Virus record (IMG/VR): IMGVR_UViG_3300037086_000398
Location: 68,362-114,133 of that record
Length of the DNA: 45,772 nt
Reading direction: 5' to 3' (one strand)
From: a virus
In this document: positions 1 through 45,772 of the stretch, piece after piece
Layout of the letters: each line of letters starts with the position of its first letter
Position numbering within the stretch: position 1 is the first letter of the stretch
Notes under the pieces: model-generated
Seen by the model: the letters and a program-made list of their open reading frames with translations, nothing else
Databases searched by the model: none
Told to the model about the DNA's origin: nothing
Translations under genes and position numbers: made by a program

Positions 1-176
1 CCCATCTCATAAATCTCAAAACGAATTTTTGTGAGAAAAAGAAAAAGCTTGTGAATAGAGTGCCTTGCAAACATTGGAATCATGAATCTTTTGAGCTTAC
101 GAAAATTCAGAGAACATTAGTTGATCTTCATGATGCAATTGTGGAGTGGGGGATGACTCTCAAAAATGAAACTTGA
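1..176 (+). CDS. 5'-truncated member of the small Cys-rich paralog family; window edge cuts the N-terminus
   Basis: Frame 0 reads ...NFCEKKKKLVNRVPCKHWNHESFELTKIQRTLVDLHDAIVEWGMTLKNET*. It has the family C-terminal C-x2-W motif (PCKHW) and overlaps the next paralog's start by 11 nt. Confidence 0.4.
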   Translation, partial: HLINLKTNFCEKKKKLVNRVPCKHWNHESFELTKIQRTLVDLHDAIVEWGMTLKNET

Positions 177-444
177 AACTGACGAATTGGCCAAAAACAT
201 TCTGCTCAATAAAGTAAATTGTGAATATTGCCAGAATCATCTGAGATGTGAATTTGAAGACAATGAGTGGTGGTGTACCATGTCGAAAGAAACACCTATT
301 GAAATCTGTGAACAGTGGGAACCTCCAAATCTGGTTAAGATAACTTGGACTATTATTGGTAGCGACACTGAAAAGAACATTAAAACAATGACAAAAATAC
401 ATTCTCTAAGAAAAAAATTGGAAGCGTTCAATGCCAGAGGATAG
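166..444 (+). CDS. small Cys-rich zinc-ribbon-like protein, paralog family member 1
   Basis: 92 aa. N-terminal DELAKNILLNKVNCEYC and C-terminal ICEQWE motifs shared with the 10 downstream ORFs. Confidence 0.6.
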   Translation: MKLETDELAKNILLNKVNCEYCQNHLRCEFEDNEWWCTMSKETPIEICEQWEPPNLVKITWTIIGSDTEKNIKTMTKIHSLRKKLEAFNARG

Positions 445-733
445 GGTCGCCAAGAATCTTCTTCTTGGCAACACATGTCTCAATTGTAATTTCTATTACA
501 TAAGTGGAAAATGTTCGAGAAACTCTGCAGAATATACATGCGAAAAATGGAAACACATGACTCGATCTGCAACAATCTTAAAGGATGCGGCGGCATTTCT
601 AAAACAAGAAATACAACAAAAAGCTGAAATTAGGGCTAGAAAAGAAAAATACGCCCAAATTGAAAAAGACGAACATATGAAAAAGGCGGCTGAGCTTTTT
701 GGAATGGATATCACTCAATGGATGAAAATGTAG
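431..733 (+). CDS. small Cys-rich protein, paralog 2
   Basis: 100 aa with DRVAKNLLLGNTCLNC...TCEKWKH. Its start overlaps the upstream stop, suggesting translational coupling. Confidence 0.65.
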   Translation: MPEDRVAKNLLLGNTCLNCNFYYISGKCSRNSAEYTCEKWKHMTRSATILKDAAAFLKQEIQQKAEIRARKEKYAQIEKDEHMKKAAELFGMDITQWMKM

Positions 734-1029
734 CAGCTAAAAATCTTCTTCTTGGGCATGGTTGTGACAATTGTCATTTTCATAAGTTTATTCCTAATTC
801 AACCGGTGATTGGTGCGACAATATGGCAAAAACACCCGTTGAAAAAACCTGTGAAAAATGGAAACAAACTGATCTAGAATATAGAATAGTCGAAATGGCG
901 GCCAATAGTATGAAGAAAGAAATTGATGACTACGTCAAGAGTATGATTTTGAAATCGGCTGGAATAGAAGATTTGGATTCTCTGAAAAATATCTATGGAG
1001 TTGATTGGAAATGGAACCCGACAAAATAG
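718..1029 (+). CDS. small Cys-rich protein, paralog 3
   Basis: 103 aa with ENVAAKNLLLGHGCDNC...TCEKWKQ. Confidence 0.65.
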   Translation: MDENVAAKNLLLGHGCDNCHFHKFIPNSTGDWCDNMAKTPVEKTCEKWKQTDLEYRIVEMAANSMKKEIDDYVKSMILKSAGIEDLDSLKNIYGVDWKWNPTK

Positions 1030-1223
1030 CTAAAAATCTTCTTCAAAGGAATGTTTGTGCGGGATGTTTGCACTTTTGGGCAAATCATCTTTTCAATGAA
1101 GCCTCAAACAATTCTGCACATGAGTGGTGCGAATATCATGTCGTTAGACCAGAGGAAGATACATGTGAAAATTGGCAATGGTCAATCGTGGCCACTTTTC
1201 CAAGAGGGCGAGAACACGGATGA
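1005..1223 (+). CDS. small Cys-rich protein, paralog 4
   Basis: 72 aa with DKIAKNLLQRNVCAGC...TCENWQW. Shares an ATGA stop/start overlap with the next gene. Confidence 0.6.
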   Translation: MEMEPDKIAKNLLQRNVCAGCLHFWANHLFNEASNNSAHEWCEYHVVRPEEDTCENWQWSIVATFPRGREHG

Positions 1224-1513
1224 GCCTTGATCTCATAGCTAAAAGACTTCTGCTAGGCCACAACTGTAGAACATGCATGCATTCTTTTTATGAAATCCCA
1301 TCAAAAGATGGGATGGTGTATAAACAACATCTCTATAGAATGGATAGAAATCAAAGAGCTATAAAGGATGAAAGTCTTTTCTGCAACTATTCATTTTACA
1401 TGTCGGCTTCCTCTATTACTCCAGGATTACGGACACCCATAGGACAGATAGAAGCAGAAAGAATCCCTCCAGAAAGGACGTGTGTTCATTGGGAAGGAAT
1501 AGAAAAGACATAG
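1220..1513 (+). CDS. small Cys-rich protein, paralog 5
   Basis: Start chosen at M of MSLDLIAKRLLLGHNCRTC (ATG at 1220, overlapping the upstream TGA); ends ...IPPERTCVHWEG. The ORF track's alternative start is 1172. Confidence 0.6.
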   Translation: MSLDLIAKRLLLGHNCRTCMHSFYEIPSKDGMVYKQHLYRMDRNQRAIKDESLFCNYSFYMSASSITPGLRTPIGQIEAERIPPERTCVHWEGIEKT

Positions 1514-1707
1514 ATTTTGAAGCGAAGAGCCTTCTTCTGGGCCACCCCGCGGACGCTTGTTGCTATAATTGCATCCATTGTCTTCGATTTAAAATTGACA
1601 ACACGATCAAACATCTCTATGTTTGTGACGAAATGCAATCATTCAGCAATCACATTCGTCACCCTAAGAAATTTTTTTGTAAGCTATGGTCTCCTGATCA
1701 TGAGTAA
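1480..1707 (+). CDS. small Cys-rich protein, paralog 6
   Basis: 75 aa with DIDFEAKSLLLGHPADACCYNC...FCKLWSP. Overlaps the upstream gene by 34 nt in another frame. Confidence 0.5.
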   Translation: MCSLGRNRKDIDFEAKSLLLGHPADACCYNCIHCLRFKIDNTIKHLYVCDEMQSFSNHIRHPKKFFCKLWSPDHE

Positions 1708-1712
1708 TATAA

Positions 1713-2021
1713 ATGGAAATCAATAAAGCTGCGAAATATGCGCTGCTCGGTCGGTATTGTAGAAATTGCAGTCACGTATATCGCTTAGTGCCGCTCAAAA
1801 ATGGAAAAACTATAAGGCAAGACAAAACACATTGGGTATCTTTCGACAAAATAAAAGATGATGAGCTCTATTGTGCGCTCAATTCAGATATGTTGTCACC
1901 ACCTGGTCGAGCACCACGCCGGACGGCTCGAATGCATAAACAACAAATAACACCAGAGCAGATGTTGCCCAAGAGGATTCCACCAGAAAATATATGCAGA
2001 TTTTGGGATGGAGCAGAATAA
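1713..2021 (+). CDS. small Cys-rich protein, paralog 7
   Basis: 102 aa with INKAAKYALLGRYCRNC...DDELYC...IPPENICRFWDG. Confidence 0.6.
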   Translation: MEINKAAKYALLGRYCRNCSHVYRLVPLKNGKTIRQDKTHWVSFDKIKDDELYCALNSDMLSPPGRAPRRTARMHKQQITPEQMLPKRIPPENICRFWDGAE

Positions 2022-2036
2022 GCGCATATTTTATTC

Positions 2037-2324
2037 TTGATGGATACGGATAGAATTGCTAAAAGACTCCTCTTGGATCACGTTTGCAAAACGTGCAAGT
2101 TCTCATTCTATTTGATTCCTAGGCCAGATGGAAGAATCACCCATCGATATCTCTCTGGTGTTGCCACGTGGATGATCAATGAATATAGAAGAGATGAGCT
2201 CTACTGTGATCGAAGATGTGATAATTTCTTGGATCCTGTGCGTGAATCTAGATTCCATATGAAAGGTAGTATTCCGCCAAAAAAGATTCCAAAAGAGGAG
2301 ACTTGTGGCAAATGGGAACAATAA
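2037..2324 (+). CDS. small Cys-rich protein, paralog 8
   Basis: 95 aa with DRIAKRLLLDHVCKTC...RDELYC...IPKEETCGKWEQ. Confidence 0.6.
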   Translation: MMDTDRIAKRLLLDHVCKTCKFSFYLIPRPDGRITHRYLSGVATWMINEYRRDELYCDRRCDNFLDPVRESRFHMKGSIPPKKIPKEETCGKWEQ

Positions 2325-2500
2325 GCAAGGACGAGTTGGCTAAAGCTCTTCTAGAAGGACACACTTGTGAAACATGCACGAATGAGTGTGGATGGAATTG
2401 TTGTTTTGATTCTTCTAACGTTGGTCGACCATTACCACCAGAGCGTTGGTGTAATCATTGGGAAAAAGACATAGAATGGACAGGAAGGGTAGAGCACTAA
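2303..2500 (+). CDS. small Cys-rich protein, paralog 9
   Basis: 65 aa with DELAKALLEGHTCETC...WCNHWEK. TAATG overlap with the next gene. Confidence 0.55.
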   Translation: MWQMGTISKDELAKALLEGHTCETCTNECGWNCCFDSSNVGRPLPPERWCNHWEKDIEWTGRVEH

Positions 2501-2811
2501 TGGATGCTGACAGAATCGCTAAAAATCTTCTTGAAAACAAGCTCTGTACTAATTGCAAATACAACATGAAAAATGGCTGCTCTATCGATTGCAAAAATCT
2601 AGTGGCTACGACCATAGAAAACATTCCTCCATTTCCTTCAGAAGGAACTTGTGAAAGATGGGAAGAAAAGGTCCAAATAGTTGAAACCATAATGCAGGTC
2701 ATAAAAGCCTTTGGTGGTGGATTGGGTACATCTTCAGCTGGATTTGGAGAAATAACTAGAGTCGCCAAGATTTTAGAAGAGTATGATAAGTCTCTCAAAA
2801 AAAATGAGTGA
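2500..2811 (+). CDS. small Cys-rich protein, paralog 10
   Basis: Start at MDADRIAKNLLENKLCTNC (ATG 2500); ends ...FPSEGTCERWEE plus a Gly-rich tail. Confidence 0.6.
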   Translation: MDADRIAKNLLENKLCTNCKYNMKNGCSIDCKNLVATTIENIPPFPSEGTCERWEEKVQIVETIMQVIKAFGGGLGTSSAGFGEITRVAKILEEYDKSLKKNE

Positions 2812-3079
2812 GGATATTCAAGCTAAGCGCTTATTACTGGCGCAAAGTTGTTCAAATTGTTTTATCAGACAGTGTTTGCCACTGTCAGCCTCATGTCCAT
2901 TAGATAACAATAATGAGTTTTGGTGCAAGGAGTGGGCAGCAACCAACGTCTTTGGTGACGAGCTATATGCACCACGGATCACGACTATCAAACATCTTGT
3001 TGATGTCCTCAACATGATACATTCTTACAAAGGATTGAAACCTTTCACAAAAGAAACAATACTGAGACCACCTGGATAA
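2804..3079 (+). CDS. small Cys-rich protein, paralog 11
   Basis: Start at MSEDIQAKRLLLAQSCSNC (ATG 2804, overlapping the upstream stop); contains ...FWCKEWAA. Confidence 0.6.
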   Translation: MSEDIQAKRLLLAQSCSNCFIRQCLPLSASCPLDNNNEFWCKEWAATNVFGDELYAPRITTIKHLVDVLNMIHSYKGLKPFTKETILRPPG

Positions 3080-3130
3080 AATTAATGCTCTATCACGATG
3101 AGTGTTATTTCTGCAAGTTATCTAAGTAAG

Positions 3131-3162
3131 ATAATTACCTTGCATACTTATAGGTAATTATT
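3131..3162. repeat. perfect 10-bp inverted repeat (ATAATTACCT / AGGTAATTAT) with a 12-nt spacer, in the 324-nt intergenic region
   Basis: Read directly from the sequence. Candidate operator or RNA hairpin between the paralog array and the GC-rich gene. Confidence 0.4.
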
Positions 3163-3403
3163 GAGAATTTTACAGGGATCACTATCCAAAAGCCAAGGAC
3201 AGAACCCTGGGCTTTCTAGAAGCTTGCTGCTGGCAACAACAGTCAAATAATTAGATTATTAAGATGTTTTCACGGTGGCTGGTGAAGACAATTTTGAGAG
3301 ATTTTTATAGAGTTGTGCGAAAAGATTCTTCAAAAGGAGGTGCTTTATGAAGAGCGAGGGAGGGTTTTCCTAGTGATTAGTTAATGATCAAGGAGGACCC
3401 GTA

Positions 3404-4282
3404 ATGGATTCACAAGTTCTCGAGCGCAAGTTCGAGCAAATGGGAGCGAAGATCGAAGCATTCAAGGACCTCGCCACTCGCGAAAGAATTGAAAGAATGC
3501 GCCGAATCGCTCAGAACCCCCGTGCCTTTGTCCGCAATCGCGGAGCAGGCACTCCACCAAGACTTGACGTTGTGAAGAGAGGCAAGGACGAAGTTTTCGT
3601 CGTTGATACTTTCGATCAGAACATCGACGTTCAAGTTATCGACGTTCGCCCAGACGACAGACATCTTCTTCTCATGTTCAAGAGATTGGACGGAAAGAGA
3701 GAAGTTTCTAAGTTTTTGTGCGGACATGACGAAAGACACTGGTTCGTCGCAGCTGTTCCAGAATCTGCCGGTGCTAAGAATGTAAAAGACGCGATGGAGG
3801 CTCTCAAGCCCGATCTCGTCAAGATTTCTTTGAAAAGAGCTGGCGTAAAGACCAAGCACCACAACAAGAGACACAATAAGGGATTTGTGAGACAGGGAGA
3901 ATGGTTTTTCATTCCAGCCCCAGATCTCCAGATTGATGAAAGATTCATTCACAAGAATGAACCAATCTCTCGCGGAAGAGGTGCAAAGCCACATCGCTGC
4001 CAGGAGCTCTATAGAACTGGCGGAGAGCAGGTTTGGGTCAACCACCAGCACGCACCAAACGGATTCACCGAGACACAGTACAAGGCTTTCATTATAGCGC
4101 ATCCTGAAGAAGGACCACGCCGCGGGGCATGGACTGTAATGATGAGAGGAGCTACCGCTTTTGTGCGTGGTTGGGTGAGACACCCCGATCACAGCACCAT
4201 CCACCTCGATGGTTGGCACAGAGTGGAAATGAACCTCGAAAACAAGGCCAAGGCCATGGAATTTGTCGCATTTCTCGATTAA
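3404..4282 (+). CDS. hypothetical basic, His/Arg-rich protein of foreign (GC-rich) origin; moron-like
   Basis: 292-aa ORF with a strong SD (AAGGAGG) 8 nt upstream. GC is about 50% against a much more AT-rich background, with codons such as CGC, GAC, CTC, GCC. Followed by a canonical terminator. The antisense 300-aa ORF is a GC artefact. Confidence 0.75.
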   Translation: MDSQVLERKFEQMGAKIEAFKDLATRERIERMRRIAQNPRAFVRNRGAGTPPRLDVVKRGKDEVFVVDTFDQNIDVQVIDVRPDDRHLLLMFKRLDGKREVSKFLCGHDERHWFVAAVPESAGAKNVKDAMEALKPDLVKISLKRAGVKTKHHNKRHNKGFVRQGEWFFIPAPDLQIDERFIHKNEPISRGRGAKPHRCQELYRTGGEQVWVNHQHAPNGFTETQYKAFIIAHPEEGPRRGAWTVMMRGATAFVRGWVRHPDHSTIHLDGWHRVEMNLENKAKAMEFVAFLD

Positions 4283-4286
4283 GATC

Positions 4287-4310
4287 AAGCCCCCGAAAGG
4301 GGGCTTTTTC
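4287..4310 (+). terminator. rho-independent terminator (GCCCCC-GAAA-GGGGGC + TTTTT)
   Basis: Perfect GC stem, GAAA tetraloop and T-tract immediately after the 3404-4282 stop. Confidence 0.7.
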
Positions 4311-4353
4311 ATTTACGGGCCAAAAGTTATAAGATAGTTTAGAGGAGGCTCGT

Positions 4354-4650
4354 ATGCATGACGCAAAGAAAGAAAGCAAAAAGTTTATTAATCTGACATG
4401 GCAACAGATTGTTTACGCTGTTGTTGGCTTAATACTTATTGGAGCAGTTTCTTTTGTTGGATCTAGTCTTAATAGAGCTCTTGAGAAGGTTAACCAACAC
4501 GATATTGATCTTGTCAGAGTGAATTCAACTCTTGGTAATACCACGGCCACTGTCAGCATCTCTGTCAAAGATTTGGAAACTCTCAAAGGAGATGTTATCA
4601 AACTTCAACAAAGAGTAGATGATCTTCTTCCAAAGGGAGGTCCAAGATGA
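4354..4650 (+). CDS. small membrane protein: N-terminal TM helix plus predicted coiled coil
   Basis: 98 aa. Hydrophobic stretch IVYAVVGLILIGAVSFVG, then a heptad-like region. SD GAGGAGG upstream. Confidence 0.6.
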   Translation: MHDAKKESKKFINLTWQQIVYAVVGLILIGAVSFVGSSLNRALEKVNQHDIDLVRVNSTLGNTTATVSISVKDLETLKGDVIKLQQRVDDLLPKGGPR

Positions 4651-5042
4651 AAAAATTATTGATAGTATTGTTGGCTTTTCTCTTGTTCACACCATTACTG
4701 CAAGCAGAACAACAATTGGTACAATTTTTGAATGATTTCGAACTAAAGGCTGAATTTGATGGGTCCATTCTCACCATAAATAACACTGAAAAAGTTGCCG
4801 ATTTGAATGATGCTGCATATGAGGTGAGCTATATTCTTCGACTAATCGACACATATGTCCAGAGAAATCCTAAGTTTTCAATCAAAGAAATAAAAGAATT
4901 TCACTATATGCTTGGAAAGTTTAAGCTCGTATTGACAGCCAACCAATTGGATCAGATCTACAATGGTCCTCCGACGAGATCCGGCAACTTTAATTTAATC
5001 AATCAACTTCTCTTGAAACAATACAACAAGCAAATGAAGTAG
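4647..5042 (+). CDS. secreted protein with an SPase-I type signal peptide
   Basis: 131 aa. N-terminus MKKLLIVLLAFLLFTPLLQA|EQQ with no lipobox Cys. ATGA overlap with the upstream gene. Confidence 0.6.
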   Translation: MKKLLIVLLAFLLFTPLLQAEQQLVQFLNDFELKAEFDGSILTINNTEKVADLNDAAYEVSYILRLIDTYVQRNPKFSIKEIKEFHYMLGKFKLVLTANQLDQIYNGPPTRSGNFNLINQLLLKQYNKQMK

Positions 5043-5047
5043 CCAGA

Positions 5048-5071
5048 GGGGCATCTAAAAATGCCCCTTTT
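5048..5071 (+). terminator. rho-independent terminator (GGGGCAT-loop-ATGCCCC + TTTT)
   Basis: Hairpin and T-tract directly after the 5042 stop. Confidence 0.55.
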
Positions 5072-5130
5072 CATCCTACGGGCATAGAAAGATAAGATAA
5101 ATGTAGCATTCTCATATACAGGAAGTCACT

Positions 5131-8010
5131 ATGTCCATAGTAAGAAACTACTTTGATTTGATAACTGCTTTGAGTAGTCTAGACACATCAATCACGATAG
5201 CCAACGACATTGCCTTACAGGCACCGGTGACCGTAGGATACCAGTGTTCTATTCTGAGCTCCGCCGCTACCAAACCAAAAATTAGTTTAAATTATTCAGC
5301 GCCACAAATTATTAGCAATATAGGATACCAAGACTTTGGTCTAACAGGAATACTTTCAGCTACTTCAACAAATCTACAAATAGGAACCCTTTATTTCTTC
5401 AAAGTAAATGGAGTTGAATATAATCTTTCTGTTTCTTCTCAATTAACATATGGAGATCTTCATGTTGCTGTTGGAATGGCTATGACTAGGCCAATGCCAG
5501 TAGAATCAGCCGCTGCTTCGGAGGGAACTGAAGGTGGGGAGACGGTGGCTGAACCAGTTGTATTGGAAAGAAAACGTGTTTTTGGTGACGACTATTCTAT
5601 TGACATCGTATCTGGAGACTTAAGAGTTTCATCACTAAGATCCACTGCAGTTTTGGTTTCATCTGGTACCACTACTGAAATTAGTGGAAGTTCTGTCCCT
5701 TGTGTTGATTTATTGGAGGGGTTGGGCGCAATTGTAAAAACCAGTAGTCTTAAACCACATGTGCTTCCAAATCCGCCAACTCCTGGATACAACGATCTAG
5801 GTTTGATTGGTTTGACCGTATCAACATCAACCGGATTGATTCCTGGTACAATATATGTGCTCAGAGTTAATGCAACTGAATTTGATATTGCGGTTGTTTC
5901 TCAAATGACTTATGGTGATTTGATTACTGCTCTGAGCAAGGCAGCCTCTATAGATAGAAAAACTACATTTGCTGCCAATTTTTCTGCTGACATTGTTTTT
6001 GGAGACTTGCGAATTTGGTCACCTACTGGCATTGGAGTTCTTGTTTCTCTGGCTGAAATATCAGAAGATGAACCATCTTATGTTGATTTGCTAAGGGGTT
6101 TGGGAGTCATTGTTGAGTCAGGTAGTCTTCCACTACCGGTGGACCCAACAACTCCAATTCCAGTAAATCCTGCTGCCTTTACAATTGCAGCATCTTCTGT
6201 TAGATTAATGAATCTCGAATTTTCATATCCAGGAGGATCTGCAATTAGATTCGATGGCACGATTGGTGGGCTGGTTGCTCCATCACTTCTTGATATTATT
6301 ACTTCAGGATCTGCTCGAGGATTTGAACTCATCAATACCAGAAATGGAACTTTTGAAAGTTGTGTTTCTCATAATTGTGGTTTGGGATTTGATTTAGTTG
6401 GTTCATCTTCAACCGTTGGAAATATCTTAGGATATCAAAATTTTGGCCTTACTGGCATTCTATCTACCACTCCAACACATTTAGTAACACAGAGAGCTTA
6501 TTTCTTCAAAGTTAACGGAACAGAATATCAACTCATATTATCTCAATCATTCGTAATAGCAGATACATTCGCGACTTTGACAAGCATGATAAACAACAAC
6601 TCGCTTTCAACAGATGGTAAGTTTGCTTTTGATGAAGACTTTTCTATAGATATTGTTTCTGGAGATCTTCAAGTTTCTTCATTGAAGGGAACTACTGTTT
6701 CTATTTCTTCTGGAACTACGACATCTATAGTTGAAAGCACGATGGTTTGTCTTGATCTATTAGTTAGTTTACATGTATCATTACCTCTGCCAGCGACCGT
6801 TGCACCAAGCGATGATGGTGGCAGAAAAGATCGCACCCATCACAATAATTTCTTGGGTTGCATAGCCTATAATGATGCACCAAACGGTATAGGAATTAAG
6901 TATACTAACGCCAATAACAACAAATTTGAAGAAAGCAAAGTATACAACAATGTATATGGAATTGTTCAGGAAGCCTTAAGCTATTCAAATAGCTTCAGAG
7001 GTGAAATCTATGGAAACTCAAATTATGGATTGATGAATAGCGACAGAACTTCTGGGCTTCATGTTTTTGATGCTTCTTCTTGTTGGTGGGGAGATCCTCT
7101 GGGACCAAGTGGGGCTGGACAGGGAGATGGTGATAAGACGAGTCTTGGAGTCATTTTTGATAATTGGCGAAGAAATGGAACAGAACCAACTCTTTCATAT
7201 CCTGGAACAAGAGAATGGATATGGGCAATGTTGGGTTATCCTGTTGTAAAAGTAGAATTGACTGATGACCAAGTCACAAACTGTATTGATATGGCCATCA
7301 AGAAGTTTATGTATTACATGACTCCAGATCCATACTATTACTATTTTGACATCGCCGCCGGACAACACGAAGTGAAGCTGCCTGTTGACATTACTAAAGA
7401 CAAAGTCATTCAAGTGGTGTATCAGCCAACTTCCGATATTTTTGCGCAATTAGCTTCTTCTGGAGAATCATTCTTTTTGACTTACTATATGCAATATACA
7501 GGTGGAGCCTTTTTAGCAGACTTCTATATCGCCATGGCCTATAAGGAAACTTTCGAAAGAACATTGGGTATTCAACCTTCATATGAATACCTAACTCATA
7601 ATGAAATGCCAGATGATCCTGATCTTATAATGTTGGATGTTAATGGGCAACCAATTCTAGATCCAAATAATCCTAATATGTTTATGTTGAGAGCTCCACA
7701 GATGCGACAATATATCCGACTTTATCCTGCTCCAACTTCTTATTCGATAAGAATGGCAATCAAAGTCAGTAGAACTCCTTCAGAAGAAGAGATCGATGAA
7801 GAAGGTTTGGTTTGGATTAGACGATATGCTTTGGCCTGGTCAAAGGAAATGCTTGGAAGAATCAGAGGAAAGTTCGCCTCTTTGCCTGGTCCTACTGGAG
7901 AGATTACGCTCAATGCTGATTCTCTCATAACTGAAGCCGCAAGTGAGAGAGAAGAGTTGTTAAAAGAGTTGATCAGTTTGGGAGAACCCCTTACTTTCAC
8001 AACGGGATAG
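5131..8010 (+). CDS. large virion structural protein (fibre/neck/baseplate-like) with a roughly 130-190-aa domain repeated three times
   Basis: 959 aa. Three internal repeats carry YQDFGLTGILSxTST...FFKVNGxEY...TYGDL and DFSIDIVSGDL...SSGTTT...DLL motifs. Lies in the structural region upstream of the sheath. C-terminal part YPVVKVELTDDQV... not identified. Confidence 0.65.
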   Translation: MSIVRNYFDLITALSSLDTSITIANDIALQAPVTVGYQCSILSSAATKPKISLNYSAPQIISNIGYQDFGLTGILSATSTNLQIGTLYFFKVNGVEYNLSVSSQLTYGDLHVAVGMAMTRPMPVESAAASEGTEGGETVAEPVVLERKRVFGDDYSIDIVSGDLRVSSLRSTAVLVSSGTTTEISGSSVPCVDLLEGLGAIVKTSSLKPHVLPNPPTPGYNDLGLIGLTVSTSTGLIPGTIYVLRVNATEFDIAVVSQMTYGDLITALSKAASIDRKTTFAANFSADIVFGDLRIWSPTGIGVLVSLAEISEDEPSYVDLLRGLGVIVESGSLPLPVDPTTPIPVNPAAFTIAASSVRLMNLEFSYPGGSAIRFDGTIGGLVAPSLLDIITSGSARGFELINTRNGTFESCVSHNCGLGFDLVGSSSTVGNILGYQNFGLTGILSTTPTHLVTQRAYFFKVNGTEYQLILSQSFVIADTFATLTSMINNNSLSTDGKFAFDEDFSIDIVSGDLQVSSLKGTTVSISSGTTTSIVESTMVCLDLLVSLHVSLPLPATVAPSDDGGRKDRTHHNNFLGCIAYNDAPNGIGIKYTNANNNKFEESKVYNNVYGIVQEALSYSNSFRGEIYGNSNYGLMNSDRTSGLHVFDASSCWWGDPLGPSGAGQGDGDKTSLGVIFDNWRRNGTEPTLSYPGTREWIWAMLGYPVVKVELTDDQVTNCIDMAIKKFMYYMTPDPYYYYFDIAAGQHEVKLPVDITKDKVIQVVYQPTSDIFAQLASSGESFFLTYYMQYTGGAFLADFYIAMAYKETFERTLGIQPSYEYLTHNEMPDDPDLIMLDVNGQPILDPNNPNMFMLRAPQMRQYIRLYPAPTSYSIRMAIKVSRTPSEEEIDEEGLVWIRRYALAWSKEMLGRIRGKFASLPGPTGEITLNADSLITEAASEREELLKELISLGEPLTFTTG

Positions 8011-8301
8011 TTGATGAGGTTGCTCAATTATTTGAAACTGTTGCCAAAATATGATGTGCAAATTTGGTTAATGAAAGAGAAGGGTCCTCGGCTTGATTTC
8101 TGGCAATATTATGGTGGTGAGCGAAAAAAATGGAGAATTACAAGGATCACTACCAACATCTTTGACGAGTTTCAAATAAGCTGTGTGGAAAATGGAAAGA
8201 AGACAACGGCTCAATCATATTCTCCAACTGATTGGCCAAATTTTTATGTAGAAGAATATTCTGGATTGAAGCTGATCTTTGAATATGAGTGGACAAAATG
8301 A
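8011..8301 (+). CDS. hypothetical protein
   Basis: 96-aa ORF tightly packed after the structural gene. Confidence 0.45.
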   Translation: MMRLLNYLKLLPKYDVQIWLMKEKGPRLDFWQYYGGERKKWRITRITTNIFDEFQISCVENGKKTTAQSYSPTDWPNFYVEEYSGLKLIFEYEWTK

Positions 8302-8627
8302 AGTTTAGCAAACCAAAAATGGGTGAAACAAGATTCCTAGTATTCATGGATCACGATAAAGAGCAATATTGGATTTATGAGGTGATTGTCGTGAAGGCCG
8401 GCAGGACATGGTTTCGCGGAAAGCCAGTTCGAAAGATTATTGACAACAGCCATGATAGCCTTGCAGTAAGAGAAGTGGGTGAATATCCAAGTTTTTGTTT
8501 CTTGGAAACAGAAGAAGATTCTAGAAGATTATTATTGGTGGCCGCTCTGGATCCTAGAAGCACACATTTGTTTTTTAAAGAGAATCCATATCTTTGGGAA
8601 CTTGGTGTAAAGGCAAATTGGCTATGA
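8289..8627 (+). CDS. hypothetical protein
   Basis: 112-aa ORF overlapping its neighbours in an operon-like arrangement. Confidence 0.45.
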   Translation: MDKMKFSKPKMGETRFLVFMDHDKEQYWIYEVIVVKAGRTWFRGKPVRKIIDNSHDSLAVREVGEYPSFCFLETEEDSRRLLLVAALDPRSTHLFFKENPYLWELGVKANWL

Positions 8628-8926
8628 GATTCGACGAAATAAAACCTGGAATGTTTCTTTATAGAGAGACTGTTGAGGGTCAATTTTGGAGCAAGATTCT
8701 AAGCAAAACTGAGGATGCAATTACATATGAATCCTATGTGAATTGGATCATTAAGTTCGAAATTGAGCATAGAATATATAAGACTGTTAGTAATAAAAAA
8801 TGGAATGATTCGACTGAACCTTTTAAGAGTTATGTCTCTGTAAAGAATAACAACTTTGAAGAAAGTAATTTTCGCACCATGATTGTTGATTTGTTTAAAA
8901 AGCTGATAAAGGAAACGAGAGGATGA
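8594..8926 (+). CDS. hypothetical protein
   Basis: 110-aa ORF. Confidence 0.45.
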   Translation: MGTWCKGKLAMRFDEIKPGMFLYRETVEGQFWSKILSKTEDAITYESYVNWIIKFEIEHRIYKTVSNKKWNDSTEPFKSYVSVKNNNFEESNFRTMIVDLFKKLIKETRG

Positions 8927-9102
8927 CATTCGAAAAAGTATTAAATGAAAAGGTCAAGGAGAAGAAATTCAGAATTGATCCAACATACTACAACATGTCT
9001 TTTAAGAAAGACGATGAATCGGTCAAAGACTATAAAAAAGCCATAAGTAAAAAGGGTGCTTATTATAGTGTTTGGCATCATCAATATATAACAAAGTTGT
9101 AG
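8923..9102 (+). CDS. hypothetical small protein (59 aa, below the ORF-track cutoff)
   Basis: ATGA overlap with the upstream stop; translated by hand as MTFEKVLNEKVKEKKFRIDPTYYNMSFKKDDESVKDYKKAISKKGAYYSVWHHQYITKL. Confidence 0.35.
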   Translation: MTFEKVLNEKVKEKKFRIDPTYYNMSFKKDDESVKDYKKAISKKGAYYSVWHHQYITKL

Positions 9103-9120
9103 GACAGTGGGGAGCACAAT

Positions 9121-9321
9121 ATGAGAGCAAGTCTAAAATGGGAAAGATATATTGAGGAAACTGGAGAACAGGCAGAAAAGGCCATTTTTGAAGACATGAA
9201 GGAGGCCTCTGAAGACGATAAGTGTGAATGTGGTGAGAAAATTGAAAAGAGTTATGTGAGGGGTACTCTGAAATGCAAGGGGTGTAGTAAATACTACAAA
9301 GATAAAGCTTTTAAGAAATGA
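9121..9321 (+). CDS. hypothetical small protein with CxC...CxxC
   Basis: 66-aa ORF; RBS GGGGAG upstream. Confidence 0.45.
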   Translation: MRASLKWERYIEETGEQAEKAIFEDMKEASEDDKCECGEKIEKSYVRGTLKCKGCSKYYKDKAFKK

Positions 9322-9593
9322 GATGGTACAAATTCACTCGAGAGATTCAGAAGAAATTTTCTAGACTTCAGAGAGTGCCAGAAATTCAAAGGGGATGGTA
9401 TGTCGAGAAGCTACTTCCAGGAGAGATAGTTGTGATAGAAACTGATCATGTTTGGTCCTATTTCATACCTCCTTGGGATGCTCCTCCTGATCCTGCGAAT
9501 TCGGAGCAAATTTCGGTGAAAGAACTTCCTGGAAGACTTCTTCCAGCATTCATAAAAGCCGTATTTGAAATTGATTTAAATGAGGAACCATAA
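9318..9593 (+). CDS. hypothetical protein
   Basis: 91 aa; ATGA overlap with the upstream gene. Confidence 0.45.
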   Translation: MRWYKFTREIQKKFSRLQRVPEIQRGWYVEKLLPGEIVVIETDHVWSYFIPPWDAPPDPANSEQISVKELPGRLLPAFIKAVFEIDLNEEP

Positions 9594-9898
9594 TGGAACT
9601 AAAAAAACTAGCTGAAAACTATCAGCCAATGCACAAGAAGCACTACACTCAAATTGGTGGGGCTCTCAAGAAATATGGAATAGTGGATTATCAAGTGAAA
9701 GCAGAGGAGCTTGATCCAGACAAGAAAGAATGGATTACTAAAATCATCATAGAGGATGAACTTGATAGTGATCAAATTGCCAAATTGCTTACAGCATTTG
9801 AGAGATTGGATATAAGCAAAAAGAACATTGATGTGAGGCAGTATCCAAACAAATCCGTCACTGTTTTTGAAATCACTGGTCAGTATAACTTAATGTAG
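9593..9898 (+). CDS. hypothetical protein
   Basis: 101 aa; TAATG overlap with the upstream gene. Confidence 0.5.
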   Translation: MELKKLAENYQPMHKKHYTQIGGALKKYGIVDYQVKAEELDPDKKEWITKIIIEDELDSDQIAKLLTAFERLDISKKNIDVRQYPNKSVTVFEITGQYNLM

Positions 9899-9906
9899 GC
9901 AATGAT

Positions 9907-10593
9907 ATGAAATTTGAAAAAGCTCTACAAAAGAAAAAAAAGAAAGATGGAATAATCAGGCGAACAATGCCTATTGTTGTCAAGGAAGATTCCTCTATGG
10001 GGCAATCTGATGTTGCTTATTCTGCACTAACTGCAGGATTGATGAATGTTTCGAAAGATAGATCTGATTATGATTATAAGAAAAAGAAGAGAAGCAGCAA
10101 AAAAGATAAGTCGATAATTAGATCGGTAAAAGAAGATTGTGATACTGATACTCCAACTGCCGATCCTCTCAAGAATGCTAAGCCTGATGTTGTATGGGGC
10201 AAAGACATGAAGAAGAGAAAAAAGAAGGTGCTCAAGAGAGTAGAAGAAGCTTCGTATGATTCTCCAGTATCGGCCTATTCTAGAGAAGATGAGATTTCAC
10301 GTGGATATAAGCCTGGTGTTAGGACAGATGATGAGGTGAGAAAACAACAGAAAAGGCTTGGTAAAGCAGCCGAAGACACTCGTATGAAGAAAACAAAAGT
10401 GAGGCTTATTAAGAAGGTAGTAGAACAGATGGCTCCTCCGGCCCCTGGTGCCTTGGCGACTCCTCCAGGAACAACTCGTGGTGGAGGAATGTCGGCGGCC
10501 GATGTGGTTGGCATGCCAAGAGATTTGGGAAAAGATGCTCTTAAGAAAAAAAAGAAGAAGATAATTATACGTAAGACTAGTTCCAAAATATGA
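9907..10593 (+). CDS. highly basic Lys-rich protein (internal virion or DNA-binding protein candidate)
   Basis: 228 aa with KKKKK runs at both ends. Lies in the structural region. The antisense ORF 10275-10736 is rejected. Confidence 0.55.
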   Translation: MKFEKALQKKKKKDGIIRRTMPIVVKEDSSMGQSDVAYSALTAGLMNVSKDRSDYDYKKKKRSSKKDKSIIRSVKEDCDTDTPTADPLKNAKPDVVWGKDMKKRKKKVLKRVEEASYDSPVSAYSREDEISRGYKPGVRTDDEVRKQQKRLGKAAEDTRMKKTKVRLIKKVVEQMAPPAPGALATPPGTTRGGGMSAADVVGMPRDLGKDALKKKKKKIIIRKTSSKI

Positions 10594-10617
10594 AAAATTT
10601 GATTCAAGGAGAATGCA

Positions 10618-10818
10618 ATGAATCTTAAAGATTTAAATGACAAGTTGGTATATGAACTCGAGCTCGAGGAAGCAAAGAAAAAGGGAAAAAAGTCGGCTGC
10701 TTCTATGGATGAACCAGTTTCTGGAGCTGGAGACAAGATGGTCGCTCCGGGCGTTCTGAAGAAGGGTGGACAGCTCTATCCACCTAGTAAGGTCGCATAT
10801 TCTAACCTTGTAAAGTAA
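10618..10818 (+). CDS. hypothetical small protein
   Basis: 66 aa; RBS AAGGAG upstream. Confidence 0.45.
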   Translation: MNLKDLNDKLVYELELEEAKKKGKKSAASMDEPVSGAGDKMVAPGVLKKGGQLYPPSKVAYSNLVK

Positions 10819-10822
10819 ATAA

Positions 10823-11446
10823 ATGGGCTCAAAGAATCAGGTCAAACGATTGCGGGTCTATGACCAGCAGACTGTCGATTATGATCTCATCAACTCTCTT
10901 GACGAGGAGCTGCTAGAAATAGCCTCTCCTCCGCTCAAGATCTATGCGTTTAACCTCGCTAAGACTGTTCCAAAGGATCAAACATCTCCACTAGACGATC
11001 TTTATGCAGAGGCCGACATTCTTGATGAGAGCAAGATTCAAGCTATGTATAACCATGGTGGTGGTGGATTTTCTGCAAAAGACTTTACAATCGTTCGACC
11101 TGGTGAGATTTTCGACAATCCTATCGTAGTTCCTGGATACTATCAAGAGCCGACCTGGACTCAGGAACTTACAAGAATGGGTGTTGAAAATGTTGAAGAA
11201 GAACTTGCTATCACTTTCAACTATCAAACAATGAGAAGCCTTTTGGGACAGAAAGAAATTAAGATTGGAGACATTGTCCAAACTTTCAGAGGAAAAATCT
11301 ATCGAGTGATGGATGCATATGTGGCAGACGAAATTTGGGGATGGAAGTACCTACATTTCCATGTTGTTGCTAGAAAACCAGAAGGATTAGATCAGATTCG
11401 CCTACCCGAGGGCTCCCAGCCTCCCACTATGGGTTATTCTATCTAA
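10823..11446 (+). CDS. hypothetical protein (structural-module position)
   Basis: 207-aa ORF. Confidence 0.55.
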   Translation: MGSKNQVKRLRVYDQQTVDYDLINSLDEELLEIASPPLKIYAFNLAKTVPKDQTSPLDDLYAEADILDESKIQAMYNHGGGGFSAKDFTIVRPGEIFDNPIVVPGYYQEPTWTQELTRMGVENVEEELAITFNYQTMRSLLGQKEIKIGDIVQTFRGKIYRVMDAYVADEIWGWKYLHFHVVARKPEGLDQIRLPEGSQPPTMGYSI

Positions 11447-11505
11447 CACAATTCATCTCATCAAACGCCATAATAAGATAAACTAAAGCAAATTGTAGGA
11501 TCATT

Positions 11506-12012
11506 ATGGCCAAAAACGATAAAATCCATGAGGAAATTATTTTTACTCTAAAAGCAGCAGCTGATGCATACATCGTTGAAGAACTCGAAAAAAAATCTAG
11601 TCGCATTAGTGATCCAGTATCGCTTGAAAGTATCAAAAAAGAAGATAGTTTGGTCTCTATTACAGCTGTCAATTTAGTGAAGACAATGACATTGTGGAAT
11701 CCATCTCTTAAGAAGGTGAAGGGATACAACGTAGATCAAGATGTCCTCATAACAAGCAACCCGACATCCACTACCACTCTGACCCTAACAATGAGTGATG
11801 AAAAAGATGACACCATCGTCAAAAACTTTTATGGTGGAGAAGTAGAAATTGGGGACGACAATTACACTCTTAAAGGAAATCCAAGAATAGATGTTTCAGA
11901 TGAATTTGTTGAGGATATTTCAAATGCTATGCTTAAGTCATTAAGAGATAAGCTTGCCAAAGAAGTTATCAAAAAAAATAGAAAGAATCGTGACAAGAGG
12001 AGAAAGACCTAA
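11506..12012 (+). CDS. hypothetical protein (structural-module position)
   Basis: 168-aa ORF; TAATG overlap with the next gene. Confidence 0.55.
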   Translation: MAKNDKIHEEIIFTLKAAADAYIVEELEKKSSRISDPVSLESIKKEDSLVSITAVNLVKTMTLWNPSLKKVKGYNVDQDVLITSNPTSTTTLTLTMSDEKDDTIVKNFYGGEVEIGDDNYTLKGNPRIDVSDEFVEDISNAMLKSLRDKLAKEVIKKNRKNRDKRRKT

Positions 12013-12956
12013 TGGCCTTTGAAGTCTTTCCTCTTTTTAGAGACTATTCACTTGCCATCAGAGACTGGCTCCGTCTAGTCCATCTTCCACGCTTTGATAG
12101 AGTTGATAGAGTTATCAAATCTCTGACAATCAATGGAACCGCTGGTGGTGGAGTAGGACAGCATGAGATTGAGATTATACCAACTGCAGAAGCTAATCCA
12201 TTTGTAGCTGGTCATCCAATCCAAATTACTGGAACGCCCACAAATGACGAATATTACACAATCCTGAACGTTGTTGGAAACATATTGATTCTGGATCAAA
12301 ACTATAGAAAACTCAAGGCTTCCCAAACTGTTTCCCAAGGACATGTCAAAAGGGTCATAAATGTGGTTTATGCTGATTTTGATAGGGCTGTTGCTTCTGT
12401 AGTTCAACCTCTTAGAAATGGAAAGATAGATTCGCCAGCCCTATCTTACTACATAACTGACTACCAATTGAGCCTTGAAAAAAGTAGGCCTGCCGAAAAC
12501 TTTGATATACGTCAGTATAAAGATAATAATACCGGAGGAATAGTCGGTGTTGCGAAAGTCCCTCCGCTATTAGAATACCAAGTTCATTATGTCGTGAACG
12601 CGTGGGCCGTGTATCAACAAGAGATGGATATTTTACAGTATGAAATGGTGACTGAGTTCAATCCACAAAAGTTTTTCTGGATAGGTGATCCAGCATATGG
12701 AATGAACTACCAAGGTGATAGAATGAATCGACAATTTCATGGTCAGTGGTCACAAGCAATTGTCGATAACTTTGCAGATGTTTCTGAATTGGAACCTGGA
12801 GATAGTCAGCAAAGAACTTTAAGATTTGAGTTGAGTTTTACGCTCATGAATGCGTTCCTACCACAACCATTCGATGATCAGCAACCAATGATTGGTTCTA
12901 TAGACATTGAAACTTTGGTAAAAGAACGAGACGAAATGGTTCCGGGTGATCCGTAA
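12012..12956 (+). CDS. hypothetical protein; neck or tail-terminator candidate by position only
   Basis: 314 aa, immediately upstream of the sheath gene. Confidence 0.55.
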   Translation: MAFEVFPLFRDYSLAIRDWLRLVHLPRFDRVDRVIKSLTINGTAGGGVGQHEIEIIPTAEANPFVAGHPIQITGTPTNDEYYTILNVVGNILILDQNYRKLKASQTVSQGHVKRVINVVYADFDRAVASVVQPLRNGKIDSPALSYYITDYQLSLEKSRPAENFDIRQYKDNNTGGIVGVAKVPPLLEYQVHYVVNAWAVYQQEMDILQYEMVTEFNPQKFFWIGDPAYGMNYQGDRMNRQFHGQWSQAIVDNFADVSELEPGDSQQRTLRFELSFTLMNAFLPQPFDDQQPMIGSIDIETLVKERDEMVPGDP

Positions 12957-12982
12957 ATGAAAGCTTAGATAGGAGCTATAAA

Positions 12983-13141
12983 ATGATAAAGGTTAAGAAC
13001 AAGACCTATTCCCCAATAACTTTGACAGTGAATGGGAAAAGTGTCATACTGCCTGAGAGAAGATCAATTGACGTTGAGGTTTTGACTCCTCAGATGATTG
13101 CCTTGAAGGCTCAGGGATTACTTCAGGTAATAAAGAAATAG
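12983..13141 (+). CDS. hypothetical small protein (52 aa)
   Basis: RBS TAGGAG upstream; its stop overlaps the sheath RBS. Confidence 0.35.
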   Translation: MIKVKNKTYSPITLTVNGKSVILPERRSIDVEVLTPQMIALKAQGLLQVIKK

Positions 13142-13151
13142 GAGGAAGCTA

Positions 13152-15938
13152 ATGGCCAATTTTTTGATAAGCCCAGGAGTCATTACTAATGAGATCGATC
13201 AGTCTCAATATGCTGCGACTACACCTGGAACTGGAAATGTAGCGGCTTTGATTGGTTACGCCGAAAAGGGGCCATTTGACCCTACCATTGTCACAAGCCA
13301 ACAAGACTTTAATCTGACATTTGGAAAGACGCTCGCGCAGGTTCCGTATCTTGCTCAAGCTGCCTACAAGTATTTTAACCAGGGAAGTCAGCTTTTAGTT
13401 GTAAGAGCTGGTGATAATAGAGACCCAACTGCATATCCATCAGCTGCTCAATATGCCAGCAAAAGAATTAGAATTCAACCAAGCACAGTAGCTACGGTTG
13501 GGAAACAATCTTTCAAAGCAACAGACGGTGTTGCTGCTGGAAGTTTTGCACCGAACAGCACATATGGATTTAATCTGCTAGCAGATTTTAGAGCATTCAA
13601 AGCCCCTAAAATTGTAGAGAGTTGGACCGGATTGGCTGTCGAAATTGCAAATAATATAGGAGCTCCTGCACCAGCCACAACTATTGATGCTCCATTGTTC
13701 AAGATCGCGGTCGGGGCGAATGCAGATACTGCATTCACAGCTAATTTTAAAAGAAATCAAGATGCAGTTAATGGAACATCAGAGTATTATGGAGCAAGTG
13801 GAACGAGAAATGGTAGTGTTTTGGGAAGTGCTGCTTTAGTAACACTTCGACAATACAGAGATGGTGATACCTATGCCAACGTCGATACTGATCTGATGAC
13901 AATAGCTGGAACATATGGAGCTGCAGTTCTGGCATCCTCTGAGTTTGCTGGACATGATTGGAGTGCAAATCAGGCTGGATTTGTTTTGGACGGGGACACC
14001 ATTACTCTAAACGCTAACTGCGCAACAGTGGTCGCTGCCATTTCTCACATAACGGCCCAAATAGCAGATTCTAATTATGTTGTATTTGAGATGAAGAAGG
14101 CAAGCGGACATTCAAAAATATGTATCAGAAGAACTGCTGGAACTGGAACTACCCTAACCCTAGGAGCACCAACAACCGGTGGAAATGCACTGCCTACTCT
14201 TGGATGGACTGTTGGAACTTATAATGATTCAGATTGGATTTATGGAACTTGGCACGCTGAGTATCCACACGCAATTGCTCCATCGACTGCAAATCCATCT
14301 ACATTTGATGGTATTTTCCTTTTCAATAAAACAGCAACTACACCTAATGTAAAATCATTCCAAGATGTTGGAACAGTAGTAATCACTTCTCCTACATCAG
14401 GAATATGGACATTGGCTAGTATGAAAATTGCAATTCAAGCAGCGATCGATAATCTCTATAGCATATATCATTTTCCAAAATCAAGAGCTATAGTTGATTC
14501 AGGTGCTGGAAAAATTACCATTGATTCTGCTGGTCCCGCCTCTTCAACATTTACTTCTATGGTGAACATTTCGGCACCTAGTTCTGGAAATTCACTAGTA
14601 AGTCTGTTGGGTGGAACAGAGGCTGCCGAAGATGGTATACCTCCAGGAGGAATTGGGGAAGGAATCGTTAATCTAAGAGCTAAAGAAAAAGGTTCATATG
14701 GGAATAATCTCATCTTCAGAACAGAAACTAAAGTAATTAACGTTGGCCAAACTCAGATAACTAATGAAAATGTGTATGTGTTGTGGAATGGTCAACAGGT
14801 TTCCGCCTATACGAAGGTAAATTGGATTGATCCATCTGCTACCAACTATATTAATACAGTAATGGCGAATGACGGTTATATAGTTCTTGATGCAGAAGAT
14901 GAAGATGGAAATAGCACCATGGTTAAGCTTCCAAATGGAGATTGGGTTCTTGGTACAGTTGATATTCCAAATGGAGTTGATTCTGCCAGCGTATTGATTG
15001 CTGATTTCTCTGTTGGAACGAATGGTTGGGTTGAAGATTCAAACAACGTTATCACGACAATGAGCGCCGACTATGCCAATGCTCTTACTAAGATTGCAAA
15101 CCCAGAGGTTTATGAATACAATCTAGTTTCTGCTCCTGGTGGAGCTGATCCAATTGTTCAAAATGCTGTAGCAGCTCTAGTTGAATCTAGACATGATGTA
15201 TTTGGTGTTGTTGATGCTGCTCCATTTGGACTTGGACTTGGAATCGCTAGCAGAAATTCCGACATTACTATGGTTAATGATGCTTGCAGTACTTTGACCT
15301 CTTCGTATGTCGGAGCATTCTGGCCATGGCTATATGATTATGATTCAGACAATAAGCAATATGTTTGGTTACCACCTTCAATCTATGCACTAGAGGCAAT
15401 GGTTTATACCGACAATATTGCAGATCCTTGGTATGCTCCTGCTGGAACAACTAGAGGAAAAGTTGCTGCAATCAATATTGAGTATTCACCAGACAGAACC
15501 GAAAGAGACATTCTCTACGGTGGAACGGCAATAGTCAATTCACTTGTAAAATTTGTCAATGAGGGTATCGTAATTTGGGGACAGAAAACAACTCAAAGAA
15601 CTGATACTGCTACCAATAGAATTAATGTAAGAAGGTTGTTGATTTACGCTGAAAAGTTGATCGCCAAGATGGCTCGTGGCTTCTTGTTCGAACCAGATGA
15701 CTCAACCAATTGGGCAGCATTTGCTAGACAGGCCAACGCCATTCTTGAACCAATTAGACAGCGAAGAGGGTTGACTCAATATACAGTAGTTTGCGACTCG
15801 AGCACAAATACCGCCTCCACGATCAACCAGAATTTGATGGTGGGCAAGATCTTCTTGCAGCCAACCAAAACCACTGAATTTGTTGAGGTCGATTTCACAA
15901 TCAATGCTGCTACTGGTGAGACAACTGTAAGTGGATAA
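13152..15938 (+). CDS. contractile tail sheath protein (T4 gp18-like)
   Basis: 928 aa. N-terminus MANFLISPGVITNEIDQS...GNVAALIGYAEKGPFDPTIVTSQQDFNLTFG and C-terminal ...VKFVNEGIVIWGQKTT are typical of myovirus sheath proteins. Strong SD AGGAGG. Confidence 0.85.
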   Translation: MANFLISPGVITNEIDQSQYAATTPGTGNVAALIGYAEKGPFDPTIVTSQQDFNLTFGKTLAQVPYLAQAAYKYFNQGSQLLVVRAGDNRDPTAYPSAAQYASKRIRIQPSTVATVGKQSFKATDGVAAGSFAPNSTYGFNLLADFRAFKAPKIVESWTGLAVEIANNIGAPAPATTIDAPLFKIAVGANADTAFTANFKRNQDAVNGTSEYYGASGTRNGSVLGSAALVTLRQYRDGDTYANVDTDLMTIAGTYGAAVLASSEFAGHDWSANQAGFVLDGDTITLNANCATVVAAISHITAQIADSNYVVFEMKKASGHSKICIRRTAGTGTTLTLGAPTTGGNALPTLGWTVGTYNDSDWIYGTWHAEYPHAIAPSTANPSTFDGIFLFNKTATTPNVKSFQDVGTVVITSPTSGIWTLASMKIAIQAAIDNLYSIYHFPKSRAIVDSGAGKITIDSAGPASSTFTSMVNISAPSSGNSLVSLLGGTEAAEDGIPPGGIGEGIVNLRAKEKGSYGNNLIFRTETKVINVGQTQITNENVYVLWNGQQVSAYTKVNWIDPSATNYINTVMANDGYIVLDAEDEDGNSTMVKLPNGDWVLGTVDIPNGVDSASVLIADFSVGTNGWVEDSNNVITTMSADYANALTKIANPEVYEYNLVSAPGGADPIVQNAVAALVESRHDVFGVVDAAPFGLGLGIASRNSDITMVNDACSTLTSSYVGAFWPWLYDYDSDNKQYVWLPPSIYALEAMVYTDNIADPWYAPAGTTRGKVAAINIEYSPDRTERDILYGGTAIVNSLVKFVNEGIVIWGQKTTQRTDTATNRINVRRLLIYAEKLIAKMARGFLFEPDDSTNWAAFARQANAILEPIRQRRGLTQYTVVCDSSTNTASTINQNLMVGKIFLQPTKTTEFVEVDFTINAATGETTVSG

Positions 15939-15963
15939 TTAAGCCATTTTTACTCATAACTTA

Positions 15964-15988
15964 GGGAGCCGAAAGGCTCCCTTTTTTT
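15964..15988 (+). terminator. rho-independent terminator (GGGAGCC-GAAA-GGCTCCC + T7)
   Basis: Perfect hairpin with a GAAA loop and a 7-T tract after the sheath gene. Confidence 0.7.
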
Positions 15989-16088
15989 GTCTTTAGATCA
16001 TAACAAATCTTTTGACATTTTCGATAAAGTGTCTGAAAGATAATAGTAAGTGATTTTGGGTATTTAGAACTGAAATGGAGGTTAAACC

Positions 16089-16643
16089 ATGCCTATAGTG
16101 TTATCGAGTGCAGAACACTCTTTTAGGGAACCGAAGAGGAAAAATAGATGGATTTTGAAGTTTGACTCTGTTCCTAATGCAGCAAGCTCAAACGATGCCT
16201 CAGAAGCATTGGCAATTGACATTTTGACGGCTAGCAGGCCATCAGTAAGCTTAGATCCTATTGAATTGCACAGACTGAATGAAAGATTCTGGTTTGCATC
16301 GAAGCCAAGTTGGGAACCAATTTCCTGCATGTTTTACGATTTCGATAAGGGCGTAAAATCAGCAGCTCAGGTTCTCTATTCTTGGTTTACAGCAATTTAC
16401 AACCCACTAACTGGTGGGCAGGGCTATGCGATCGTTTATAAAACAAATGCAACTCTTGTAATGCTTGGACCGGATGGAAAGATTATTGAAGTTTGGGATC
16501 TTTTCGGAGCTTTCCCAGAAAGTGTGAATTTCCAGGATTTGAACTATGAAGGTTCAGATGCTCAACAAGTTGAAATCTCATTGAGATACGATTATGCAGT
16601 ACTTCAGAGTGATACTGGTCCTGGTGGAATCCCAACAGCTTAA
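16089..16643 (+). CDS. tail tube protein (gp19-like)
   Basis: 184 aa. Located directly after the sheath. Size and beta-rich sequence (NRWILKFD...VEISLRYDYA) fit myovirus tube proteins. Confidence 0.6.
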   Translation: MPIVLSSAEHSFREPKRKNRWILKFDSVPNAASSNDASEALAIDILTASRPSVSLDPIELHRLNERFWFASKPSWEPISCMFYDFDKGVKSAAQVLYSWFTAIYNPLTGGQGYAIVYKTNATLVMLGPDGKIIEVWDLFGAFPESVNFQDLNYEGSDAQQVEISLRYDYAVLQSDTGPGGIPTA

Positions 16644-16659
16644 TAATTCAGAAGACTCA

Positions 16660-16684
16660 GGGGGCTAACAAGCCCCCTTGTTTA
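16660..16684 (+). terminator. rho-independent terminator (GGGGGCT-AACA-AGCCCCC + TTGTTT)
   Basis: Hairpin after the tube gene. Confidence 0.65.
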
Positions 16685-16708
16685 CATAACACTCAAGGAT
16701 AACATAGC

Positions 16709-16987
16709 ATGGATCTTGATTTTTTAGCGGAAGAACTAGTTGAAGACAAATTCAAACATCGACAATATAGGCTATTAGAACTCTATCGAGACAAGGTGTA
16801 TTTCTTACCTATTGATAAACAATTCGTAGAATTAGTTGAACTGAAAAGATCAAATGTTGGCATAGAGTCTGAATATGTACGAGTCAAGTTCAGCAAGCAT
16901 GGAATGAAACCGAAGTTTCGAATTATGAGTATCTATGATTATGAAGCTATGATCAGAGAGGGGCCCGCTAAACTGGTTAGACGATAA
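16709..16987 (+). CDS. hypothetical protein
   Basis: 92-aa ORF. Confidence 0.5.
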   Translation: MDLDFLAEELVEDKFKHRQYRLLELYRDKVYFLPIDKQFVELVELKRSNVGIESEYVRVKFSKHGMKPKFRIMSIYDYEAMIREGPAKLVRR

Positions 16988-17069
16988 ACTTGCATATTTC
17001 TTATAAAACTATTCACAATTTATGACCAATTAAAGATATAAAATGTAACGTCCCACTAAGGAGCTAATA

Positions 17070-17957
17070 ATGAGTGATAAAGTAAGTATCCCTACCCCCA
17101 GAAATCTGCAACCGGGTGATGACTTCTATCAAAATATTTCTACAGTCAAAGGAATTGAAGGCCAGCAAATGGCTTTTGAACCGGCAGCAGAGCTGATTGA
17201 AATCCCATCACACGGCTATCTCTATAAAGACATCACTGATGACCCAGACATTTTGGAAAAGGGTGGCATTAGAGTCAGACCAATGACAGTTCATGAGGAG
17301 AAAATCCTTTCCACTCCTCGTCTTATAAAAAGCGGTCAAGCATTGGATATGCTTTTTGCCAATGTCATCAAGAGCAAAGGAAAAAATGATGAGCCTCTTG
17401 ATCCAGGACTTTTACTATCTTCAGACAGAGTATTCATCATGCTTTGGTTGAGATCTGTTTCATATGGAAACGTCTACAAATTCCAGATCACATGTCCAAA
17501 TAATACTTGCCAAAAGCGATTTGAATATGAGGTTGATTTAAGTACCCACCCAATCAGAGAAATGACGGATACTGCGGTAAAGGAACCCTTCGAAGTCACA
17601 TTACCTATGAGCAAATATAGAATTTTATTTAGGCTTCCAAGAGGAAAAGATGAGCTTGAGATTATCAAGATGCAGAACCAGCCAAAGAAAATGAATGATA
17701 CTGATGATTCTATTGTCAAGAGATTGTCGTCAATTATAATCAAAGCCTATGATCCTAATCAGACCGAGCTGCCTCGCCAGGTTATCGATTCCTTCATCGA
17801 GTCATTGATTGCAGGAGACGCTTCTTATTTGAGAGAAGAATTGATTCGCCTTGATTCTGGAATTGAAGACATTAAGGGAATTGTTTGCCCACACTGCGAC
17901 TATGAATTTGATACGCCTATTCCAATTACGGAAAACTTTTTTCGTTCTACAAGATGA
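17070..17957 (+). CDS. hypothetical protein with two C-x2-C/C-x2-C zinc-ribbon-like pairs
   Basis: 295 aa with CPNNTCQKRF...CPHCDYEF. RBS TAAGGAG upstream. Confidence 0.6.
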   Translation: MSDKVSIPTPRNLQPGDDFYQNISTVKGIEGQQMAFEPAAELIEIPSHGYLYKDITDDPDILEKGGIRVRPMTVHEEKILSTPRLIKSGQALDMLFANVIKSKGKNDEPLDPGLLLSSDRVFIMLWLRSVSYGNVYKFQITCPNNTCQKRFEYEVDLSTHPIREMTDTAVKEPFEVTLPMSKYRILFRLPRGKDELEIIKMQNQPKKMNDTDDSIVKRLSSIIIKAYDPNQTELPRQVIDSFIESLIAGDASYLREELIRLDSGIEDIKGIVCPHCDYEFDTPIPITENFFRSTR

Positions 17958-18195
17958 CGAGGCAAAGGAAACGAGGCGTAACCTAACCAAACAACTATTT
18001 CAACTCGCATATTTTGGTCACATTTCTCCAGAGTTTGCATCGGGGCTTGAGATTTCAGAGCGCTCGTATATTTATGAACTTCTAGTAGAGAGATTGAAAG
18101 AAGAAAAGGCAGAACAGGATAAAGAATCTGCTAAGATAAAAGCGGCCTCTAATAAATCTCATGCATCAACACCTCATATAAGAAGAGGGCGCTAG
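17902..18195 (+). CDS. hypothetical protein; ORF in the +1 frame overlapping the 3' end of 17070-17957 (ORF track begins at 17851)
   Basis: Internal Met (MNLIRL...) chosen as start. A T6C run at the overlap. Could instead be a +1 frameshift extension (see findings). Confidence 0.35.
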   Translation: MNLIRLFQLRKTFFVLQDDEAKETRRNLTKQLFQLAYFGHISPEFASGLEISERSYIYELLVERLKEEKAEQDKESAKIKAASNKSHASTPHIRRGR

Positions 18196-18230
18196 CATAA
18201 TTATTTCTAATCAGAATGTAGGAGAACTTC

Positions 18231-18743
18231 ATGTTAAATCTACGCACAGATAGGGGACTTAATGAAGCACTAAGCTGTGGTGTTGCTTCAAGAAGTCCAA
18301 AATGGCCAAAAGTTCAAAAGGCCCACCTCAAAATAGAGCCGATTTGTGCATGTTGCAAGCCAGGAGAAAACGCCTCAGCCAGTCTTCAAGTTCATCACAA
18401 GTTTCCATTTCACTATTGCGTGGCCCTAGGTCGTCCAGATCTTGAGCTTGATCAAAGAAATTTGATTACTTTGTGTGAAACTACAAAAGACAGGCCAGCA
18501 CCAGACCATCATCTTCTTGTCGGTCACCTTGGTGATTTCAAATCAACAAATTTAAATGTGAAAACAGACGTTACGACATTTAATGGAATGTCGGAACAAC
18601 AAATTAAAACTGATCCAAGATGGAAAACAGACGAAAAAGGCAGACTCAAGCCACTCAATGAAATGAGTATGGATGAAAAGAATGCCTTCGTTGAACTTAT
18701 GAATTCAACATTCCCGAAGATTGAAAAAACATTGAATGAATAA
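18231..18743 (+). CDS. HNH endonuclease
   Basis: 170 aa with CACCKPG...HHKFPFHYC...NLITLCE...HH (Cys-x2-Cys, HH, N and H of the HNH motif). RBS AGGAGAA upstream. Confidence 0.7.
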   Translation: MLNLRTDRGLNEALSCGVASRSPKWPKVQKAHLKIEPICACCKPGENASASLQVHHKFPFHYCVALGRPDLELDQRNLITLCETTKDRPAPDHHLLVGHLGDFKSTNLNVKTDVTTFNGMSEQQIKTDPRWKTDEKGRLKPLNEMSMDEKNAFVELMNSTFPKIEKTLNE

Positions 18744-18755
18744 CCGGAGAACATT

Positions 18756-19814
18756 TTGAAAATAGCTCTATTCGGCGACTTGCACATATTCAACCATTTT
18801 GGCAAGACGCAGTTTGAAGACATCGCGCAGAGTTTTTTGATTTATCTGTTTAACTATTGTAAGAAAAATCAAATCAATCAAGTTCGATTTCTTGGTGATT
18901 GGTTCCATATTAAAAACAAACTCTACGTCCCACCCTTTATCAAGAGTATCGACATCCTTCGAGATATGAAGAAATCTGGGATCGAACTAACATTTTTGAT
19001 TGGTAATCATGATGCCCCTCAAATGGGAACGACAGACCATTCCATCATGTATGCATTCAGAGAATATGGAAAAGTAGTACCACTCTATGATTGGGAAGAC
19101 ATTGATGGGGTCAGATTACATTATCTCTCATATGTAGAAGAGCTTCCAAGGTTTGAGTATGCTGAAAATAATATTTTATTGGCTCATCTCGACATTAAAA
19201 ATTTTGCCATGGACAACAATTTCATTTGTAGCGAGGGGTTTTCTGAGGAGTCTTTCGAGAAGTTCAAGTTCGTTTTCTCTGGACATTTTCATAGGCATCA
19301 AATAAGAAACAATATCGTATATGTTGGATCTCCGTATCAAACCCGTTTTTCAGAGAGATTTGACAAGAAGGGATTCATAATCCTTGACACTCAAGCTCAA
19401 AGCTGGCAGTTTCAATTCTATCAGGATGCTCCAGTATTCAAAGAAGTTTCTCCAGATTCTTTTGATCCAAAAGATGTTAGAGGGAATTTTGTCAGAGTCA
19501 GAACCCATAAAAAAAATGCCAATCTCGATGAGATCAAAACAAAACTACTAGCTCTCGGAGCTGAATCAATTGATTTCATTTTTGAGGATGAGGATGAGGC
19601 CAAGGAGCTTAACATGATTGAGGATCTGACAATGGGTTCAATGAATGACCTTGCCTCGGCCTATTACGATAATGTCACAAACAGTAAGCTCTTTGATAAA
19701 AGTATACAGGAACAGATTAGTGCTGGTGTCATGGTTAAGGATGACTTTATGACAATTTTTAGAGAGATAGAAGAAGCTGATCTAACTGGATGGAAACCCG
19801 ATGAAGAACAATAA
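18756..19814 (+). CDS. SbcD/Mre11-like recombination nuclease subunit (T4 gp47-like)
   Basis: 352 aa with calcineurin-like phosphoesterase motifs: ALFGDLH, FLGDWFH, IGNHD, SGHFH. Confidence 0.85.
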   Translation: MKIALFGDLHIFNHFGKTQFEDIAQSFLIYLFNYCKKNQINQVRFLGDWFHIKNKLYVPPFIKSIDILRDMKKSGIELTFLIGNHDAPQMGTTDHSIMYAFREYGKVVPLYDWEDIDGVRLHYLSYVEELPRFEYAENNILLAHLDIKNFAMDNNFICSEGFSEESFEKFKFVFSGHFHRHQIRNNIVYVGSPYQTRFSERFDKKGFIILDTQAQSWQFQFYQDAPVFKEVSPDSFDPKDVRGNFVRVRTHKKNANLDEIKTKLLALGAESIDFIFEDEDEAKELNMIEDLTMGSMNDLASAYYDNVTNSKLFDKSIQEQISAGVMVKDDFMTIFREIEEADLTGWKPDEEQ

Positions 19815-20097
19815 AAAAGAACTTTCTTTTCAAGAAAGACAACGTGTAGAGAAACTTGATAAGGAGGATGCTCTAGTGGCGAAATGGAAACCATTTCTAC
19901 CCGACATAAAAATCACTCGTAGGAACAGTAGAAAGCGAAGAATGATGGTTATGACGGCTCAAGTGCTCGACAATCAGGCTAACTATATGAAAAATATGAT
20001 GACCATGTCCGCTTCTCAAAAGACATTACCTGAAATGATTGCTCAGCAAATAACATCTCTTACTCCAAGAAGCCCAAGGGTAAAAGATGAACAATAG
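19801..20097 (+). CDS. hypothetical protein
   Basis: 98-aa ORF between gp47-like and gp46-like. Confidence 0.45.
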   Translation: MKNNKKELSFQERQRVEKLDKEDALVAKWKPFLPDIKITRRNSRKRRMMVMTAQVLDNQANYMKNMMTMSASQKTLPEMIAQQITSLTPRSPRVKDEQ

Positions 20098-20302
20098 TGA
20101 AATCATAGAAGAAGCCAAAAGACTCCTAAGTCAAGACACTCCAAAACCAAAAAAGAAGGTAACGAAAATTATTCCTCTTATGGCCATGGCTGGTATCACC
20201 AAGAAAGAAAAAGAACAACAATACAAAAGCCTTTTGGCCTGGGGCAAAAAGAAAATTAAGATCAAGCCACTTACTGCCAAAGAGATGAGAAAGATTAAAT
20301 GA
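20087..20302 (+). CDS. hypothetical Lys-rich small protein
   Basis: 71-aa ORF. Confidence 0.4.
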   Translation: MNNSEIIEEAKRLLSQDTPKPKKKVTKIIPLMAMAGITKKEKEQQYKSLLAWGKKKIKIKPLTAKEMRKIK

Positions 20303-20481
20303 CAAAGAAAGAGATAGCAGAAGAGGCCAAAAACTTCTCAGTATCACTCCTATTGATGAGGAAATGAAGAGAACTCTCATAGACAAATGGACTAATTTTT
20401 TAAAGAGAGTTAATGTGGATATGAAGAAAGATGCCATGATCATGGAGAGCAAATTTTCACACATATTGAATGGAAAAATGA

Positions 20482-22443
20482 ATGACATTTAAAGATATAG
20501 AGATTCAAAATTTTTTCTCGTTTGGACAAGAAGAAAAACTAGACCTTTCTACTCCTGGACTTTATCTAGTAACCGGACGAAACATGCTTACTGGAGCTTC
20601 GAATGGAGCCGGAAAATCTACAGTTTTTCATGCTGTGGAATATGCTCTTTTTGGCAAGGTCTCGAAGAGTGTCAATATAGCTGAAATGATCAATGAGCAA
20701 ATTGGAAAAAACTGCAGAGTAAGCTTAGGTTTCAATATCAATGGAAAAGATTATTGGATAGATAGATTCAGAAAAGATGAAGAATTTGGTGATGTTATTA
20801 GGGTGTTTGATGGTGCCAGAGATGAAGACCATCTCATTTCAAAAGCTGAAAAAAGAGACACTCAAGAAATCATCGACAAGATCATAAAGTTTAACTACAA
20901 GTCCTTCATCAATGCGGTTATGATGTCTCAGGAAACTATTGATGGGTTTCTCGAGGCAGAATCTTGGAGAAAGAAAGAGATTATTGAAAACATTCTGCAG
21001 TTGAATGTCATTACTAGATACCATTGGTTTGCGCAGCAGAAAAGAAAGCTTGGTAAAAAGGCCGTTGAGCGATTTACATATGAAGTTAAAACCCTTAGCA
21101 ATGGTCTTGAAAATGTCAAGAAGTCTATGACGGACTATGTTGAATCATGTAGAAAACAGAAAGATGCCAATGCAAAACTAGTAATAGAGCTTGAAAAAGA
21201 TCTTAAAAAGATCAATGAAACTGATATCGAAAAGGAGCGAGCCCTTATTACAGAAGCAGAGAGGTTGGCTCTTCTTGTTGAACAGAAAATGGTCGATTAC
21301 CAAAAGATTGTTGATCGAGTTGTCTTTTTGGAAAAAGAAAAAGACAATTATCGTTCTTCAAGAGAAGAATACAAAGATCTTACAAAGAACAATCGAAAAA
21401 CTATCAAACAGCTCAATCAAGACATTGAGAAGCTAAATACTAGTGTGAAAGATCTCCAAACTACTTTAATCAAAGTTGAAGCAAATCCCGAACTTTGTCC
21501 ATTGTGTGAAAACGCAATCAATGTTGATAAGCTTGAACATTGGAAAGATGATCAGAATGAAAAGATTAATGCCTTTATTGATAGTAAAGATGAAAAGCTC
21601 AAGTTAATTGAAAGCTCTCAATTGCAAATAATTGGTTGGGAAACCAAAGACAAAGATTTTGAGACTGGTATTGAAGATTGCATCAAGAAAATCAAAGATG
21701 AAAATAAAGCCTCTGTGGACCTCAAGAAAGAATATGAAGCAATCATTGTTCCAAGGACAATGAACTTGGATGAACTCAATGAGCTTTCAAAGAAAAAACT
21801 TGAAATAGAAGTCAAGCTTGCCGAGCTGAACAGTAAGACTTTTATCGATAAAGAATATCTCGATAAAATCAAACAGCAGGGAGTTGAAACTCTCAGAGAT
21901 TTGAATGCTAGAAAAAGAGATCTGTTGGCGGCCCAAAAGAGATTCACCATTCTGGAATGGTGGGAAGACAGTCTTTCTTCAAAGAAAAACTCAATGAAGT
22001 CCTGGTGCATTAACAACATTATCGGGTATTTCAATGCTAGATTGAAGTATTATATGGACAGGTTTTTTGATGGGACCGTAAGTATTCAAATGGACACGGA
22101 ATTAAACGAGCAAGTTACATATTTAGATAATGAAAGAACAGTTGGTCAATTCTCTGGTGGTGAAAAAAGGCGATTAAATCTCGCAATTTTGTTTGCCCTA
22201 AATAGCTTAATCAAAGCTAACTTGACAACCAAAATCAACATCATGTTCCTCGATGAGGTTTTGTCGAATTCTTTAGATGACAAAGGCATATCAACCGTGC
22301 TCGAATTGCTTGAAGAATTGAAAGATAACAAAGAGACCGTGTTTGTAATTGACCACAGAGACCATTTCAAAGACTATCCTTCTTTTGAATCTGTGGTGGT
22401 TCATAAGGATAAGAGTGGTTTTAGCCACATAGTGAAAAATTAA
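20482..22443 (+). CDS. SbcC/Rad50-like ATPase (T4 gp46-like)
   Basis: 653 aa. N-terminal Walker A (NGAGKST), long coiled coil with a CPLC zinc-hook, C-terminal ABC signature (FSGGEKRR) and Walker B (IMFLDE). Confidence 0.85.
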   Translation: MTFKDIEIQNFFSFGQEEKLDLSTPGLYLVTGRNMLTGASNGAGKSTVFHAVEYALFGKVSKSVNIAEMINEQIGKNCRVSLGFNINGKDYWIDRFRKDEEFGDVIRVFDGARDEDHLISKAEKRDTQEIIDKIIKFNYKSFINAVMMSQETIDGFLEAESWRKKEIIENILQLNVITRYHWFAQQKRKLGKKAVERFTYEVKTLSNGLENVKKSMTDYVESCRKQKDANAKLVIELEKDLKKINETDIEKERALITEAERLALLVEQKMVDYQKIVDRVVFLEKEKDNYRSSREEYKDLTKNNRKTIKQLNQDIEKLNTSVKDLQTTLIKVEANPELCPLCENAINVDKLEHWKDDQNEKINAFIDSKDEKLKLIESSQLQIIGWETKDKDFETGIEDCIKKIKDENKASVDLKKEYEAIIVPRTMNLDELNELSKKKLEIEVKLAELNSKTFIDKEYLDKIKQQGVETLRDLNARKRDLLAAQKRFTILEWWEDSLSSKKNSMKSWCINNIIGYFNARLKYYMDRFFDGTVSIQMDTELNEQVTYLDNERTVGQFSGGEKRRLNLAILFALNSLIKANLTTKINIMFLDEVLSNSLDDKGISTVLELLEELKDNKETVFVIDHRDHFKDYPSFESVVVHKDKSGFSHIVKN

Positions 22444-23036
22444 TGAATCTTAAATTAGGAAAATACTATCACATCTCTGATGCTCTCATTCAAGAATTTA
22501 AGGAAAATAAGCCTGTAAATAACTTAGTCAAGTTGGTGTCTAGATTGGGAAATGGTGTAACATTTTCTGATTCTACGAGTATGACTTTTACTGTGACTTT
22601 GGAGCAGTTTTTGGCAAATGCTAAAGATCCAAAACTTGAAGTCGGAGCAAGGATTTTTCAGACTAGTGCAGCTCAATCTTCTACTCCAATAATTCCAACT
22701 CCTGCAATACCAACACCAGTTCAACCAATACCAGTGCAACCAAACTCTGTGACTCCTGTGCCAATTCAGCCAATACCAGTCATTCCTGTGATACCGGTGC
22801 CAGTTCAACCAACACCAGTCACTCCTACACCAGTTCAGCCTGGACAAGAACCTACGATTGTTATTACGCCAACACAACCTGTGACGCCGGCACAGCCAAT
22901 ACAGCCTGTAATTCCAACACCACAACCGACACCACCACAGCAAGATACTATTATAGTGGTTCCAGAGACACCGGTTGGACCTTCTCCTACACCCACTAAG
23001 CCGGATAATCCTTACGGGGAGGACAAATACTTATGA
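22443..23036 (+). CDS. protein with a folded N-terminal domain and a roughly 110-aa Pro/Thr/Val/Gln-rich low-complexity linker
   Basis: 197 aa with PIPVQP/PVTPTP repeats; the nucleotide sequence is degenerate-repetitive across 22681-22990. TAATG overlap with the gp46-like stop. Confidence 0.55.
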   Translation: MNLKLGKYYHISDALIQEFKENKPVNNLVKLVSRLGNGVTFSDSTSMTFTVTLEQFLANAKDPKLEVGARIFQTSAAQSSTPIIPTPAIPTPVQPIPVQPNSVTPVPIQPIPVIPVIPVPVQPTPVTPTPVQPGQEPTIVITPTQPVTPAQPIQPVIPTPQPTPPQQDTIIVVPETPVGPSPTPTKPDNPYGEDKYL

Positions 23037-23302
23037 GATACGATGAAGCAGTAGACATGGCACCTCTGTTGAAAAAGCAAGAGGATTTACAAAAACAAAT
23101 AGCTCAAATTACACAGCAAGCCCAGGCTAGATTGGCCCCACTACAGGTTCAGTTAAATACACTTGCAAAGCAAATTGGTGCAGCACAAAAAAAAGCTCCA
23201 AACCAACAGAACCAACCTCAGCAACCAGCGCAATCTAATCAGCCAGGACAGCAGCAAACACAGCAAAGTCCGGGATTGAATCCAGTTTCACCCGTAGCAT
23301 AG
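23033..23302 (+). CDS. Gln-rich low-complexity protein
   Basis: 89 aa with (Q/P/N)-rich tail QQNQPQQPAQSNQPGQQQTQQ. ATGA overlap with the upstream gene. Confidence 0.5.
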   Translation: MRYDEAVDMAPLLKKQEDLQKQIAQITQQAQARLAPLQVQLNTLAKQIGAAQKKAPNQQNQPQQPAQSNQPGQQQTQQSPGLNPVSPVA

Positions 23303-23337
23303 AAAAACCATATTTTCAAAAAAGGAGAAAATAGATT

Positions 23338-23646
23338 ATGGCAAATGACGAGACGAAGCAGCAGTTGGATCAAGTCAATTCACAGCTTCAGAATCTCAAC
23401 GCTTCTAGACTCACTTGTGATAGACTTATCGAGAGTGGTTCATTGAAGATCGTTGATGCGAATGATAAGGGAGAGGCACCCCTCACCCTTAGCATTTCTG
23501 GAGACATTGTGGCTGACGTTCTTGCACCAGTCATCAAGACTATCAATGTAAGAAAGGAAAACATGTTGGCCATCAAGGAGAGACTGCTTGGATTGGTCGA
23601 AACACCACCAGCCGATGTACCTGCTCCTGCGGACACCACAGCTTAA
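23338..23646 (+). CDS. hypothetical protein
   Basis: 102 aa; RBS AAGGAGAA upstream. Confidence 0.5.
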   Translation: MANDETKQQLDQVNSQLQNLNASRLTCDRLIESGSLKIVDANDKGEAPLTLSISGDIVADVLAPVIKTINVRKENMLAIKERLLGLVETPPADVPAPADTTA

Positions 23647-23682
23647 AAGTAAGTATAGTGGGGGGCAACCCCCACTTACTTT
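23645..23682 (+). other. long imperfect RNA hairpin (14 bp with a bulge) closed by a GCAA tetraloop; terminator or processing/stability element
   Basis: AAAGTAAGT-ATAGT-GGGGG-GCAA-CCCCC-ACTTACTTT, immediately followed by the next RBS. No long T-tract. Confidence 0.4.
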
Positions 23683-23693
23683 AGGAGTTTCTT

Positions 23694-23984
23694 ATGGAAA
23701 TTAAGGTCGAGATTCCTTTGGGGACGAAAGCAGTAAGAAAAATTGTCAAAGTTGATAGAGATGCTTTTGATAAAGAGTTGCATGCTTTTATTGACACATT
23801 GGAAAATCGAGAAATTCTCGATCAAGACTTATATAAGAAACTCCTTGAGTATGGCATAAACAAGGTTGAATTCGATCAGATGATAGAGAAGATAAAAGTG
23901 TTTGCTTCCTATGACGATGTGAATACTGACATTGGTTTTCCATATGAACAATGGATAGGGAGGTTGTTGGAAAAATATGAGTAA
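23694..23984 (+). CDS. hypothetical protein
   Basis: 96-aa ORF. Confidence 0.5.
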   Translation: MEIKVEIPLGTKAVRKIVKVDRDAFDKELHAFIDTLENREILDQDLYKKLLEYGINKVEFDQMIEKIKVFASYDDVNTDIGFPYEQWIGRLLEKYE

Positions 23985-24181
23985 ACAATTTGTGTATCTA
24001 GTCGATGACCTCGACGTTTTAAGAGTTGAAAAATGAAAAGGGCGCGTGCCACCACTACGGACATTGAAGACATCAAGTTTAGTGTTGGGGCAGCGACAGT
24101 TACAGCAGTCGCTAAAAAAGATGTTGAAAAACAGATTAAGATGGCGGCTGGAATAGCCGGAGCTTCTTTTAGGAGGAAGGT

Positions 24182-24676
24182 ATGATTGGTTTGATTTTGT
24201 TTCTGGTGTTTGCGATTCCAGCGGTTGGTCTAATTCTCATGAACTTTATTTCTGATTCGATCAAACATACAACCAAGATTGATTTTAAGAAGACAATGTT
24301 CTTTTGTATCATTGCTGCAGCCGTTGTTTTTACTCTAGCCTCAGTGCTTCCATATCTATTGCAAGAGAGAGACAAATCGTTTGTTCTTTCTGCTCAGAGC
24401 AACATCACCCTCTATGATCAATACACTGATGAGTATACTAAAGCAGCGCAGGATCAGATCGCTCAGTATCAACAGATGGTTTCAGAAATGGCTCGGACAG
24501 CAACTTCGACTCAGCTTCAATTCTACAATCAGCAGATAGATGCTGTAGGAAATGAGCTTTCAGCTAAAATTAAGGATTTCAAAAATCTTAAAATGACTCA
24601 GCAACTTGAAATCAACAGACATCAAGCCAACATAGATACTCGATTAAAAAACAAATGGTTCTTTTGGATTAAATAA
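24182..24676 (+). CDS. membrane protein (two TM helices) with a coiled-coil C-terminus
   Basis: 164 aa. Hydrophobic segments LILFLVFAIPAVGLILMNF and FFCIIAAAVVFTLASVLPYLL. Confidence 0.55.
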   Translation: MIGLILFLVFAIPAVGLILMNFISDSIKHTTKIDFKKTMFFCIIAAAVVFTLASVLPYLLQERDKSFVLSAQSNITLYDQYTDEYTKAAQDQIAQYQQMVSEMARTATSTQLQFYNQQIDAVGNELSAKIKDFKNLKMTQQLEINRHQANIDTRLKNKWFFWIK

Positions 24677-24976
24677 ATGGACGAAAAAAACAACGTGCTA
24701 CATATTCCACCAAATACAATTCTCTTTGGTCAGTTCTTGATTGAAAAGAAAAAAATTGATCAGGCCAAACTTAATGCAGCTTTGGAAATACAGAAAAAAG
24801 AGGATAGTTTAAACCTGAGACAAAGTCATCGTCTATTAGGAGTGATTCTATTGGAGAACCTTCATGTTTTCAAAGACAGAATAGAACTAAATCACTACTT
24901 GCAGGAGTATAGTTCTTTCAGAGAAGATGTTGAGGCCAGAATCTATAAAGCAAAAATGGAATCAAACAAAAAATAA
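24677..24976 (+). CDS. hypothetical protein
   Basis: 99 aa, starting at the stop of the upstream gene. Confidence 0.5.
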   Translation: MDEKNNVLHIPPNTILFGQFLIEKKKIDQAKLNAALEIQKKEDSLNLRQSHRLLGVILLENLHVFKDRIELNHYLQEYSSFREDVEARIYKAKMESNKK

Positions 24977-25019
24977 GAAAAGCATATTTAACTAATAGTT
25001 TAGAAAGTAGGAGTTAAAA

Positions 25020-25316
25020 ATGGGCAAGCTTTTCTTTCAAGATGATAACGGCACACAGCATCAAATAAATTTACAAAATGTTCAGACAAAATACTTTAGT
25101 CCTGGTGATGTAATTGTAGCTTACTACGAAGTAGGTGAAACCCCCCTCGATCAATCAAACATGGCTTTGGAACAACTTCAAACTCTTTTGAAATCTGTAT
25201 TTCCACCAGAGATTAAAGTTGTCACTATCGCCACTCGACATGGTTCAAAAGACGTCGATATAAAATCATTCAAACATAAAGGAAACGTAGAGGTACCAAA
25301 CAATGGACAAGGATAA
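25020..25316 (+). CDS. hypothetical protein (UvsY-like accessory role possible by position only)
   Basis: 98 aa, directly upstream of and overlapping the recombinase gene. Confidence 0.45.
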   Translation: MGKLFFQDDNGTQHQINLQNVQTKYFSPGDVIVAYYEVGETPLDQSNMALEQLQTLLKSVFPPEIKVVTIATRHGSKDVDIKSFKHKGNVEVPNNGQG

Positions 25317-26622
25317 CATTAGAGAAGAACTTATCAAAAACTTCAAGAAAGAATTTCCAGATTCTCCACTGGAACCAATGGATAAAAGTGAGCTTGCAGA
25401 GATTCCTAGCTGGATAACGACTGGAAACTATGCACTCAACTGGGGAATCAGTAAAGACATGTTTAGGGGTCTCCCGGGAGGAAGAGTTGTCTTACTTTCT
25501 GGTGATCCATCTTCTGGAAAATCAATGATTTCTCTCTCAATGATGAGGGAGCCATCAATTGATCTCATCATCTATCTTGATTCTGAGGGTGGCAGTGTCA
25601 CAAAAGAATTTGCTAGATTCCTTGGAATTGACACAAAGAAAATTCTATATTCACAGGTTGACACTGTCGAAGAACTCAAGACTAGAATGGCTCTTACTAT
25701 CGATACTATCGAGAAAAATAAGAGTAGCAAAAAAGTTCTCATGATCATAGACTCTATTTCTATGATTACGACTGATAAAGAAAAAAATCCTGAAGCTGGA
25801 GCAGACATGGGAAATAGAGCGAAACTCATGCGCTCATTCTTCCGTCAGTATGTTCGCAAAATGCAGAAAATGAACATCTGTGTCGTCGGAACCGCACACC
25901 TCACAGAAAATATTGGTGGGTATGGACCATCAAAAATAGTTTCTGGTGGAACAATCTTCGGATATGTTCCATCTGTAGAAGTCCGTTTCTCCAAGATCAA
26001 TGCTGAATCCGAAACTGAGCGAACCGCTGTTGGAACTTCACTAGTGAAGATCCGAGCAGAGATGGTAAAATCACGTCTTGGAACTCTTGGAAAAATTGTT
26101 AAGTTTGACCTTGATCTTCAGACTGGTCTAGACCCATATGCTGGCATTGCAGACATCTTAAAAGACTATCAATTCGTAATTCCCGCCGCAAAGGATGTTG
26201 AAGAGCAGATCAAAAACAAAGAAACTCCTAAGAAATCCACTGGATGGTGGATGTTTAAGCCTTGGGATTGTCCTCCAGTAAGTGTTCTCATTTCTAAGAT
26301 GAGAGAGGAAAATCTTCTTACAGTTGATGGAAAGTTTAGGGATGATAAGATAAAGGAATGGTCAAAAGACGTTCCTTGGTTCTTAAAGGAAATTCAGAGA
26401 GTATTGGATTCCGTTTATGCTGAAGACGAATTCAAAACAGAATCAACAGAAACTGAAGAACCAATCGAAGAAAATTCAGCTGAAACCCCAGTTCAAGAAA
26501 AACCGACAAGAAGGAAAAGAGGTGCGGGAGTATCAGTTATGGAAACTATTGCTGAGCCACCAGCTGAAGAGATCGTTGAGACTACACCGATTACACAAGT
26601 TACAGAGCCAGCTTCCGTCTAA
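25303..26622 (+). CDS. uvsX: UvsX/RecA-like recombinase
   Basis: 439 aa. Walker A GDPSSGKS, RecA-core blocks (IIDSISMITT, NICVVGTAHLTEN, KFDLDLQTGLDPYAGIADI), acidic C-terminal tail. Block order is collinear with T4 UvsX. Confidence 0.85.
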   Translation: MDKDNIREELIKNFKKEFPDSPLEPMDKSELAEIPSWITTGNYALNWGISKDMFRGLPGGRVVLLSGDPSSGKSMISLSMMREPSIDLIIYLDSEGGSVTKEFARFLGIDTKKILYSQVDTVEELKTRMALTIDTIEKNKSSKKVLMIIDSISMITTDKEKNPEAGADMGNRAKLMRSFFRQYVRKMQKMNICVVGTAHLTENIGGYGPSKIVSGGTIFGYVPSVEVRFSKINAESETERTAVGTSLVKIRAEMVKSRLGTLGKIVKFDLDLQTGLDPYAGIADILKDYQFVIPAAKDVEEQIKNKETPKKSTGWWMFKPWDCPPVSVLISKMREENLLTVDGKFRDDKIKEWSKDVPWFLKEIQRVLDSVYAEDEFKTESTETEEPIEENSAETPVQEKPTRRKRGAGVSVMETIAEPPAEEIVETTPITQVTEPASV

Positions 26623-26784
26623 ATTTTTGCATATATTGTATTGATGAGGCTTACGGAGCAGGTCCAAACCGTCCAGTCACGCAATTCCGGGCAGTGTGGT
26701 TCAACGAAGAACTCACTTTGACCGAATTGAGTCATTGCCATATTGGATAAGTCTGCCGTAAGCCTCTTCTTTAAAGGAAGAAGA

Positions 26785-27114
26785 ATGAAACGAAATTTTT
26801 TGATCGTTTTAATAGTTCTGTTGATAGTGGGATGTTCTTCTTTCTCACTGTCGAATCCATTTCTAGGTGATTGGTCATTTGGAACTGGAAAAACAAAAGT
26901 AGATTTTTTGTTTGGAACTAGTGGAATGGTGAAAATTTCTGGTCCAAAATTTGCTGGGGTGGCTGATTACAGTTGGGACGGAGATTCACTAACTTTAAAA
27001 TACCGAACGGATTCAAGAATTTTATATTATCACTTTACATTTTCAAAGGATCATATAAAATTGAATCTTGAGGACGTCACAAAAAATATAATAGTGCTAA
27101 CGAAAGGGAAATGA
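26785..27114 (+). CDS. lipoprotein
   Basis: Start at MKRNFLIVLIVLLIVGCSS (lipobox LIVGC) with RBS AAAGGAAG. The ORF track's longer start at 26743 lacks an RBS. Confidence 0.6.
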   Translation: MKRNFLIVLIVLLIVGCSSFSLSNPFLGDWSFGTGKTKVDFLFGTSGMVKISGPKFAGVADYSWDGDSLTLKYRTDSRILYYHFTFSKDHIKLNLEDVTKNIIVLTKGK

Positions 27115-27566
27115 TGGATCTTAAGATTGTTGATCCGAAGGAAGTGGAAGGTGTTGTTTGTGAACCAGTTTCTGCTAATGATGTAGAAGCCATTATAAAC
27201 GAAACGGTTCCACAAATGAAGAAGATTCTTTTTGATTTGAATGGCTACGGCCTTGCCGCACCCCAAGTTGGAATCAAGAAAATGTTTTTCATCATCAGAG
27301 ATGGAATTGATGTTAGAACTTTTTTCAATGCAAAATATGCCAAAGCGTCTGACGGTAGGGTATCAAACGAAGAGGGATGTTTGTCGTATGGTTTTGGAAA
27401 GCGCCACGTTCCAGTGAAGAGATTTAAAAACGTGGTGGTGATTTGGGATGAGTGGAGTGGAAAGGCGTTCATTCGCAGAAGTCAGAAATTTAACGGACTC
27501 AACTCAGTAGCATTTCAGCATGAGATTGATCATATTAATGGCACAACAATTTTTACAAGAAGGTAA
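27111..27566 (+). CDS. def: peptide deformylase
   Basis: 151 aa with all three PDF motifs: GLAAPQVG, EGCLS, QHEIDHING (HExxH). Confidence 0.85.
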   Translation: MMDLKIVDPKEVEGVVCEPVSANDVEAIINETVPQMKKILFDLNGYGLAAPQVGIKKMFFIIRDGIDVRTFFNAKYAKASDGRVSNEEGCLSYGFGKRHVPVKRFKNVVVIWDEWSGKAFIRRSQKFNGLNSVAFQHEIDHINGTTIFTRR

Positions 27567-27575
27567 GGGACATAA

Positions 27576-27800
27576 ATGGCACAAATTATCGTTGGCAAAG
27601 ATGAACCACTTGAGGCGGCAATCAGACGTTTCAAGAAGAAACAAGAAGCAGAAGGTATTATCAAGGCCTACAAAGAAAAGCAGTTTTTCACAAAACCTTC
27701 GGCAAAAAGAAGAGAAAAGAGAAAAGAAGCTCTTCGAAAGCAGATGGTAAAGAAGATCAGAAAAGACAAAAGGGTTCATGACGCCACCAGAAAGGTCTAA
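27576..27800 (+). CDS. rpsU: ribosomal protein bS21 homologue
   Basis: 74 aa; MAQIIVGKDEPLEAAIRRFKKKQEAEGIIKAYKEKQFFTKPSAKRREKRKEA matches the bacterial S21 consensus (VxENEPxxxALRRFKR...E.G...R.FyEKPS.kRk). Confidence 0.8.
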   Translation: MAQIIVGKDEPLEAAIRRFKKKQEAEGIIKAYKEKQFFTKPSAKRREKRKEALRKQMVKKIRKDKRVHDATRKV

Positions 27801-27802
27801 CT

Positions 27803-28852
27803 ATGCATCTCGGTTGGCCCTTAATTTTCTCAATCCTCTTGTTCATTGGAATAGGCCTTAGTCTTTATTCACTTATAAAAAAGAGGGTGTTCCAAAAAAT
27901 CATAAAATTTTTCGTAAGGACAAAAAATATGCCGGATCAAAATCAGCCTCTACAGCCAGCGATTCCAGCCAATAATCCTGGAACTGTTCCTATAACACTT
28001 CAACCTGTAGCCCCAGCCCAGCCTGGAGATAAATTGCATTTTCAGCCACCCATTTTCCCACAGATTCAAACTCTTGATAAGACAGCCTACAATGATTTCA
28101 TGAGTAAATATGATGACGGCAGTGGAACTTTTCCAAACATGGTTTATCGAAGAGGAGCTGGTGTCACTTGTCCATTTGGAATTGCTGAGGGGTATAAAAT
28201 CAAGGCAGATGGAAGCATGGAATGGGGATGGGTGAGAATTCATACCGGAGTGGATAGAGCTGGTGCTCTTTCTGTTACTGACACTCAGGGAAAAGTATGG
28301 AAGGATGCGGTTATCAATCCATTTGATGCTGACGTCACTGATTCTATTTACTATGGGGCTCATGTTTCTTATGGATTTTTGACTATGATTTATTTAACAA
28401 AATATGGCTTTATGTTTTGGATTGGACACATGCAGCCGGGCGTAGATCTCAACCCATGGGTGTATCAGCAGCTCAAGGTAAGGGCCCCAATTCAAAGAGG
28501 AGTCATTCTTGGAAGTGCTGGAGACTTTGGCGAAAGTGGTGGATCTCACACTCACACAGAGCTTTACTCAATCGCTGAAAGATCCGAAACAATTGAATTG
28601 TGTCTCTATGCAAAATTTGGTGACGACATTTTCAAGGAGTACTCCACAGACGAAATCCTTCAAGGATATAGAGAGTTTGATCACTTTGCGGATCCAAGTA
28701 TCAAGGACGAAGTAATTCTTCAAGATTGGCAAGTACAGAAGGCTGCAAGAAATGCCTTCTTTATCAACAAATACATGTATCGTTTCAACGAAGGTGGATC
28801 TGGAAGAACTAAGACTAGATATTCAACCACCTATGCTTTTGCAGGACTCTGA
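27803..28852 (+). CDS. M23-family metallopeptidase with an N-terminal TM/signal-anchor and Pro-rich linker (lysis or peptidoglycan-remodelling candidate)
   Basis: 349 aa. TM LGWPLIFSILLFIGIGLSLYSLI; M23-like HTGVDRA and GGSHTHTE (HxH) motifs. Confidence 0.55.
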   Translation: MHLGWPLIFSILLFIGIGLSLYSLIKKRVFQKIIKFFVRTKNMPDQNQPLQPAIPANNPGTVPITLQPVAPAQPGDKLHFQPPIFPQIQTLDKTAYNDFMSKYDDGSGTFPNMVYRRGAGVTCPFGIAEGYKIKADGSMEWGWVRIHTGVDRAGALSVTDTQGKVWKDAVINPFDADVTDSIYYGAHVSYGFLTMIYLTKYGFMFWIGHMQPGVDLNPWVYQQLKVRAPIQRGVILGSAGDFGESGGSHTHTELYSIAERSETIELCLYAKFGDDIFKEYSTDEILQGYREFDHFADPSIKDEVILQDWQVQKAARNAFFINKYMYRFNEGGSGRTKTRYSTTYAFAGL

Positions 28853-29412
28853 TGATTGTACATGTTGATATGGACAATACTGCAAATGATTTTAGTGGTG
28901 GATTCATAACAGAATTCAACAGAATTACTGGATCAAACTTTGTGCTACCACGTGAAAACCATGCGGAATATGAAATCTTCAAAAACATTCCCAACATTGT
29001 CAATGGAGATGGCGTAAAACTCAGAGAACAAATCTTTACCACTCCAAAATTCTGGGAAAATCTTGAACCAATGCCAGATTTTGAGAGAATAATGAAACTA
29101 CTCTGCAACAAATACAGTGCTGATGCTGGAGATGTTTATATTCTAACAGCAGCCTGGCCAACATATGAAGATTGTTGGACTGAGAAAGTCAGATGGGTAA
29201 AGAAAGTTCTCCCATTTTTTGATCTACATAAAATTATTTTTTCATGGAACAAATCGATCATCAAAGGAGACATACTTATTGATGACTCTCCAAAATACTT
29301 GGAGACATTCAATGGAGACAGTGTGGCATATGATTGGCCCTATAACCGAAATGTAAAGGTTGAATATAGAGTTCATAACTGGGAAGAAATTGGGAGGTAC
29401 TTGAGAGTATGA
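28852..29412 (+). CDS. 5'(3')-deoxyribonucleotidase, HAD superfamily (NT5C-like)
   Basis: 186 aa. DxDxT motif VDMDNT at the N-terminus and DILIDD motif IV. Confidence 0.6.
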   Translation: MIVHVDMDNTANDFSGGFITEFNRITGSNFVLPRENHAEYEIFKNIPNIVNGDGVKLREQIFTTPKFWENLEPMPDFERIMKLLCNKYSADAGDVYILTAAWPTYEDCWTEKVRWVKKVLPFFDLHKIIFSWNKSIIKGDILIDDSPKYLETFNGDSVAYDWPYNRNVKVEYRVHNWEEIGRYLRV

Positions 29413-29798
29413 GTGATGAGATGTTGGAGCAGGTGGTTGACAATGGTCCTTTTATTCCCGAGGAGATTTACAAGATCAATTGGACAAGGCTCTTTAAAAT
29501 TGAGGCTAAGAAGGGTAAAAGGTTCAATTTCAAAAAAGATACCGAAGTTTCTGGATATGTTATTTTTGATATTCTTGTAAAGGCTGAAAAGTCGGAACAG
29601 GAAGAGTCAAAAGAAGAAAATAAAAACGAAAAGAAAGAAGAACCCTCTGACTACTGCGTCTTTAAGGGCAGAATCAATGGATCAAGAACTAGTTTTAGGA
29701 TTGACTTTGATACTTGTAAAATCGCCCTTGAAACAGGAATCTTGAGGCCGGCAAAAACAGATGCTGAGAGGGCGAAGGCAATCCTATCCGGAATCTAA
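29409..29798 (+). CDS. hypothetical protein with a Lys/Glu-rich stretch
   Basis: 129-aa ORF overlapping the upstream stop. Confidence 0.45.
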   Translation: MSDEMLEQVVDNGPFIPEEIYKINWTRLFKIEAKKGKRFNFKKDTEVSGYVIFDILVKAEKSEQEESKEENKNEKKEEPSDYCVFKGRINGSRTSFRIDFDTCKIALETGILRPAKTDAERAKAILSGI

Positions 29799-30039
29799 AA
29801 TCTCTATTTTCAAACTCAATGAGCCCTATGTAATAGACACTTATAATGGTTTCTATTATTTCATAGGCGTTAAATCGCATGGATTACAACACGGCCCCGC
29901 CTTTCAGTTTGAAAAGCTGAAAGGCGGTTATGAAATCGAAATTGGGCAAGCCTTAATAGAGCAGCTATTAGATGACAACAAAATTAGAAAATTGGAAGAA
30001 ACAGAGTTCGCTAAAGCCCTGCTTCTATTAAATGGTTAA
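29761..30039 (+). CDS. hypothetical protein
   Basis: 92-aa ORF. Confidence 0.4.
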   Translation: MLRGRRQSYPESKISIFKLNEPYVIDTYNGFYYFIGVKSHGLQHGPAFQFEKLKGGYEIEIGQALIEQLLDDNKIRKLEETEFAKALLLLNG

Positions 30040-30323
30040 TGGAGGAAGTTTATTTTGAGGGCGAATTAGAGCCTTATTCATACAACGAACCATTTTACTT
30101 TAACTTTGAAATTGGCCAAGTCTATTATCAAGTGATGAGGGGAGTGTATTACTTCAAAATGAGAGTTGGGAAGTTCTATATTTTTACAAAAAGCACGAGC
30201 AACAGATGGCCAACATTTGAAAGCATTGAAATTTTACCCGAAGAGTTCAATAAATGGATAAAAGAAAAGAGAATACGAAAACCAACGCTTTTAGAACACG
30301 CAAAAAGTCTGTTGAGCAGTTAG
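30039..30323 (+). CDS. hypothetical protein
   Basis: 94-aa ORF; TAATG overlap. Confidence 0.45.
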   Translation: MEEVYFEGELEPYSYNEPFYFNFEIGQVYYQVMRGVYYFKMRVGKFYIFTKSTSNRWPTFESIEILPEEFNKWIKEKRIRKPTLLEHAKSLLSS

Positions 30324-30658
30324 ATGTTGGAAAGAAATACCTCATTAGAGATAGTGGCATCTTTATCTATCAAGGTGTAGCAAAGGCTGAAATTTCTAAA
30401 AGCTTTTCCAACAAAACAGTAGTTGAATTTTCTGCAAACAATAAGACCATGTTCAAAGATAACTCTAATAAAGCTGGACTAAAAAAACCTCCGTATGGAA
30501 AGTCGATGGTTATGACACTTGAACAAGCGAACGTTGGCATTGGAACTGGATATATTAAAGAAGCTACTCCAGATATGGAAGCAAAAATTTTGTTATTAGG
30601 AGATGAAGATGGACGACGAATTCAAGGTCGAAGTAAAAATCAAAAGAGGCGTGTATAA
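30254..30658 (+). CDS. hypothetical protein
   Basis: 134-aa ORF overlapping the upstream gene by 70 nt; no alternative in-frame start found. Confidence 0.4.
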   Translation: MDKRKENTKTNAFRTRKKSVEQLDVGKKYLIRDSGIFIYQGVAKAEISKSFSNKTVVEFSANNKTMFKDNSNKAGLKKPPYGKSMVMTLEQANVGIGTGYIKEATPDMEAKILLLGDEDGRRIQGRSKNQKRRV

Positions 30659-30854
30659 ACATTTCAAGGGTGGTCTCTATATTGTAAAAGGAATGTCTCG
30701 ACATTCAGAGACAGAAGAACTTTTGGTTTCTTATCGATCTTGCAAAGACGGAACGAGGTGGGTAAGACCTTTGAAGAATTTTACTGAGAACATTATTGAT
30801 CCAACAACAAATAGATCTGTTCCTCGATTCGAATTGATTCATGAATGGCCTTAG
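30603..30854 (+). CDS. DUF1653-like small protein
   Basis: 83 aa; GVYKHFKGGLYIVKGMSRHSETEELLVSYRS...WVRPLKNF matches the DUF1653 pattern. Confidence 0.45.
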   Translation: MKMDDEFKVEVKIKRGVYKHFKGGLYIVKGMSRHSETEELLVSYRSCKDGTRWVRPLKNFTENIIDPTTNRSVPRFELIHEWP

Positions 30855-31057
30855 CATACTTTAAGCTAAAGGGGATACAAATGAATATGGAACATTTGTT
30901 TGATGGGTGGCTGAGCAGATCATTGTTTTTGAATTCGAGTGAGAAGATTGCAGAGTGTTGGAATACAATTTCGATTATTGCAATAAGTTTTGTCTATCTG
31001 GCATGGGCCGGGTATCTTTTGGTAGGATCAATCTTTTCTTATTTCATCATAAGGTAA
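30845..31057 (+). CDS. hypothetical small membrane protein
   Basis: 70 aa with hydrophobic C-terminus ISIIAISFVYLAWAGYLLVGSIFSYFII. Confidence 0.35.
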   Translation: MALAYFKLKGIQMNMEHLFDGWLSRSLFLNSSEKIAECWNTISIIAISFVYLAWAGYLLVGSIFSYFIIR

Positions 31058-31075
31058 TCTCTGGGAGAATTCAAA

Positions 31076-31246
31076 ATGTTTTTGATCGTACTTTGGTTTT
31101 TGATTGGTGTCGTTTTTGGCTATGTTCTTCATAGTCAAATCAGAATAACACTTCGAGTAGTGCATCCCAAAATTAATAAAATGTGGTCAAGGATAAAAGA
31201 ATCCTTCAAAAAGAAGGTAAAAAATGAAAGTCGTCATAATAAGTGA
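31076..31246 (+). CDS. hypothetical small TM protein (56 aa, below track cutoff)
   Basis: MFLIVLWFLIGVVFGYVLH... found by hand. RBS GGGAGAA upstream. Confidence 0.3.
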   Translation: MFLIVLWFLIGVVFGYVLHSQIRITLRVVHPKINKMWSRIKESFKKKVKNESRHNK

Positions 31247-31646
31247 AAGCGAAATCAAGATAGTAGCCGAGAACGAAGCTGATGTAGTATTTTTAGAATT
31301 CTTTCTTACTAAGAAACCAAGAGGCATAATGCCATCTGGTAGAAAAGATTATCTCAAACTACTCATGAGTGATGTTGATATCTTGCCTTCACTTCTAAAC
31401 GAAACAATAAAACTACGAAAAAGAATGGAGACCGATAATTTTTCTGAGGCTGTTAAATCAAAACTTCCAGAAGATCTTCCAGAGCTTGAAGCAATGGAAA
31501 ATGAATTTGAGGAACCACATCTTTCAGAGATCCAAGACATGATTGAGGAACCACCGGGGGCCTTTATTGTTACCAATGATGAAGATTTGAATTTGGATGA
31601 TCTTCCTGAATTTGAAACAGTGAACGACGAAGACATTGTCGAATAA
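31224..31646 (+). CDS. strongly acidic hypothetical protein
   Basis: 140 aa with a Glu/Asp-rich C-terminal half. Confidence 0.5.
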   Translation: MKVVIISESEIKIVAENEADVVFLEFFLTKKPRGIMPSGRKDYLKLLMSDVDILPSLLNETIKLRKRMETDNFSEAVKSKLPEDLPELEAMENEFEEPHLSEIQDMIEEPPGAFIVTNDEDLNLDDLPEFETVNDEDIVE

Positions 31647-31660
31647 AAACACATAGGAGA

Positions 31661-31912
31661 ATGTATATGAAAGCCATAATCAAGACATCCTTTTCTGCAA
31701 AAGTGCAAGCATCTCAGTTCAATCCGGTTGAATCAAATGATGGACTTGAACTTGAGATTGAAGTAGCAGATGAAAATGAACTCGCAGAAAAAATCGAACA
31801 TTTTCAAAAAATAATCAGAGAAAAGGTTGTTAAAAGCGTCATCGAGGGCGTTAATGAAATTAGAGCCGCTAGGGCAAAAATGCTCCTTGAAATGGATGAA
31901 GAAAACAAATAA
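31661..31912 (+). CDS. hypothetical protein
   Basis: 83 aa; RBS TAGGAGAA upstream. Confidence 0.45.
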   Translation: MYMKAIIKTSFSAKVQASQFNPVESNDGLELEIEVADENELAEKIEHFQKIIREKVVKSVIEGVNEIRAARAKMLLEMDEENK

Positions 31913-31921
31913 AACTATTGG

Positions 31922-33319
31922 ATGATCATACTCAAAGCCTCAATCGATGACAATAGGTTTGTCACTATAAAAAGTCGTGGTGATAATCTCGACAAAATTG
32001 AAAAATTGTTTTCATTTAGTGATCTGTCGAACTGTTGGGTGAATGGTTCCTTTCGAAGAGAATATATCAAAATCAGAAAATTTCTCACAAGGACGAGTCA
32101 GGATCCAACGACAGGACTACTACCAATAGGCTTCTTGGGAGACCTTGAAGCCTTTTTAATCTCAAATCAAGCCAAATATCTTATTGAAGACAATCGTTCG
32201 AAAGAAATTTTCAGCTTCACTGATAAAGAAATCAGAGACAATCTTAGTTATCTCACTCTCTACGACTATCAAATTGAAGCCATCAAGGTATGTCTGAAAC
32301 TCGGTAATGGGATAGTTAAGTCGGCTACTGGAAGTGGCAAGACCGAAATGTTTATTTCACTTTGCAATCTCATGAAAAAGAAGACCTTGATTCTTTTTGC
32401 TAGAATTGATTTGGCTCGACAGACCTTGAGAAGAATGATCGACGCCGGCGTGGATGCTGGAATCGTGCAGGGCGGAGAGGTTGATGAAAAACACCAAGTA
32501 ATCATGGCCACTGTTCAGAGTGGCCACAAACTTGTCAACAAATATGAAATGTTGATAGTTGATGAAGTTCATCGGGCTTCAGGAGAACAATATCAAAACA
32601 TTATTATGGCCAGCATGTTTAGATACCGTTTTGGATTCTCAGCAACTCCCTTTGTTGGTAAAAAAGATGAGTTTAGGGATGCAAAAACAAAAGCTTGGCT
32701 TGGTGGAATTATCTACGAGGTAAAATCTGAGAAGCTTATTGATGAAGAGAAGATTGCAGATCCCATTATCCACATGGTTCCAATTGCAAAACCAATTGGT
32801 ATTGACAACTATAAATGGATGCCAGCAGAAAAATATGGTATTGTGCGTAATAAATACAGAAATGAAGTAATCGCCAAGCTCTGTCAGGATTTGACAGGAC
32901 AAATTTTAATCTTGGTTAAGAAAATAGATCACGGAAAGACTCTTGCCTCTCTTATTCCCAATGCCATATTTCTTCATGGTGTCACCAATGTAAAAGAAAG
33001 AGCTGAAGTGGTTAAGAGATTTGATGCTGGGGAAGAATTTGTGCTTATTGCTTCTACTATCTTTGATGAGGGCATTGACCTACGATCGGTGGCACACTTA
33101 TTCATAGCTGGTGGTGGCAGCTCCTATATTAAGGTTTTGCAGAGGATAGGTCGAGGAATGAGGGTCACCGCTACTAAGAAGACCGTGGATGTCTATGATT
33201 TTTTTGACAAAACAAATCCAATCCTATTGAAGCACTCCAATGAACGAATTAAGTTATATCGCAAGGAAGGCTATAATAGGATTTTTTTTGAAGAAGATAT
33301 GGTTATTTCAGCCGCCTAA
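31922..33319 (+). CDS. SF2 DEAD/DEAH-box DNA/RNA helicase (UvsW-like)
   Basis: 465 aa. Q-motif region, Walker A TGSGKTEM, DEVH box (IVDEVHRAS), and helicase-C motifs (IASTIFDEGIDL, LQRIGRGMR). Confidence 0.75.
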   Translation: MIILKASIDDNRFVTIKSRGDNLDKIEKLFSFSDLSNCWVNGSFRREYIKIRKFLTRTSQDPTTGLLPIGFLGDLEAFLISNQAKYLIEDNRSKEIFSFTDKEIRDNLSYLTLYDYQIEAIKVCLKLGNGIVKSATGSGKTEMFISLCNLMKKKTLILFARIDLARQTLRRMIDAGVDAGIVQGGEVDEKHQVIMATVQSGHKLVNKYEMLIVDEVHRASGEQYQNIIMASMFRYRFGFSATPFVGKKDEFRDAKTKAWLGGIIYEVKSEKLIDEEKIADPIIHMVPIAKPIGIDNYKWMPAEKYGIVRNKYRNEVIAKLCQDLTGQILILVKKIDHGKTLASLIPNAIFLHGVTNVKERAEVVKRFDAGEEFVLIASTIFDEGIDLRSVAHLFIAGGGSSYIKVLQRIGRGMRVTATKKTVDVYDFFDKTNPILLKHSNERIKLYRKEGYNRIFFEEDMVISAA

Positions 33320-33383
33320 TTGATAAAAGAATTCCCGTCAGAGCAAGATAAAATCATCCTATAATAGAGAACAAGGTGTAAAC

Positions 33384-33725
33384 ATGGAATACTTGATCTT
33401 TAAGATTCATGACAAACAAATAGCTGCTCCAATTACAGATGATTATAATTTAGAAGCAACTCAAATAAACAAGATCTTGACAGTCCATAACAGAAAAAGC
33501 AAGCTTATCAAAGGTGCCATCAACTACAAGGGCAACCTTATTAATGTCATCGACATCAGTCCTCTATATAAAAAGAGATCTTTAGGAAAGTTTGATGGAT
33601 TGATTTTTGTTAATAGGCGTGGATTGACTTTTGCAATAAAGTTCGAAGGATTTTTTCAAAGAAAGGATTCTATTGAGAAGGGGATGGAGAAGATTGACAT
33701 CAAGAAGATTATTAAGATGCTCTAG
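33384..33725 (+). CDS. hypothetical protein
   Basis: 113 aa. Its stop shares a CTAG with the stop of the convergent minus-strand gene. Confidence 0.45.
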   Translation: MEYLIFKIHDKQIAAPITDDYNLEATQINKILTVHNRKSKLIKGAINYKGNLINVIDISPLYKKRSLGKFDGLIFVNRRGLTFAIKFEGFFQRKDSIEKGMEKIDIKKIIKML

Positions 33726-35047
33726 GCCGTTCTAAATGAAAGCTTTTTATTGAGTGTGTTAACTGATGTGCTTGGTGAATCAAATTCAAATTTTGTGGTT
33801 GAGAATAGTTTTACTACGAATCTTAATCTTTCTTTTTCTTCATAAACATGTATTTGTTGAACATTGATCTTGCTTAAGAATTTGCTGAGAGCGTCCAACA
33901 AATCCTCCCGCCTATTCAAATACTTTACCAAACCGTTGATAAATGGACCAATCAAGTATCCTGCACCACCTTGAGCTTGTTCACTCTTTGGATCATATTT
34001 GATTTCTTTTGCTCCGGTTGAGATCTTGTCATAAAACTTTCTCAAGCTCAGTTCAGCCTTTCCTTGTTGATAGAGCATGTTGAGAGCATAAGAGATTTGT
34101 TGTTTGATTTCTCCAGGAGATAGATCTAAATCGATTTCACCAGTTATTTTCTGAAGTTCTTTAAGACCATTCCACTCTGGGAACATGTTGGCGATTTTCA
34201 AATAACCATTCAACATTTCTTCTTCTTTGACTGTTTTCAAAAGCCTTACCAATATTGGCGATTTGGCCTTTTTGATGAAATCGTCACCAGTGACCGTAGC
34301 TAAAGATCCAGCCGCACCACTCCCTGCTTTCATAGAAATAGGATCATCACCAGAGAAAAAATCAACAAGAGGATTGTTTGATTCTAGAGGGAATCTAATG
34401 GGCTTACCTTCTTTTCTAGAAAAGAGCATTGCCCCAAGAATTTCACCAAAATCGTTTAAAATAGCATTTTTGCTGCTGATTGAAACATCAACATCAAATT
34501 CTTCATCTTTATTCACATAGACAACATTGCCTGCATCTATTAGTTTCCCATATCTGACGGTGTTCAAAAGAAGAGTGAGATATTTCTTTATTTTTGGATC
34601 GTCTTCTTTTTTATCGATCTGTGGAACTATTTTCTTGTAGAAATCTTTGGGTGTCGCAAAATCTTGACCTGCTAAATTAAGTGCTTTGGGAGTGAATTTC
34701 TTTATTCCAGATTTTCCAGAAATCATTGAATCGACTATATAAATGATTGCATCATCACTTTCTACTCGATAGGTTCTAAATTTGCCAGATCTGGAATCTT
34801 CGGTGCCAGGAGGATATGAAGTAATTTTAACCTTGATTCCGATAATCTTCGACATTTCCTTGAGCACTACTGTTGTCAAATTTTCGTTTCCACTGATGTC
34901 AAATCTTAGATCTGGTGATGGACCACCATGCCCGCCTGGGTTTTTTTGATTCTTTTTATATTGGAGAAGCTGTTCTTCAAACGACTTTCTCAGAGTTGAT
35001 TTAGGGCTACCAATAAGTTCTTCGAAGAGTCGCTCAAAGAAGTTCAT
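33722..35047 (-). CDS. hypothetical protein (distal gene of the minus-strand cassette)
   Basis: 441-aa ORF with no recognisable motif. Confidence 0.6.
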   Translation of the reverse strand: MNFFERLFEELIGSPKSTLRKSFEEQLLQYKKNQKNPGGHGGPSPDLRFDISGNENLTTVVLKEMSKIIGIKVKITSYPPGTEDSRSGKFRTYRVESDDAIIYIVDSMISGKSGIKKFTPKALNLAGQDFATPKDFYKKIVPQIDKKEDDPKIKKYLTLLLNTVRYGKLIDAGNVVYVNKDEEFDVDVSISSKNAILNDFGEILGAMLFSRKEGKPIRFPLESNNPLVDFFSGDDPISMKAGSGAAGSLATVTGDDFIKKAKSPILVRLLKTVKEEEMLNGYLKIANMFPEWNGLKELQKITGEIDLDLSPGEIKQQISYALNMLYQQGKAELSLRKFYDKISTGAKEIKYDPKSEQAQGGAGYLIGPFINGLVKYLNRREDLLDALSKFLSKINVQQIHVYEEKERLRFVVKLFSTTKFEFDSPSTSVNTLNKKLSFRTA

Positions 35048-35049
35048 GA

Positions 35050-35559
35050 TTATCCTATTGGGAAAGGTCCGTTTAGAATGTGTTTGGGCGCAAAATAGGT
35101 AGAAACATCTGAGAGAGACTGTACAGAATACTCTCCAACGGTTCCCTTAAAGGCTGATGATGTTAGAGCAGTAATATATTCCCAATCTGTTCCTTGAACA
35201 GTTCCAACACCAGTCTTTAAAATTAAAATCTTATCTCCAGTACCGGGTACGGCACCATTAACTGGATCTGGTCCAGTGTTTAGAATAATTACTTCCTTTT
35301 GCACAAAGAAGAACCCAGCCGCTTTTGCAGTCTTAAATGCGGCTTCATTTACAAAGCTATGGGCTCTCCAAACTTCACTTAAAGATGATATATGAAGGTC
35401 GAGATTAACTTCTGTATCAATTCCACGGGAAACACACTGTAACCAAAGGTTAGTGGCACCAGCGCTTCCTCCAACAGAAGCAGCCAAAACAACGTATTTT
35501 GGAGGTATATAGTTTGCGCTCGTCTCTGAATTGAGCATCACATATTCTACAATGTTCAT
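35050..35559 (-). CDS. hypothetical Gly/Thr/Val-rich protein
   Basis: 169-aa ORF, 2-nt gap to the downstream gene. Confidence 0.55.
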   Translation of the reverse strand: MNIVEYVMLNSETSANYIPPKYVVLAASVGGSAGATNLWLQCVSRGIDTEVNLDLHISSLSEVWRAHSFVNEAAFKTAKAAGFFFVQKEVIILNTGPDPVNGAVPGTGDKILILKTGVGTVQGTDWEYITALTSSAFKGTVGEYSVQSLSDVSTYFAPKHILNGPFPIG

Positions 35560-35576
35560 TAGAATCTCCTTTTGCT

Positions 35577-36890
35577 TTATCTTTTCAGAAGGTCGTCCAA
35601 AGATTCAGACAGTTTGCTCTTCTGCCAAAAGAAATTATTAAAATAAGAGATAGCTAGCTCTTTATAAGTCATATGATTGACGAGCTCCTTCTCGAATCTA
35701 TCAAGTTCATATAGTTGGGCCTGAATATTGTCTCTTTCAAAAGTTCTAGAGGGGGTTATTTCTCGAAGTTTTTCTCTTGCTCTTTCAACAGCGCGCTGTA
35801 TTTCACCTCTCTCTTTAACCTCAGCATTGATATCAAGCTTCTTGTTTCTAGCTAAAAGCAGCTTTGAAACGCTGCCATATTCAGCAACCTTTTTTTTATC
35901 TAGTTCTTTGAGCTTTACATTCAGAACCTTATTTCCAATCAAAGTTTTTAATTCACTTAATGGATCTGGTGGTCGATCTAAGACTTGATAGAAGCTACCA
36001 AACTTGCCAGTTATCTTGTAGGCCTTACCGTTGAAATGGACCACTAGTCCTTCAATTCCAAGATCATCTGATTTCAGGTCTGCCAATTTTGATTTCATGT
36101 TTCCAAGAATTTCAGATCCAACTTCAAGAGACACTTCTTTCATAAAGATTTTGAGTTCTTCTTGATTGCCACCAAAGTTAATAATTTGTGGTTTATATTT
36201 TTCCCAAACTTGTTTAGCTTTTTCATTTTTTGCTACGGTGGACGGCAAAACTGCGATGGGGCCCTTAAAAAGCCAGAATGTTTTCTCTGCAACTGGAAAT
36301 CTTCCAGAGACGTTGTAGTCAAAATGAGATTGCTGAGTGGCGACAGTACCAAACTTATTGGCCAATCGGGTGAGAATATTTTTAGCGTCTTTCTCATTAA
36401 GGTTGCGGGATCTTTCATATCCAGTGTCTTTTGTTCCACGAAGATCATGAAATACAATATAGTTCTTTTCTTTGCTATATTTGACCAAATTTGGCTGTTC
36501 ACCATAAATAATTTCAAGATTGATGAAGTTTTTTGGTTCGTCACTTATGTCCATAAGTTGATATGTTTGGCGTTCAGAGATTGATAGCTTCTCCATAGCC
36601 GACTTAATTGCATTAAATCCTGATCTAAAAGCTGGCAAGGCCGGATGTGACTTTCTGAACTTTTCAAATGGATTGTCGAATGGCTCTTCATTAGCATTTC
36701 TAGCAGCCACAACCTTTTTGTCTCTATTAAATCCTACGAAAAGATTGAGACCGTCCACCTTTTCTGTAGCCAGAAGTTTTCCGTCTAATAGAGAATCATA
36801 GAATTCAATAAATTGTTGAGGAGATAAATCATCTGAAGGGTGGGAAATATGGCCGGCAACCCCGCCCTCTGTTAGGAACTCAAAAGTCAT
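35577..36890 (-). CDS. ATP-dependent RNA ligase-like nucleotidyltransferase (Rnl family candidate)
   Basis: 437 aa. Ligase motif I TEKVDG (KxDG), motif IV EGLVVH and motif V KAYKITGK in the correct order and spacing. Confidence 0.55.
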   Translation of the reverse strand: MTFEFLTEGGVAGHISHPSDDLSPQQFIEFYDSLLDGKLLATEKVDGLNLFVGFNRDKKVVAARNANEEPFDNPFEKFRKSHPALPAFRSGFNAIKSAMEKLSISERQTYQLMDISDEPKNFINLEIIYGEQPNLVKYSKEKNYIVFHDLRGTKDTGYERSRNLNEKDAKNILTRLANKFGTVATQQSHFDYNVSGRFPVAEKTFWLFKGPIAVLPSTVAKNEKAKQVWEKYKPQIINFGGNQEELKIFMKEVSLEVGSEILGNMKSKLADLKSDDLGIEGLVVHFNGKAYKITGKFGSFYQVLDRPPDPLSELKTLIGNKVLNVKLKELDKKKVAEYGSVSKLLLARNKKLDINAEVKERGEIQRAVERAREKLREITPSRTFERDNIQAQLYELDRFEKELVNHMTYKELAISYFNNFFWQKSKLSESLDDLLKR

Positions 36891-37648
36891 TTTCTCTCCT
36901 CTATATATTGATACATCATTTTCATCATTCTTTTTGTTGCAGGGTGCCTCATTCCAAGAGAGCTAAGGTAGTAACTAAAATTGCTTTTCATGGAATTAAT
37001 AAGTCGCTTATTGGTTTTTGAGAGCGGATTTGAAATAACCTCAAGCATTCCCTTTTTTGTAAAACCCATCTGTCTAAACTCTTCAATGGATTGGCGAGCA
37101 AAGGCCATTATCTCATATTTGTCCGACATATATTTATCGGTATTAATAGCCCTCAAGTTCGCAAATTTCATGAAATTCGTTTTCTCAAGCGTCTTTTTTG
37201 CTTTTCTGATTTTTGCCATTTGCTTCTTGTGCACTAATTCATGGGCAAAGAGTTGAAGTAACAGACTCAGAAAAACTTCGTACGATTTATCATTCAGTTT
37301 AAAAATACCACCAGAGAGACTAACTCCCAAAATACCATCATCATACATACTGGCGCCCTGGAAACCATACTTTCCCCAGTCTGCTCCGCCAGTTCTGCCG
37401 TATTCAAACTCAATATTATTGTTTATGAAAGACAGATCTTCTGAATTCATAAAATCAACGAATCGATCAACAAACTCTTTCACGTTTCCTGAGTCTGATT
37501 TTCTCAGCTGGCGGCGATAATACTTGATTTTGTTCAGTATATCATCCTTGTTCTCTCTGAATAGAGAGGCCACTCTGTTCATTGTTGTTGGGCTAGGTTG
37601 TAATACCATGGTATTTAGCTCCAAAAAATGATTATCCAGGGTTCCCAC
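36887..37648 (-). CDS. hypothetical protein with an HExxH motif (HELVH); putative zinc-dependent hydrolase
   Basis: 253 aa; ATGA overlap with the ligase-like gene. Confidence 0.5.
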   Translation of the reverse strand: MGTLDNHFLELNTMVLQPSPTTMNRVASLFRENKDDILNKIKYYRRQLRKSDSGNVKEFVDRFVDFMNSEDLSFINNNIEFEYGRTGGADWGKYGFQGASMYDDGILGVSLSGGIFKLNDKSYEVFLSLLLQLFAHELVHKKQMAKIRKAKKTLEKTNFMKFANLRAINTDKYMSDKYEIMAFARQSIEEFRQMGFTKKGMLEVISNPLSKTNKRLINSMKSNFSYYLSSLGMRHPATKRMMKMMYQYIEERK

Positions 37649-38258
37649 TCCTCATCTCTAGAAACATTTTTCTGAAAAACTTGCGTTGCCCTTCAGAGAT
37701 GAGATACTTTCTCAAAGTCATGAACTCGTCGTGGATTCCGACGGGAACTAAACTTTGAAACGTCTCCTTGTCATTATTTTTGATGGCTTCCCTGACCTTA
37801 GAAGCTGATACGTTATCAGCAGAATCCATATCGCGGGCGATCTCTTGGATTTCTGCACTGACACCATCGTTGTCAAAATAATCATCCAACTGCTTCTTAT
37901 ATGCTGCTATTCTGTCAGTTCCTGCTAGTAAAACTAACCTTTTTTTAAGATTTTCCTTGGATGTAAGTTTTAATATGTTGTCCATGATTTCTGGAACAAA
38001 CCCAGACGGAGCCGAAATGATGTGTGATGGATGGATCTTACCACCGAAAGCCATGTAAATAAGTCTGAGACGGAGGCCTAATGGAAACGGGTTCTTTTCC
38101 TTGTCTTTTTGGGTCTTGGTTCCCCGCACGACTACGATGAAGATCTGTTGAAACTTCTTCCTGGCAGAGTCTATTATCTCATAATGAACTTTTGTTATTG
38201 GTTGGAATCGACCGATAATAAGGGCCGTGCCTACCTCGTGTTCTTCATATAGCTGCAT
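37632..38258 (-). CDS. cytidylyltransferase-fold nucleotidyltransferase, NadM/NMNAT-like
   Basis: 208 aa. N-terminal LIIGRFQPITKVH (variant of GRFQPxHxGH) and C-terminal SASKVRE (ISSTxIR-like) motifs. Confidence 0.5.
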   Translation of the reverse strand: MQLYEEHEVGTALIIGRFQPITKVHYEIIDSARKKFQQIFIVVVRGTKTQKDKEKNPFPLGLRLRLIYMAFGGKIHPSHIISAPSGFVPEIMDNILKLTSKENLKKRLVLLAGTDRIAAYKKQLDDYFDNDGVSAEIQEIARDMDSADNVSASKVREAIKNNDKETFQSLVPVGIHDEFMTLRKYLISEGQRKFFRKMFLEMRSGNPG

Positions 38259-38646
38259 GTGTTTATCTTGCTTTTTCCAGGTCTCCGGAGCATATTTATG
38301 GTTGTAATGCGATCTCGACTATGTAAAAATGTTCGAAAGCTTCGGTTGCTTGTCGAAAAAAACAAAGATCAGATATTCAAAATCATTGTCTCAGAAGCAT
38401 TCATTCAGACAATCTCTAAATGCCTCGATGAGGTGGAGATAGAAAAGAGTGAAATCGAGGATGGAGAGGTCTGGACCCTATGGGGCATACCACTGCAAGA
38501 ATCCCTCCAAATCAAAGGTGCCGTTCTGGAGATGAAAGATGGTGAGTTTATAGTAATAGAAGGTATTTATTAAAACCTATTGTTCCTGAACGTCATCCTG
38601 TCTGAAACGAAAGATATACGAATAAAGAAAGTATGGAGGTAAAAAC

Positions 38647-41600
38647 GTGACCAAGTGGACCTGGATTCAACCCATCAGTGAGGAAGTATTCGCCAACAAA
38701 TATAAGTTTCATAGAAAGAATGTAGAAGAGGTTTTTGATGATATATCGACCGTAGTTTCAGGATCGGAAGATGTAGAAATAAGAAAAGACATCAAAGCTC
38801 GGTTTTATACTGAGATGATTGAGGGGAGATTCATCCCTGCGGGTAGAATTCTTGCAAATGCATGGCCAAAAAGTGGTATAAAGAACCTAATGAATTGTTA
38901 TACCATAGGGATTGATGACTCTATGGAAAGCATCTATGATTCTCTTAAGGAAGATGCGAGGATTAGTAAGGTTGGTGGTGGAGTCGGTTTTGACATTTCA
39001 AACTTAAGACCAAAAAACAGCCCCTTATCAGTAGGTGGTGAGGCTTCTGGTCCTATATCTTTCCTACGGATTTTTGATGCTTCAGCTAAGACCATCATGA
39101 CGGGTGGTTCGAGGAGAGCAGCCCACATCGCTCTCTTAGATGTTTCTCATCCTGATATTGAAGAGTTTATTACATGCAAACAGGGTGACAAAAACAAAGT
39201 ATTGACACAATTCAACATTAGTGTCAAAATCACAAACAAGTTTATGAATGCTGTTGAAAAGGATCTCGATTGGGATCTAAGTTTCAATGGCAAGATCTAC
39301 AAGACCGTGAAAGCGCGGTATCTTTATGATCTAATAGCTCGAAACGGGTTCGAACACAACGAACCTGGAATGTTTAATGTAGATATTGTAAATAAATACA
39401 ACAACGGATATTACAGCTATGTTATCAACGAATGCAATCCGTGTATTGTTGGAGATACTCTGATCGCGGTTGCTGATGGAAGGAATGCTATTTCTATTAG
39501 AGATCTAGCCGAGACTGGAGAAGATGTACCGGTCTATACTAAGGATGAAAAGGGCAAAACGGTGATTCGAATGATGAGGAATCCAAGAAGCACTGGATAC
39601 AATAAGAAGATAGTAAAAGTGAATCTTGATGATGGGACATACATTAGGTGCACGGAAAATCATAGCTTTATGCTCAATGATGGAACGTACAGAGAAGCCA
39701 AAAAATTGTTAGCCGGCGACAGTCTAAAGAGATTCGATTCTTATCCAAACAACAACTATCGACAGATCAACTCTGGTACCGCTCGAGATCGTAGACAATA
39801 CAAAATGATCGCTGAGTTTAACGACCTTATAACTGATGGCAAGACTCAAGCAGTTCATCATTATGATTTTGATTCACTTAATGATCTAGTAGAAAATCTT
39901 GTCGTGATGGATAGGCGAGAACATCACAAGATGCACTCTGAGAGAATGAAAGGAGCAAACAATCCTGTTAACAGATTCCCAGAGAAAAATCCATTCAACA
40001 ACCCAGAAATACAACAGAAGATCAGAGAAGAACATCATATTGGAGCAAAGAGAAGTGAGGAAACTCGAAGAAGAATTGGAGAGAAGACTAGAGAGAGATG
40101 CCAGGACCCAGTATATATGAAAAATTTTCGAGCCTCGTTGGTAGGAAAAAATCATAAGGTCCTTTTCGTTGAAGAAGATGGAATTGAAAATGTATACAAT
40201 GGGACTGTAGATGATTTCCACAATTATGCTGTAATAACTTCTCATGACGACGATCGATTTATTGGAAGCTCTGGTATATTCGTAAAAAATTGTGGTGAAC
40301 AGGCGCTTCCCCGGTACGGTATATGTAATCTTGGTGCAATTAATCTAGCAAAGTTTATCAAGAATGAATTTGAAGACAACGCCGAGTTTGATTTTTTGGC
40401 GTTTGCAGAGACTACAAGGCTCGGTGTGAGATTTCTTGATAATGTACTAGACGCCTCAGAATACCCACTTGAAAAAGTGGCGAAGCATGCTCATGACTGG
40501 AGAAGAATCGGACTTGGTTTCACTGGACTTGGCAATGTTTTTGCGATGATGAAAATCAAGTACGGATCAGAGGAATCAAAGAAGTTAAGCAGGGAAATCG
40601 CAAAATCTCTCCGCGACAACTCGTATCTAGCATCAGCTCACCTAGCTAAAGAAAAGGGCAAGTTTCCAAGTTGTGAAAAGGAAAAACTTCTTGAGTCCAA
40701 TTTCGTTAAGAAACTTCCAGAAGAAATCAAAACAATGATCTCGAAGCATGGTTTAAGAAATGTTTGCATTAATACCGTAGCACCAACTGGAACAATTTCT
40801 CTCACCATTGGTCAAAATTGCTCATCTGGAATTGAGCCAATCTTTGCTCTAGAGTATAAGAGAAGAGTAAGGAAGGTTGATGATGAATTTACTGAACAAG
40901 TTGTATATGATTATGGGTGGCTTCAGTACCAGGCTTGGTGTGCAAAGAAGGGTATTTTGTTTGATGCTAAGAAGGTCCCAGAGTATTTTGTAACGACAAA
41001 AGACATTAGCACTTATGACTCCATTGATGTTCAAGCCATTTTCCAGAAGTATGTTGACGCTTCAATTTCTAAGACTCTTAATTTGCCAGAGAATATTACT
41101 TTTGAAGAATACAAGAAACTCTTCAGCTACGCATATGAAAAAGAATTGAAGGGATTCACAACTTTTAATCCACTAGGTTCAATGAAGGGAATCTTGGAAT
41201 ATAATGATCCAAAAGAAGCAAATGGAAATGGTAATGGTGACAGTGGCCACGCCTCTTATATTAAGAGAAGAATGGCACCACATAGACCAGCCTCTCTAGA
41301 ATGTGACATTCATCAATTCATAGTAAAAGAAAAGAAGACTGTAGTTTTGGTTGGCAAGCTAAATGGTTCTTTATATGAAGTCTTTGTTGATGACGATGCA
41401 AACGGTTCTATTGACGGATCAAAATATACAACTGGAATCATTAAGAAAGCTGGACAAGGTCAATATAGTTTGATTGTTCATGAGGGTGAAAAAGAAAAGG
41501 TATTGGTGGAAAATCTGAGTAAAAACTTTGGTGGGACATATGGAAGTCTAGCGAGACTCGTTTCCATGTCTCTAAGGCATGGAACACCATTACAGTTTGT

Positions 41601-41787
41601 TGTCGATCAACTTTCAAAAAGTAAAGAATTTGGAGGATTTGAGAAGTCTGTTTCTCGAGTTCTCAAAAAGTATATCAAAGACGGAGAAGTTGTCATGACC
41701 TCAACCACTTGTCCTATGTGTGGAAGTGATCTGATATTTAAGGAGGGGTGTGTCAGCTGTCTCTGTGGCTGGTCCAAGTGCGCATAA
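38647..41787 (+). CDS. nrdJ: ribonucleotide reductase large subunit with class-II (NrdJ-type) NPCGE active-site motif, interrupted by an intein; C-terminal Zn ribbon
   Basis: 1046 aa with a GTG start and SD GGAGG. Contains GGGVGFDISNLRP and NECNP-[intein]-CGEQALP. C-terminal CPMCGS...CVSCLCGW. Confidence 0.85.
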   Translation: MTKWTWIQPISEEVFANKYKFHRKNVEEVFDDISTVVSGSEDVEIRKDIKARFYTEMIEGRFIPAGRILANAWPKSGIKNLMNCYTIGIDDSMESIYDSLKEDARISKVGGGVGFDISNLRPKNSPLSVGGEASGPISFLRIFDASAKTIMTGGSRRAAHIALLDVSHPDIEEFITCKQGDKNKVLTQFNISVKITNKFMNAVEKDLDWDLSFNGKIYKTVKARYLYDLIARNGFEHNEPGMFNVDIVNKYNNGYYSYVINECNPCIVGDTLIAVADGRNAISIRDLAETGEDVPVYTKDEKGKTVIRMMRNPRSTGYNKKIVKVNLDDGTYIRCTENHSFMLNDGTYREAKKLLAGDSLKRFDSYPNNNYRQINSGTARDRRQYKMIAEFNDLITDGKTQAVHHYDFDSLNDLVENLVVMDRREHHKMHSERMKGANNPVNRFPEKNPFNNPEIQQKIREEHHIGAKRSEETRRRIGEKTRERCQDPVYMKNFRASLVGKNHKVLFVEEDGIENVYNGTVDDFHNYAVITSHDDDRFIGSSGIFVKNCGEQALPRYGICNLGAINLAKFIKNEFEDNAEFDFLAFAETTRLGVRFLDNVLDASEYPLEKVAKHAHDWRRIGLGFTGLGNVFAMMKIKYGSEESKKLSREIAKSLRDNSYLASAHLAKEKGKFPSCEKEKLLESNFVKKLPEEIKTMISKHGLRNVCINTVAPTGTISLTIGQNCSSGIEPIFALEYKRRVRKVDDEFTEQVVYDYGWLQYQAWCAKKGILFDAKKVPEYFVTTKDISTYDSIDVQAIFQKYVDASISKTLNLPENITFEEYKKLFSYAYEKELKGFTTFNPLGSMKGILEYNDPKEANGNGNGDSGHASYIKRRMAPHRPASLECDIHQFIVKEKKTVVLVGKLNGSLYEVFVDDDANGSIDGSKYTTGIIKKAGQGQYSLIVHEGEKEKVLVENLSKNFGGTYGSLARLVSMSLRHGTPLQFVVDQLSKSKEFGGFEKSVSRVLKKYIKDGEVVMTSTTCPMCGSDLIFKEGCVSCLCGWSKCA
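39442..40290 (+). mobile_element. intein (283 aa) with an HNH-type homing endonuclease domain, inserted in the RNR catalytic NPC|GE motif
   Basis: Begins CIVGDTLIAV (block A) and contains TENHSF (block B). HNH-like HHYDFDSLNDLVENLVVMDRREHHKMH. Ends ...IFVKN followed by +1 Cys. The reconstituted extein reads NECNPCGEQ. Confidence 0.75.
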
Positions 41788-41901
41788 ACTAGTTTTAGAA
41801 AGGATTCAATTCACAATCAAGAACTGGAGACTCTTGGGCACCGAACGTGCTTGAATCCGATTCAATTGTTCTTTGACATCATCACACCTTAGGAGGCTCT
41901 C

Positions 41902-42108
41902 ATGGCACACAAGGCTTATACCAGGCATCGACTAGTAAAGCTAGTCAAGAGATCTAATCGAAGGAGGGTAAAGCATACGTTTAAGACTCTAATGTCCTTA
42001 GGTGATGTAAATAATTTTGAGGAGTATTTCGACAATCCGGAGGATACACTAATTCTTCGTTGGTCCCTTGATCAATCAGACGGAGACTACGAAGACATAG
42101 AACAATAA
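41902..42108 (+). CDS. hypothetical small protein
   Basis: 68 aa; SD AGGAGG upstream. Confidence 0.45.
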   Translation: MAHKAYTRHRLVKLVKRSNRRRVKHTFKTLMSLGDVNNFEEYFDNPEDTLILRWSLDQSDGDYEDIEQ

Positions 42109-42120
42109 ACAATGAATGAG

Positions 42121-42157
42121 GGCCCCTGTGTAAGATAATTACACAGGGGCCTTTTAT
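42121..42157 (+). terminator. strong rho-independent terminator (13-bp perfect stem GGCCCCTGTGTAA / TTACACAGGGGCC + TTTTATTT)
   Basis: Read directly from the sequence. Confidence 0.75.
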
Positions 42158-42178
42158 TTGCTTCTGAGAGGATCGAAC

Positions 42179-42733
42179 ATGCATGCTTTTAAATTCAGGA
42201 AATATAGAATCAAATGGAATCCTAAGAAGAGAAGATTCTTCAAAAAGAAAAAGAATAGACAGGCTTCAAGAAAAGCCTATATGAGATGGAAGAGAAACAA
42301 ATCTAAGATGAAGTCCGCCCTGAGACGCTCAAAGGCTAAGAGAAAGAGGTCAATGAGAAGGAACAAGGCTAGAGGAATGTATAAAAAGCTCAAAATAGCT
42401 AGAAAGAAATATAAGAGCATTTTAAAACATGATGTTGAATTGGACGGGGTACTTGGTCTTCTTACTGAAGAAGAGGCTTTAGGAGCTGAAATTTTTCTTG
42501 AGCCTGAGGATATTGAAGGAGCGAAGGAAGCCTTAGAAGATCTAAGAGACAATGTAGAGTTTGATAGTGACGACGTTTTAGAAGTAATGCAATTTATAGA
42601 AGATTCAGAAGAGCTCCTTGATGACATTAATGGAAATGATTTGGAGGATGAAGATATCGAGGTCCTCGAAGAGATTGTTTCAATTATAGATGATTATGCC
42701 GAAGAGACTGGAATCTACGACGAGGATGAATAA
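42179..42733 (+). CDS. bipartite protein: extremely basic K/R-rich N-terminal half and extremely acidic D/E-rich C-terminal half
   Basis: ATG at 42179 with RBS GAGAGGA (the ORF track's 42158 is a TTG inside the terminator T-tract). About 184 aa. Confidence 0.55.
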   Translation: MHAFKFRKYRIKWNPKKRRFFKKKKNRQASRKAYMRWKRNKSKMKSALRRSKAKRKRSMRRNKARGMYKKLKIARKKYKSILKHDVELDGVLGLLTEEEALGAEIFLEPEDIEGAKEALEDLRDNVEFDSDDVLEVMQFIEDSEELLDDINGNDLEDEDIEVLEEIVSIIDDYAEETGIYDEDE

Positions 42734-43092
42734 TGAACGATTTTTGGGGAAATTGGACAGATCCTCCAAGAACGAGAAAAGTTGGGTGGAAACTTTGGAG
42801 AATGTATATCACTGACAAGAGCCAGAGAACCTCAAGCAAATCCCATTGGCATTGGGCCGTGGTAATACCAACAGAAAGATTTAGCCTAAGAAAATTCAAA
42901 TTTCTCATATGGTTTCCATTCAGTCTAATTGAATCTGAGAGAAAGCCAATAGAGAGTGACACCGACAAGGTAGGCGCTAATTTTCTTGGCAGTCAATGGA
43001 AAGAACTCCATCCTGGACTTGTAATAAAAATAATCTTTGGACTTGATGACGATGGAGATATGATACATGTGAGAAATAGTTTCTTTACTTAG
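42733..43092 (+). CDS. hypothetical protein
   Basis: 119 aa; TAATG overlap with the upstream gene. Confidence 0.45.
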   Translation: MNDFWGNWTDPPRTRKVGWKLWRMYITDKSQRTSSKSHWHWAVVIPTERFSLRKFKFLIWFPFSLIESERKPIESDTDKVGANFLGSQWKELHPGLVIKIIFGLDDDGDMIHVRNSFFT

Positions 43093-43106
43093 GCATAATT
43101 ATTAGT

Positions 43107-43250
43107 ATGACAGAGAAACAAAAGATTAAGGCTTGGGAAAAAGAATGGTGGAAAGATCAGTATCATCTCTGCAAACTGTGTGTGAATGGATGCAAACAGT
43201 CATGGAAGCTGATCGACATGAACTGTAATAAATTTATAAAAAAGAGTTAA
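43107..43250 (+). CDS. hypothetical small Cys-rich protein (47 aa, below track cutoff)
   Basis: MTEKQKIKAWEKEWWKDQYHLCKLCVNGCKQSWKLIDMNCNKFIKKS, found by hand. Confidence 0.3.
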   Translation: MTEKQKIKAWEKEWWKDQYHLCKLCVNGCKQSWKLIDMNCNKFIKKS

Positions 43251-43253
43251 AAT

Positions 43254-43970
43254 ATGCTTTTAATCAAAGGATATTGGGAGCCAGTAGCAAAGGTAGTTTG
43301 CTCATGCTGCCAAGACTATCATTATTTAGAAATCGAAAGATGGAAACACTTTCTTGATGATCAGGAAAAATTGGCCTATTATCTTCGATTCAAGTACGAC
43401 AATTATTTGACGTTTAAGGATCGCCTTAAACAATTCTTTGACATTAGAAAAACATGGCAAACAAAGCAACGTTGGGAAGATCTCCTCATAGAATATGATC
43501 AGCTTGGAGATCTTTATAATGGGCTTCTGAATGATGCTATAGAAAATAGTATCCTCGATGATACGGACATTAAATATATTAATGCCCTACATGAACCAAA
43601 GATGGAAGAAAGCACTGAGAAGGGCTTGAATTCGAAGATGCTTAACGAGTGGCATACCATATCAATGTTTCAATCAAAAGATGATTTTGTTTTTGGTTTC
43701 TTTCATGTAGACACAATGCAAGGGAATCCAATAGATGTATTTTTGGGGTGGGACATAAGAAAATTGGAAAAGAAGGAAATGTTGCGAGCCACCCGCAGAT
43801 ACCTTTTTTCAAGAAAACGTAAGGATTACATTCAAGAGTTTGATTGTGTTTTGTATAAAGAAGATGTCGTTCAGTTGTTAGCATCGATGAAATATTTCAT
43901 GGATAAGATGGTTACACTGTCTGATCATGGGCCCTTTAAAGGTGAACCATTTCTTAAGACATCACCATGA
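43254..43970 (+). CDS. hypothetical protein
   Basis: 238-aa ORF. Confidence 0.5.
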   Translation: MLLIKGYWEPVAKVVCSCCQDYHYLEIERWKHFLDDQEKLAYYLRFKYDNYLTFKDRLKQFFDIRKTWQTKQRWEDLLIEYDQLGDLYNGLLNDAIENSILDDTDIKYINALHEPKMEESTEKGLNSKMLNEWHTISMFQSKDDFVFGFFHVDTMQGNPIDVFLGWDIRKLEKKEMLRATRRYLFSRKRKDYIQEFDCVLYKEDVVQLLASMKYFMDKMVTLSDHGPFKGEPFLKTSP

Positions 43971-44218
43971 AATTGCAACTAGTTTCTACTCCTACGCGTT
44001 TTTCAATTAATTTGGATGGACATATTTCTGAAGCCGAATATGCTTGGAAGATATTCCCGCTGATTGAAAATCAAAATTCTGATTTTGAAGTCATTTTTGA
44101 AAAGCTCAAAAAGCTCAGAGATTGGGCACAAATGAGAAAAATTGGCTTCAAACTCAAGGCCTCGTTTCTTTTCAAATCTGCTTTTTTCTGTTTTTGTAAG
44201 CTACACGAAGATGCATAA
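43967..44218 (+). CDS. hypothetical protein
   Basis: 83 aa; ATGA overlap with the upstream gene. Confidence 0.4.
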   Translation: MKLQLVSTPTRFSINLDGHISEAEYAWKIFPLIENQNSDFEVIFEKLKKLRDWAQMRKIGFKLKASFLFKSAFFCFCKLHEDA

Positions 44219-44240
44219 TTATCTTTAAGGAGAAAGTATC

Positions 44241-44561
44241 TTGACCTATCAATACCACTGTCGTAAGTGTGACCATGAGTGGGAAGAAGTTCATGGCATG
44301 ACTGAGGATTTGAAGTTTGTCTGCCCAAAATGTAAATCTAAAAAAACACATCGAATTATAACTGGTGGCACTGGGTATATCATGGCAAATGGCGCGACAT
44401 CAAGAGGTACTGTAGCCTCTCGCCATGGACATAAGAAAAAATGGAGTACTCCAACTCCTGCTGAAAGTGCTCGAGCCAAGGCTTCTGCAAAACAGAGTGA
44501 AGCTGTTGGTCATAGGGAATTGGGCGCAGATCCATACGCAGCGTTTAGAACAAAAAAGTAA
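44241..44561 (+). CDS. FmdB-family zinc-ribbon protein
   Basis: 106 aa with a TTG start and RBS AAGGAGAA. YQYHCRKCDHEWEE...FVCPKCKS matches the FmdB zinc-ribbon pattern. Confidence 0.5.
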   Translation: MTYQYHCRKCDHEWEEVHGMTEDLKFVCPKCKSKKTHRIITGGTGYIMANGATSRGTVASRHGHKKKWSTPTPAESARAKASAKQSEAVGHRELGADPYAAFRTKK

Positions 44562-44579
44562 AGGGAGATAAAAATACAC

Positions 44580-45602
44580 GTGGAAAAAACTGTAATTGGA
44601 GTTGGCCAGACTGGAACCAGGCTTGCCGCTCTATATGCACAGAAGGGAGATGCCCTTCTTACATTTAATACTGATGTGAGAGATTCTGGTGGAATTCGAC
44701 TAGGAACAGATAGAATCATTACTAATGGTGGAGCAGGACAAAATTATTCAAGAGGATTGAAGATTTGGGCAGAAGGTCGCGAAAAACTTGAAAGGTATTT
44801 GGAACCAATTATAGATAAGGATGTTATTTATTTTGTTGCAGCTGGTGGAGGTAGTGGATCTTCTTCAGTCGTAGCTTTTCTCAACATCTTGATGAGACAG
44901 AAAAATAGAATCCTTCTGATTGCAACGCTGCCTTTCATCAAAGAATCAATTCCCGCTACAGCAAATGCCACTCGTCTTTTGAGTCGATTAGCGGAGTTTT
45001 CGAACAATATGTCTGTGTTTATTATATCAAATGATGAACTCTCAAAAGAACTTGATGATAGTTCTCTTGATGGAATCAACAAAGAAATTGTTGATTCAAC
45101 TCGACTTTTGACGGATTTGATTAACTATCATGAAGACCGTCATTTTACACCATTTGCAATTGATGAGGCTGATCATCGATCGATTGTTTATTCTGGTGGA
45201 TTCATAAACTATTCAATTGATGATCTAGACGGAGAAAATGGAAATGGTCCTCATTTGCCGAAATTTTCATATGGCAATCCAAGAGAAGCCTCAAACATTC
45301 TAGTGACTCGCTTCCTCGACACGAGAATGAACAACGAACAGTCCATGGCTGAGGGTGATAAACTTATGAGTATTGTCACAAAGGTCGGTGGAATAAAAGG
45401 TGCAAGAATTATTTACGGCGTCGTTCGATCAAACAAAGTTTTGCCCAAATATTTGACCATTGCTTCTGGTCTCAAGATCGACAAAATTTTTGCCAAACTG
45501 AAGGGCTCTGCCACTGATTCTGCAGTGAGGTATGCCGAGAAAACCAATTTCAAAGAAACAAGAAAGCTTCAAAAAGAAGAAGACAAGCTTTTAAACATAT
45601 AA
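44580..45602 (+). CDS. tubulin/FtsZ-superfamily GTPase (PhuZ/TubZ-like phage tubulin candidate)
   Basis: 340 aa with a GTG start and RBS AGGGAG. N-terminal VIGVGQTGTRLAA (FtsZ T1-like), AAGGGSGSS (tubulin signature GGGTGSG-like), NDELSKELDD (T7-like). Confidence 0.5.
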   Translation: MEKTVIGVGQTGTRLAALYAQKGDALLTFNTDVRDSGGIRLGTDRIITNGGAGQNYSRGLKIWAEGREKLERYLEPIIDKDVIYFVAAGGGSGSSSVVAFLNILMRQKNRILLIATLPFIKESIPATANATRLLSRLAEFSNNMSVFIISNDELSKELDDSSLDGINKEIVDSTRLLTDLINYHEDRHFTPFAIDEADHRSIVYSGGFINYSIDDLDGENGNGPHLPKFSYGNPREASNILVTRFLDTRMNNEQSMAEGDKLMSIVTKVGGIKGARIIYGVVRSNKVLPKYLTIASGLKIDKIFAKLKGSATDSAVRYAEKTNFKETRKLQKEEDKLLNI

Positions 45603-45605
45603 AAC

Positions 45606-45638
45606 ATGCCCTGAATCGAGTGGTTCAGGGCATATTTT
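45606..45638 (+). terminator. rho-independent terminator (ATGCCCTGAA-loop-TTCAGGGCAT + ATTTT)
   Basis: 10-bp perfect stem after the tubulin-like gene. Confidence 0.65.
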
Positions 45639-45681
45639 AGAACATATAAAATACATTTTGGTAAAAAAAAGGTAATCATTT

Positions 45682-45772
45682 ATGCCAATTTATCCCCAAG
45701 AAGTTATCATCGAATATATTTCAAAATACATTACCACTGATTTCAAAGTCTCATCACATGATGATTGGATTA
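45682..45772 (+). CDS. hypothetical protein, 3'-truncated by the window edge
   Basis: ATG preceded by AAAAAGG; reads MPIYPQEVIIEYISKYITTDFKVSSHDDWI... Confidence 0.3.
   Translation, partial: MPIYPQEVIIEYISKYITTDFKVSSHDDWI

Follow-up and report, generated by a model that had tools for sequence, protein, structure and literature searches.

What kind of protein is encoded by the tandem run of small, cysteine-containing genes at one end of this stretch of phage DNA, and what might such proteins do in an infected cell? The window (the whole 45,772-nt stretch analysed) belongs to a giant, T4-like phage. Eleven complete open reading frames of one family and a twelfth cut by the window edge lie head-to-tail on its plus strand, at positions 1-3079. 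This arrangement was described correctly in an earlier note on the sequence, and its coordinates were found again here. The same note regarded the products as zinc-ribbon-like proteins with a hypervariable core, a description that needs more revision.

Extent and organisation of the array

The array is larger than the 12 or more copies first reported. An overlapping contig (L001), which is identical to the window across their 5,844-nt overlap, carries 11 extra copies upstream and brings the total to about 23. In a related 732-kb phage contig (L003), some 25 copies stand in preserved order. A hidden Markov model (HMM) trained on the 12 window copies alone detects the 11 further copies just upstream, on the overlapping contig, with E-values of 1e-6 to 3e-11, and has no other match in the remaining 42 kb of the window. 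Apart from the coding motifs, with 60-85% identity, the array has no repeats at the DNA level. The conserved AK-x-LL motif is encoded by differing synonymous codons, indicating that conservation acts at the protein level.

Most true start sites are ATG codons located 4-8 codons ahead of the AK motif. These starts yield products of 62-103 aa; at the junctions, neighbouring genes are separated by up to 18 nt or overlap by up to 25 nt. Thus, the tight packing on one strand that was noted earlier is borne out, while the sizes (65-115 aa) and overlaps (14-34 nt) given with it are replaced. The features are as follows.

1..176 (ORF 3-176), plus strand: P0, C-terminal part of the member cut by the window edge; full gene at L001 4572-4805, 77 aa (P0006)
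166..444, plus strand: P1, 92 aa, N-terminal four-Cys domain and helical tail; orthologue at L003 7678-7950, 54% identity
431..733, plus strand: P2, 100 aa, domain and K/E-rich helical tail; orthologue at L003 7937-8215, dN/dS 0.23
718..1029, plus strand: P3, 103 aa, domain and long C-terminal helix; orthologue P0007, dN/dS 0.19
1011..1223 (alternative start 1005), plus strand: P4, 70 aa, domain alone with exactly four Cys
1220..1513 (alternative start 1172), plus strand: P5, 97 aa, long insertions in both inter-Cys loops, groups with P7 and P8; orthologue at L003 8737-9030, dN/dS 0.19
1489..1707, plus strand: P6, about 72 aa, start uncertain (TTG 1489 or GTG 1480)
1713..2021, plus strand: P7, 102 aa, domain with long loop insertions; orthologue at L003 9031-9342, 61% identity
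2040..2324 (alternative start 2037), plus strand: P8, 94 aa, domain with long loop insertions; orthologue at L003 9359-9646, dN/dS 0.11
2312..2500 (alternative start 2303), plus strand: P9, 62 aa, domain alone with extra Cys; orthologue at L003 9634-9816, 68% identity
2500..2811 (alternative start 2458), plus strand: P10, 103 aa, domain with Gly-rich and helical tail; dN/dS 0.11 (P0002, P0003, P0005)
2804..3079 (alternative start 2783), plus strand: P11, 91 aa, last family member, domain and tail; 68% identity to its orthologue (P0008, P0013, P0018)
3404..4282, plus strand: 292-aa gene, not a family member; 88% identical to L003 11090-11968
4287..4306 (L001 8916-8935), plus strand: strong intrinsic-terminator-like hairpin, AAGCCCCCGAAAGGGGGCTT followed by a T run

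No terminator lies inside the array, and the hairpin at 4287-4306 is the first plus-strand site downstream. Head-to-tail packing, short overlaps and the lack of an internal terminator suggest that the 23-25 genes are probably expressed together, as one co-transcribed battery. The 292-aa gene, which may end this transcription unit, has no Pfam, PHROG, PDB or PADLOC match and no homologue beside the arrays of other phages.

A shared domain and its metal centre

All members have in common one N-terminal domain of about 50 residues, consisting of Met, an AK-N-LL helix, C-x2-C, [W/Y/F]-C and P-x-E-x-T-C-x2-W. Cysteines within it are spaced C-x2-C-x(5-25)-C-x(8-36)-C-x2-W. The four Cys are kept in 162-166 of 166 domains (98-100%), and the A, K, L, L and W residues in 147-160 of about 163. 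In alignment A1, C and W are invariant and A, K, L, C and C nearly so; the invariant positions of alignment A3 are A7, K8, L11, C16, C19, C33 and C45. The conserved N- and C-terminal modules recognised earlier are therefore real, as is also evident from the further copies that the 12-copy HMM detects. What lies between them is not an unalignable core, but a pair of loops flanking a third Cys, which is conserved in every window copy and usually has W, Y or F just before it. The separate 'third block' (DELYC or ESLFC) reported for some members is this same Cys.

The idea of a conserved scaffold with variable parts holds, because loops and tails are paralogue-specific. Tails may be helical, Gly-rich or a second copy of the domain, and they include fragments of a T4-type capsid protein in distant relatives. 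Paralogues also differ in core pI, from 4.4 to 10.4. In the AlphaFold model of P3, a helix spans residues 46-81 and pLDDT is highest (block means 84-93) over residues 61-90. The model of P4, made with a 150-sequence alignment, has a pLDDT of 89 for residues 1-20 and of 79-86 for residues 41-60.

Profile comparisons of this domain point to bacterial high-potential iron-sulfur proteins (HiPIP, PF01355), in which a [4Fe-4S] cluster cycles between 2+ and 3+ at high potential. When the profile of alignment A2 is compared to all PDB sequences, HiPIPs make up eight of the 11 matches listed (E = 0.008 for 1hpi, 0.019 for 2hip and 0.02 for 1pih), and all four cluster ligands align to HiPIP, as do Trp residues. 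A concatenated cytochrome c555 trimer is top on whole-sequence score, but none of its stretches passes alone. A broader profile of 150 sequences again places HiPIPs first, with eight of the 11 matches listed (3h31, E = 0.059). Alignment by hhalign to HiPIP segments taken only from those PDB search matches gives a probability of 92.5% for A2 (P = 5e-7) and 90.4% for the wide family. In a control that shuffles the non-Cys columns and fixes the four Cys columns, the score collapses from 22.5 to 9.8 +/- 2.2 (maximum 18), so that residues other than Cys contribute to the match.

In absolute terms the link is marginal, with PDB E-values of 0.008-0.06 and Pfam scores below the cutoff. Among metal-domain families in Pfam, HIPIP alone is matched by several members, yet these number just six of 150 and the matches are weak (best E = 0.021). 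The best scores are about 13 bits (13.1 in one example), and none of the 150 members scanned reaches the gathering threshold of 22 bits.

The resemblance extends to several features of the ligand environment. HiPIPs share the Cys order and spacing C-x2-C-x(12-16)-C-x(~13)-C, with median inter-Cys spacings of 12 and 14 in the phage family versus 13 and 13 in 1hpi. They also share an Asn in the first pair (C-x-N-C), an aromatic residue two positions past Cys2 (C-x-N-C-x-[Y/H/F]), an aromatic residue ahead of Cys3, and C-x2-[W/Y/F] after Cys4, with Trp at +3. Both are small (50-85 aa) and have little regular secondary structure. However, true HiPIPs are periplasmic Tat substrates and single-copy electron carriers, whereas the phage proteins are phage-only, multi-copy and variable in their tails. 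The phage domain begins at Met1 with no Tat signal peptide; in nearly all members it lies 4-8 residues after Met1, and no N-terminal extension or RR motif is present. Its segment before Cys1 is much shorter than in HiPIP and bears its own invariant AK-N-LL motif. From the match in ligand spacing and in the residues around the ligands, we infer a miniaturised HiPIP-type module that lacks a signal peptide and would hold a cubane [4Fe-4S] cluster.

The main alternative, somewhat less probable, is that the four Cys instead hold a single structural Zn2+ within a zinc-ribbon or treble-clef-like mini-fold, in which case the likeness to HiPIP would be a convergent Cys pattern. In its favour, four divergent array members pair the same N-terminal helix with a textbook CxxC-x(21-27)-CxxC zinc ribbon, which shows that this helix is able to accompany a zinc-binding site.

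L001 2584-2763: zinc-ribbon outlier
L003 5199-5375: zinc-ribbon outlier
L003 5362-5556: zinc-ribbon outlier
L003 5546-5749: zinc-ribbon outlier

Single members also have sporadic, weak matches (E > 0.01) to the zf-SAP30, DZR and Zn_ribbon_3 Pfam models, and a phage cation-efflux (CDF) gene adjoins two copies in L003. A fold search with the AlphaFold models, which are of moderate confidence, gives no fold match and hence does not confirm HiPIP. Like zinc ribbons and rubredoxin-like C4 proteins, the main family has four Cys in a small domain and a CxxC first pair. Unlike them, it has no second CxxC knuckle, a form confined to the four outliers; Cys3 and Cys4 are single ligands 8-36 residues apart. 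The CPxCG signature is also missing, with no Pro at C1+1 and no Gly at C2+1. Zinc-binding proteins are absent from the PDB profile matches listed in both searches, zinc-ribbon profiles and folds produce no consistent Pfam match and no structural match, and non-Cys columns make a strong contribution to the HiPIP match. A small, tandem, four-Cys family of metal-binding type stands, but profile searches favour HiPIP over the zinc-ribbon assignment originally attached to it.

Distribution and selection

Profile scans place the members in no Pfam, PHROG, NCBIfam or PADLOC family, in agreement with the initial impression that no named family was recognisable, and the family is previously undescribed. 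An exhaustive HMM search of 1.84 billion representatives recovers 444 metagenomic clusters at E <= 1e-3, and homology within the family, judged by sequence, is far beyond chance. There is no tblastn match among 50,697 deposited phage genomes, no phage in culture is known to have the family, and 115 pattern matches in a 185,579-species genome collection include no real members. In IMG/VR, other large-phage contigs of 72-388 kb carry tandem arrays of 3-9 copies. The family is restricted to phages and has expanded independently in other large phages, where the expansions are lineage-specific.

The array is collinear with that of the 732-kb contig, with 19-20 orthologue pairs matched 1:1. Purifying selection acts on these orthologues, with saturated dS and a dN/dS of 0.11-0.36 for the pairs in which it can be computed. 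Identity between orthologues is 56-59% in loops and tails versus 69-75% in the modules. Neighbouring genes are 54-88% identical to those of the 732-kb phage, and the array genes diverge no faster. These values do not support a fast arms race, nor the diversifying selection for which the earlier note had proposed a test. Copy number, whose variation between related phages the note had also proposed to check, does differ, since P6 has no orthologue in the 732-kb phage.

Possible roles of the encoded proteins

The reading preferred here, to which we assign a probability of roughly 0.45, is that the proteins are small HiPIP-type metal-cluster scaffolds that form a fixed repertoire of binders. The phage would deploy them during infection, with host or phage proteins as their targets, and they would not be electron carriers. 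Each gene would produce a small cytoplasmic metalloprotein whose first 50 or so residues fold as one compact domain. An amphipathic N-terminal helix (D-x-I-A-K-N-L-L) would pack on a metal centre held by the four near-invariant Cys, such that cluster and helix create a small, rigid scaffold. Paralogue-specific surfaces would then come from the two loops between Cys ligands and from the C-terminal tails, where present. Because loops and tails differ among paralogues but are kept between orthologues, each paralogue may bind its own partner. An anti-defence or host-takeover role is conceivable by analogy.

A more specific and more tentative version is that the HiPIP fold was recruited by large phages to make a mini [4Fe-4S] family, cytoplasmic and phage-only, which expanded independently in several lineages, to as many as 25 tandem genes, and whose members act as cluster-dependent binders. 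If so, viruses would here provide their first example of an effector family based on iron-sulfur clusters. A cluster needed for folding could couple activity to host iron-sulfur supply, redox or oxygen state, and members fused to major capsid protein fragments may act on capsid assembly.

A functional analogy exists in the WhiB-like (Wbl) proteins of actinobacteria and actinophages, four-Cys [4Fe-4S] proteins of about 80-120 aa that act as sigma-factor-binding regulators, not electron carriers, and of which phages encode copies. The analogy is limited to small four-Cys proteins in a protein-binding role. Wbl proteins have a different Cys order, C-x(n)-C-x2-C-x5-C, and a G[V/I]WGG turn that the array family lacks, and Pfam scans of array members give no WhiB match. 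Wbl genes are not known to occur in arrays, and the array phage apparently represents a different lineage and host range.

An unlikely alternative to binders made in the infected cell is that the products are packaged. Their N-terminus would be a T4-like capsid-targeting sequence, and the proteins would enter the prohead and then be delivered along with the injected DNA, serving as anti-restriction or takeover effectors in the manner of T4 IPI. In T4, this targeting sequence is a short N-terminal peptide of internal proteins that ends in an L/I-x-E protease site. The phage does have T4-type structural genes (a gp13-like neck protein and a tail sheath), with the array abutting the neck/tail module. 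The domain always begins at residue 1-8, about one-third of members have L-L-E at the position of the T4-type L-x-E cleavage motif, and tails of distant members exceed the gathering score of Pfam Gp23 (major capsid protein), over its positions 6-44 or 128-185. However, the remaining two-thirds lack Glu at the putative cleavage site. The helix directly precedes the first two Cys ligands, within the highest-confidence region of the model, and would thus be part of the metal domain rather than a detachable peptide. In other phages, the arrays are surrounded by genes of nucleotide metabolism and accessory functions (RtcB, dCMP deaminase, DHH phosphoesterase and homing endonuclease). T4 internal proteins and the small open reading frames of hyperplastic regions are similar in being co-oriented, phage-specific genes of a T4-like myovirus with a shared N-terminal motif and a plausible role against the host. 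They have no sequence similarity to the array family, whose 23-25 homologous copies far exceed any such locus.

Genuine redox proteins, either soluble [4Fe-4S] carriers or redox, O2 or NO sensors serving phage radical SAM enzymes or ribonucleotide reductase, are a quite improbable explanation. The HiPIP-like ligand environment would suit them, the first copy in L001 is preceded, at a distance of 600 nt, by a radical-SAM gene, and the window includes a ribonucleotide reductase gene. Synteny with the radical-SAM gene does not extend to L003 or to the arrays of other phages, though, and HiPIP-range potentials could not reduce radical-SAM clusters. An electron shuttle would not be expected to exist as 23-25 divergent paralogues that differ in loops, tails and pI.

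Precursors of ribosomally synthesised and post-translationally modified peptides (RiPPs), in which a conserved N-terminal leader for a maturase precedes a variable, Cys-rich core as in prochlorosins, are very improbable despite the tandem small genes with conserved N-termini and many Cys and the radical-SAM gene upstream in L001, because no maturase is conserved beside the arrays, products reach 100-190 aa with a tail that is a confident helix in the one member modelled in full, purifying selection between orthologues extends along the whole length, and conservation is as high in the C-terminal module and at the third Cys as it is at the N-terminus.

Array structure and distribution of the family

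The first 3079 nt of the window carry, on the plus strand, 11 complete ORFs and a further one cut at the window edge, all of which fit a common alignment pattern. Most copies start with an ATG located 4-8 codons ahead of an A-K-x-L-L motif, so that the products are 62-103 aa long. At the junctions between copies, the extremes are a gap of 18 nt and an overlap of 25 nt; the majority overlap by 1-19 nt. Repeats at the DNA level are limited to the coding motifs (60-85% identity), and the Ala and Leu codons of the conserved motif differ synonymously from copy to copy. Conservation therefore acts on the protein.

The tandem array proposed in the earlier note is confirmed by these ORFs and extends well beyond them. 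A Logan contig (L001) that is identical to the window over 5,844 nt adds 4,629 nt upstream. With an HMM trained solely on the window copies, 11 further copies are detected there, most with E-values of 1e-6 to 3e-11, and none in the other 42 kb of the window. One upstream copy stands apart, separated from the rest by a gene for an HD-domain protein and two genes on the minus strand. In total, the window phage has about 23 copies, and the array is about twice the length first reported.

A related contig of 732,019 bp (L003; JGI 3300082197, Ga0673036_0000002) that has T4-type structural genes carries the array as well, its order preserved, with approximately 25 copies; it is followed by the same 292-aa gene and T4 gp13-like neck gene. 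The synteny comparison suggested earlier thus finds collinear order together with differences in copy number. Window copy P6 has no orthologue in L003, which has several copies of its own, including two additional zinc-ribbon-type members. One L003 gene looks like a frameshifted copy that may be decaying. In the first genes of the main array, an E-A-K-K-L-L-L helix is kept and is followed by a classical CxxC...CxxC zinc ribbon.

Atypical copies in the window phage (L001) and the 732-kb phage (L003)
L003 7015-7170: apparently frameshifted orthologue of L001 4153-4338; family pattern lost after the first Cys ('ECFNVVNML...')
L003 9813-10004: extra family copy
L001 2584-2763: helix plus CxxC...CxxC zinc ribbon, the one such outlier in the window phage
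L003 5199-5375, 5362-5556 and 5546-5749: helix plus CxxC...CxxC zinc ribbon, three in the 732-kb phage

No matching family was found in Pfam, PHROG, NCBIfam or PADLOC when the window members and 150 family members were scanned. The earlier interpretation is partly supported: the family is undescribed and combines a scaffold that is conserved with surfaces that vary. An exhaustive HMM search of 1.84 billion representatives recovers 444 proteins at E <= 1e-3, of which 12 reach E <= 1e-10; a word-index protein search returns only 14-18 relatives and badly underestimates the family. Nearly all of the 444 are 50-190 aa long with the domain beginning at residue 1, and seven of the matched proteins have two domains. 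A degenerate DNA pattern for IAKNLL-x4-C-x2-C matches 22 IMG/VR loci, and most of the contigs concerned are 72-388 kb long. At least six IMG/VR contigs have 3-9 copies in tandem, and a 1.3-kb contig has at least four more copies.

The same pattern has 115 matches in a 185,579-species genome collection, close to a rough chance expectation of about 50, and none is confirmed by the family HMM. Searches of 50,697 deposited phage genomes (blastn with window 1-8000, tblastn with the consensus and window copy P10) gave no match. The family therefore appears to be confined to uncultured large phages. With at least 444 clusters at 50% identity, it would be a sizeable addition to what is known of the gene content of jumbo and huge phages, most of which is unannotated.

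Nature of the four-cysteine site

Four Cys residues are invariant in alignments of 39, 25 and 150 sequences, and are kept in 162-166 of 166 domains from 160 proteins. Nearly invariant in the same alignments are the A, K, L and L of the N-terminal helix and a Trp three residues past the last Cys. The consensus is M-x-x-D-K-I-A-K-N-L-L-x-G-K-T-C-D-N-C-x-[Y/H/F] ... [W/Y/F]-C ... [L/I]-P-K-E-N-T-C-E-x-W. What had been described as an unalignable core consists instead of two loops, of 5-25 and 8-36 residues, that flank the conserved third Cys. The supposed third block of some members (DELYC, ESLFC) is this same Cys. Loop insertions of window copies P5, P7 and P8 can be aligned with one another. 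The tails that follow the domain are helical, Gly-rich or absent; in window copy P3 a helix is predicted at residues 46-81, and AlphaFold confidence is highest at residues 61-90 (block means of pLDDT 84-93).

High-potential iron-sulfur proteins (HiPIPs; Pfam PF01355) make up eight of the 11 PDB matches listed for the family profile (among them 1hpi, E = 0.008; 2hip, 0.019; 1pih, 0.02; 1hlq, 0.07), and again eight of 11 for a 150-sequence profile. The best whole-sequence E-value (0.0021) belongs to a concatenated cytochrome c555 trimer, no stretch of which passes alone. In the HiPIP alignments, the four family Cys fall on the four [4Fe-4S] ligands, and flanking Trp residues match as well. Common to both groups are C-x-N-C-x-aromatic, an aromatic residue ahead of Cys3 and C-x2-W at Cys4. 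Using hhalign with five HiPIP segments taken solely from the PDB search printouts, the probability is 92.5% for the profile alignment (P = 5e-7) and 90.4% for the wide family; with another set of six HiPIP sequences it is 83-89%. When the Cys columns were fixed and all others shuffled, the score was 9.8 +/- 2.2 and in 100 shuffles never exceeded 18, versus 22.5 observed. The HiPIP likeness therefore exceeds Cys spacing.

Three observations count against this link. The Pfam HIPIP model is reached weakly, by six of 150 members, and the family has no Tat signal. An AlphaFold model of window copy P4, built with 150 sequences, is almost all coil, with a pLDDT of 75 overall, 89 for residues 1-20 and 79-86 for residues 41-60. 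It has no fold match in PDB or BFVD, the third observation, which is no surprise for a cofactor-dependent mini-protein modelled without its cofactor.

On balance, a HiPIP-type [4Fe-4S] cluster is assigned to the site with a probability of about 0.6, and zinc is the clearly less probable occupant. A plain zinc domain, although somewhat doubtful, is the alternative that survives best. In its favor, the same helix precedes a classical zinc ribbon in the four outliers of the array. The CPxCG zinc-knuckle signature is absent from the family, and with profile matches led by HiPIPs, the earlier zinc-ribbon assignment is probably wrong. The outliers also suggest that the N-terminal helix may have a function independent of the domain that follows it. 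Pending metal analysis, the family is best filed as a putative new variant, restricted to phages, of the four-Cys cluster domain of HiPIP type. A literature search on HiPIPs in phages, or on Cys-containing paralogues of huge phages, found nothing relevant.

This assignment brings a concrete, testable cofactor prediction. Should the cluster be confirmed, the HiPIP fold, otherwise known only from a periplasmic electron carrier of phototrophs and chemolithotrophs, would have a second role as an intracellular scaffold in viruses. This would raise the question of how a phage provisions 20 or more Fe-S proteins in infection.

Divergence of the paralogues and possible roles

When the window phage is compared with the 732-kb phage, reciprocal best hits in collinear order are obtained for 19-20 copies, with 38-78% amino-acid identity. 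Synonymous divergence is saturated (dS > 1.2 or undefined), dN is 0.15-0.66, and dN/dS, where computable, is 0.11-0.36, with no sign of the diversifying selection that had been proposed. Nor do the loops and tails behave as hypervariable segments.

Amino-acid identity between orthologues, by segment
N-terminal module: 73%
Loop 1: 59%
Cys3: 75%
Loop 2: 58%
C-terminal module: 69%
Tails: 56%

Genes neighbouring the array are 54-88% identical between the two phages, and the array is therefore not evolving unusually fast. Paralogues within one phage are old, with a maximum identity of 54% and a median of 39%, and their pI values span 4.4 to 10.4. In distant phages, most copies are closest to others of their own array (4/4, 3/4 and 2/3), which points to separate expansions or to concerted evolution. 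Overall, the array looks like a stable battery of individually maintained specialists rather than a hypervariable repertoire with fast turnover.

On the favoured reading, each protein would be a mini-scaffold stabilized by a metal cluster. The conserved helix and the ligand environment would build the fold, and the loops and tails would supply binding surfaces specific to each paralogue. Expressed together in the infected cell, the proteins would form a fixed set of binders directed against host or phage proteins. WhiB-like proteins, which are small [4Fe-4S] proteins that act by protein binding and are encoded by phages too, are the closest working analogy for this role. Membership of the family in the WhiB-like group was rejected on motif and Pfam comparison. 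The battery of 23-25 genes, conserved and collinear in two very divergent huge phages, provides a delimited list of proteins that may interact with the host and could enter pull-down or toxicity screens.

It is unlikely that the products are internal proteins targeted to the capsid. An unexpected result lends this idea slight support: the C-terminal tails of 11 of 150 relatives, and of none of the window copies, match Pfam Gp23 (T4 major capsid protein). Four proteins match at profile positions 6-44 and one at 128-185, all above the gathering score.

Gp23-like tails in distant family members
P0030, P0101, P0107 and P0118: residues about 59-116
P0069: residues 47-106
Locus L141: 659-1111

Such apparent fusions of the four-Cys domain to short capsid-protein fragments may hint that these proteins take part in capsid assembly or serve as decoys. 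Compared with the binder role, true redox carriers or sensors are improbable to a slightly greater degree than capsid-targeted proteins, and precursors of modified peptides can be set aside as very improbable.

Expression and genomic setting

The window comes from a distant myovirus of T4 type that has genes for a tail sheath, a gp13-like neck protein, SbcC, UvsX, a helicase and RNR. Its sheath is nearest to that of Flavobacterium phages (36% identity), and the sheath and neck proteins appear unusually long for T4-type phages. L003, if it is a single phage genome, would be near the largest reported, and the window's own 114-kb contig may be part of a genome of comparable size.

Features surrounding the arrays
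L001 32-736 and 774-1328: upstream neighbours (radical-SAM and HD genes)
L003 3137-3733 and 811-3033: upstream neighbours (cation-efflux (CDF) and ClpB-like AAA+ genes)
Window 3085-3129: 14-codon ORF
Window 3404-4282 (+): 292-aa gene
Window 3410-4312 (-): 300-aa ORF
Window 4287-4306 (+): terminator-like site
Window 5131-8010: gp13-like neck protein of 959 aa that includes a beta-helix segment
Window 13152-15938: tail sheath, 928 aa
Window 33722-38258 (-): ORFs of 441, 169, 437, 253 and 208 aa

No terminator-like site lies on the plus strand within the array, and the first strong one follows the 292-aa gene. The T4 late promoter TATAAATA has no match in the 45.8-kb window, sigma-70-like sites are at background level, and a k-mer search of intergenic regions found no convincing shared promoter motif. 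From this arrangement of genes, it is reasonable to infer that the array is co-transcribed with translational coupling.

The genes upstream of the first copies differ between the two phages, and arrays in other phages adjoin genes for RtcB, a homing endonuclease, a DHH phosphoesterase, dCMP deaminase or UDP-glucose dehydrogenase. Arrays occupy accessory regions rather than a fixed operon with a partner enzyme. The 292-aa gene and the two upstream minus-strand genes were rejected as operon partners because they have no homologues beside arrays elsewhere. That a phage metal exporter (CDF) adjoins metalloprotein genes in L003 may or may not be a coincidence.

The block at 33722-38258 is the only minus-strand gene block of the window, and its two largest ORFs have no PHROG match. 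Probably a deletion remnant, the 14-codon ORF MLYHDECYFCKLSK corresponds to the C-terminus of a 73-aa ORF located downstream of the L003 array (10589-10810). The 292-aa gene is 88% identical in the 732-kb phage and matches nothing in Pfam, PHROG, PDB or PADLOC. Fully antisense to it is the 300-aa ORF, which is open in the 732-kb phage too. The sense gene contains no TTA, no CTA and one TCA codon; the chance that 292 codons would include none of these three is about 1e-5. Counted by codon position, the substitutions number 29/14/71, and the plus frame is therefore the selected one.

Follow-up and report, generated by a model that had tools for sequence, protein, structure and literature searches.

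We identified a peptide deformylase gene (def) placed directly upstream of a gene for ribosomal protein bS21 (rpsU) in a deep-branching, very large T4-like myophage. The window, by which we mean the whole stretch of DNA analysed, is 45,772 nt long and covers positions 68,362 to 114,133 of the IMG/VR record IMGVR_UViG_3300037086_000398. Phage S21, C-terminally truncated viral peptide deformylases (PDFs) and the co-occurrence of both as core genes of pelagimyophages have all been published already, and a PDF together with an S21 in one phage would by itself be unsurprising to specialists; the only novelty is that def and rpsU stay linked across one small clade of phages of very large size.

We favour, with a probability of roughly 0.7, a reading in which these are two genuine phage auxiliary translation genes, co-expressed from one gene string and linked since an ancestral arrangement that has been kept, the bS21 supporting translation of Shine-Dalgarno (SD)-led mRNAs and the short PDF acting in deformylation. 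Because bS21 binds loosely to the 30S platform and can be exchanged there, the phage copy would enter host subunits at this site, where it may keep initiation on SD-led phage mRNAs, or bias initiation towards them, once host expression has been shut down. The short PDF, which has no C-terminal docking helix, would deformylate phage proteins as they are synthesised in large numbers. The remodelling of initiation and N-terminal processing proposed in the first-pass annotation is conjectural. The linkage would have arisen once, in the ancestor of the clade, and have been retained since. The locus offers a testable case for a debated question: do the ribosomal proteins of phages reprogramme the ribosomes of the host, or do they just maintain them?

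Genomic context of the def-rpsU pair

The pair lies within a tight string of same-strand genes (26785-29798, +) downstream of uvsX in the replication/recombination module (Table 1). Successive genes of the string are spaced by -4, +9, +2, -1 and -4 nt according to their ORF coordinates, the 9-nt gap between def and rpsU and the ORF boundaries being exactly those of the first-pass annotation. The uvsX-like gene is a context marker of the T4-like replication/recombination module that holds the pair, and its position upstream of def is shared with the relatives L001, L171, L251, L259 and L260.

Table 1 Features of the window in and around the gene string that contains def and rpsU
Feature	Coordinates	Strand	Description
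uvsX-like recombinase	25303..26622	+	Pfam RecA E=2e-19; PHROG 97 'UvsX-like' E=2e-44
Long imperfect hairpin	26643..26769	+	Directly past the uvsX stop codon
Small lipoprotein-like gene	26785..27114	+	Signal peptide and Cys (LLIVGCSS), from the ORF listing and sequence
def, peptide deformylase	27111..27566	+	151 aa, ATG..TAA
rpsU, ribosomal protein bS21	27576..27800	+	74 aa
Membrane-anchored protein	27803..28852	+	349 aa; begins 2 nt past the rpsU stop codon
NT5C-type 5'(3')-deoxyribonucleotidase	28852..29412	+	Pfam NT5C E=2e-27
129-aa ORF	29409..29798	+	Final gene of the packed string, ahead of a 455-nt gap

The stop codon of the lipoprotein-like gene overlaps the start of def (ATGA). This gene, whose Pfam matches are limited to a weak one to DUF5640, has a counterpart with 72 % identity in L001 and is missing from more distant relatives. 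The membrane-anchored protein gave no match in Pfam, PHROG or PDB-sequence searches; it may be an M23-like peptidase, judging by eye from the motifs IHTGVD ... SHTHTE. Its homologues follow rpsU in L001, L254 and L253 and are inverted in L251. In all relatives with contigs long enough to show it, NT5C sits one to five called genes 3′ of rpsU. ARAGORN predicted neither a tRNA nor a tmRNA gene, and Rfam searches gave no match in the whole window (gathering thresholds) or in 26500-27900 (E<=1).

The phage assignment of the first-pass annotation was borne out by neighbouring genes of T4 type for structure and replication, the window encoding a tail sheath, baseplate hub, gp46/47-like SbcCD, UvsX, helicase and RNR. 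The closest cultured phages share at most 31 % identity in UvsX and at most 36 % in the tail sheath, and no GenBank phage matched the 5-kb region at the nucleotide level. Close core-gene similarity to HTVC008M or the cyanomyophages, which would place the phage among the pelagimyophages or Kyanoviridae, was not seen. It is highly improbable that the pair is instead a bacterial def/rpsU locus or part of a mis-assembled chimera. A 732-kb contig carries one of the relatives, and the contig of a relative has been deposited in a 'Candidatus Paceibacterota' MAG, its S21 being named accordingly by NCBI; however, T4-type structural and replication genes surround the pair in the window and in all relatives, the bacterial def-locus hallmarks fmt and truA are missing here (compare L255), and def was not found within 3 kb of S21 at any of 79 cellular loci. 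Nor does this count support uptake of both genes together from a cellular def-rpsU locus.

A short peptide deformylase with complete catalytic motifs

The product of def matched Pfam Pep_deformylase (PF01327, E=1e-24, 87.4 bits against a cut-off of 22.8, profile positions 14-149 of 156) and PHROG 2890 'peptide deformylase' (E=2e-22). All three catalytic motifs are present, G45-Y-G-L-A-A-P-Q52, E88-G-C-L-S92 and Q136-H-E-I-D-H141, and these residues are invariant across an alignment of 76 sequences. In PDFs these motifs supply the metal ligands Cys, His and His, the catalytic Glu and a Gln. An AlphaFold (AF2) model built on the 76-sequence alignment reached a pLDDT of 91.9 and a pTM of 0.88; a model from an 8-sequence alignment (pLDDT 65.5) was set aside. 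The top 50 Foldseek hits of the model against the PDB were all PDFs, with TM scores of 0.77-0.86 (0.82-0.86 for the top ones). Profiles, motifs and fold together confirm the identification of a def gene with full motifs in the first-pass annotation. Between the window and L001 pN is 0.18 against a pS of 0.70, giving a pN/pS of ~0.26 at saturated synonymous sites; def is under purifying selection. The protein looks like a working, if predicted, enzyme.

The PDF ends 10 residues past HEIDH, the model showing coil after the helix at 129-142, and the C-terminal α3 ribosome-docking helix is missing. It scores 77.1 bits against the NCBIfam TIGR00079 equivalog cut-off of 103.95. Judged by its sequence, the protein is not of the housekeeping kind, which is type 1B, reaches the TIGR00079 equivalog level and has the α3 helix by the exit tunnel; its sub-equivalog score and early C-terminal end assign it to the truncated class of viral PDFs (PMC5591237). 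An E. coli def mutant is rescued by the PDF of Vibrio phage Vp16, which likewise has no C-terminal domain, although several truncated marine viral PDFs did not complement E. coli (PMC5591237). The view that phage PDFs are known mainly from cyanophages is outdated, since they are abundant in marine viromes and occur in Vp16, huge phages and pelagimyophages (PMC5591237, PMC7162821, PMC7029224).

A full-length, basic-tailed bS21

The product of rpsU matched Pfam Ribosomal_S21 (PF01165, E=3e-16, 59.1 bits against a cut-off of 27, positions 1-54 of 55), the NCBIfam equivalog TIGR00030 (58.2 bits, cut-off 28.95) and PHROG 21469, and can be aligned over its whole length with bS21 chains of known structure (their residues 1-66). 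The first-pass annotation's assignment as a bS21 homologue was upheld by these matches above curated cut-offs over the whole domain, and the conserved S21 core, whose absence would have overturned it, is present (RRFK..., G27 and K-P-S/T at 40-42, compared with the S21s of E. coli and pelagiphage). By their profile scores, both the PDF and the S21 matches lie far above chance level. Purifying selection also acts on rpsU, with a pN of 0.08 against a pS of 0.76 between the window and L001 (pN/pS ~0.10, synonymous sites saturated). A tblastn search with the S21 gave no match at 1e-5 and matches at E<=1 that cover the N-terminal half alone, and a single-protein S21 scan of IMG/VR gave no match.

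Bacteroidia-type bS21 sequesters the anti-SD and is recognised by Tyr54 and a weakly basic C-terminal domain (Jha et al. 2021). We scored the S21s by the residue at S42+12 and the tail charge (PMC7797042). The protein from the window carries the KPS motif (40-42) and Arg54, and ends in a strongly basic tail with a net charge of +12 (16 K+R vs 4 D+E, pI 11.7). Arg at S42+12 and a tail net charge of +6 to +13 were found in all seven clade members scored, the Bacteroidota S21s retrieved having Tyr at that position and a tail net charge of 0 to +3. On these features the phage bS21 is predicted to be of the basic-tailed, SD-competent type and not of the Bacteroidia type. Viral bS21 has been found to enter E. 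coli ribosomes, and with the bS21 of HTVC008M the in-vitro translation by E. coli ribosomes fell almost to nothing (PMC6375957).

SD motifs of four or more nucleotides precede 55 % of gene starts, compared with 18 % of random windows. The first-pass annotation's remark that the phage relies on strong SD sequences is supported in that its genes are SD-enriched; def and rpsU themselves have only weak AAGG-type sites. This enrichment would also fit a more specific scenario that treats def-rpsU as a true functional unit of huge T4-like phages. Here the host would be one whose ribosomes disregard SD sequences, its Bacteroidia-type bS21 hiding the anti-SD; the basic-tailed phage bS21, without Tyr54, would displace that protein and expose the anti-SD, so that ribosomes respond selectively to SD-led phage mRNAs while the co-expressed, helix-less PDF copes with the surge of nascent chains. 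The phage S21 does lack both Bacteroidia signatures (PMC7797042, PMC9976891), the closest cellular S21 N-terminal halves came from Bacteroidota and Omnitrophota in a pattern-biased genome scan, the best GenBank tail-sheath match (36 % identity) is from a Flavobacterium phage, and the 732-kb contig of one relative falls in a size class for which Al-Shayeb et al. gave Bacteroidetes hosts (PMC7162821). We nevertheless regard this scenario as unlikely. The nearest cellular PDFs stand in an alphaproteobacterial-type def-fmt-truA context, the named cellular S21 matches of the profile search are from Treponematales and Bacillota, the published bS21 phages of Bacteroidetes have host-like S21 (PMC9723584), and an SD-using host accounts for all of the data more simply.

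Probable co-expression and regulatory signals

def and rpsU form an operon-like pair: they are on the same strand, closely spaced, retained together in divergent relatives, and no terminator-like site was found between them on the + strand. Co-transcription, on which the module proposed by the first-pass annotation depended, is likely from this geometry, and we infer that both genes are carried on one mRNA. A weak SD of rpsU (AAGG/GGGA) falls within the last part of def; given this placement and the 9-nt gap, translation of the two genes is probably coupled.

Immediately downstream of uvsX a long hairpin with 14-nt closing arms separated by 99 nt has an MFE of -50.8 kcal/mol (z = -5.7). The same architecture with a different sequence occurs at this site in L001, L004, L171, L251 and L254. 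Between the window and L001 the element is 83 % identical at the nucleotide level, with two compensatory and three wobble changes and none of 38 pairs broken. It had no Rfam match, and an exact search of IMG/VR for its core 20-mer found nothing. In L260 a canonical terminator takes the place of the hairpin, and the def-rpsU operon follows this terminator and a sigma70-like promoter. The hairpin is probably the boundary of the def-rpsU transcription unit, as a putative terminator or processing element. That it might be a cis-regulatory leader sensing bS21 or ribosome status is a weaker variant of the scenario in which phage bS21 displaces a Bacteroidia-type host protein.

The pair is probably expressed early or in the middle of infection and not late, as far as sequence signals indicate. 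A candidate late-promoter motif, ATAAGATA, precedes three genes of the structural module and not the def-rpsU string. The T4 late promoter TATAAATA had no matches, and scans of 24900-31000 for sigma70 promoters and terminators gave no excess over shuffled controls. Another sequence, GCATATATT, did not recur as a promoter motif would.

Linkage of def and rpsU within and outside the clade

def lies 5′ of rpsU on the same strand in all ten divergent clade lineages sampled, four of which (L256-258, L259, L260 and L261) were chosen purely on S21 similarity. Across these lineages identity falls to ~44-50 % for S21 and to ~35 % for PDF. The two genes are directly adjacent in five lineages, separated by one small ORF in four and by a 292-aa insert in one (56-292 aa overall); direct translational coupling is thus dispensable, as half of the lineages have an intervening ORF. 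The order uvsX ... def ... rpsU ... M23-like ... NT5C ... helicase is collinear across relatives. The gene upstream of the pair is uvsX in most lineages and an M16 peptidase gene in L253 and L260, and M23-like, C39_2 or inverted genes lie downstream. The contigs of relatives measure 302, 388 and 732 kb, a close relative being on the longest, and some of the longest phage-like contigs so far recorded belong to the clade. It is absent from GenBank phages and, by three pattern scans, from IMG/VR. The locus could therefore mark such phages for discovery and classification.

Outside the clade, none of 80 other S21-carrying viral loci from IMG/VR had a PDF within ±5 kb of S21, and at a more distant S21 locus, L262, PDF was absent around S21. 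Among the 80 nearest PDF metagenome loci two had S21 nearby, one being bacterial and the other in reversed order. A PDF scan of IMG/VR recovered just three distant loci, without S21. The PDF-alignment scan of metagenome contigs found no close relative; as all of its matches were at most 41 % identical, the clade is missing from that collection. A survey of 900 bS21 phages did not have PDF among the top-20 neighbours (PMC9723584). The def-rpsU linkage is thus specific to the clade and not general to S21- or PDF-carrying phages; generality would have argued for functional necessity.

These results detract from the dedicated functional module proposed in the first-pass annotation: the adjacency is found in one clade only, intervening ORFs are tolerated in 5/10 lineages and the unrelated NT5C is likewise retained. 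Inherited synteny of the block accounts for the linkage just as well, given the clade-confined adjacency, the tolerated inserts and the co-kept NT5C, and since the whole neighbourhood (uvsX…NT5C) is syntenic, functional coupling is inseparable from shared descent. It is accordingly possible, though we hold it only tentatively, that the two are neighbours by descent alone, independent auxiliary genes within a syntenic T4-like replication module whose adjacency has no functional role. The collinearity from uvsX to helicase, the tolerated ORFs and the lack of such adjacency in other S21 phages would all fit, as would the pelagimyophages, which have both genes as core genes yet kb apart (PMC7029224), and the loose correlation between pairwise PDF and S21 identities (Spearman 0.30, p=0.18; but Pearson 0.63, p=0.002). 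Descent alone is less at ease with the rearranged flanks, since the order of def and rpsU stays the same in 10/10 lineages while the genes upstream (L253, L260) have changed and those downstream (L251, L256, L004) are inverted or replaced. It also sits uneasily with a second, unrelated contig (L131), in which a tight S21 - Arc-like - PDF operon of opposite order hints at independent clustering.

Under the favoured reading of two co-expressed auxiliary translation genes, co-regulation is the most likely reason for the kept linkage and physical interaction is not. bS21 sits on the 30S platform and PDF acts at the 50S tunnel exit, and a physical PDF-bS21 partnership was set aside on the basis of these different locations.

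Comparison with known phage systems

The pelagimyophages, among them the Pelagibacter phages HTVC008M and Mosig EXVC030M (Zaragoza-Solas et al. 2020, PMC7029224), are likewise T4-like aquatic myophages with PDF and S21 as core genes, both on the same strand of the replication/recombination region after gp46/47 homologues. In Mosig, however, PDF and S21 are 5.5 kb and six genes apart, and its PDF (184 aa) retains the C-terminal helix that is lost here; HTVC008M has no PDF in the 24-kb stretch examined (12 kb each side of S21). The pelagimyophage S21 is ~33 % identical to ours, our UvsX is ~30 % identical to that of the nearest cultured phages, and pelagimyophage genomes are ~140-150 kb in comparison with contigs of 300-730 kb in the def-rpsU clade.

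Freshwater Bacteroidetes bS21 phages (Chen et al. 2022, PMC9723584) and other viruses encoding ribosomal proteins (Mizuno et al. 2019, PMC6375957) share a full-length bS21 under purifying selection, and phage bS21 has been proposed to replace that of the host, favouring phage mRNAs (PMC9723584, PMC6375957). In the Bacteroidetes phages bS21 is on the reverse strand in the structural (terminase/capsid/protease) module and expressed late, whereas here it is beside def in the uvsX-helicase module. A bS21 of a probable early or middle replication module, tied to an enzyme of nascent-chain processing, thus differs from the published late-associated cases.

The PDFs of Vibrio phage Vp16 (PDB 5MTC) and cyanophage S-SSM7 (PDB 3UWA) have the same three catalytic motifs and classical fold (PMC5591237, PMC3660681) and have also lost the α3 helix by which the E. 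coli PDF docks on the ribosome. In sequence searches of the PDB the two rank with the best matches to our PDF, 3UWA also by fold; identity is nonetheless ~32 %, and no adjacent S21 gene is reported for either. At the C-terminus our PDF is four residues longer than that of Vp16 (IFTRR), with the eta3-position residues kept.

Huge phages (Al-Shayeb et al. 2020, PMC7162821) also combine very large genomes with S21 and PDF, although the genes are given separately in a general model and no def-rpsU linkage is described. Some of their S21s bear basic/aromatic N-terminal extensions, as do those of clade members L004 and L261.

Identification of the deformylase and bS21 genes

The first open reading frame (ORF) of the pair, def, encodes a peptide deformylase (PDF). 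Its product matches Pfam PF01327 over nearly the whole profile (E=1e-24; 87 bits, gathering score 22.8) as well as PHROG 2890, and retains all three catalytic motifs (GYGLAAPQ, EGCLS and QHEIDH). AlphaFold performed poorly on a shallow alignment; the model used, run on 76 homologues, had a pLDDT of 91.9, and with it the top 50 Foldseek hits among PDB structures were all deformylases (TM 0.77-0.86). In the window and in all clade members the protein ends ten residues past HEIDH and therefore lacks the alpha3 helix, which docks E. coli PDF beside the ribosomal exit tunnel. Viral PDFs typically end this way, and in vivo activity has been shown for at least that of Vp16 (PMC5591237); the PDFs of Vp16 and cyanophage S-SSM7 are among the best PDB sequence matches to the window protein.

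The second ORF, rpsU, encodes a full-length bS21. The product matches Pfam PF01165 over positions 1-54 of 55 (E=3e-16) and the NCBIfam equivalog TIGR00030 at 58 bits (cut-off 29), and aligns end to end with the bS21 chains of solved ribosomes. The conserved core is present in the alignment, which upholds the first-pass annotation of this ORF as a bS21 homologue; the positions and 9-nt spacing it gave for the two genes were likewise correct. Between the window and its relative L001 synonymous sites are saturated across both genes (pS 0.70-0.76) while pN is low (0.18 for def, 0.08 for rpsU); each gene is under purifying selection.

The window S21 carries a KPS motif at positions 40-42 and Arg54, and its tail is strongly basic (net +12); this pattern is common to all seven clade S21s scored. 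All Bacteroidota S21s retrieved have Tyr54 as their signature residue and a tail close to neutral, features that sequester the anti-Shine-Dalgarno (anti-SD) sequence in Bacteroidia (PMC7797042). Judged by these features, the window S21 is of the SD-competent type. Such a protein might 'unblind' SD-insensitive Bacteroidia ribosomes, an idea for which there are weak host hints, but the nearest cellular PDF, a hint rather than a phylogenetic placement, is of alphaproteobacterial type and simple parsimony also argues against it, leaving this proposal highly improbable.

Conservation and specificity of the def-rpsU linkage

Relatives were sought among 5.8 billion proteins by word-seeded searches using S21, PDF and, lastly, an S21 profile of the clade, and their genes were examined on the encoding contigs. 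Ten lineages were found, with identities to the window ranging from 85 % down to about 44-50 % for S21 and from 70 % down to about 35 % for PDF. By plain, phylogenetically unweighted count, 10/10 carry def 5′ of rpsU in the same orientation; since four were picked on S21 similarity alone, the sample is not circular. The genes are directly adjacent (9-54 nt) in the window, L001, L004, L254 and L260, and are separated by one small ORF (56-103 aa) in L171 (equivalent to L256-258), L251, L253 and L259. L261 instead has a 292-aa gene with a weak ROS_MUCR match, possibly a mobile insertion. The small ORFs of L171 and L251 are mutually homologous (…EFP.Y.FG.N.DG.LF.N…) and that of L253 is unrelated to them.

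The upstream flank is mostly uvsX, with an M16 peptidase gene in L253 and L260. Downstream of rpsU, the 349-aa ORF of the window combines an N-terminal transmembrane segment with a linker rich in Pro and Gln. Its HxxxD / HxH motifs recall those of M23 peptidases, and it has no match in Pfam, PHROG or PDB sequences. This M23-like gene is inverted in L251, its slot is occupied by a similar-sized reverse-strand gene in L256, and L004 and L261 have a C39-like peptidase (Peptidase_C39_2) that may have taken the place of a cell-wall hydrolase by non-orthologous replacement. The deoxyribonucleotidase gene NT5C is invariably found no more than a few genes further downstream. Its conservation alongside the pair, together with the tolerance of insertions between def and rpsU, fits the main alternative to a functional linkage, namely that adjacency reflects shared descent in a syntenic block with no further function; we consider this the less likely of the two.

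The linkage is specific to the clade. In pattern-seeded locus scans PDF was absent within 5 kb of S21 in 80 S21-carrying IMG/VR loci and within 3 kb in 79 cellular S21 loci; it was also absent near the more distant S21 of a 175-kb contig, and it is not among the twenty commonest neighbours in a survey of 900 bS21 phages (PMC9723584). In phage Mosig the two genes are 5.5 kb apart. Two of the 80 nearest metagenome PDF loci have S21 nearby. The first, L095, is an ordinary stretch of bacterial DNA. The second (L131, Ga0207954_1000138), on a probably viral contig unrelated to the clade, has a tight string of divergent S21 (81 aa), Arc-like ribbon-helix-helix protein and short PDF (158 aa). Its gene order is the reverse of that in the window, and this one case hints at possible independent clustering of the genes.

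Phage bS21, truncated viral PDFs, their co-occurrence in T4-like pelagiphages and their occurrence in huge phages have been published (PMC6375957, PMC9723584, PMC5591237, PMC3660681, PMC7162821, PMC7029224). What is new is that the def→rpsU order is conserved and the pair usually operonic, that it sits in the replication module and not in the structural one, and that it is found in a deep-branching, uncultured T4-like clade with contigs of 302, 388 and 732 kb.

Probable expression of the gene string

The pair sits inside a tightly packed same-strand string (26785-29798). Owing to this geometry and to the lack of a terminator-like site on the coding strand between def and rpsU, co-transcription and translational coupling are likely. 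Promoter and terminator scans of the region gave totals not above chance; in L260 a canonical terminator and a sigma70-like promoter precede the operon holding the pair. In T4, uvsX, 46/47 and nrd belong to the early or middle genes, and by analogy we infer early/middle expression of the string. SD-like motifs of at least 4 and at least 5 nt occur upstream of 55 % and 33 % of window genes (18 % and 5 % in random windows), so that the earlier remark on SD use is broadly right; def and rpsU themselves have 4-mers only.

We favour a model, with a probability of roughly 0.7, in which def and rpsU are auxiliary translation genes on one early/middle mRNA, their linkage inherited from the clade ancestor and kept for co-regulation. 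Phage bS21 would occupy the exchangeable site for bS21 on the host 30S subunit and sustain or bias SD-dependent initiation as host synthesis declines, and the PDF would remove formyl groups from the wave of nascent phage proteins without docking to the ribosome.

Five intergenic sites in the structural module carry canonical GC-hairpin/T-run terminators, followed at three of them by ATAAGATA(A) 25-40 nt ahead of the next start codon. The motif is a candidate for a late-promoter consensus that replaces T4's TATAAATA, which has zero matches in the window; no ATAAGATA motif lies ahead of the def-rpsU string. A near-perfect 14-bp inverted repeat (13/14 complementary, CCGCCTTTCAGTTT / AAGCTGAAAGGCGG), with no T-run behind, lies 100 nt past the last string gene, in a stretch without a called gene (ORF screen at least 60 aa).

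Directly 3′ of the uvsX stop, six lineages share an imperfect hairpin some 100-125 nt long, of one architecture and differing sequences (folding z-scores -2.5 to -5.7), unmatched in Rfam. Window and L001 hairpins are 83 % identical despite saturated synonymous sites, with two compensatory changes, three wobble changes and zero broken pairs. Unlike the ordinary short GC/T-run terminators of the window phage, it may act as a variant terminator, as a leader or in RNase processing; the site has a canonical terminator in L260 and no strong structure in L259.

Coordinates of features in the window, in contigs of the same clade and in the metagenome locus L131
Feature	Locus	Position	Strand	Remarks
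Small lipoprotein-like gene	window	26785-27114	as def	4-nt overlap with def
def	window	27111-27566	+	ATG start, 151 aa; 9-nt gap to rpsU
rpsU	window	27576-27800	+	74 aa; 2-nt gap to 349-aa ORF
349-aa membrane protein	window	27803-28852	as def	1-nt overlap with NT5C
NT5C	window	28852-29412	as def	4-nt overlap with 129-aa ORF
129-aa ORF	window	29409-29798	as def	455-nt gap afterwards
Inverted repeat	window	29897-29927
Terminator sites	window	4283-4353, 5043-5130, 11447-11505, 15939-16088, 16644-16708
Post-uvsX hairpin	window	26643-26769
Post-uvsX hairpin	L001	9059-9183
Post-uvsX hairpin	L004	465-564
Post-uvsX hairpin	L171	2159-2258
Post-uvsX hairpin	L251	4536-4632
Post-uvsX hairpin	L254	129-224
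Intervening ORF	L171	2761-2997
Intervening ORF	L251	5174-5344
S21 to PDF string	L131	5480-6474
RNR large subunit	window	38647-41787		HNH-endonuclease-like insert
uvsX	L251	1415-4528		split by ~1.85 kb
uvsX	L261	1352-2176		intein
SbcC	L259	1-1198		intein
Helicase	L260	9061-11577		intein and LAGLIDADG domain
Overlapping ORF	window	3404-4282	+	~300 aa
Overlapping ORF	window	3410-4312	-	~300 aa

Phage identity and genome features

Tail sheath, baseplate hub, SbcCD-like gp46/47, UvsX, DEAD-box helicase and ribonucleotide reductase (RNR) genes identify the window as part of a T4-like myophage, and a cellular origin of the region is essentially excluded. A nucleotide search of GenBank phages gave no match, and identity to cultured phages is only 30-36 % for UvsX and tail sheath. 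Clade contigs are very long, at 732,019 bp (L001, JGI Ga0673036_0000002), 388,268 bp (L257) and 301,692 bp (L256). S21 occurs once in the longest, which is therefore not a simple concatemer, and the phage encoding S21 P0083 recurs as ~300-390 kb assemblies in several independent samples; the clade appears to comprise huge T4-like phages close to the upper limit of known sizes. The NCBI name of P0083 follows a 'Candidatus Paceibacterota' MAG in which a 13-kb clade contig with uvsX-def-rpsU (L171, DAOTCN010000005.1), probably a mis-binned viral contig, was deposited. A 72-kb clade contig (L252) is found in NCBI assembly GCA_001188585.2.

Mobile elements often interrupt core replication genes in the clade, with examples in the window, L251, L259, L260 and L261. 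Two window ORFs, alternative candidates for a single gene, overlap almost completely on opposite strands.

Follow-up and report, generated by a model that had tools for sequence, protein, structure and literature searches.

A phage-restricted gene cassette that pairs a ligase-like protein with an NMNAT-like nucleotidyltransferase

Known systems closest to the cassette

Several described systems resemble parts of the five-gene phage cassette described here (Table 1), which lies in a 45,772-nt stretch of a 114-kb phage genome; the whole stretch is referred to as the window. Among the closest known proteins to its ligase-like product, p437, are the ATP-dependent RNA ligases Rnl2, kinetoplastid REL1, and Rnl5 (Naegleria, Deinococcus). 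p437 differs from these in its N-terminal GGxxGHxxHP motif, which as GGxxGHMxHP is invariant in and specific to its own family, in an inserted helical/beta-hairpin element that separates motifs IIIa and IV, and in matching no ligase family of Pfam, PHROG, or NCBIfam by sequence profile. The p437 family is obligately adjacent or fused to a HIGH-family adenylyltransferase. No report of such adjacency or fusion for any Rnl family was found in the literature searched, and we know of none with either arrangement.

The adenylyltransferase of the cassette, p208 (its family is abbreviated CT), is like archaeal NMNATs (MJ0541, M. thermautotrophicus) and phage NadM/NadR in having a GRFQPxHxGH-type motif, NPF after strand 2, and SxTxxR. 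However, Thr usually takes the place of the first HxGH His in the p208 family, which also has an extra invariant GxDR. Against the curated NMNAT cut-offs p208 scores 3-10 fold lower, and PPATs match nearly as well as NMNATs. In contrast to phage NadM/NadR, p208 lacks a Nudix or kinase domain, and neither the window nor ~15 kb of flanking sequence showed a NadV partner; CTs are instead fused to ligase-like proteins.

The T4 enzymes Pnkp and Rnl1 are comparable in that a phage ligase of p437's superfamily is clustered with accessory enzymes, plausibly mending nucleic acid. In the cassette, neither a polynucleotide kinase/phosphatase nor an Rnl1-type domain is present, and its surroundings show no tRNA or anticodon nuclease; the ligase-like gene is instead accompanied by the adenylyltransferase p208, the PD-(D/E)xK-like p441, and the HExxH protein p253. 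Phage Mel-JY01 has a T4-type Rnl1 system as well as the CT-ligase module.

A further likeness is to polyvalent proteins (Iyer et al. 2017, PMC5512222): the p253 domain occurs within them, parts of the module are variably fused, and cyanophage CT homologues are virion-associated. In contrast, the components are separate genes in the window, and p253 does not match Pfam MPTase-PolyVal or any LPD domain. The passages of PMC5512222 that mention 'RNA ligase', 'NMNAT', or 'nucleotidyltransferase' describe no ligase/HIGH-NTase pair.

Organization of the cassette

Five tightly coupled minus-strand ORFs had been predicted at 33722-38258, and the ORF list places all five at exactly these coordinates. 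This is the sole multi-gene minus-strand block of the window, as had also been claimed, and negative GC and AT skew is limited to 34-38 kb. Elsewhere, a lone 120-aa minus-strand ORF at 20126-20488 sits in a gap between plus-strand genes and possibly represents another reverse gene.

Table 1. Features of the cassette and its two ends
Feature	Position	Strand	Extent	Assignment
p441	33722-35047	minus	441 aa ORF	PD-(D/E)xK-like nuclease core predicted; phage-specific
p169	35050-35559	minus	169 aa ORF	small, lineage-specific, function not assigned
p437	35577-36890	minus	437 aa ORF	predicted divergent OB-less polynucleotide ligase-like nucleotidyltransferase
p253	36887-37648	minus	253 aa ORF, GTG start	HExxH, predicted zincin-like metallohydrolase
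p208	37632-38258	minus	208 aa ORF	HIGH-motif adenylyl/cytidylyltransferase fold, NMNAT-like
CTAG stop overlap, p441 (minus) and convergent gene 33384-33725 (plus)	33722-33725		read directly	cassette distal end
Divergent junction	38259-38297		p208 start 38258 to first in-frame ATG 38298 of plus-strand gene	cassette head

Going from p208 to p441, successive ORFs first overlap by 17 nt and then by 4 nt, while the last two junctions leave 17 and 2 nt between the ORFs. The true start of p253 may be an ATG at 37609, with GGAG ~10 nt upstream; this start yields a 240-aa protein (P0036, ORF residues 14-253) and turns the 17-nt overlap with p208 into a 22-nt gap. At the distal end, direct reading and a site search agree with the prediction that both stops use the same CTAG, with no terminator-like site found at that junction. 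The p441-end junction also overlaps in the orthologous block of a related contig, L006. The cassette promoter presumably lies in the divergent junction or adjoining coding sequence; sigma-70-like sites around the cassette head were as frequent as expected by chance (14 found, 14.1 expected).

Amino acid identity to the L006 block is 84/75/82/51/78 % across the five ORFs, taken from the head of the cassette. All five are real genes under purifying selection, since pN against L006 (0.09-0.32) is far below pS (0.66-0.81).

The ligase-like protein

The KxDG and other ligase motifs predicted for p437 are present: motif I K44 (KVDG), E126, H148, E280-G-L, and K292. K44, D46, G47, E126, and H148, among others, are invariant in all 84 family sequences compared. 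The AF2 model is confident (pLDDT 82) and has no OB domain after motif V, and its best structural matches are the RNA ligases REL1, Rnl5, and Rnl2. Judging by this model, p437 folds as an OB-less covalent nucleotidyltransferase, with a ligase fold and Rnl architecture.

Could the ligase-like protein and CT close nicks left in phage DNA at Okazaki fragments, in recombination intermediates, or in packaged DNA, replacing a T4 gp30-type DNA ligase in these lineages, with p441 as a DNA nuclease? The cassette is set among genes of replication, recombination, and nucleotide metabolism (gp46/47-like, UvsX, DEAD helicase, RNR), and most PD-(D/E)xK enzymes are DNA nucleases. The complete genome of Mel-JY01 has no annotated DNA ligase, its annotation being sparse, and has a separate canonical Rnl1. 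Against this stand the missing OB domain of p437, which known ATP-dependent DNA ligases carry to our knowledge, and its fold matches to RNA ligases. Overall, a substitute DNA ligase seems rather unlikely.

The same reading draws on cyanophages. The gp30 DNA ligase is listed among 'non-cyanophage core' genes (PMC5349666), and marine cyanophages lack quasi-core replication genes (PMC2993671); despite this, cyanophages have a KxDG protein, DUF6267 (Pfam PF19782), which stands in the ligase's place and is followed by CT in 72 of 80 cyanophage loci. DUF6267 is an uncharacterised cyanomyovirus protein which, like p437, is found beside or fused to CT, after p441-like and p253-like genes. By reading of the sequences it has the motifs KWDG, EGYV, and VKLV, and its N-terminal HMTHIED resembles the GHMxHPxD of the p437 family. 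However, profile comparison does not link the two families (profile-profile E 0.03-0.4, not significant), and p437 does not match PF19782.

The NMNAT-like protein

p208 has the cytidylyltransferase fold and NMNAT likeness that were predicted. Its motifs are GRFQPITKVH … GxDR … SASKVR, and H25 is invariant in 123/123 sequences. It matches Pfam PF01467 (E 1e-10) and PHROG 'cytidyltransferase' families, and weakly PHROG 3462, 'NMN adenylyltransferase'. The best PDB matches of its family profile are archaeal NMNATs (3e-14 and 1e-9), NadM (1e-8), and PPAT (6e-8). This evidence places p208 in the HIGH family of nucleotidyltransferases, with archaeal NMNAT and NadM as its closest relatives of solved structure.

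The original prediction saw two co-located counter-defence functions, T4-like tRNA repair by the ligase and NAD+ reconstitution by the NMNAT. Phages are known both to repair RNA and to salvage NAD+ (PMC9503650; PMC7824862), and the RNA-ligase-like fold of p437 as well as the solved relatives and PHROG 3462 match of p208 are in keeping with it. The NAD+ half is weakened by p208's score of 35.7 bits against the NCBIfam NMNAT cut-off of 127, with a similar shortfall for every NMNAT model, and by its lack of a Nudix or kinase fusion and of a NadV neighbour within the window or ~15 kb of flanks, since every NadM phage also carries NadV (PMC9503650). The tRNA-repair analogy fares no better: neither Pnkp, a 2H enzyme, an Rnl1-type ligase, nor a tRNA gene was found in the sequence examined, and Mel-JY01 has its own Rnl1. 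Moreover, the recurrent fusion of p208-type proteins to the ligase favours one shared pathway, not two. We consider this pair of functions unlikely. A search with PADLOC found no match; a counter-defence role of the module as such is possible.

The nuclease-like, HExxH, and small proteins

p441 had been taken to have no recognisable motif, which is contradicted by its invariant signature E202/D229/S238-x-K240. In the predicted nuclease core, E202 is on a helix, and D229 and S238-x-K240 are on consecutive strands. Endonuclease-fold matches are weak, and p441 is predicted to be a PD-(D/E)xK-like nuclease.

The HExxH motif of p253 is confirmed, and H136, E137, H140, Q143, Y173, and E179 (HExxH…Y…E) are invariant in all 30 sequences compared. 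Its homologues form 117 representative clusters, and the domain adjoins a p441-like gene in 11 of 19 matches. p253 has no Pfam or PDB assignment, and neither profile nor fold comparison ties it to a peptidase; the motif predicts a zincin-like metallohydrolase.

The p253 domain is also embedded in giant phage polyvalent proteins with ART-PolyVal, 2H phosphoesterase, GNAT, SprT, and Topo I domains. This suggests another reading, in which the module proteins are packaged in the virion, injected with the DNA, and act at the outset of infection, for instance to protect or modify the ends of the incoming DNA or to disarm host factors. The fusion of module proteins into chains as long as 1228 aa points the same way, as does the position of CT genes in phages X1, Moby, and Mel-JY01, next to genes for baseplate or terminase. 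Two cyanophage cytidylyltransferase homologues, S-SZBM1 gp140 (PMC9146016) and S-CREM2 ORF154 (PMC10665884), were detected in purified-virion proteomes, but these detections rest on 2-3 peptides and cyanophage CTs are just ~22-29 % identical to p208. In addition, the window cassette is surrounded by genes for replication and not by structural genes. Such delivery, which overlaps with the reading preferred below and differs from it mainly in timing and route, is quite improbable.

Only 3 homologues of p169 were found among 5.8 billion proteins, and a shortened 101-aa homologue lies directly after the ligase gene in a more distant contig (L005). p169 is under purifying selection (dN/dS ~0.2) but changes more quickly than the genes around it, sharing 51 % identity with its L006 orthologue. 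p169 is a lineage-specific protein accompanying the ligase in this clade.

Conservation and fusion of the module

The prediction that the genes form a functional unit is supported at several levels. The whole five-gene block is intact in L006, between RNR and helicase genes, and the more distant L005 and L003 retain the CT and ligase pair. No DNA-ligase or capping-enzyme profile claimed p437, nor did p208 fall in an unrelated cytidylyltransferase subfamily. The ligase-like gene is beside or fused to CT in hundreds of viral contigs, where nuclease-like and HExxH genes repeatedly join the pair, and CT lies within 6 kb in 60 of 80 ligase-seeded viral loci. The order p253, nuclease-like gene (NUC), DUF6267, CT repeats in at least 10 contigs. 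Module domains are linked in 52 distinct fusion proteins; by type, distinct fusions number CT-LIG 19, LIG-CT 3, X-CT 27, DUF6267-CT 2, X-CT-NUC 1, and X-NUC 1.

A chance gathering of unrelated genes that share a strand could account for the lineage-specific p169 and for the many nuclease-like genes with no ligase or CT in view (35 of 80 nuclease-seeded loci have no ligase gene in view). However, among those 80 loci CT accompanies 31 of the 45 that have a ligase-like gene and 0 of the 35 that do not (Fisher p = 1.8e-11). Fusions and co-occurrence contradict chance, as do the conserved L006 block and the four-gene synteny in unrelated contigs, which makes it highly improbable.

The family has at least 483 relatives in IMG/VR. 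On the cellular side, 185,579 species genomes gave 2 matches, both on MAG contigs, and one of these contigs (L258) is identical with L003, which carries viral-looking genes. The family is thus almost absent from cellular genomes and is phage-restricted.

A model for the cassette

The reading we prefer, to which we give about an even chance, is that the cassette is a phage-restricted module that processes and joins nucleic-acid ends during infection. The ligase-like and NMNAT-like pair would be its invariant core, so tightly coupled that other phages often encode it as one polypeptide, with p441-like and p253-like proteins as usual partners. p441 would trim broken or damaged ends. p437 would then self-adenylylate at K44, pass AMP to a 5'-phosphate, and seal the break. 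p208 may supply or regenerate the adenylate donor at the ligase, possibly by the reversible NMNAT reaction (NAD+ + PPi <-> NMN + ATP), or it may pre-adenylylate the 5'-phosphate end. p253 would serve as a metallohydrolase, a role that related domains may also have in the polyvalent proteins that phages inject.

The architecture of the ligase points to RNA as the most likely substrate, with nicked phage DNA and RNA:DNA hybrids as alternatives. [quoted passage not shown] Since Mel-JY01, a complete phage genome, has a CT-ligase fusion plus a separate canonical Rnl1 beside a tRNA, the module is not simply a tRNA-repair ligase. The cassette is one form of a module that is widespread among phages and for which the literature searched yielded no description.

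Organization and genomic setting of the cassette

The minus-strand cassette consists of five genes whose products are named here by their length in amino acids (p441, p169, p437, p253, and p208). The ORF list matches the coordinates of the original prediction exactly, and the junctions it described, overlaps of 17 nt and 4 nt and gaps of 17 nt and 2 nt, agree with them. The CTAG common to the end of the cassette and the convergent plus-strand gene is read directly in the sequence, and no terminator-like hairpin is found at this junction, which was said to leave no room for a terminator. A check of the window ORFs also bears out that the cassette is the sole multi-gene minus-strand block of the window; negative GC and AT skew is confined to 34-38 kb. 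A 120-aa ATG-initiated minus-strand ORF, which lies in an empty gap between plus-strand genes 19801-20097 and 20482-22443, may be a second reverse-strand gene. Near the start of the window, two ORFs of 292 and 300 aa lie on opposite strands and cover nearly the same stretch, and the gene call of the Logan contig holds only the plus-strand one.

Positions of the cassette genes and of other features of the window
Feature	Position	Strand	Length (aa)	Remark
Overlapping ORF	3404-4282	+	292	
Overlapping ORF	3410-4312	-	300	
Possible reverse-strand gene	20126-20488	-	120	ATG start
Peptide deformylase gene	27111-27566			
NT5C 5'-nucleotidase gene	28852-29412			
Convergent gene	33384-33725	+		
Shared CTAG	33722-33725			
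p441	33722-35047	-	441	ORF list
p169	35050-35559	-	169	ORF list
p437	35577-36890	-	437	ORF list
p253	36887-37648	-	253	ORF list; GTG start
p208	37632-38258	-	208	ORF list
RNR large subunit gene	38647-41787	+	1046	intein-interrupted
Gene with Tubulin match	44580-45602	+	340	

A JGI metagenome contig, L006, carries an orthologous block of 208/253/437/201/442 aa in the same order, with an RNR gene that contains an intein on one side and a gene for a DEAD-box helicase on the other. The amino acid identity to L006 is 84, 75, 82, 51, and 78 % for p208, p253, p437, p169, and p441, respectively. In all five genes pN (0.09-0.32) is far below pS (0.66-0.81, near saturation). Therefore, all five ORFs are real genes under selection. 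The start of p253 is uncertain: in the protein library it is the 240-aa P0036, which begins at ORF residue 14 (ATG at 37609, with GGAG ~10 nt upstream), and with this start a 22-nt gap replaces the 17-nt overlap.

L006 (JGI 3300082197, Ga0673036_0000002) is the closest relative of the block, with gene order kept. Apart from p169 (51 %), the cassette and helicase genes share 75-86 % amino acid identity with it. The product of the convergent gene is much better conserved than that of every cassette gene or the helicase (95 % identity, pN 0.04) and has a weak CheW-like match only (E 0.013). The L006 contig is reported as 732,019 bp, against 114 kb for the contig of the window, and may represent a megaphage, a concatemer, or an assembly error.

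The window is part of a 114-kb viral contig of a T4-like myovirus, and encodes tail sheath, baseplate hub, gp46/gp47-like SbcCD, UvsX, peptide deformylase, NT5C, and RNR. No DNA-level relative of the block is found by nucleotide search among 50,697 phage records, and neither tRNA genes nor Rfam matches are found in the window. PADLOC defence and anti-defence profiles match none of the five proteins (E <= 0.1), and Pfam, PHROGs, NCBIfam, and PADLOC together give nothing for four of the five. In the L006 orthologue of the RNR gene, Pfam Intein_splicing lies between RNR domains. A precomputed Pfam Tubulin match (PF00091) points to a tubulin/PhuZ/TubZ-like gene in this ~114-kb myovirus; a 362-aa gene and a gene for a DnaB-like helicase follow just downstream. 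Ribosomal protein S21 is encoded beside the deformylase gene in L006 and in the more distant contig L005; Microcystis phage Mel-JY01 encodes both, far apart in its genome.

p437, a ligase-like protein

p437 has a nucleotidyltransferase-domain fold in which motif I is K44-V-D-G (KxDG) and motifs III, IIIa, IV, and V follow in order. Among 84 distinct family members, K44, D46, and G47 are invariant (84/84), as are H14, H17, E126, N134, Y138, and H148, while E280-G and K292 are nearly so. These conserved residues belong to ligase motifs I, III, IIIa, IV, and V and, near the N-terminus, to a GGxxGHMxHP motif. In the AF2 model everything past motif V is helical, so that p437 is predicted to lack an OB domain and motif VI and to carry a family-specific extra domain instead. 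The fold matches are the T. brucei RNA-editing ligase REL1 (9.9), the Naegleria RNA ligase Rnl5 (9.6), T4 Rnl2 (8.6), a fungal tRNA ligase (8.5), the archaeal Rnl3 (8.4), and DNA ligases (8.3 and lower). The modelled architecture is of the RNA-ligase type, not that of a DNA ligase or capping enzyme. A capping enzyme was considered for p437 and rejected because of the missing OB domain and because capping enzymes are missing from the top fold matches.

By sequence, Pfam, PHROGs, and NCBIfam yield no ligase-family match to p437 at E <= 1 (PF09414, PF09511, and DNA_ligase_A_M among the families), and sequence and profile searches of the PDB return chance matches only. Its homologues share 35-46 % identity, and the more distant ones align over the N-terminal third. 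IMG/VR contains at least 483 relatives, compared with two matches among 185,579 prokaryotic species (one genome each). Both of the latter are MAG contigs, one of which (L258) is the same contig as the locus L003 and has viral-looking genes. The family is essentially viral.

p208, a HIGH-motif nucleotidyltransferase

p208 scores 42.4 bits against PF01467 (cut-off 21) and has both a HIGH-type motif, GRFQPITKVH, and a C-terminal SxTxxR-type motif, SASKVR; H25, S151, and R156 are conserved in 123/123, 122/123, and 120/123 family sequences, respectively. As judged from these motifs, it is a HIGH-motif (class I aaRS-like) nucleotidyltransferase. The protein is single-domain, without a Nudix or kinase domain, and p208-like adenylyl/cytidylyltransferase domains are called CT below. 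The original prediction of an NMNAT-like enzyme is fair as a statement of resemblance, not of family membership. A profile built from 11 family members has its best PDB matches to NMNATs (M. jannaschii MJ0541, 3e-14; M. thermautotrophicus, 1e-9), followed by NadM (1e-8) and phosphopantetheine adenylyltransferases (PPAT, 6e-8). On the other side, NCBIfam NMNAT models match p208 at 3-10 fold under their cut-offs (NF002243, 35.7 vs 127; TIGR01527, 28.2 vs 181; TIGR00482, 30.5 vs 112), and NadM/Nudix models reach <= 25 against cut-offs of >= 350. The label TagD (glycerol-3-phosphate cytidylyltransferase) is an annotation borrowed in cyanophage papers; it was rejected for CT, as the top-ranked matches listed in the solved-structure profile search are NMNATs and PPATs, with no TagD/GCT among them.

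CT homologues also occur stand-alone or C-terminal in Stenotrophomonas phage Moby, Xanthomonas phage X1, and Vibrio phage phiKT1024, where each CT gene belongs to a conserved cluster made up of hypothetical genes. In X1 and Moby this cluster immediately precedes baseplate-hub genes, and that of phiKT1024 has a tail-fibre gene at the locus edge. A ligase-like gene was not detected in any of these three CT clusters. One GenBank entry among these records calls the CT gene 'tail fiber protein'.

It had been proposed that the cassette serves two separate functions, T4-like tRNA repair and NAD+ reconstitution. T4 repairs with Pnkp and Rnl1, whereas no kinase, HAD, 2H, or Rnl1 model of Pfam, PHROGs, or NCBIfam matched any of the five proteins, and the window has no tRNA. 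NARP2-type salvage combines NadV with NadM or NadR, whereas p208 is a single domain with no NadV partner seen in the window or its near flanks: the window has no NadV-sized ORF without another assignment, and the gene lists of L006 and of the window flanks (L252 and L253; ~10 kb on one side and ~5 kb on the other) contain no NAPRTase Pfam match. According to a survey of viral NAD+ systems, NadV accompanies NadM in every NadM phage (PMC9503650). The absence of Pnkp among the five proteins, of NadV from the window and near flanks, and of tRNA genes from the window, the sub-threshold NMNAT scores, and the fusion of CT to ligase domains in other phages (see below) all speak against tRNA repair of the T4 kind and against an independent NAD+ pathway, and this reading is distinctly unlikely.

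p441, a nuclease-like protein

p441 had been described as lacking recognizable motifs. An alignment of 13 homologues, later widened to 70 distinct sequences, corrects this by revealing invariant D199-F-G-E202, N224, D229, S238-x-K240, and G244, with E202, D229, S238, and K240 retained in 70/70. In the AF2 model (pLDDT 73), E202 is in a long helix (190-213), D229 immediately precedes strand 230-232, S238 is on strand 235-239, and K240 is just past it. This layout is of the PD-(D/E)xK 'SxK plus relocated Glu' kind, in which a catalytic D…SxK is combined with an acidic residue on a helix; the variant is seen in Cfr10I/NgoMIV-type enzymes. Weak fold matches are to tRNA-splicing endonuclease subunits, I-Ssp6803I, HhaI, ThaI, NhoI, HinP1I, and Hjc, and Foldseek against viral models returns six uncharacterised phage proteins, one of them from Agrobacterium phage Atu_ph07. 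We take p441 to be a likely nuclease.

Longer p441-like proteins of ~685-705 aa occur in L195, L203, L212, and ~25 further loci found with this gene. They have a conserved N-terminal extension of ~250 aa (…DPMGFI.KKYH.L…APKPTTFK…), then an acidic Gly-rich linker. These genes often have no ligase or CT in view, or have a ligase gene ~4 kb upstream.

p253 and p169

An exhaustive HMMER search places the relatives of p253 in 117 representative clusters. None of H136, E137, H140, Q143, Y173, and E179 varies among 30 aligned sequences, and at the motif level the HExxH…Y…E arrangement is typical of zincins, with a spacing similar to that of anthrax lethal factor. Searches started from members of the family alignment match no peptidase family (e.g., MPTase-PolyVal) at E <= 1 in Pfam, a PDB search gives chance matches only, and tblastn of p253 against phages gives nothing. 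As for p169, it has three homologues among 5.8 billion proteins; in L005, a shortened p169 of 101 aa directly follows the ligase gene.

The p253 domain is also found within giant multidomain proteins with ART-PolyVal, GNAT, SprT-like, and topoisomerase I domains, accompanied by a 2H phosphoesterase in four of the nine giant proteins examined. Such 'polyvalent proteins' are proposed to be delivered into the host by phages and conjugative elements (PMC5512222). The cassette could accordingly be read as a set of virion-delivered effectors, which would be compatible with a role in nucleic-acid end processing. The link of p253 to polyvalent proteins and the presence of homologous cyanophage cytidylyltransferases in two virion proteomes (PMC9146016, PMC10665884) would favour delivery, but we hold the idea to be improbable for this phage.

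Conservation of the module and domain fusions

The pair of CT and ligase is retained in more distant relatives of the phage (L005, L003/L004). Three sets of IMG/VR loci, 80 in each, were scanned with HMMs; the seeds were the ligase, DUF6267 (PF19782, an uncharacterised cyanomyovirus protein), and the p441-like gene. Since many loci are incomplete and ORFs were scanned stop-to-stop, the following neighbourhood counts are lower bounds: a CT domain lies within 6 kb in 60/80 ligase-seeded loci and is present in 72/80 DUF6267-seeded cyanophage loci (49/49 where the downstream sequence suffices), and p441-seeded loci have a ligase-like gene in 45/80, ligase and CT in 31/80, and ligase, CT, and p253 in 7/80. 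In the p441-seeded set, CT accompanies 31 of the 45 loci with a ligase-like gene and none of the 35 without (Fisher p = 1.8e-11).

Distinct fusion proteins also join these domains. With LIG and NUC denoting the p437-like ligase and p441-like nuclease-like domains and X a ~410-aa domain fused to CT, there are 27 X-CT, 19 CT-LIG, three LIG-CT, two DUF6267-CT, one X-CT-NUC, and one X-NUC proteins. Among cultured phages, Mel-JY01 encodes a 639-aa CT-LIG fusion under the name 'cytidylyltransferase like protein'. Co-occurrence statistics and fusions together contradict the view that the genes are neighbours by chance, which is very improbable.

The recurrent arrangements are LIG -> X-CT -> NUC, p253 -> NUC -> DUF6267 -> CT, and, as in the window, CT -> p253 -> LIG -> p169 -> NUC. 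The order in the cultured Kyanoviridae phage C48C1 is exonuclease, p441-like gene, DUF6267, a small gene, and 'cytidyltransferase'. The obligate partnership of the ligase-like family with a HIGH-family adenylyltransferase, and the four-component module, appear to be undescribed. Full-text literature searches, including those for DUF6267 and for RNA ligase with cytidylyltransferase, found no description of the pair, and text searches inside two Aravind-lab reviews (PMC9503650, PMC7824862) and PMC5512222 did not bring it up either.

DUF6267 and domain X

DUF6267, with at least 599 relatives in IMG/VR, occupies the position of the ligase, as judged from the recurrent arrangements and the C48C1 gene order. 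In 72/80 loci of the cyanomyovirus contigs L092-L171 (also in L002, 6729-9762), a small gene and then CT come after DUF6267. Its motifs are KWDG, EGYV, and VKLV, and an N-terminal HMTHIED is reminiscent of GHMxHPxD. p437 does not match PF19782 at E <= 1, and the p437 family and DUF6267, compared by hhalign with three increasingly diverse alignments, gave E values of 0.4, 0.05, and 0.03, never significant. For this reason, we claim positional equivalence and shared short motifs only, and treat homology of the two families as a lead. Full-text searches found no mention of DUF6267 in the literature, in which the CT gene of cyanophages is called a 'cytidylyltransferase' and counted among the auxiliary metabolic genes, with an unclear role (PMC9146016).

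The gp30 DNA ligase is a 'non-cyanophage core' gene (PMC5349666; see also PMC2993671), and its absence from cyanomyoviruses makes DUF6267 a candidate ligase for them. A rival reading is that the module is a substitute DNA ligase that replaces the gp30 type in these phages. The location of the cassette among replication and recombination genes is consistent with this, as are the usual presence of DUF6267-CT in cyanophage loci and the gene content of Mel-JY01, which has no annotated DNA ligase and, besides the CT-LIG fusion, a canonical Rnl1 next to tRNA-Leu. Against it, p437 has no OB domain, the homology of DUF6267 to p437 is unproven, and the Mel-JY01 annotation is sparse. A substitute DNA ligase is unlikely, though it is to be taken seriously. 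The canonical ligase of Mel-JY01 (L254, 47201-49633) is of the T4 Rnl1 type (PF09511, E 1.7e-16) and lies between an AAA/STAND-like ATPase gene and the tRNA-Leu.

Domain X (L036, 7217-8461, and 26 related sequences) lies N-terminal to CT, has a TEK…G motif, and in L028 and L068 is joined to the nuclease-like domain as well. It has no Pfam match, and PDB searches give chance matches only. Its motifs occur in ligase-like order (TEKxxxSSF, DRT, FGFxY, LTH, IDGLI, KSFKL), and hhalign against the p437 family is weak (E 0.0026, probability 12 %). That X is a second ligase-like domain is a lead.

Proposed mechanism and significance

Since their catalytic-type residues are invariant, p437, p208, p441, and p253 are predicted to be active enzymes. 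The fusions argue for a single pathway shared by the ligase-like enzyme and the adenylyltransferase, and the frequent nuclease-like partner suggests that ends are trimmed or cleaved before joining. Based on these three points, we take the cassette to be a module for processing nucleic-acid ends and sealing them, a reading for which we put the chances at about even. Beyond fold and motif, we infer every mechanistic step: p441 would cut or trim ends; p437 would self-adenylylate on K44, activate the 5'-phosphate, and seal; p208 would provide or regenerate the adenylate donor, or adenylylate the 5'-phosphate directly, by chemistry as in NMN + ATP -> NAD+; and p253 would act as a metallohydrolase. 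RNA is the more likely substrate, given the OB-less Rnl architecture of the p437 model and its fold matches to RNA ligases.

A bolder version is a two-enzyme ligation machine, in which a HIGH-family NMNAT-like enzyme is coupled to an OB-less ligase, the DUF6267-CT form would supply the ligase that cyanomyoviruses have long been missing, and some of the machine would travel in the virion. The p208-type enzyme might feed the ligase its adenylate donor, with ligation running on NAD+ or another dinucleotide via the reversible NMNAT reaction, or might pre-adenylylate 5'-phosphate ends. We regard this version as speculative and rather unlikely.

Each enzyme type of the cassette belongs to a known superfamily, and none of the profile libraries tried recognises the ligase family. 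Divergent ligase, SxK nuclease, and HExxH hydrolase, all predicted, may be candidate reagents. The module, which would be a phage nucleic-acid repair/ligation system, is represented in IMG/VR by at least 483 ligase-like and at least 599 DUF6267 relatives, and for thousands of phage genes that lack annotation the recurrent ligase-adenylyltransferase fusions offer a hypothesis of biochemical function that is concrete and testable. It may be that polynucleotide ligation is linked here to a second nucleotidyltransferase, in a manner not seen before. The module bears on how DNA is sealed in cyanophages that lack gp30, and on the means by which phages mend nucleic acids that come under attack from host defences.
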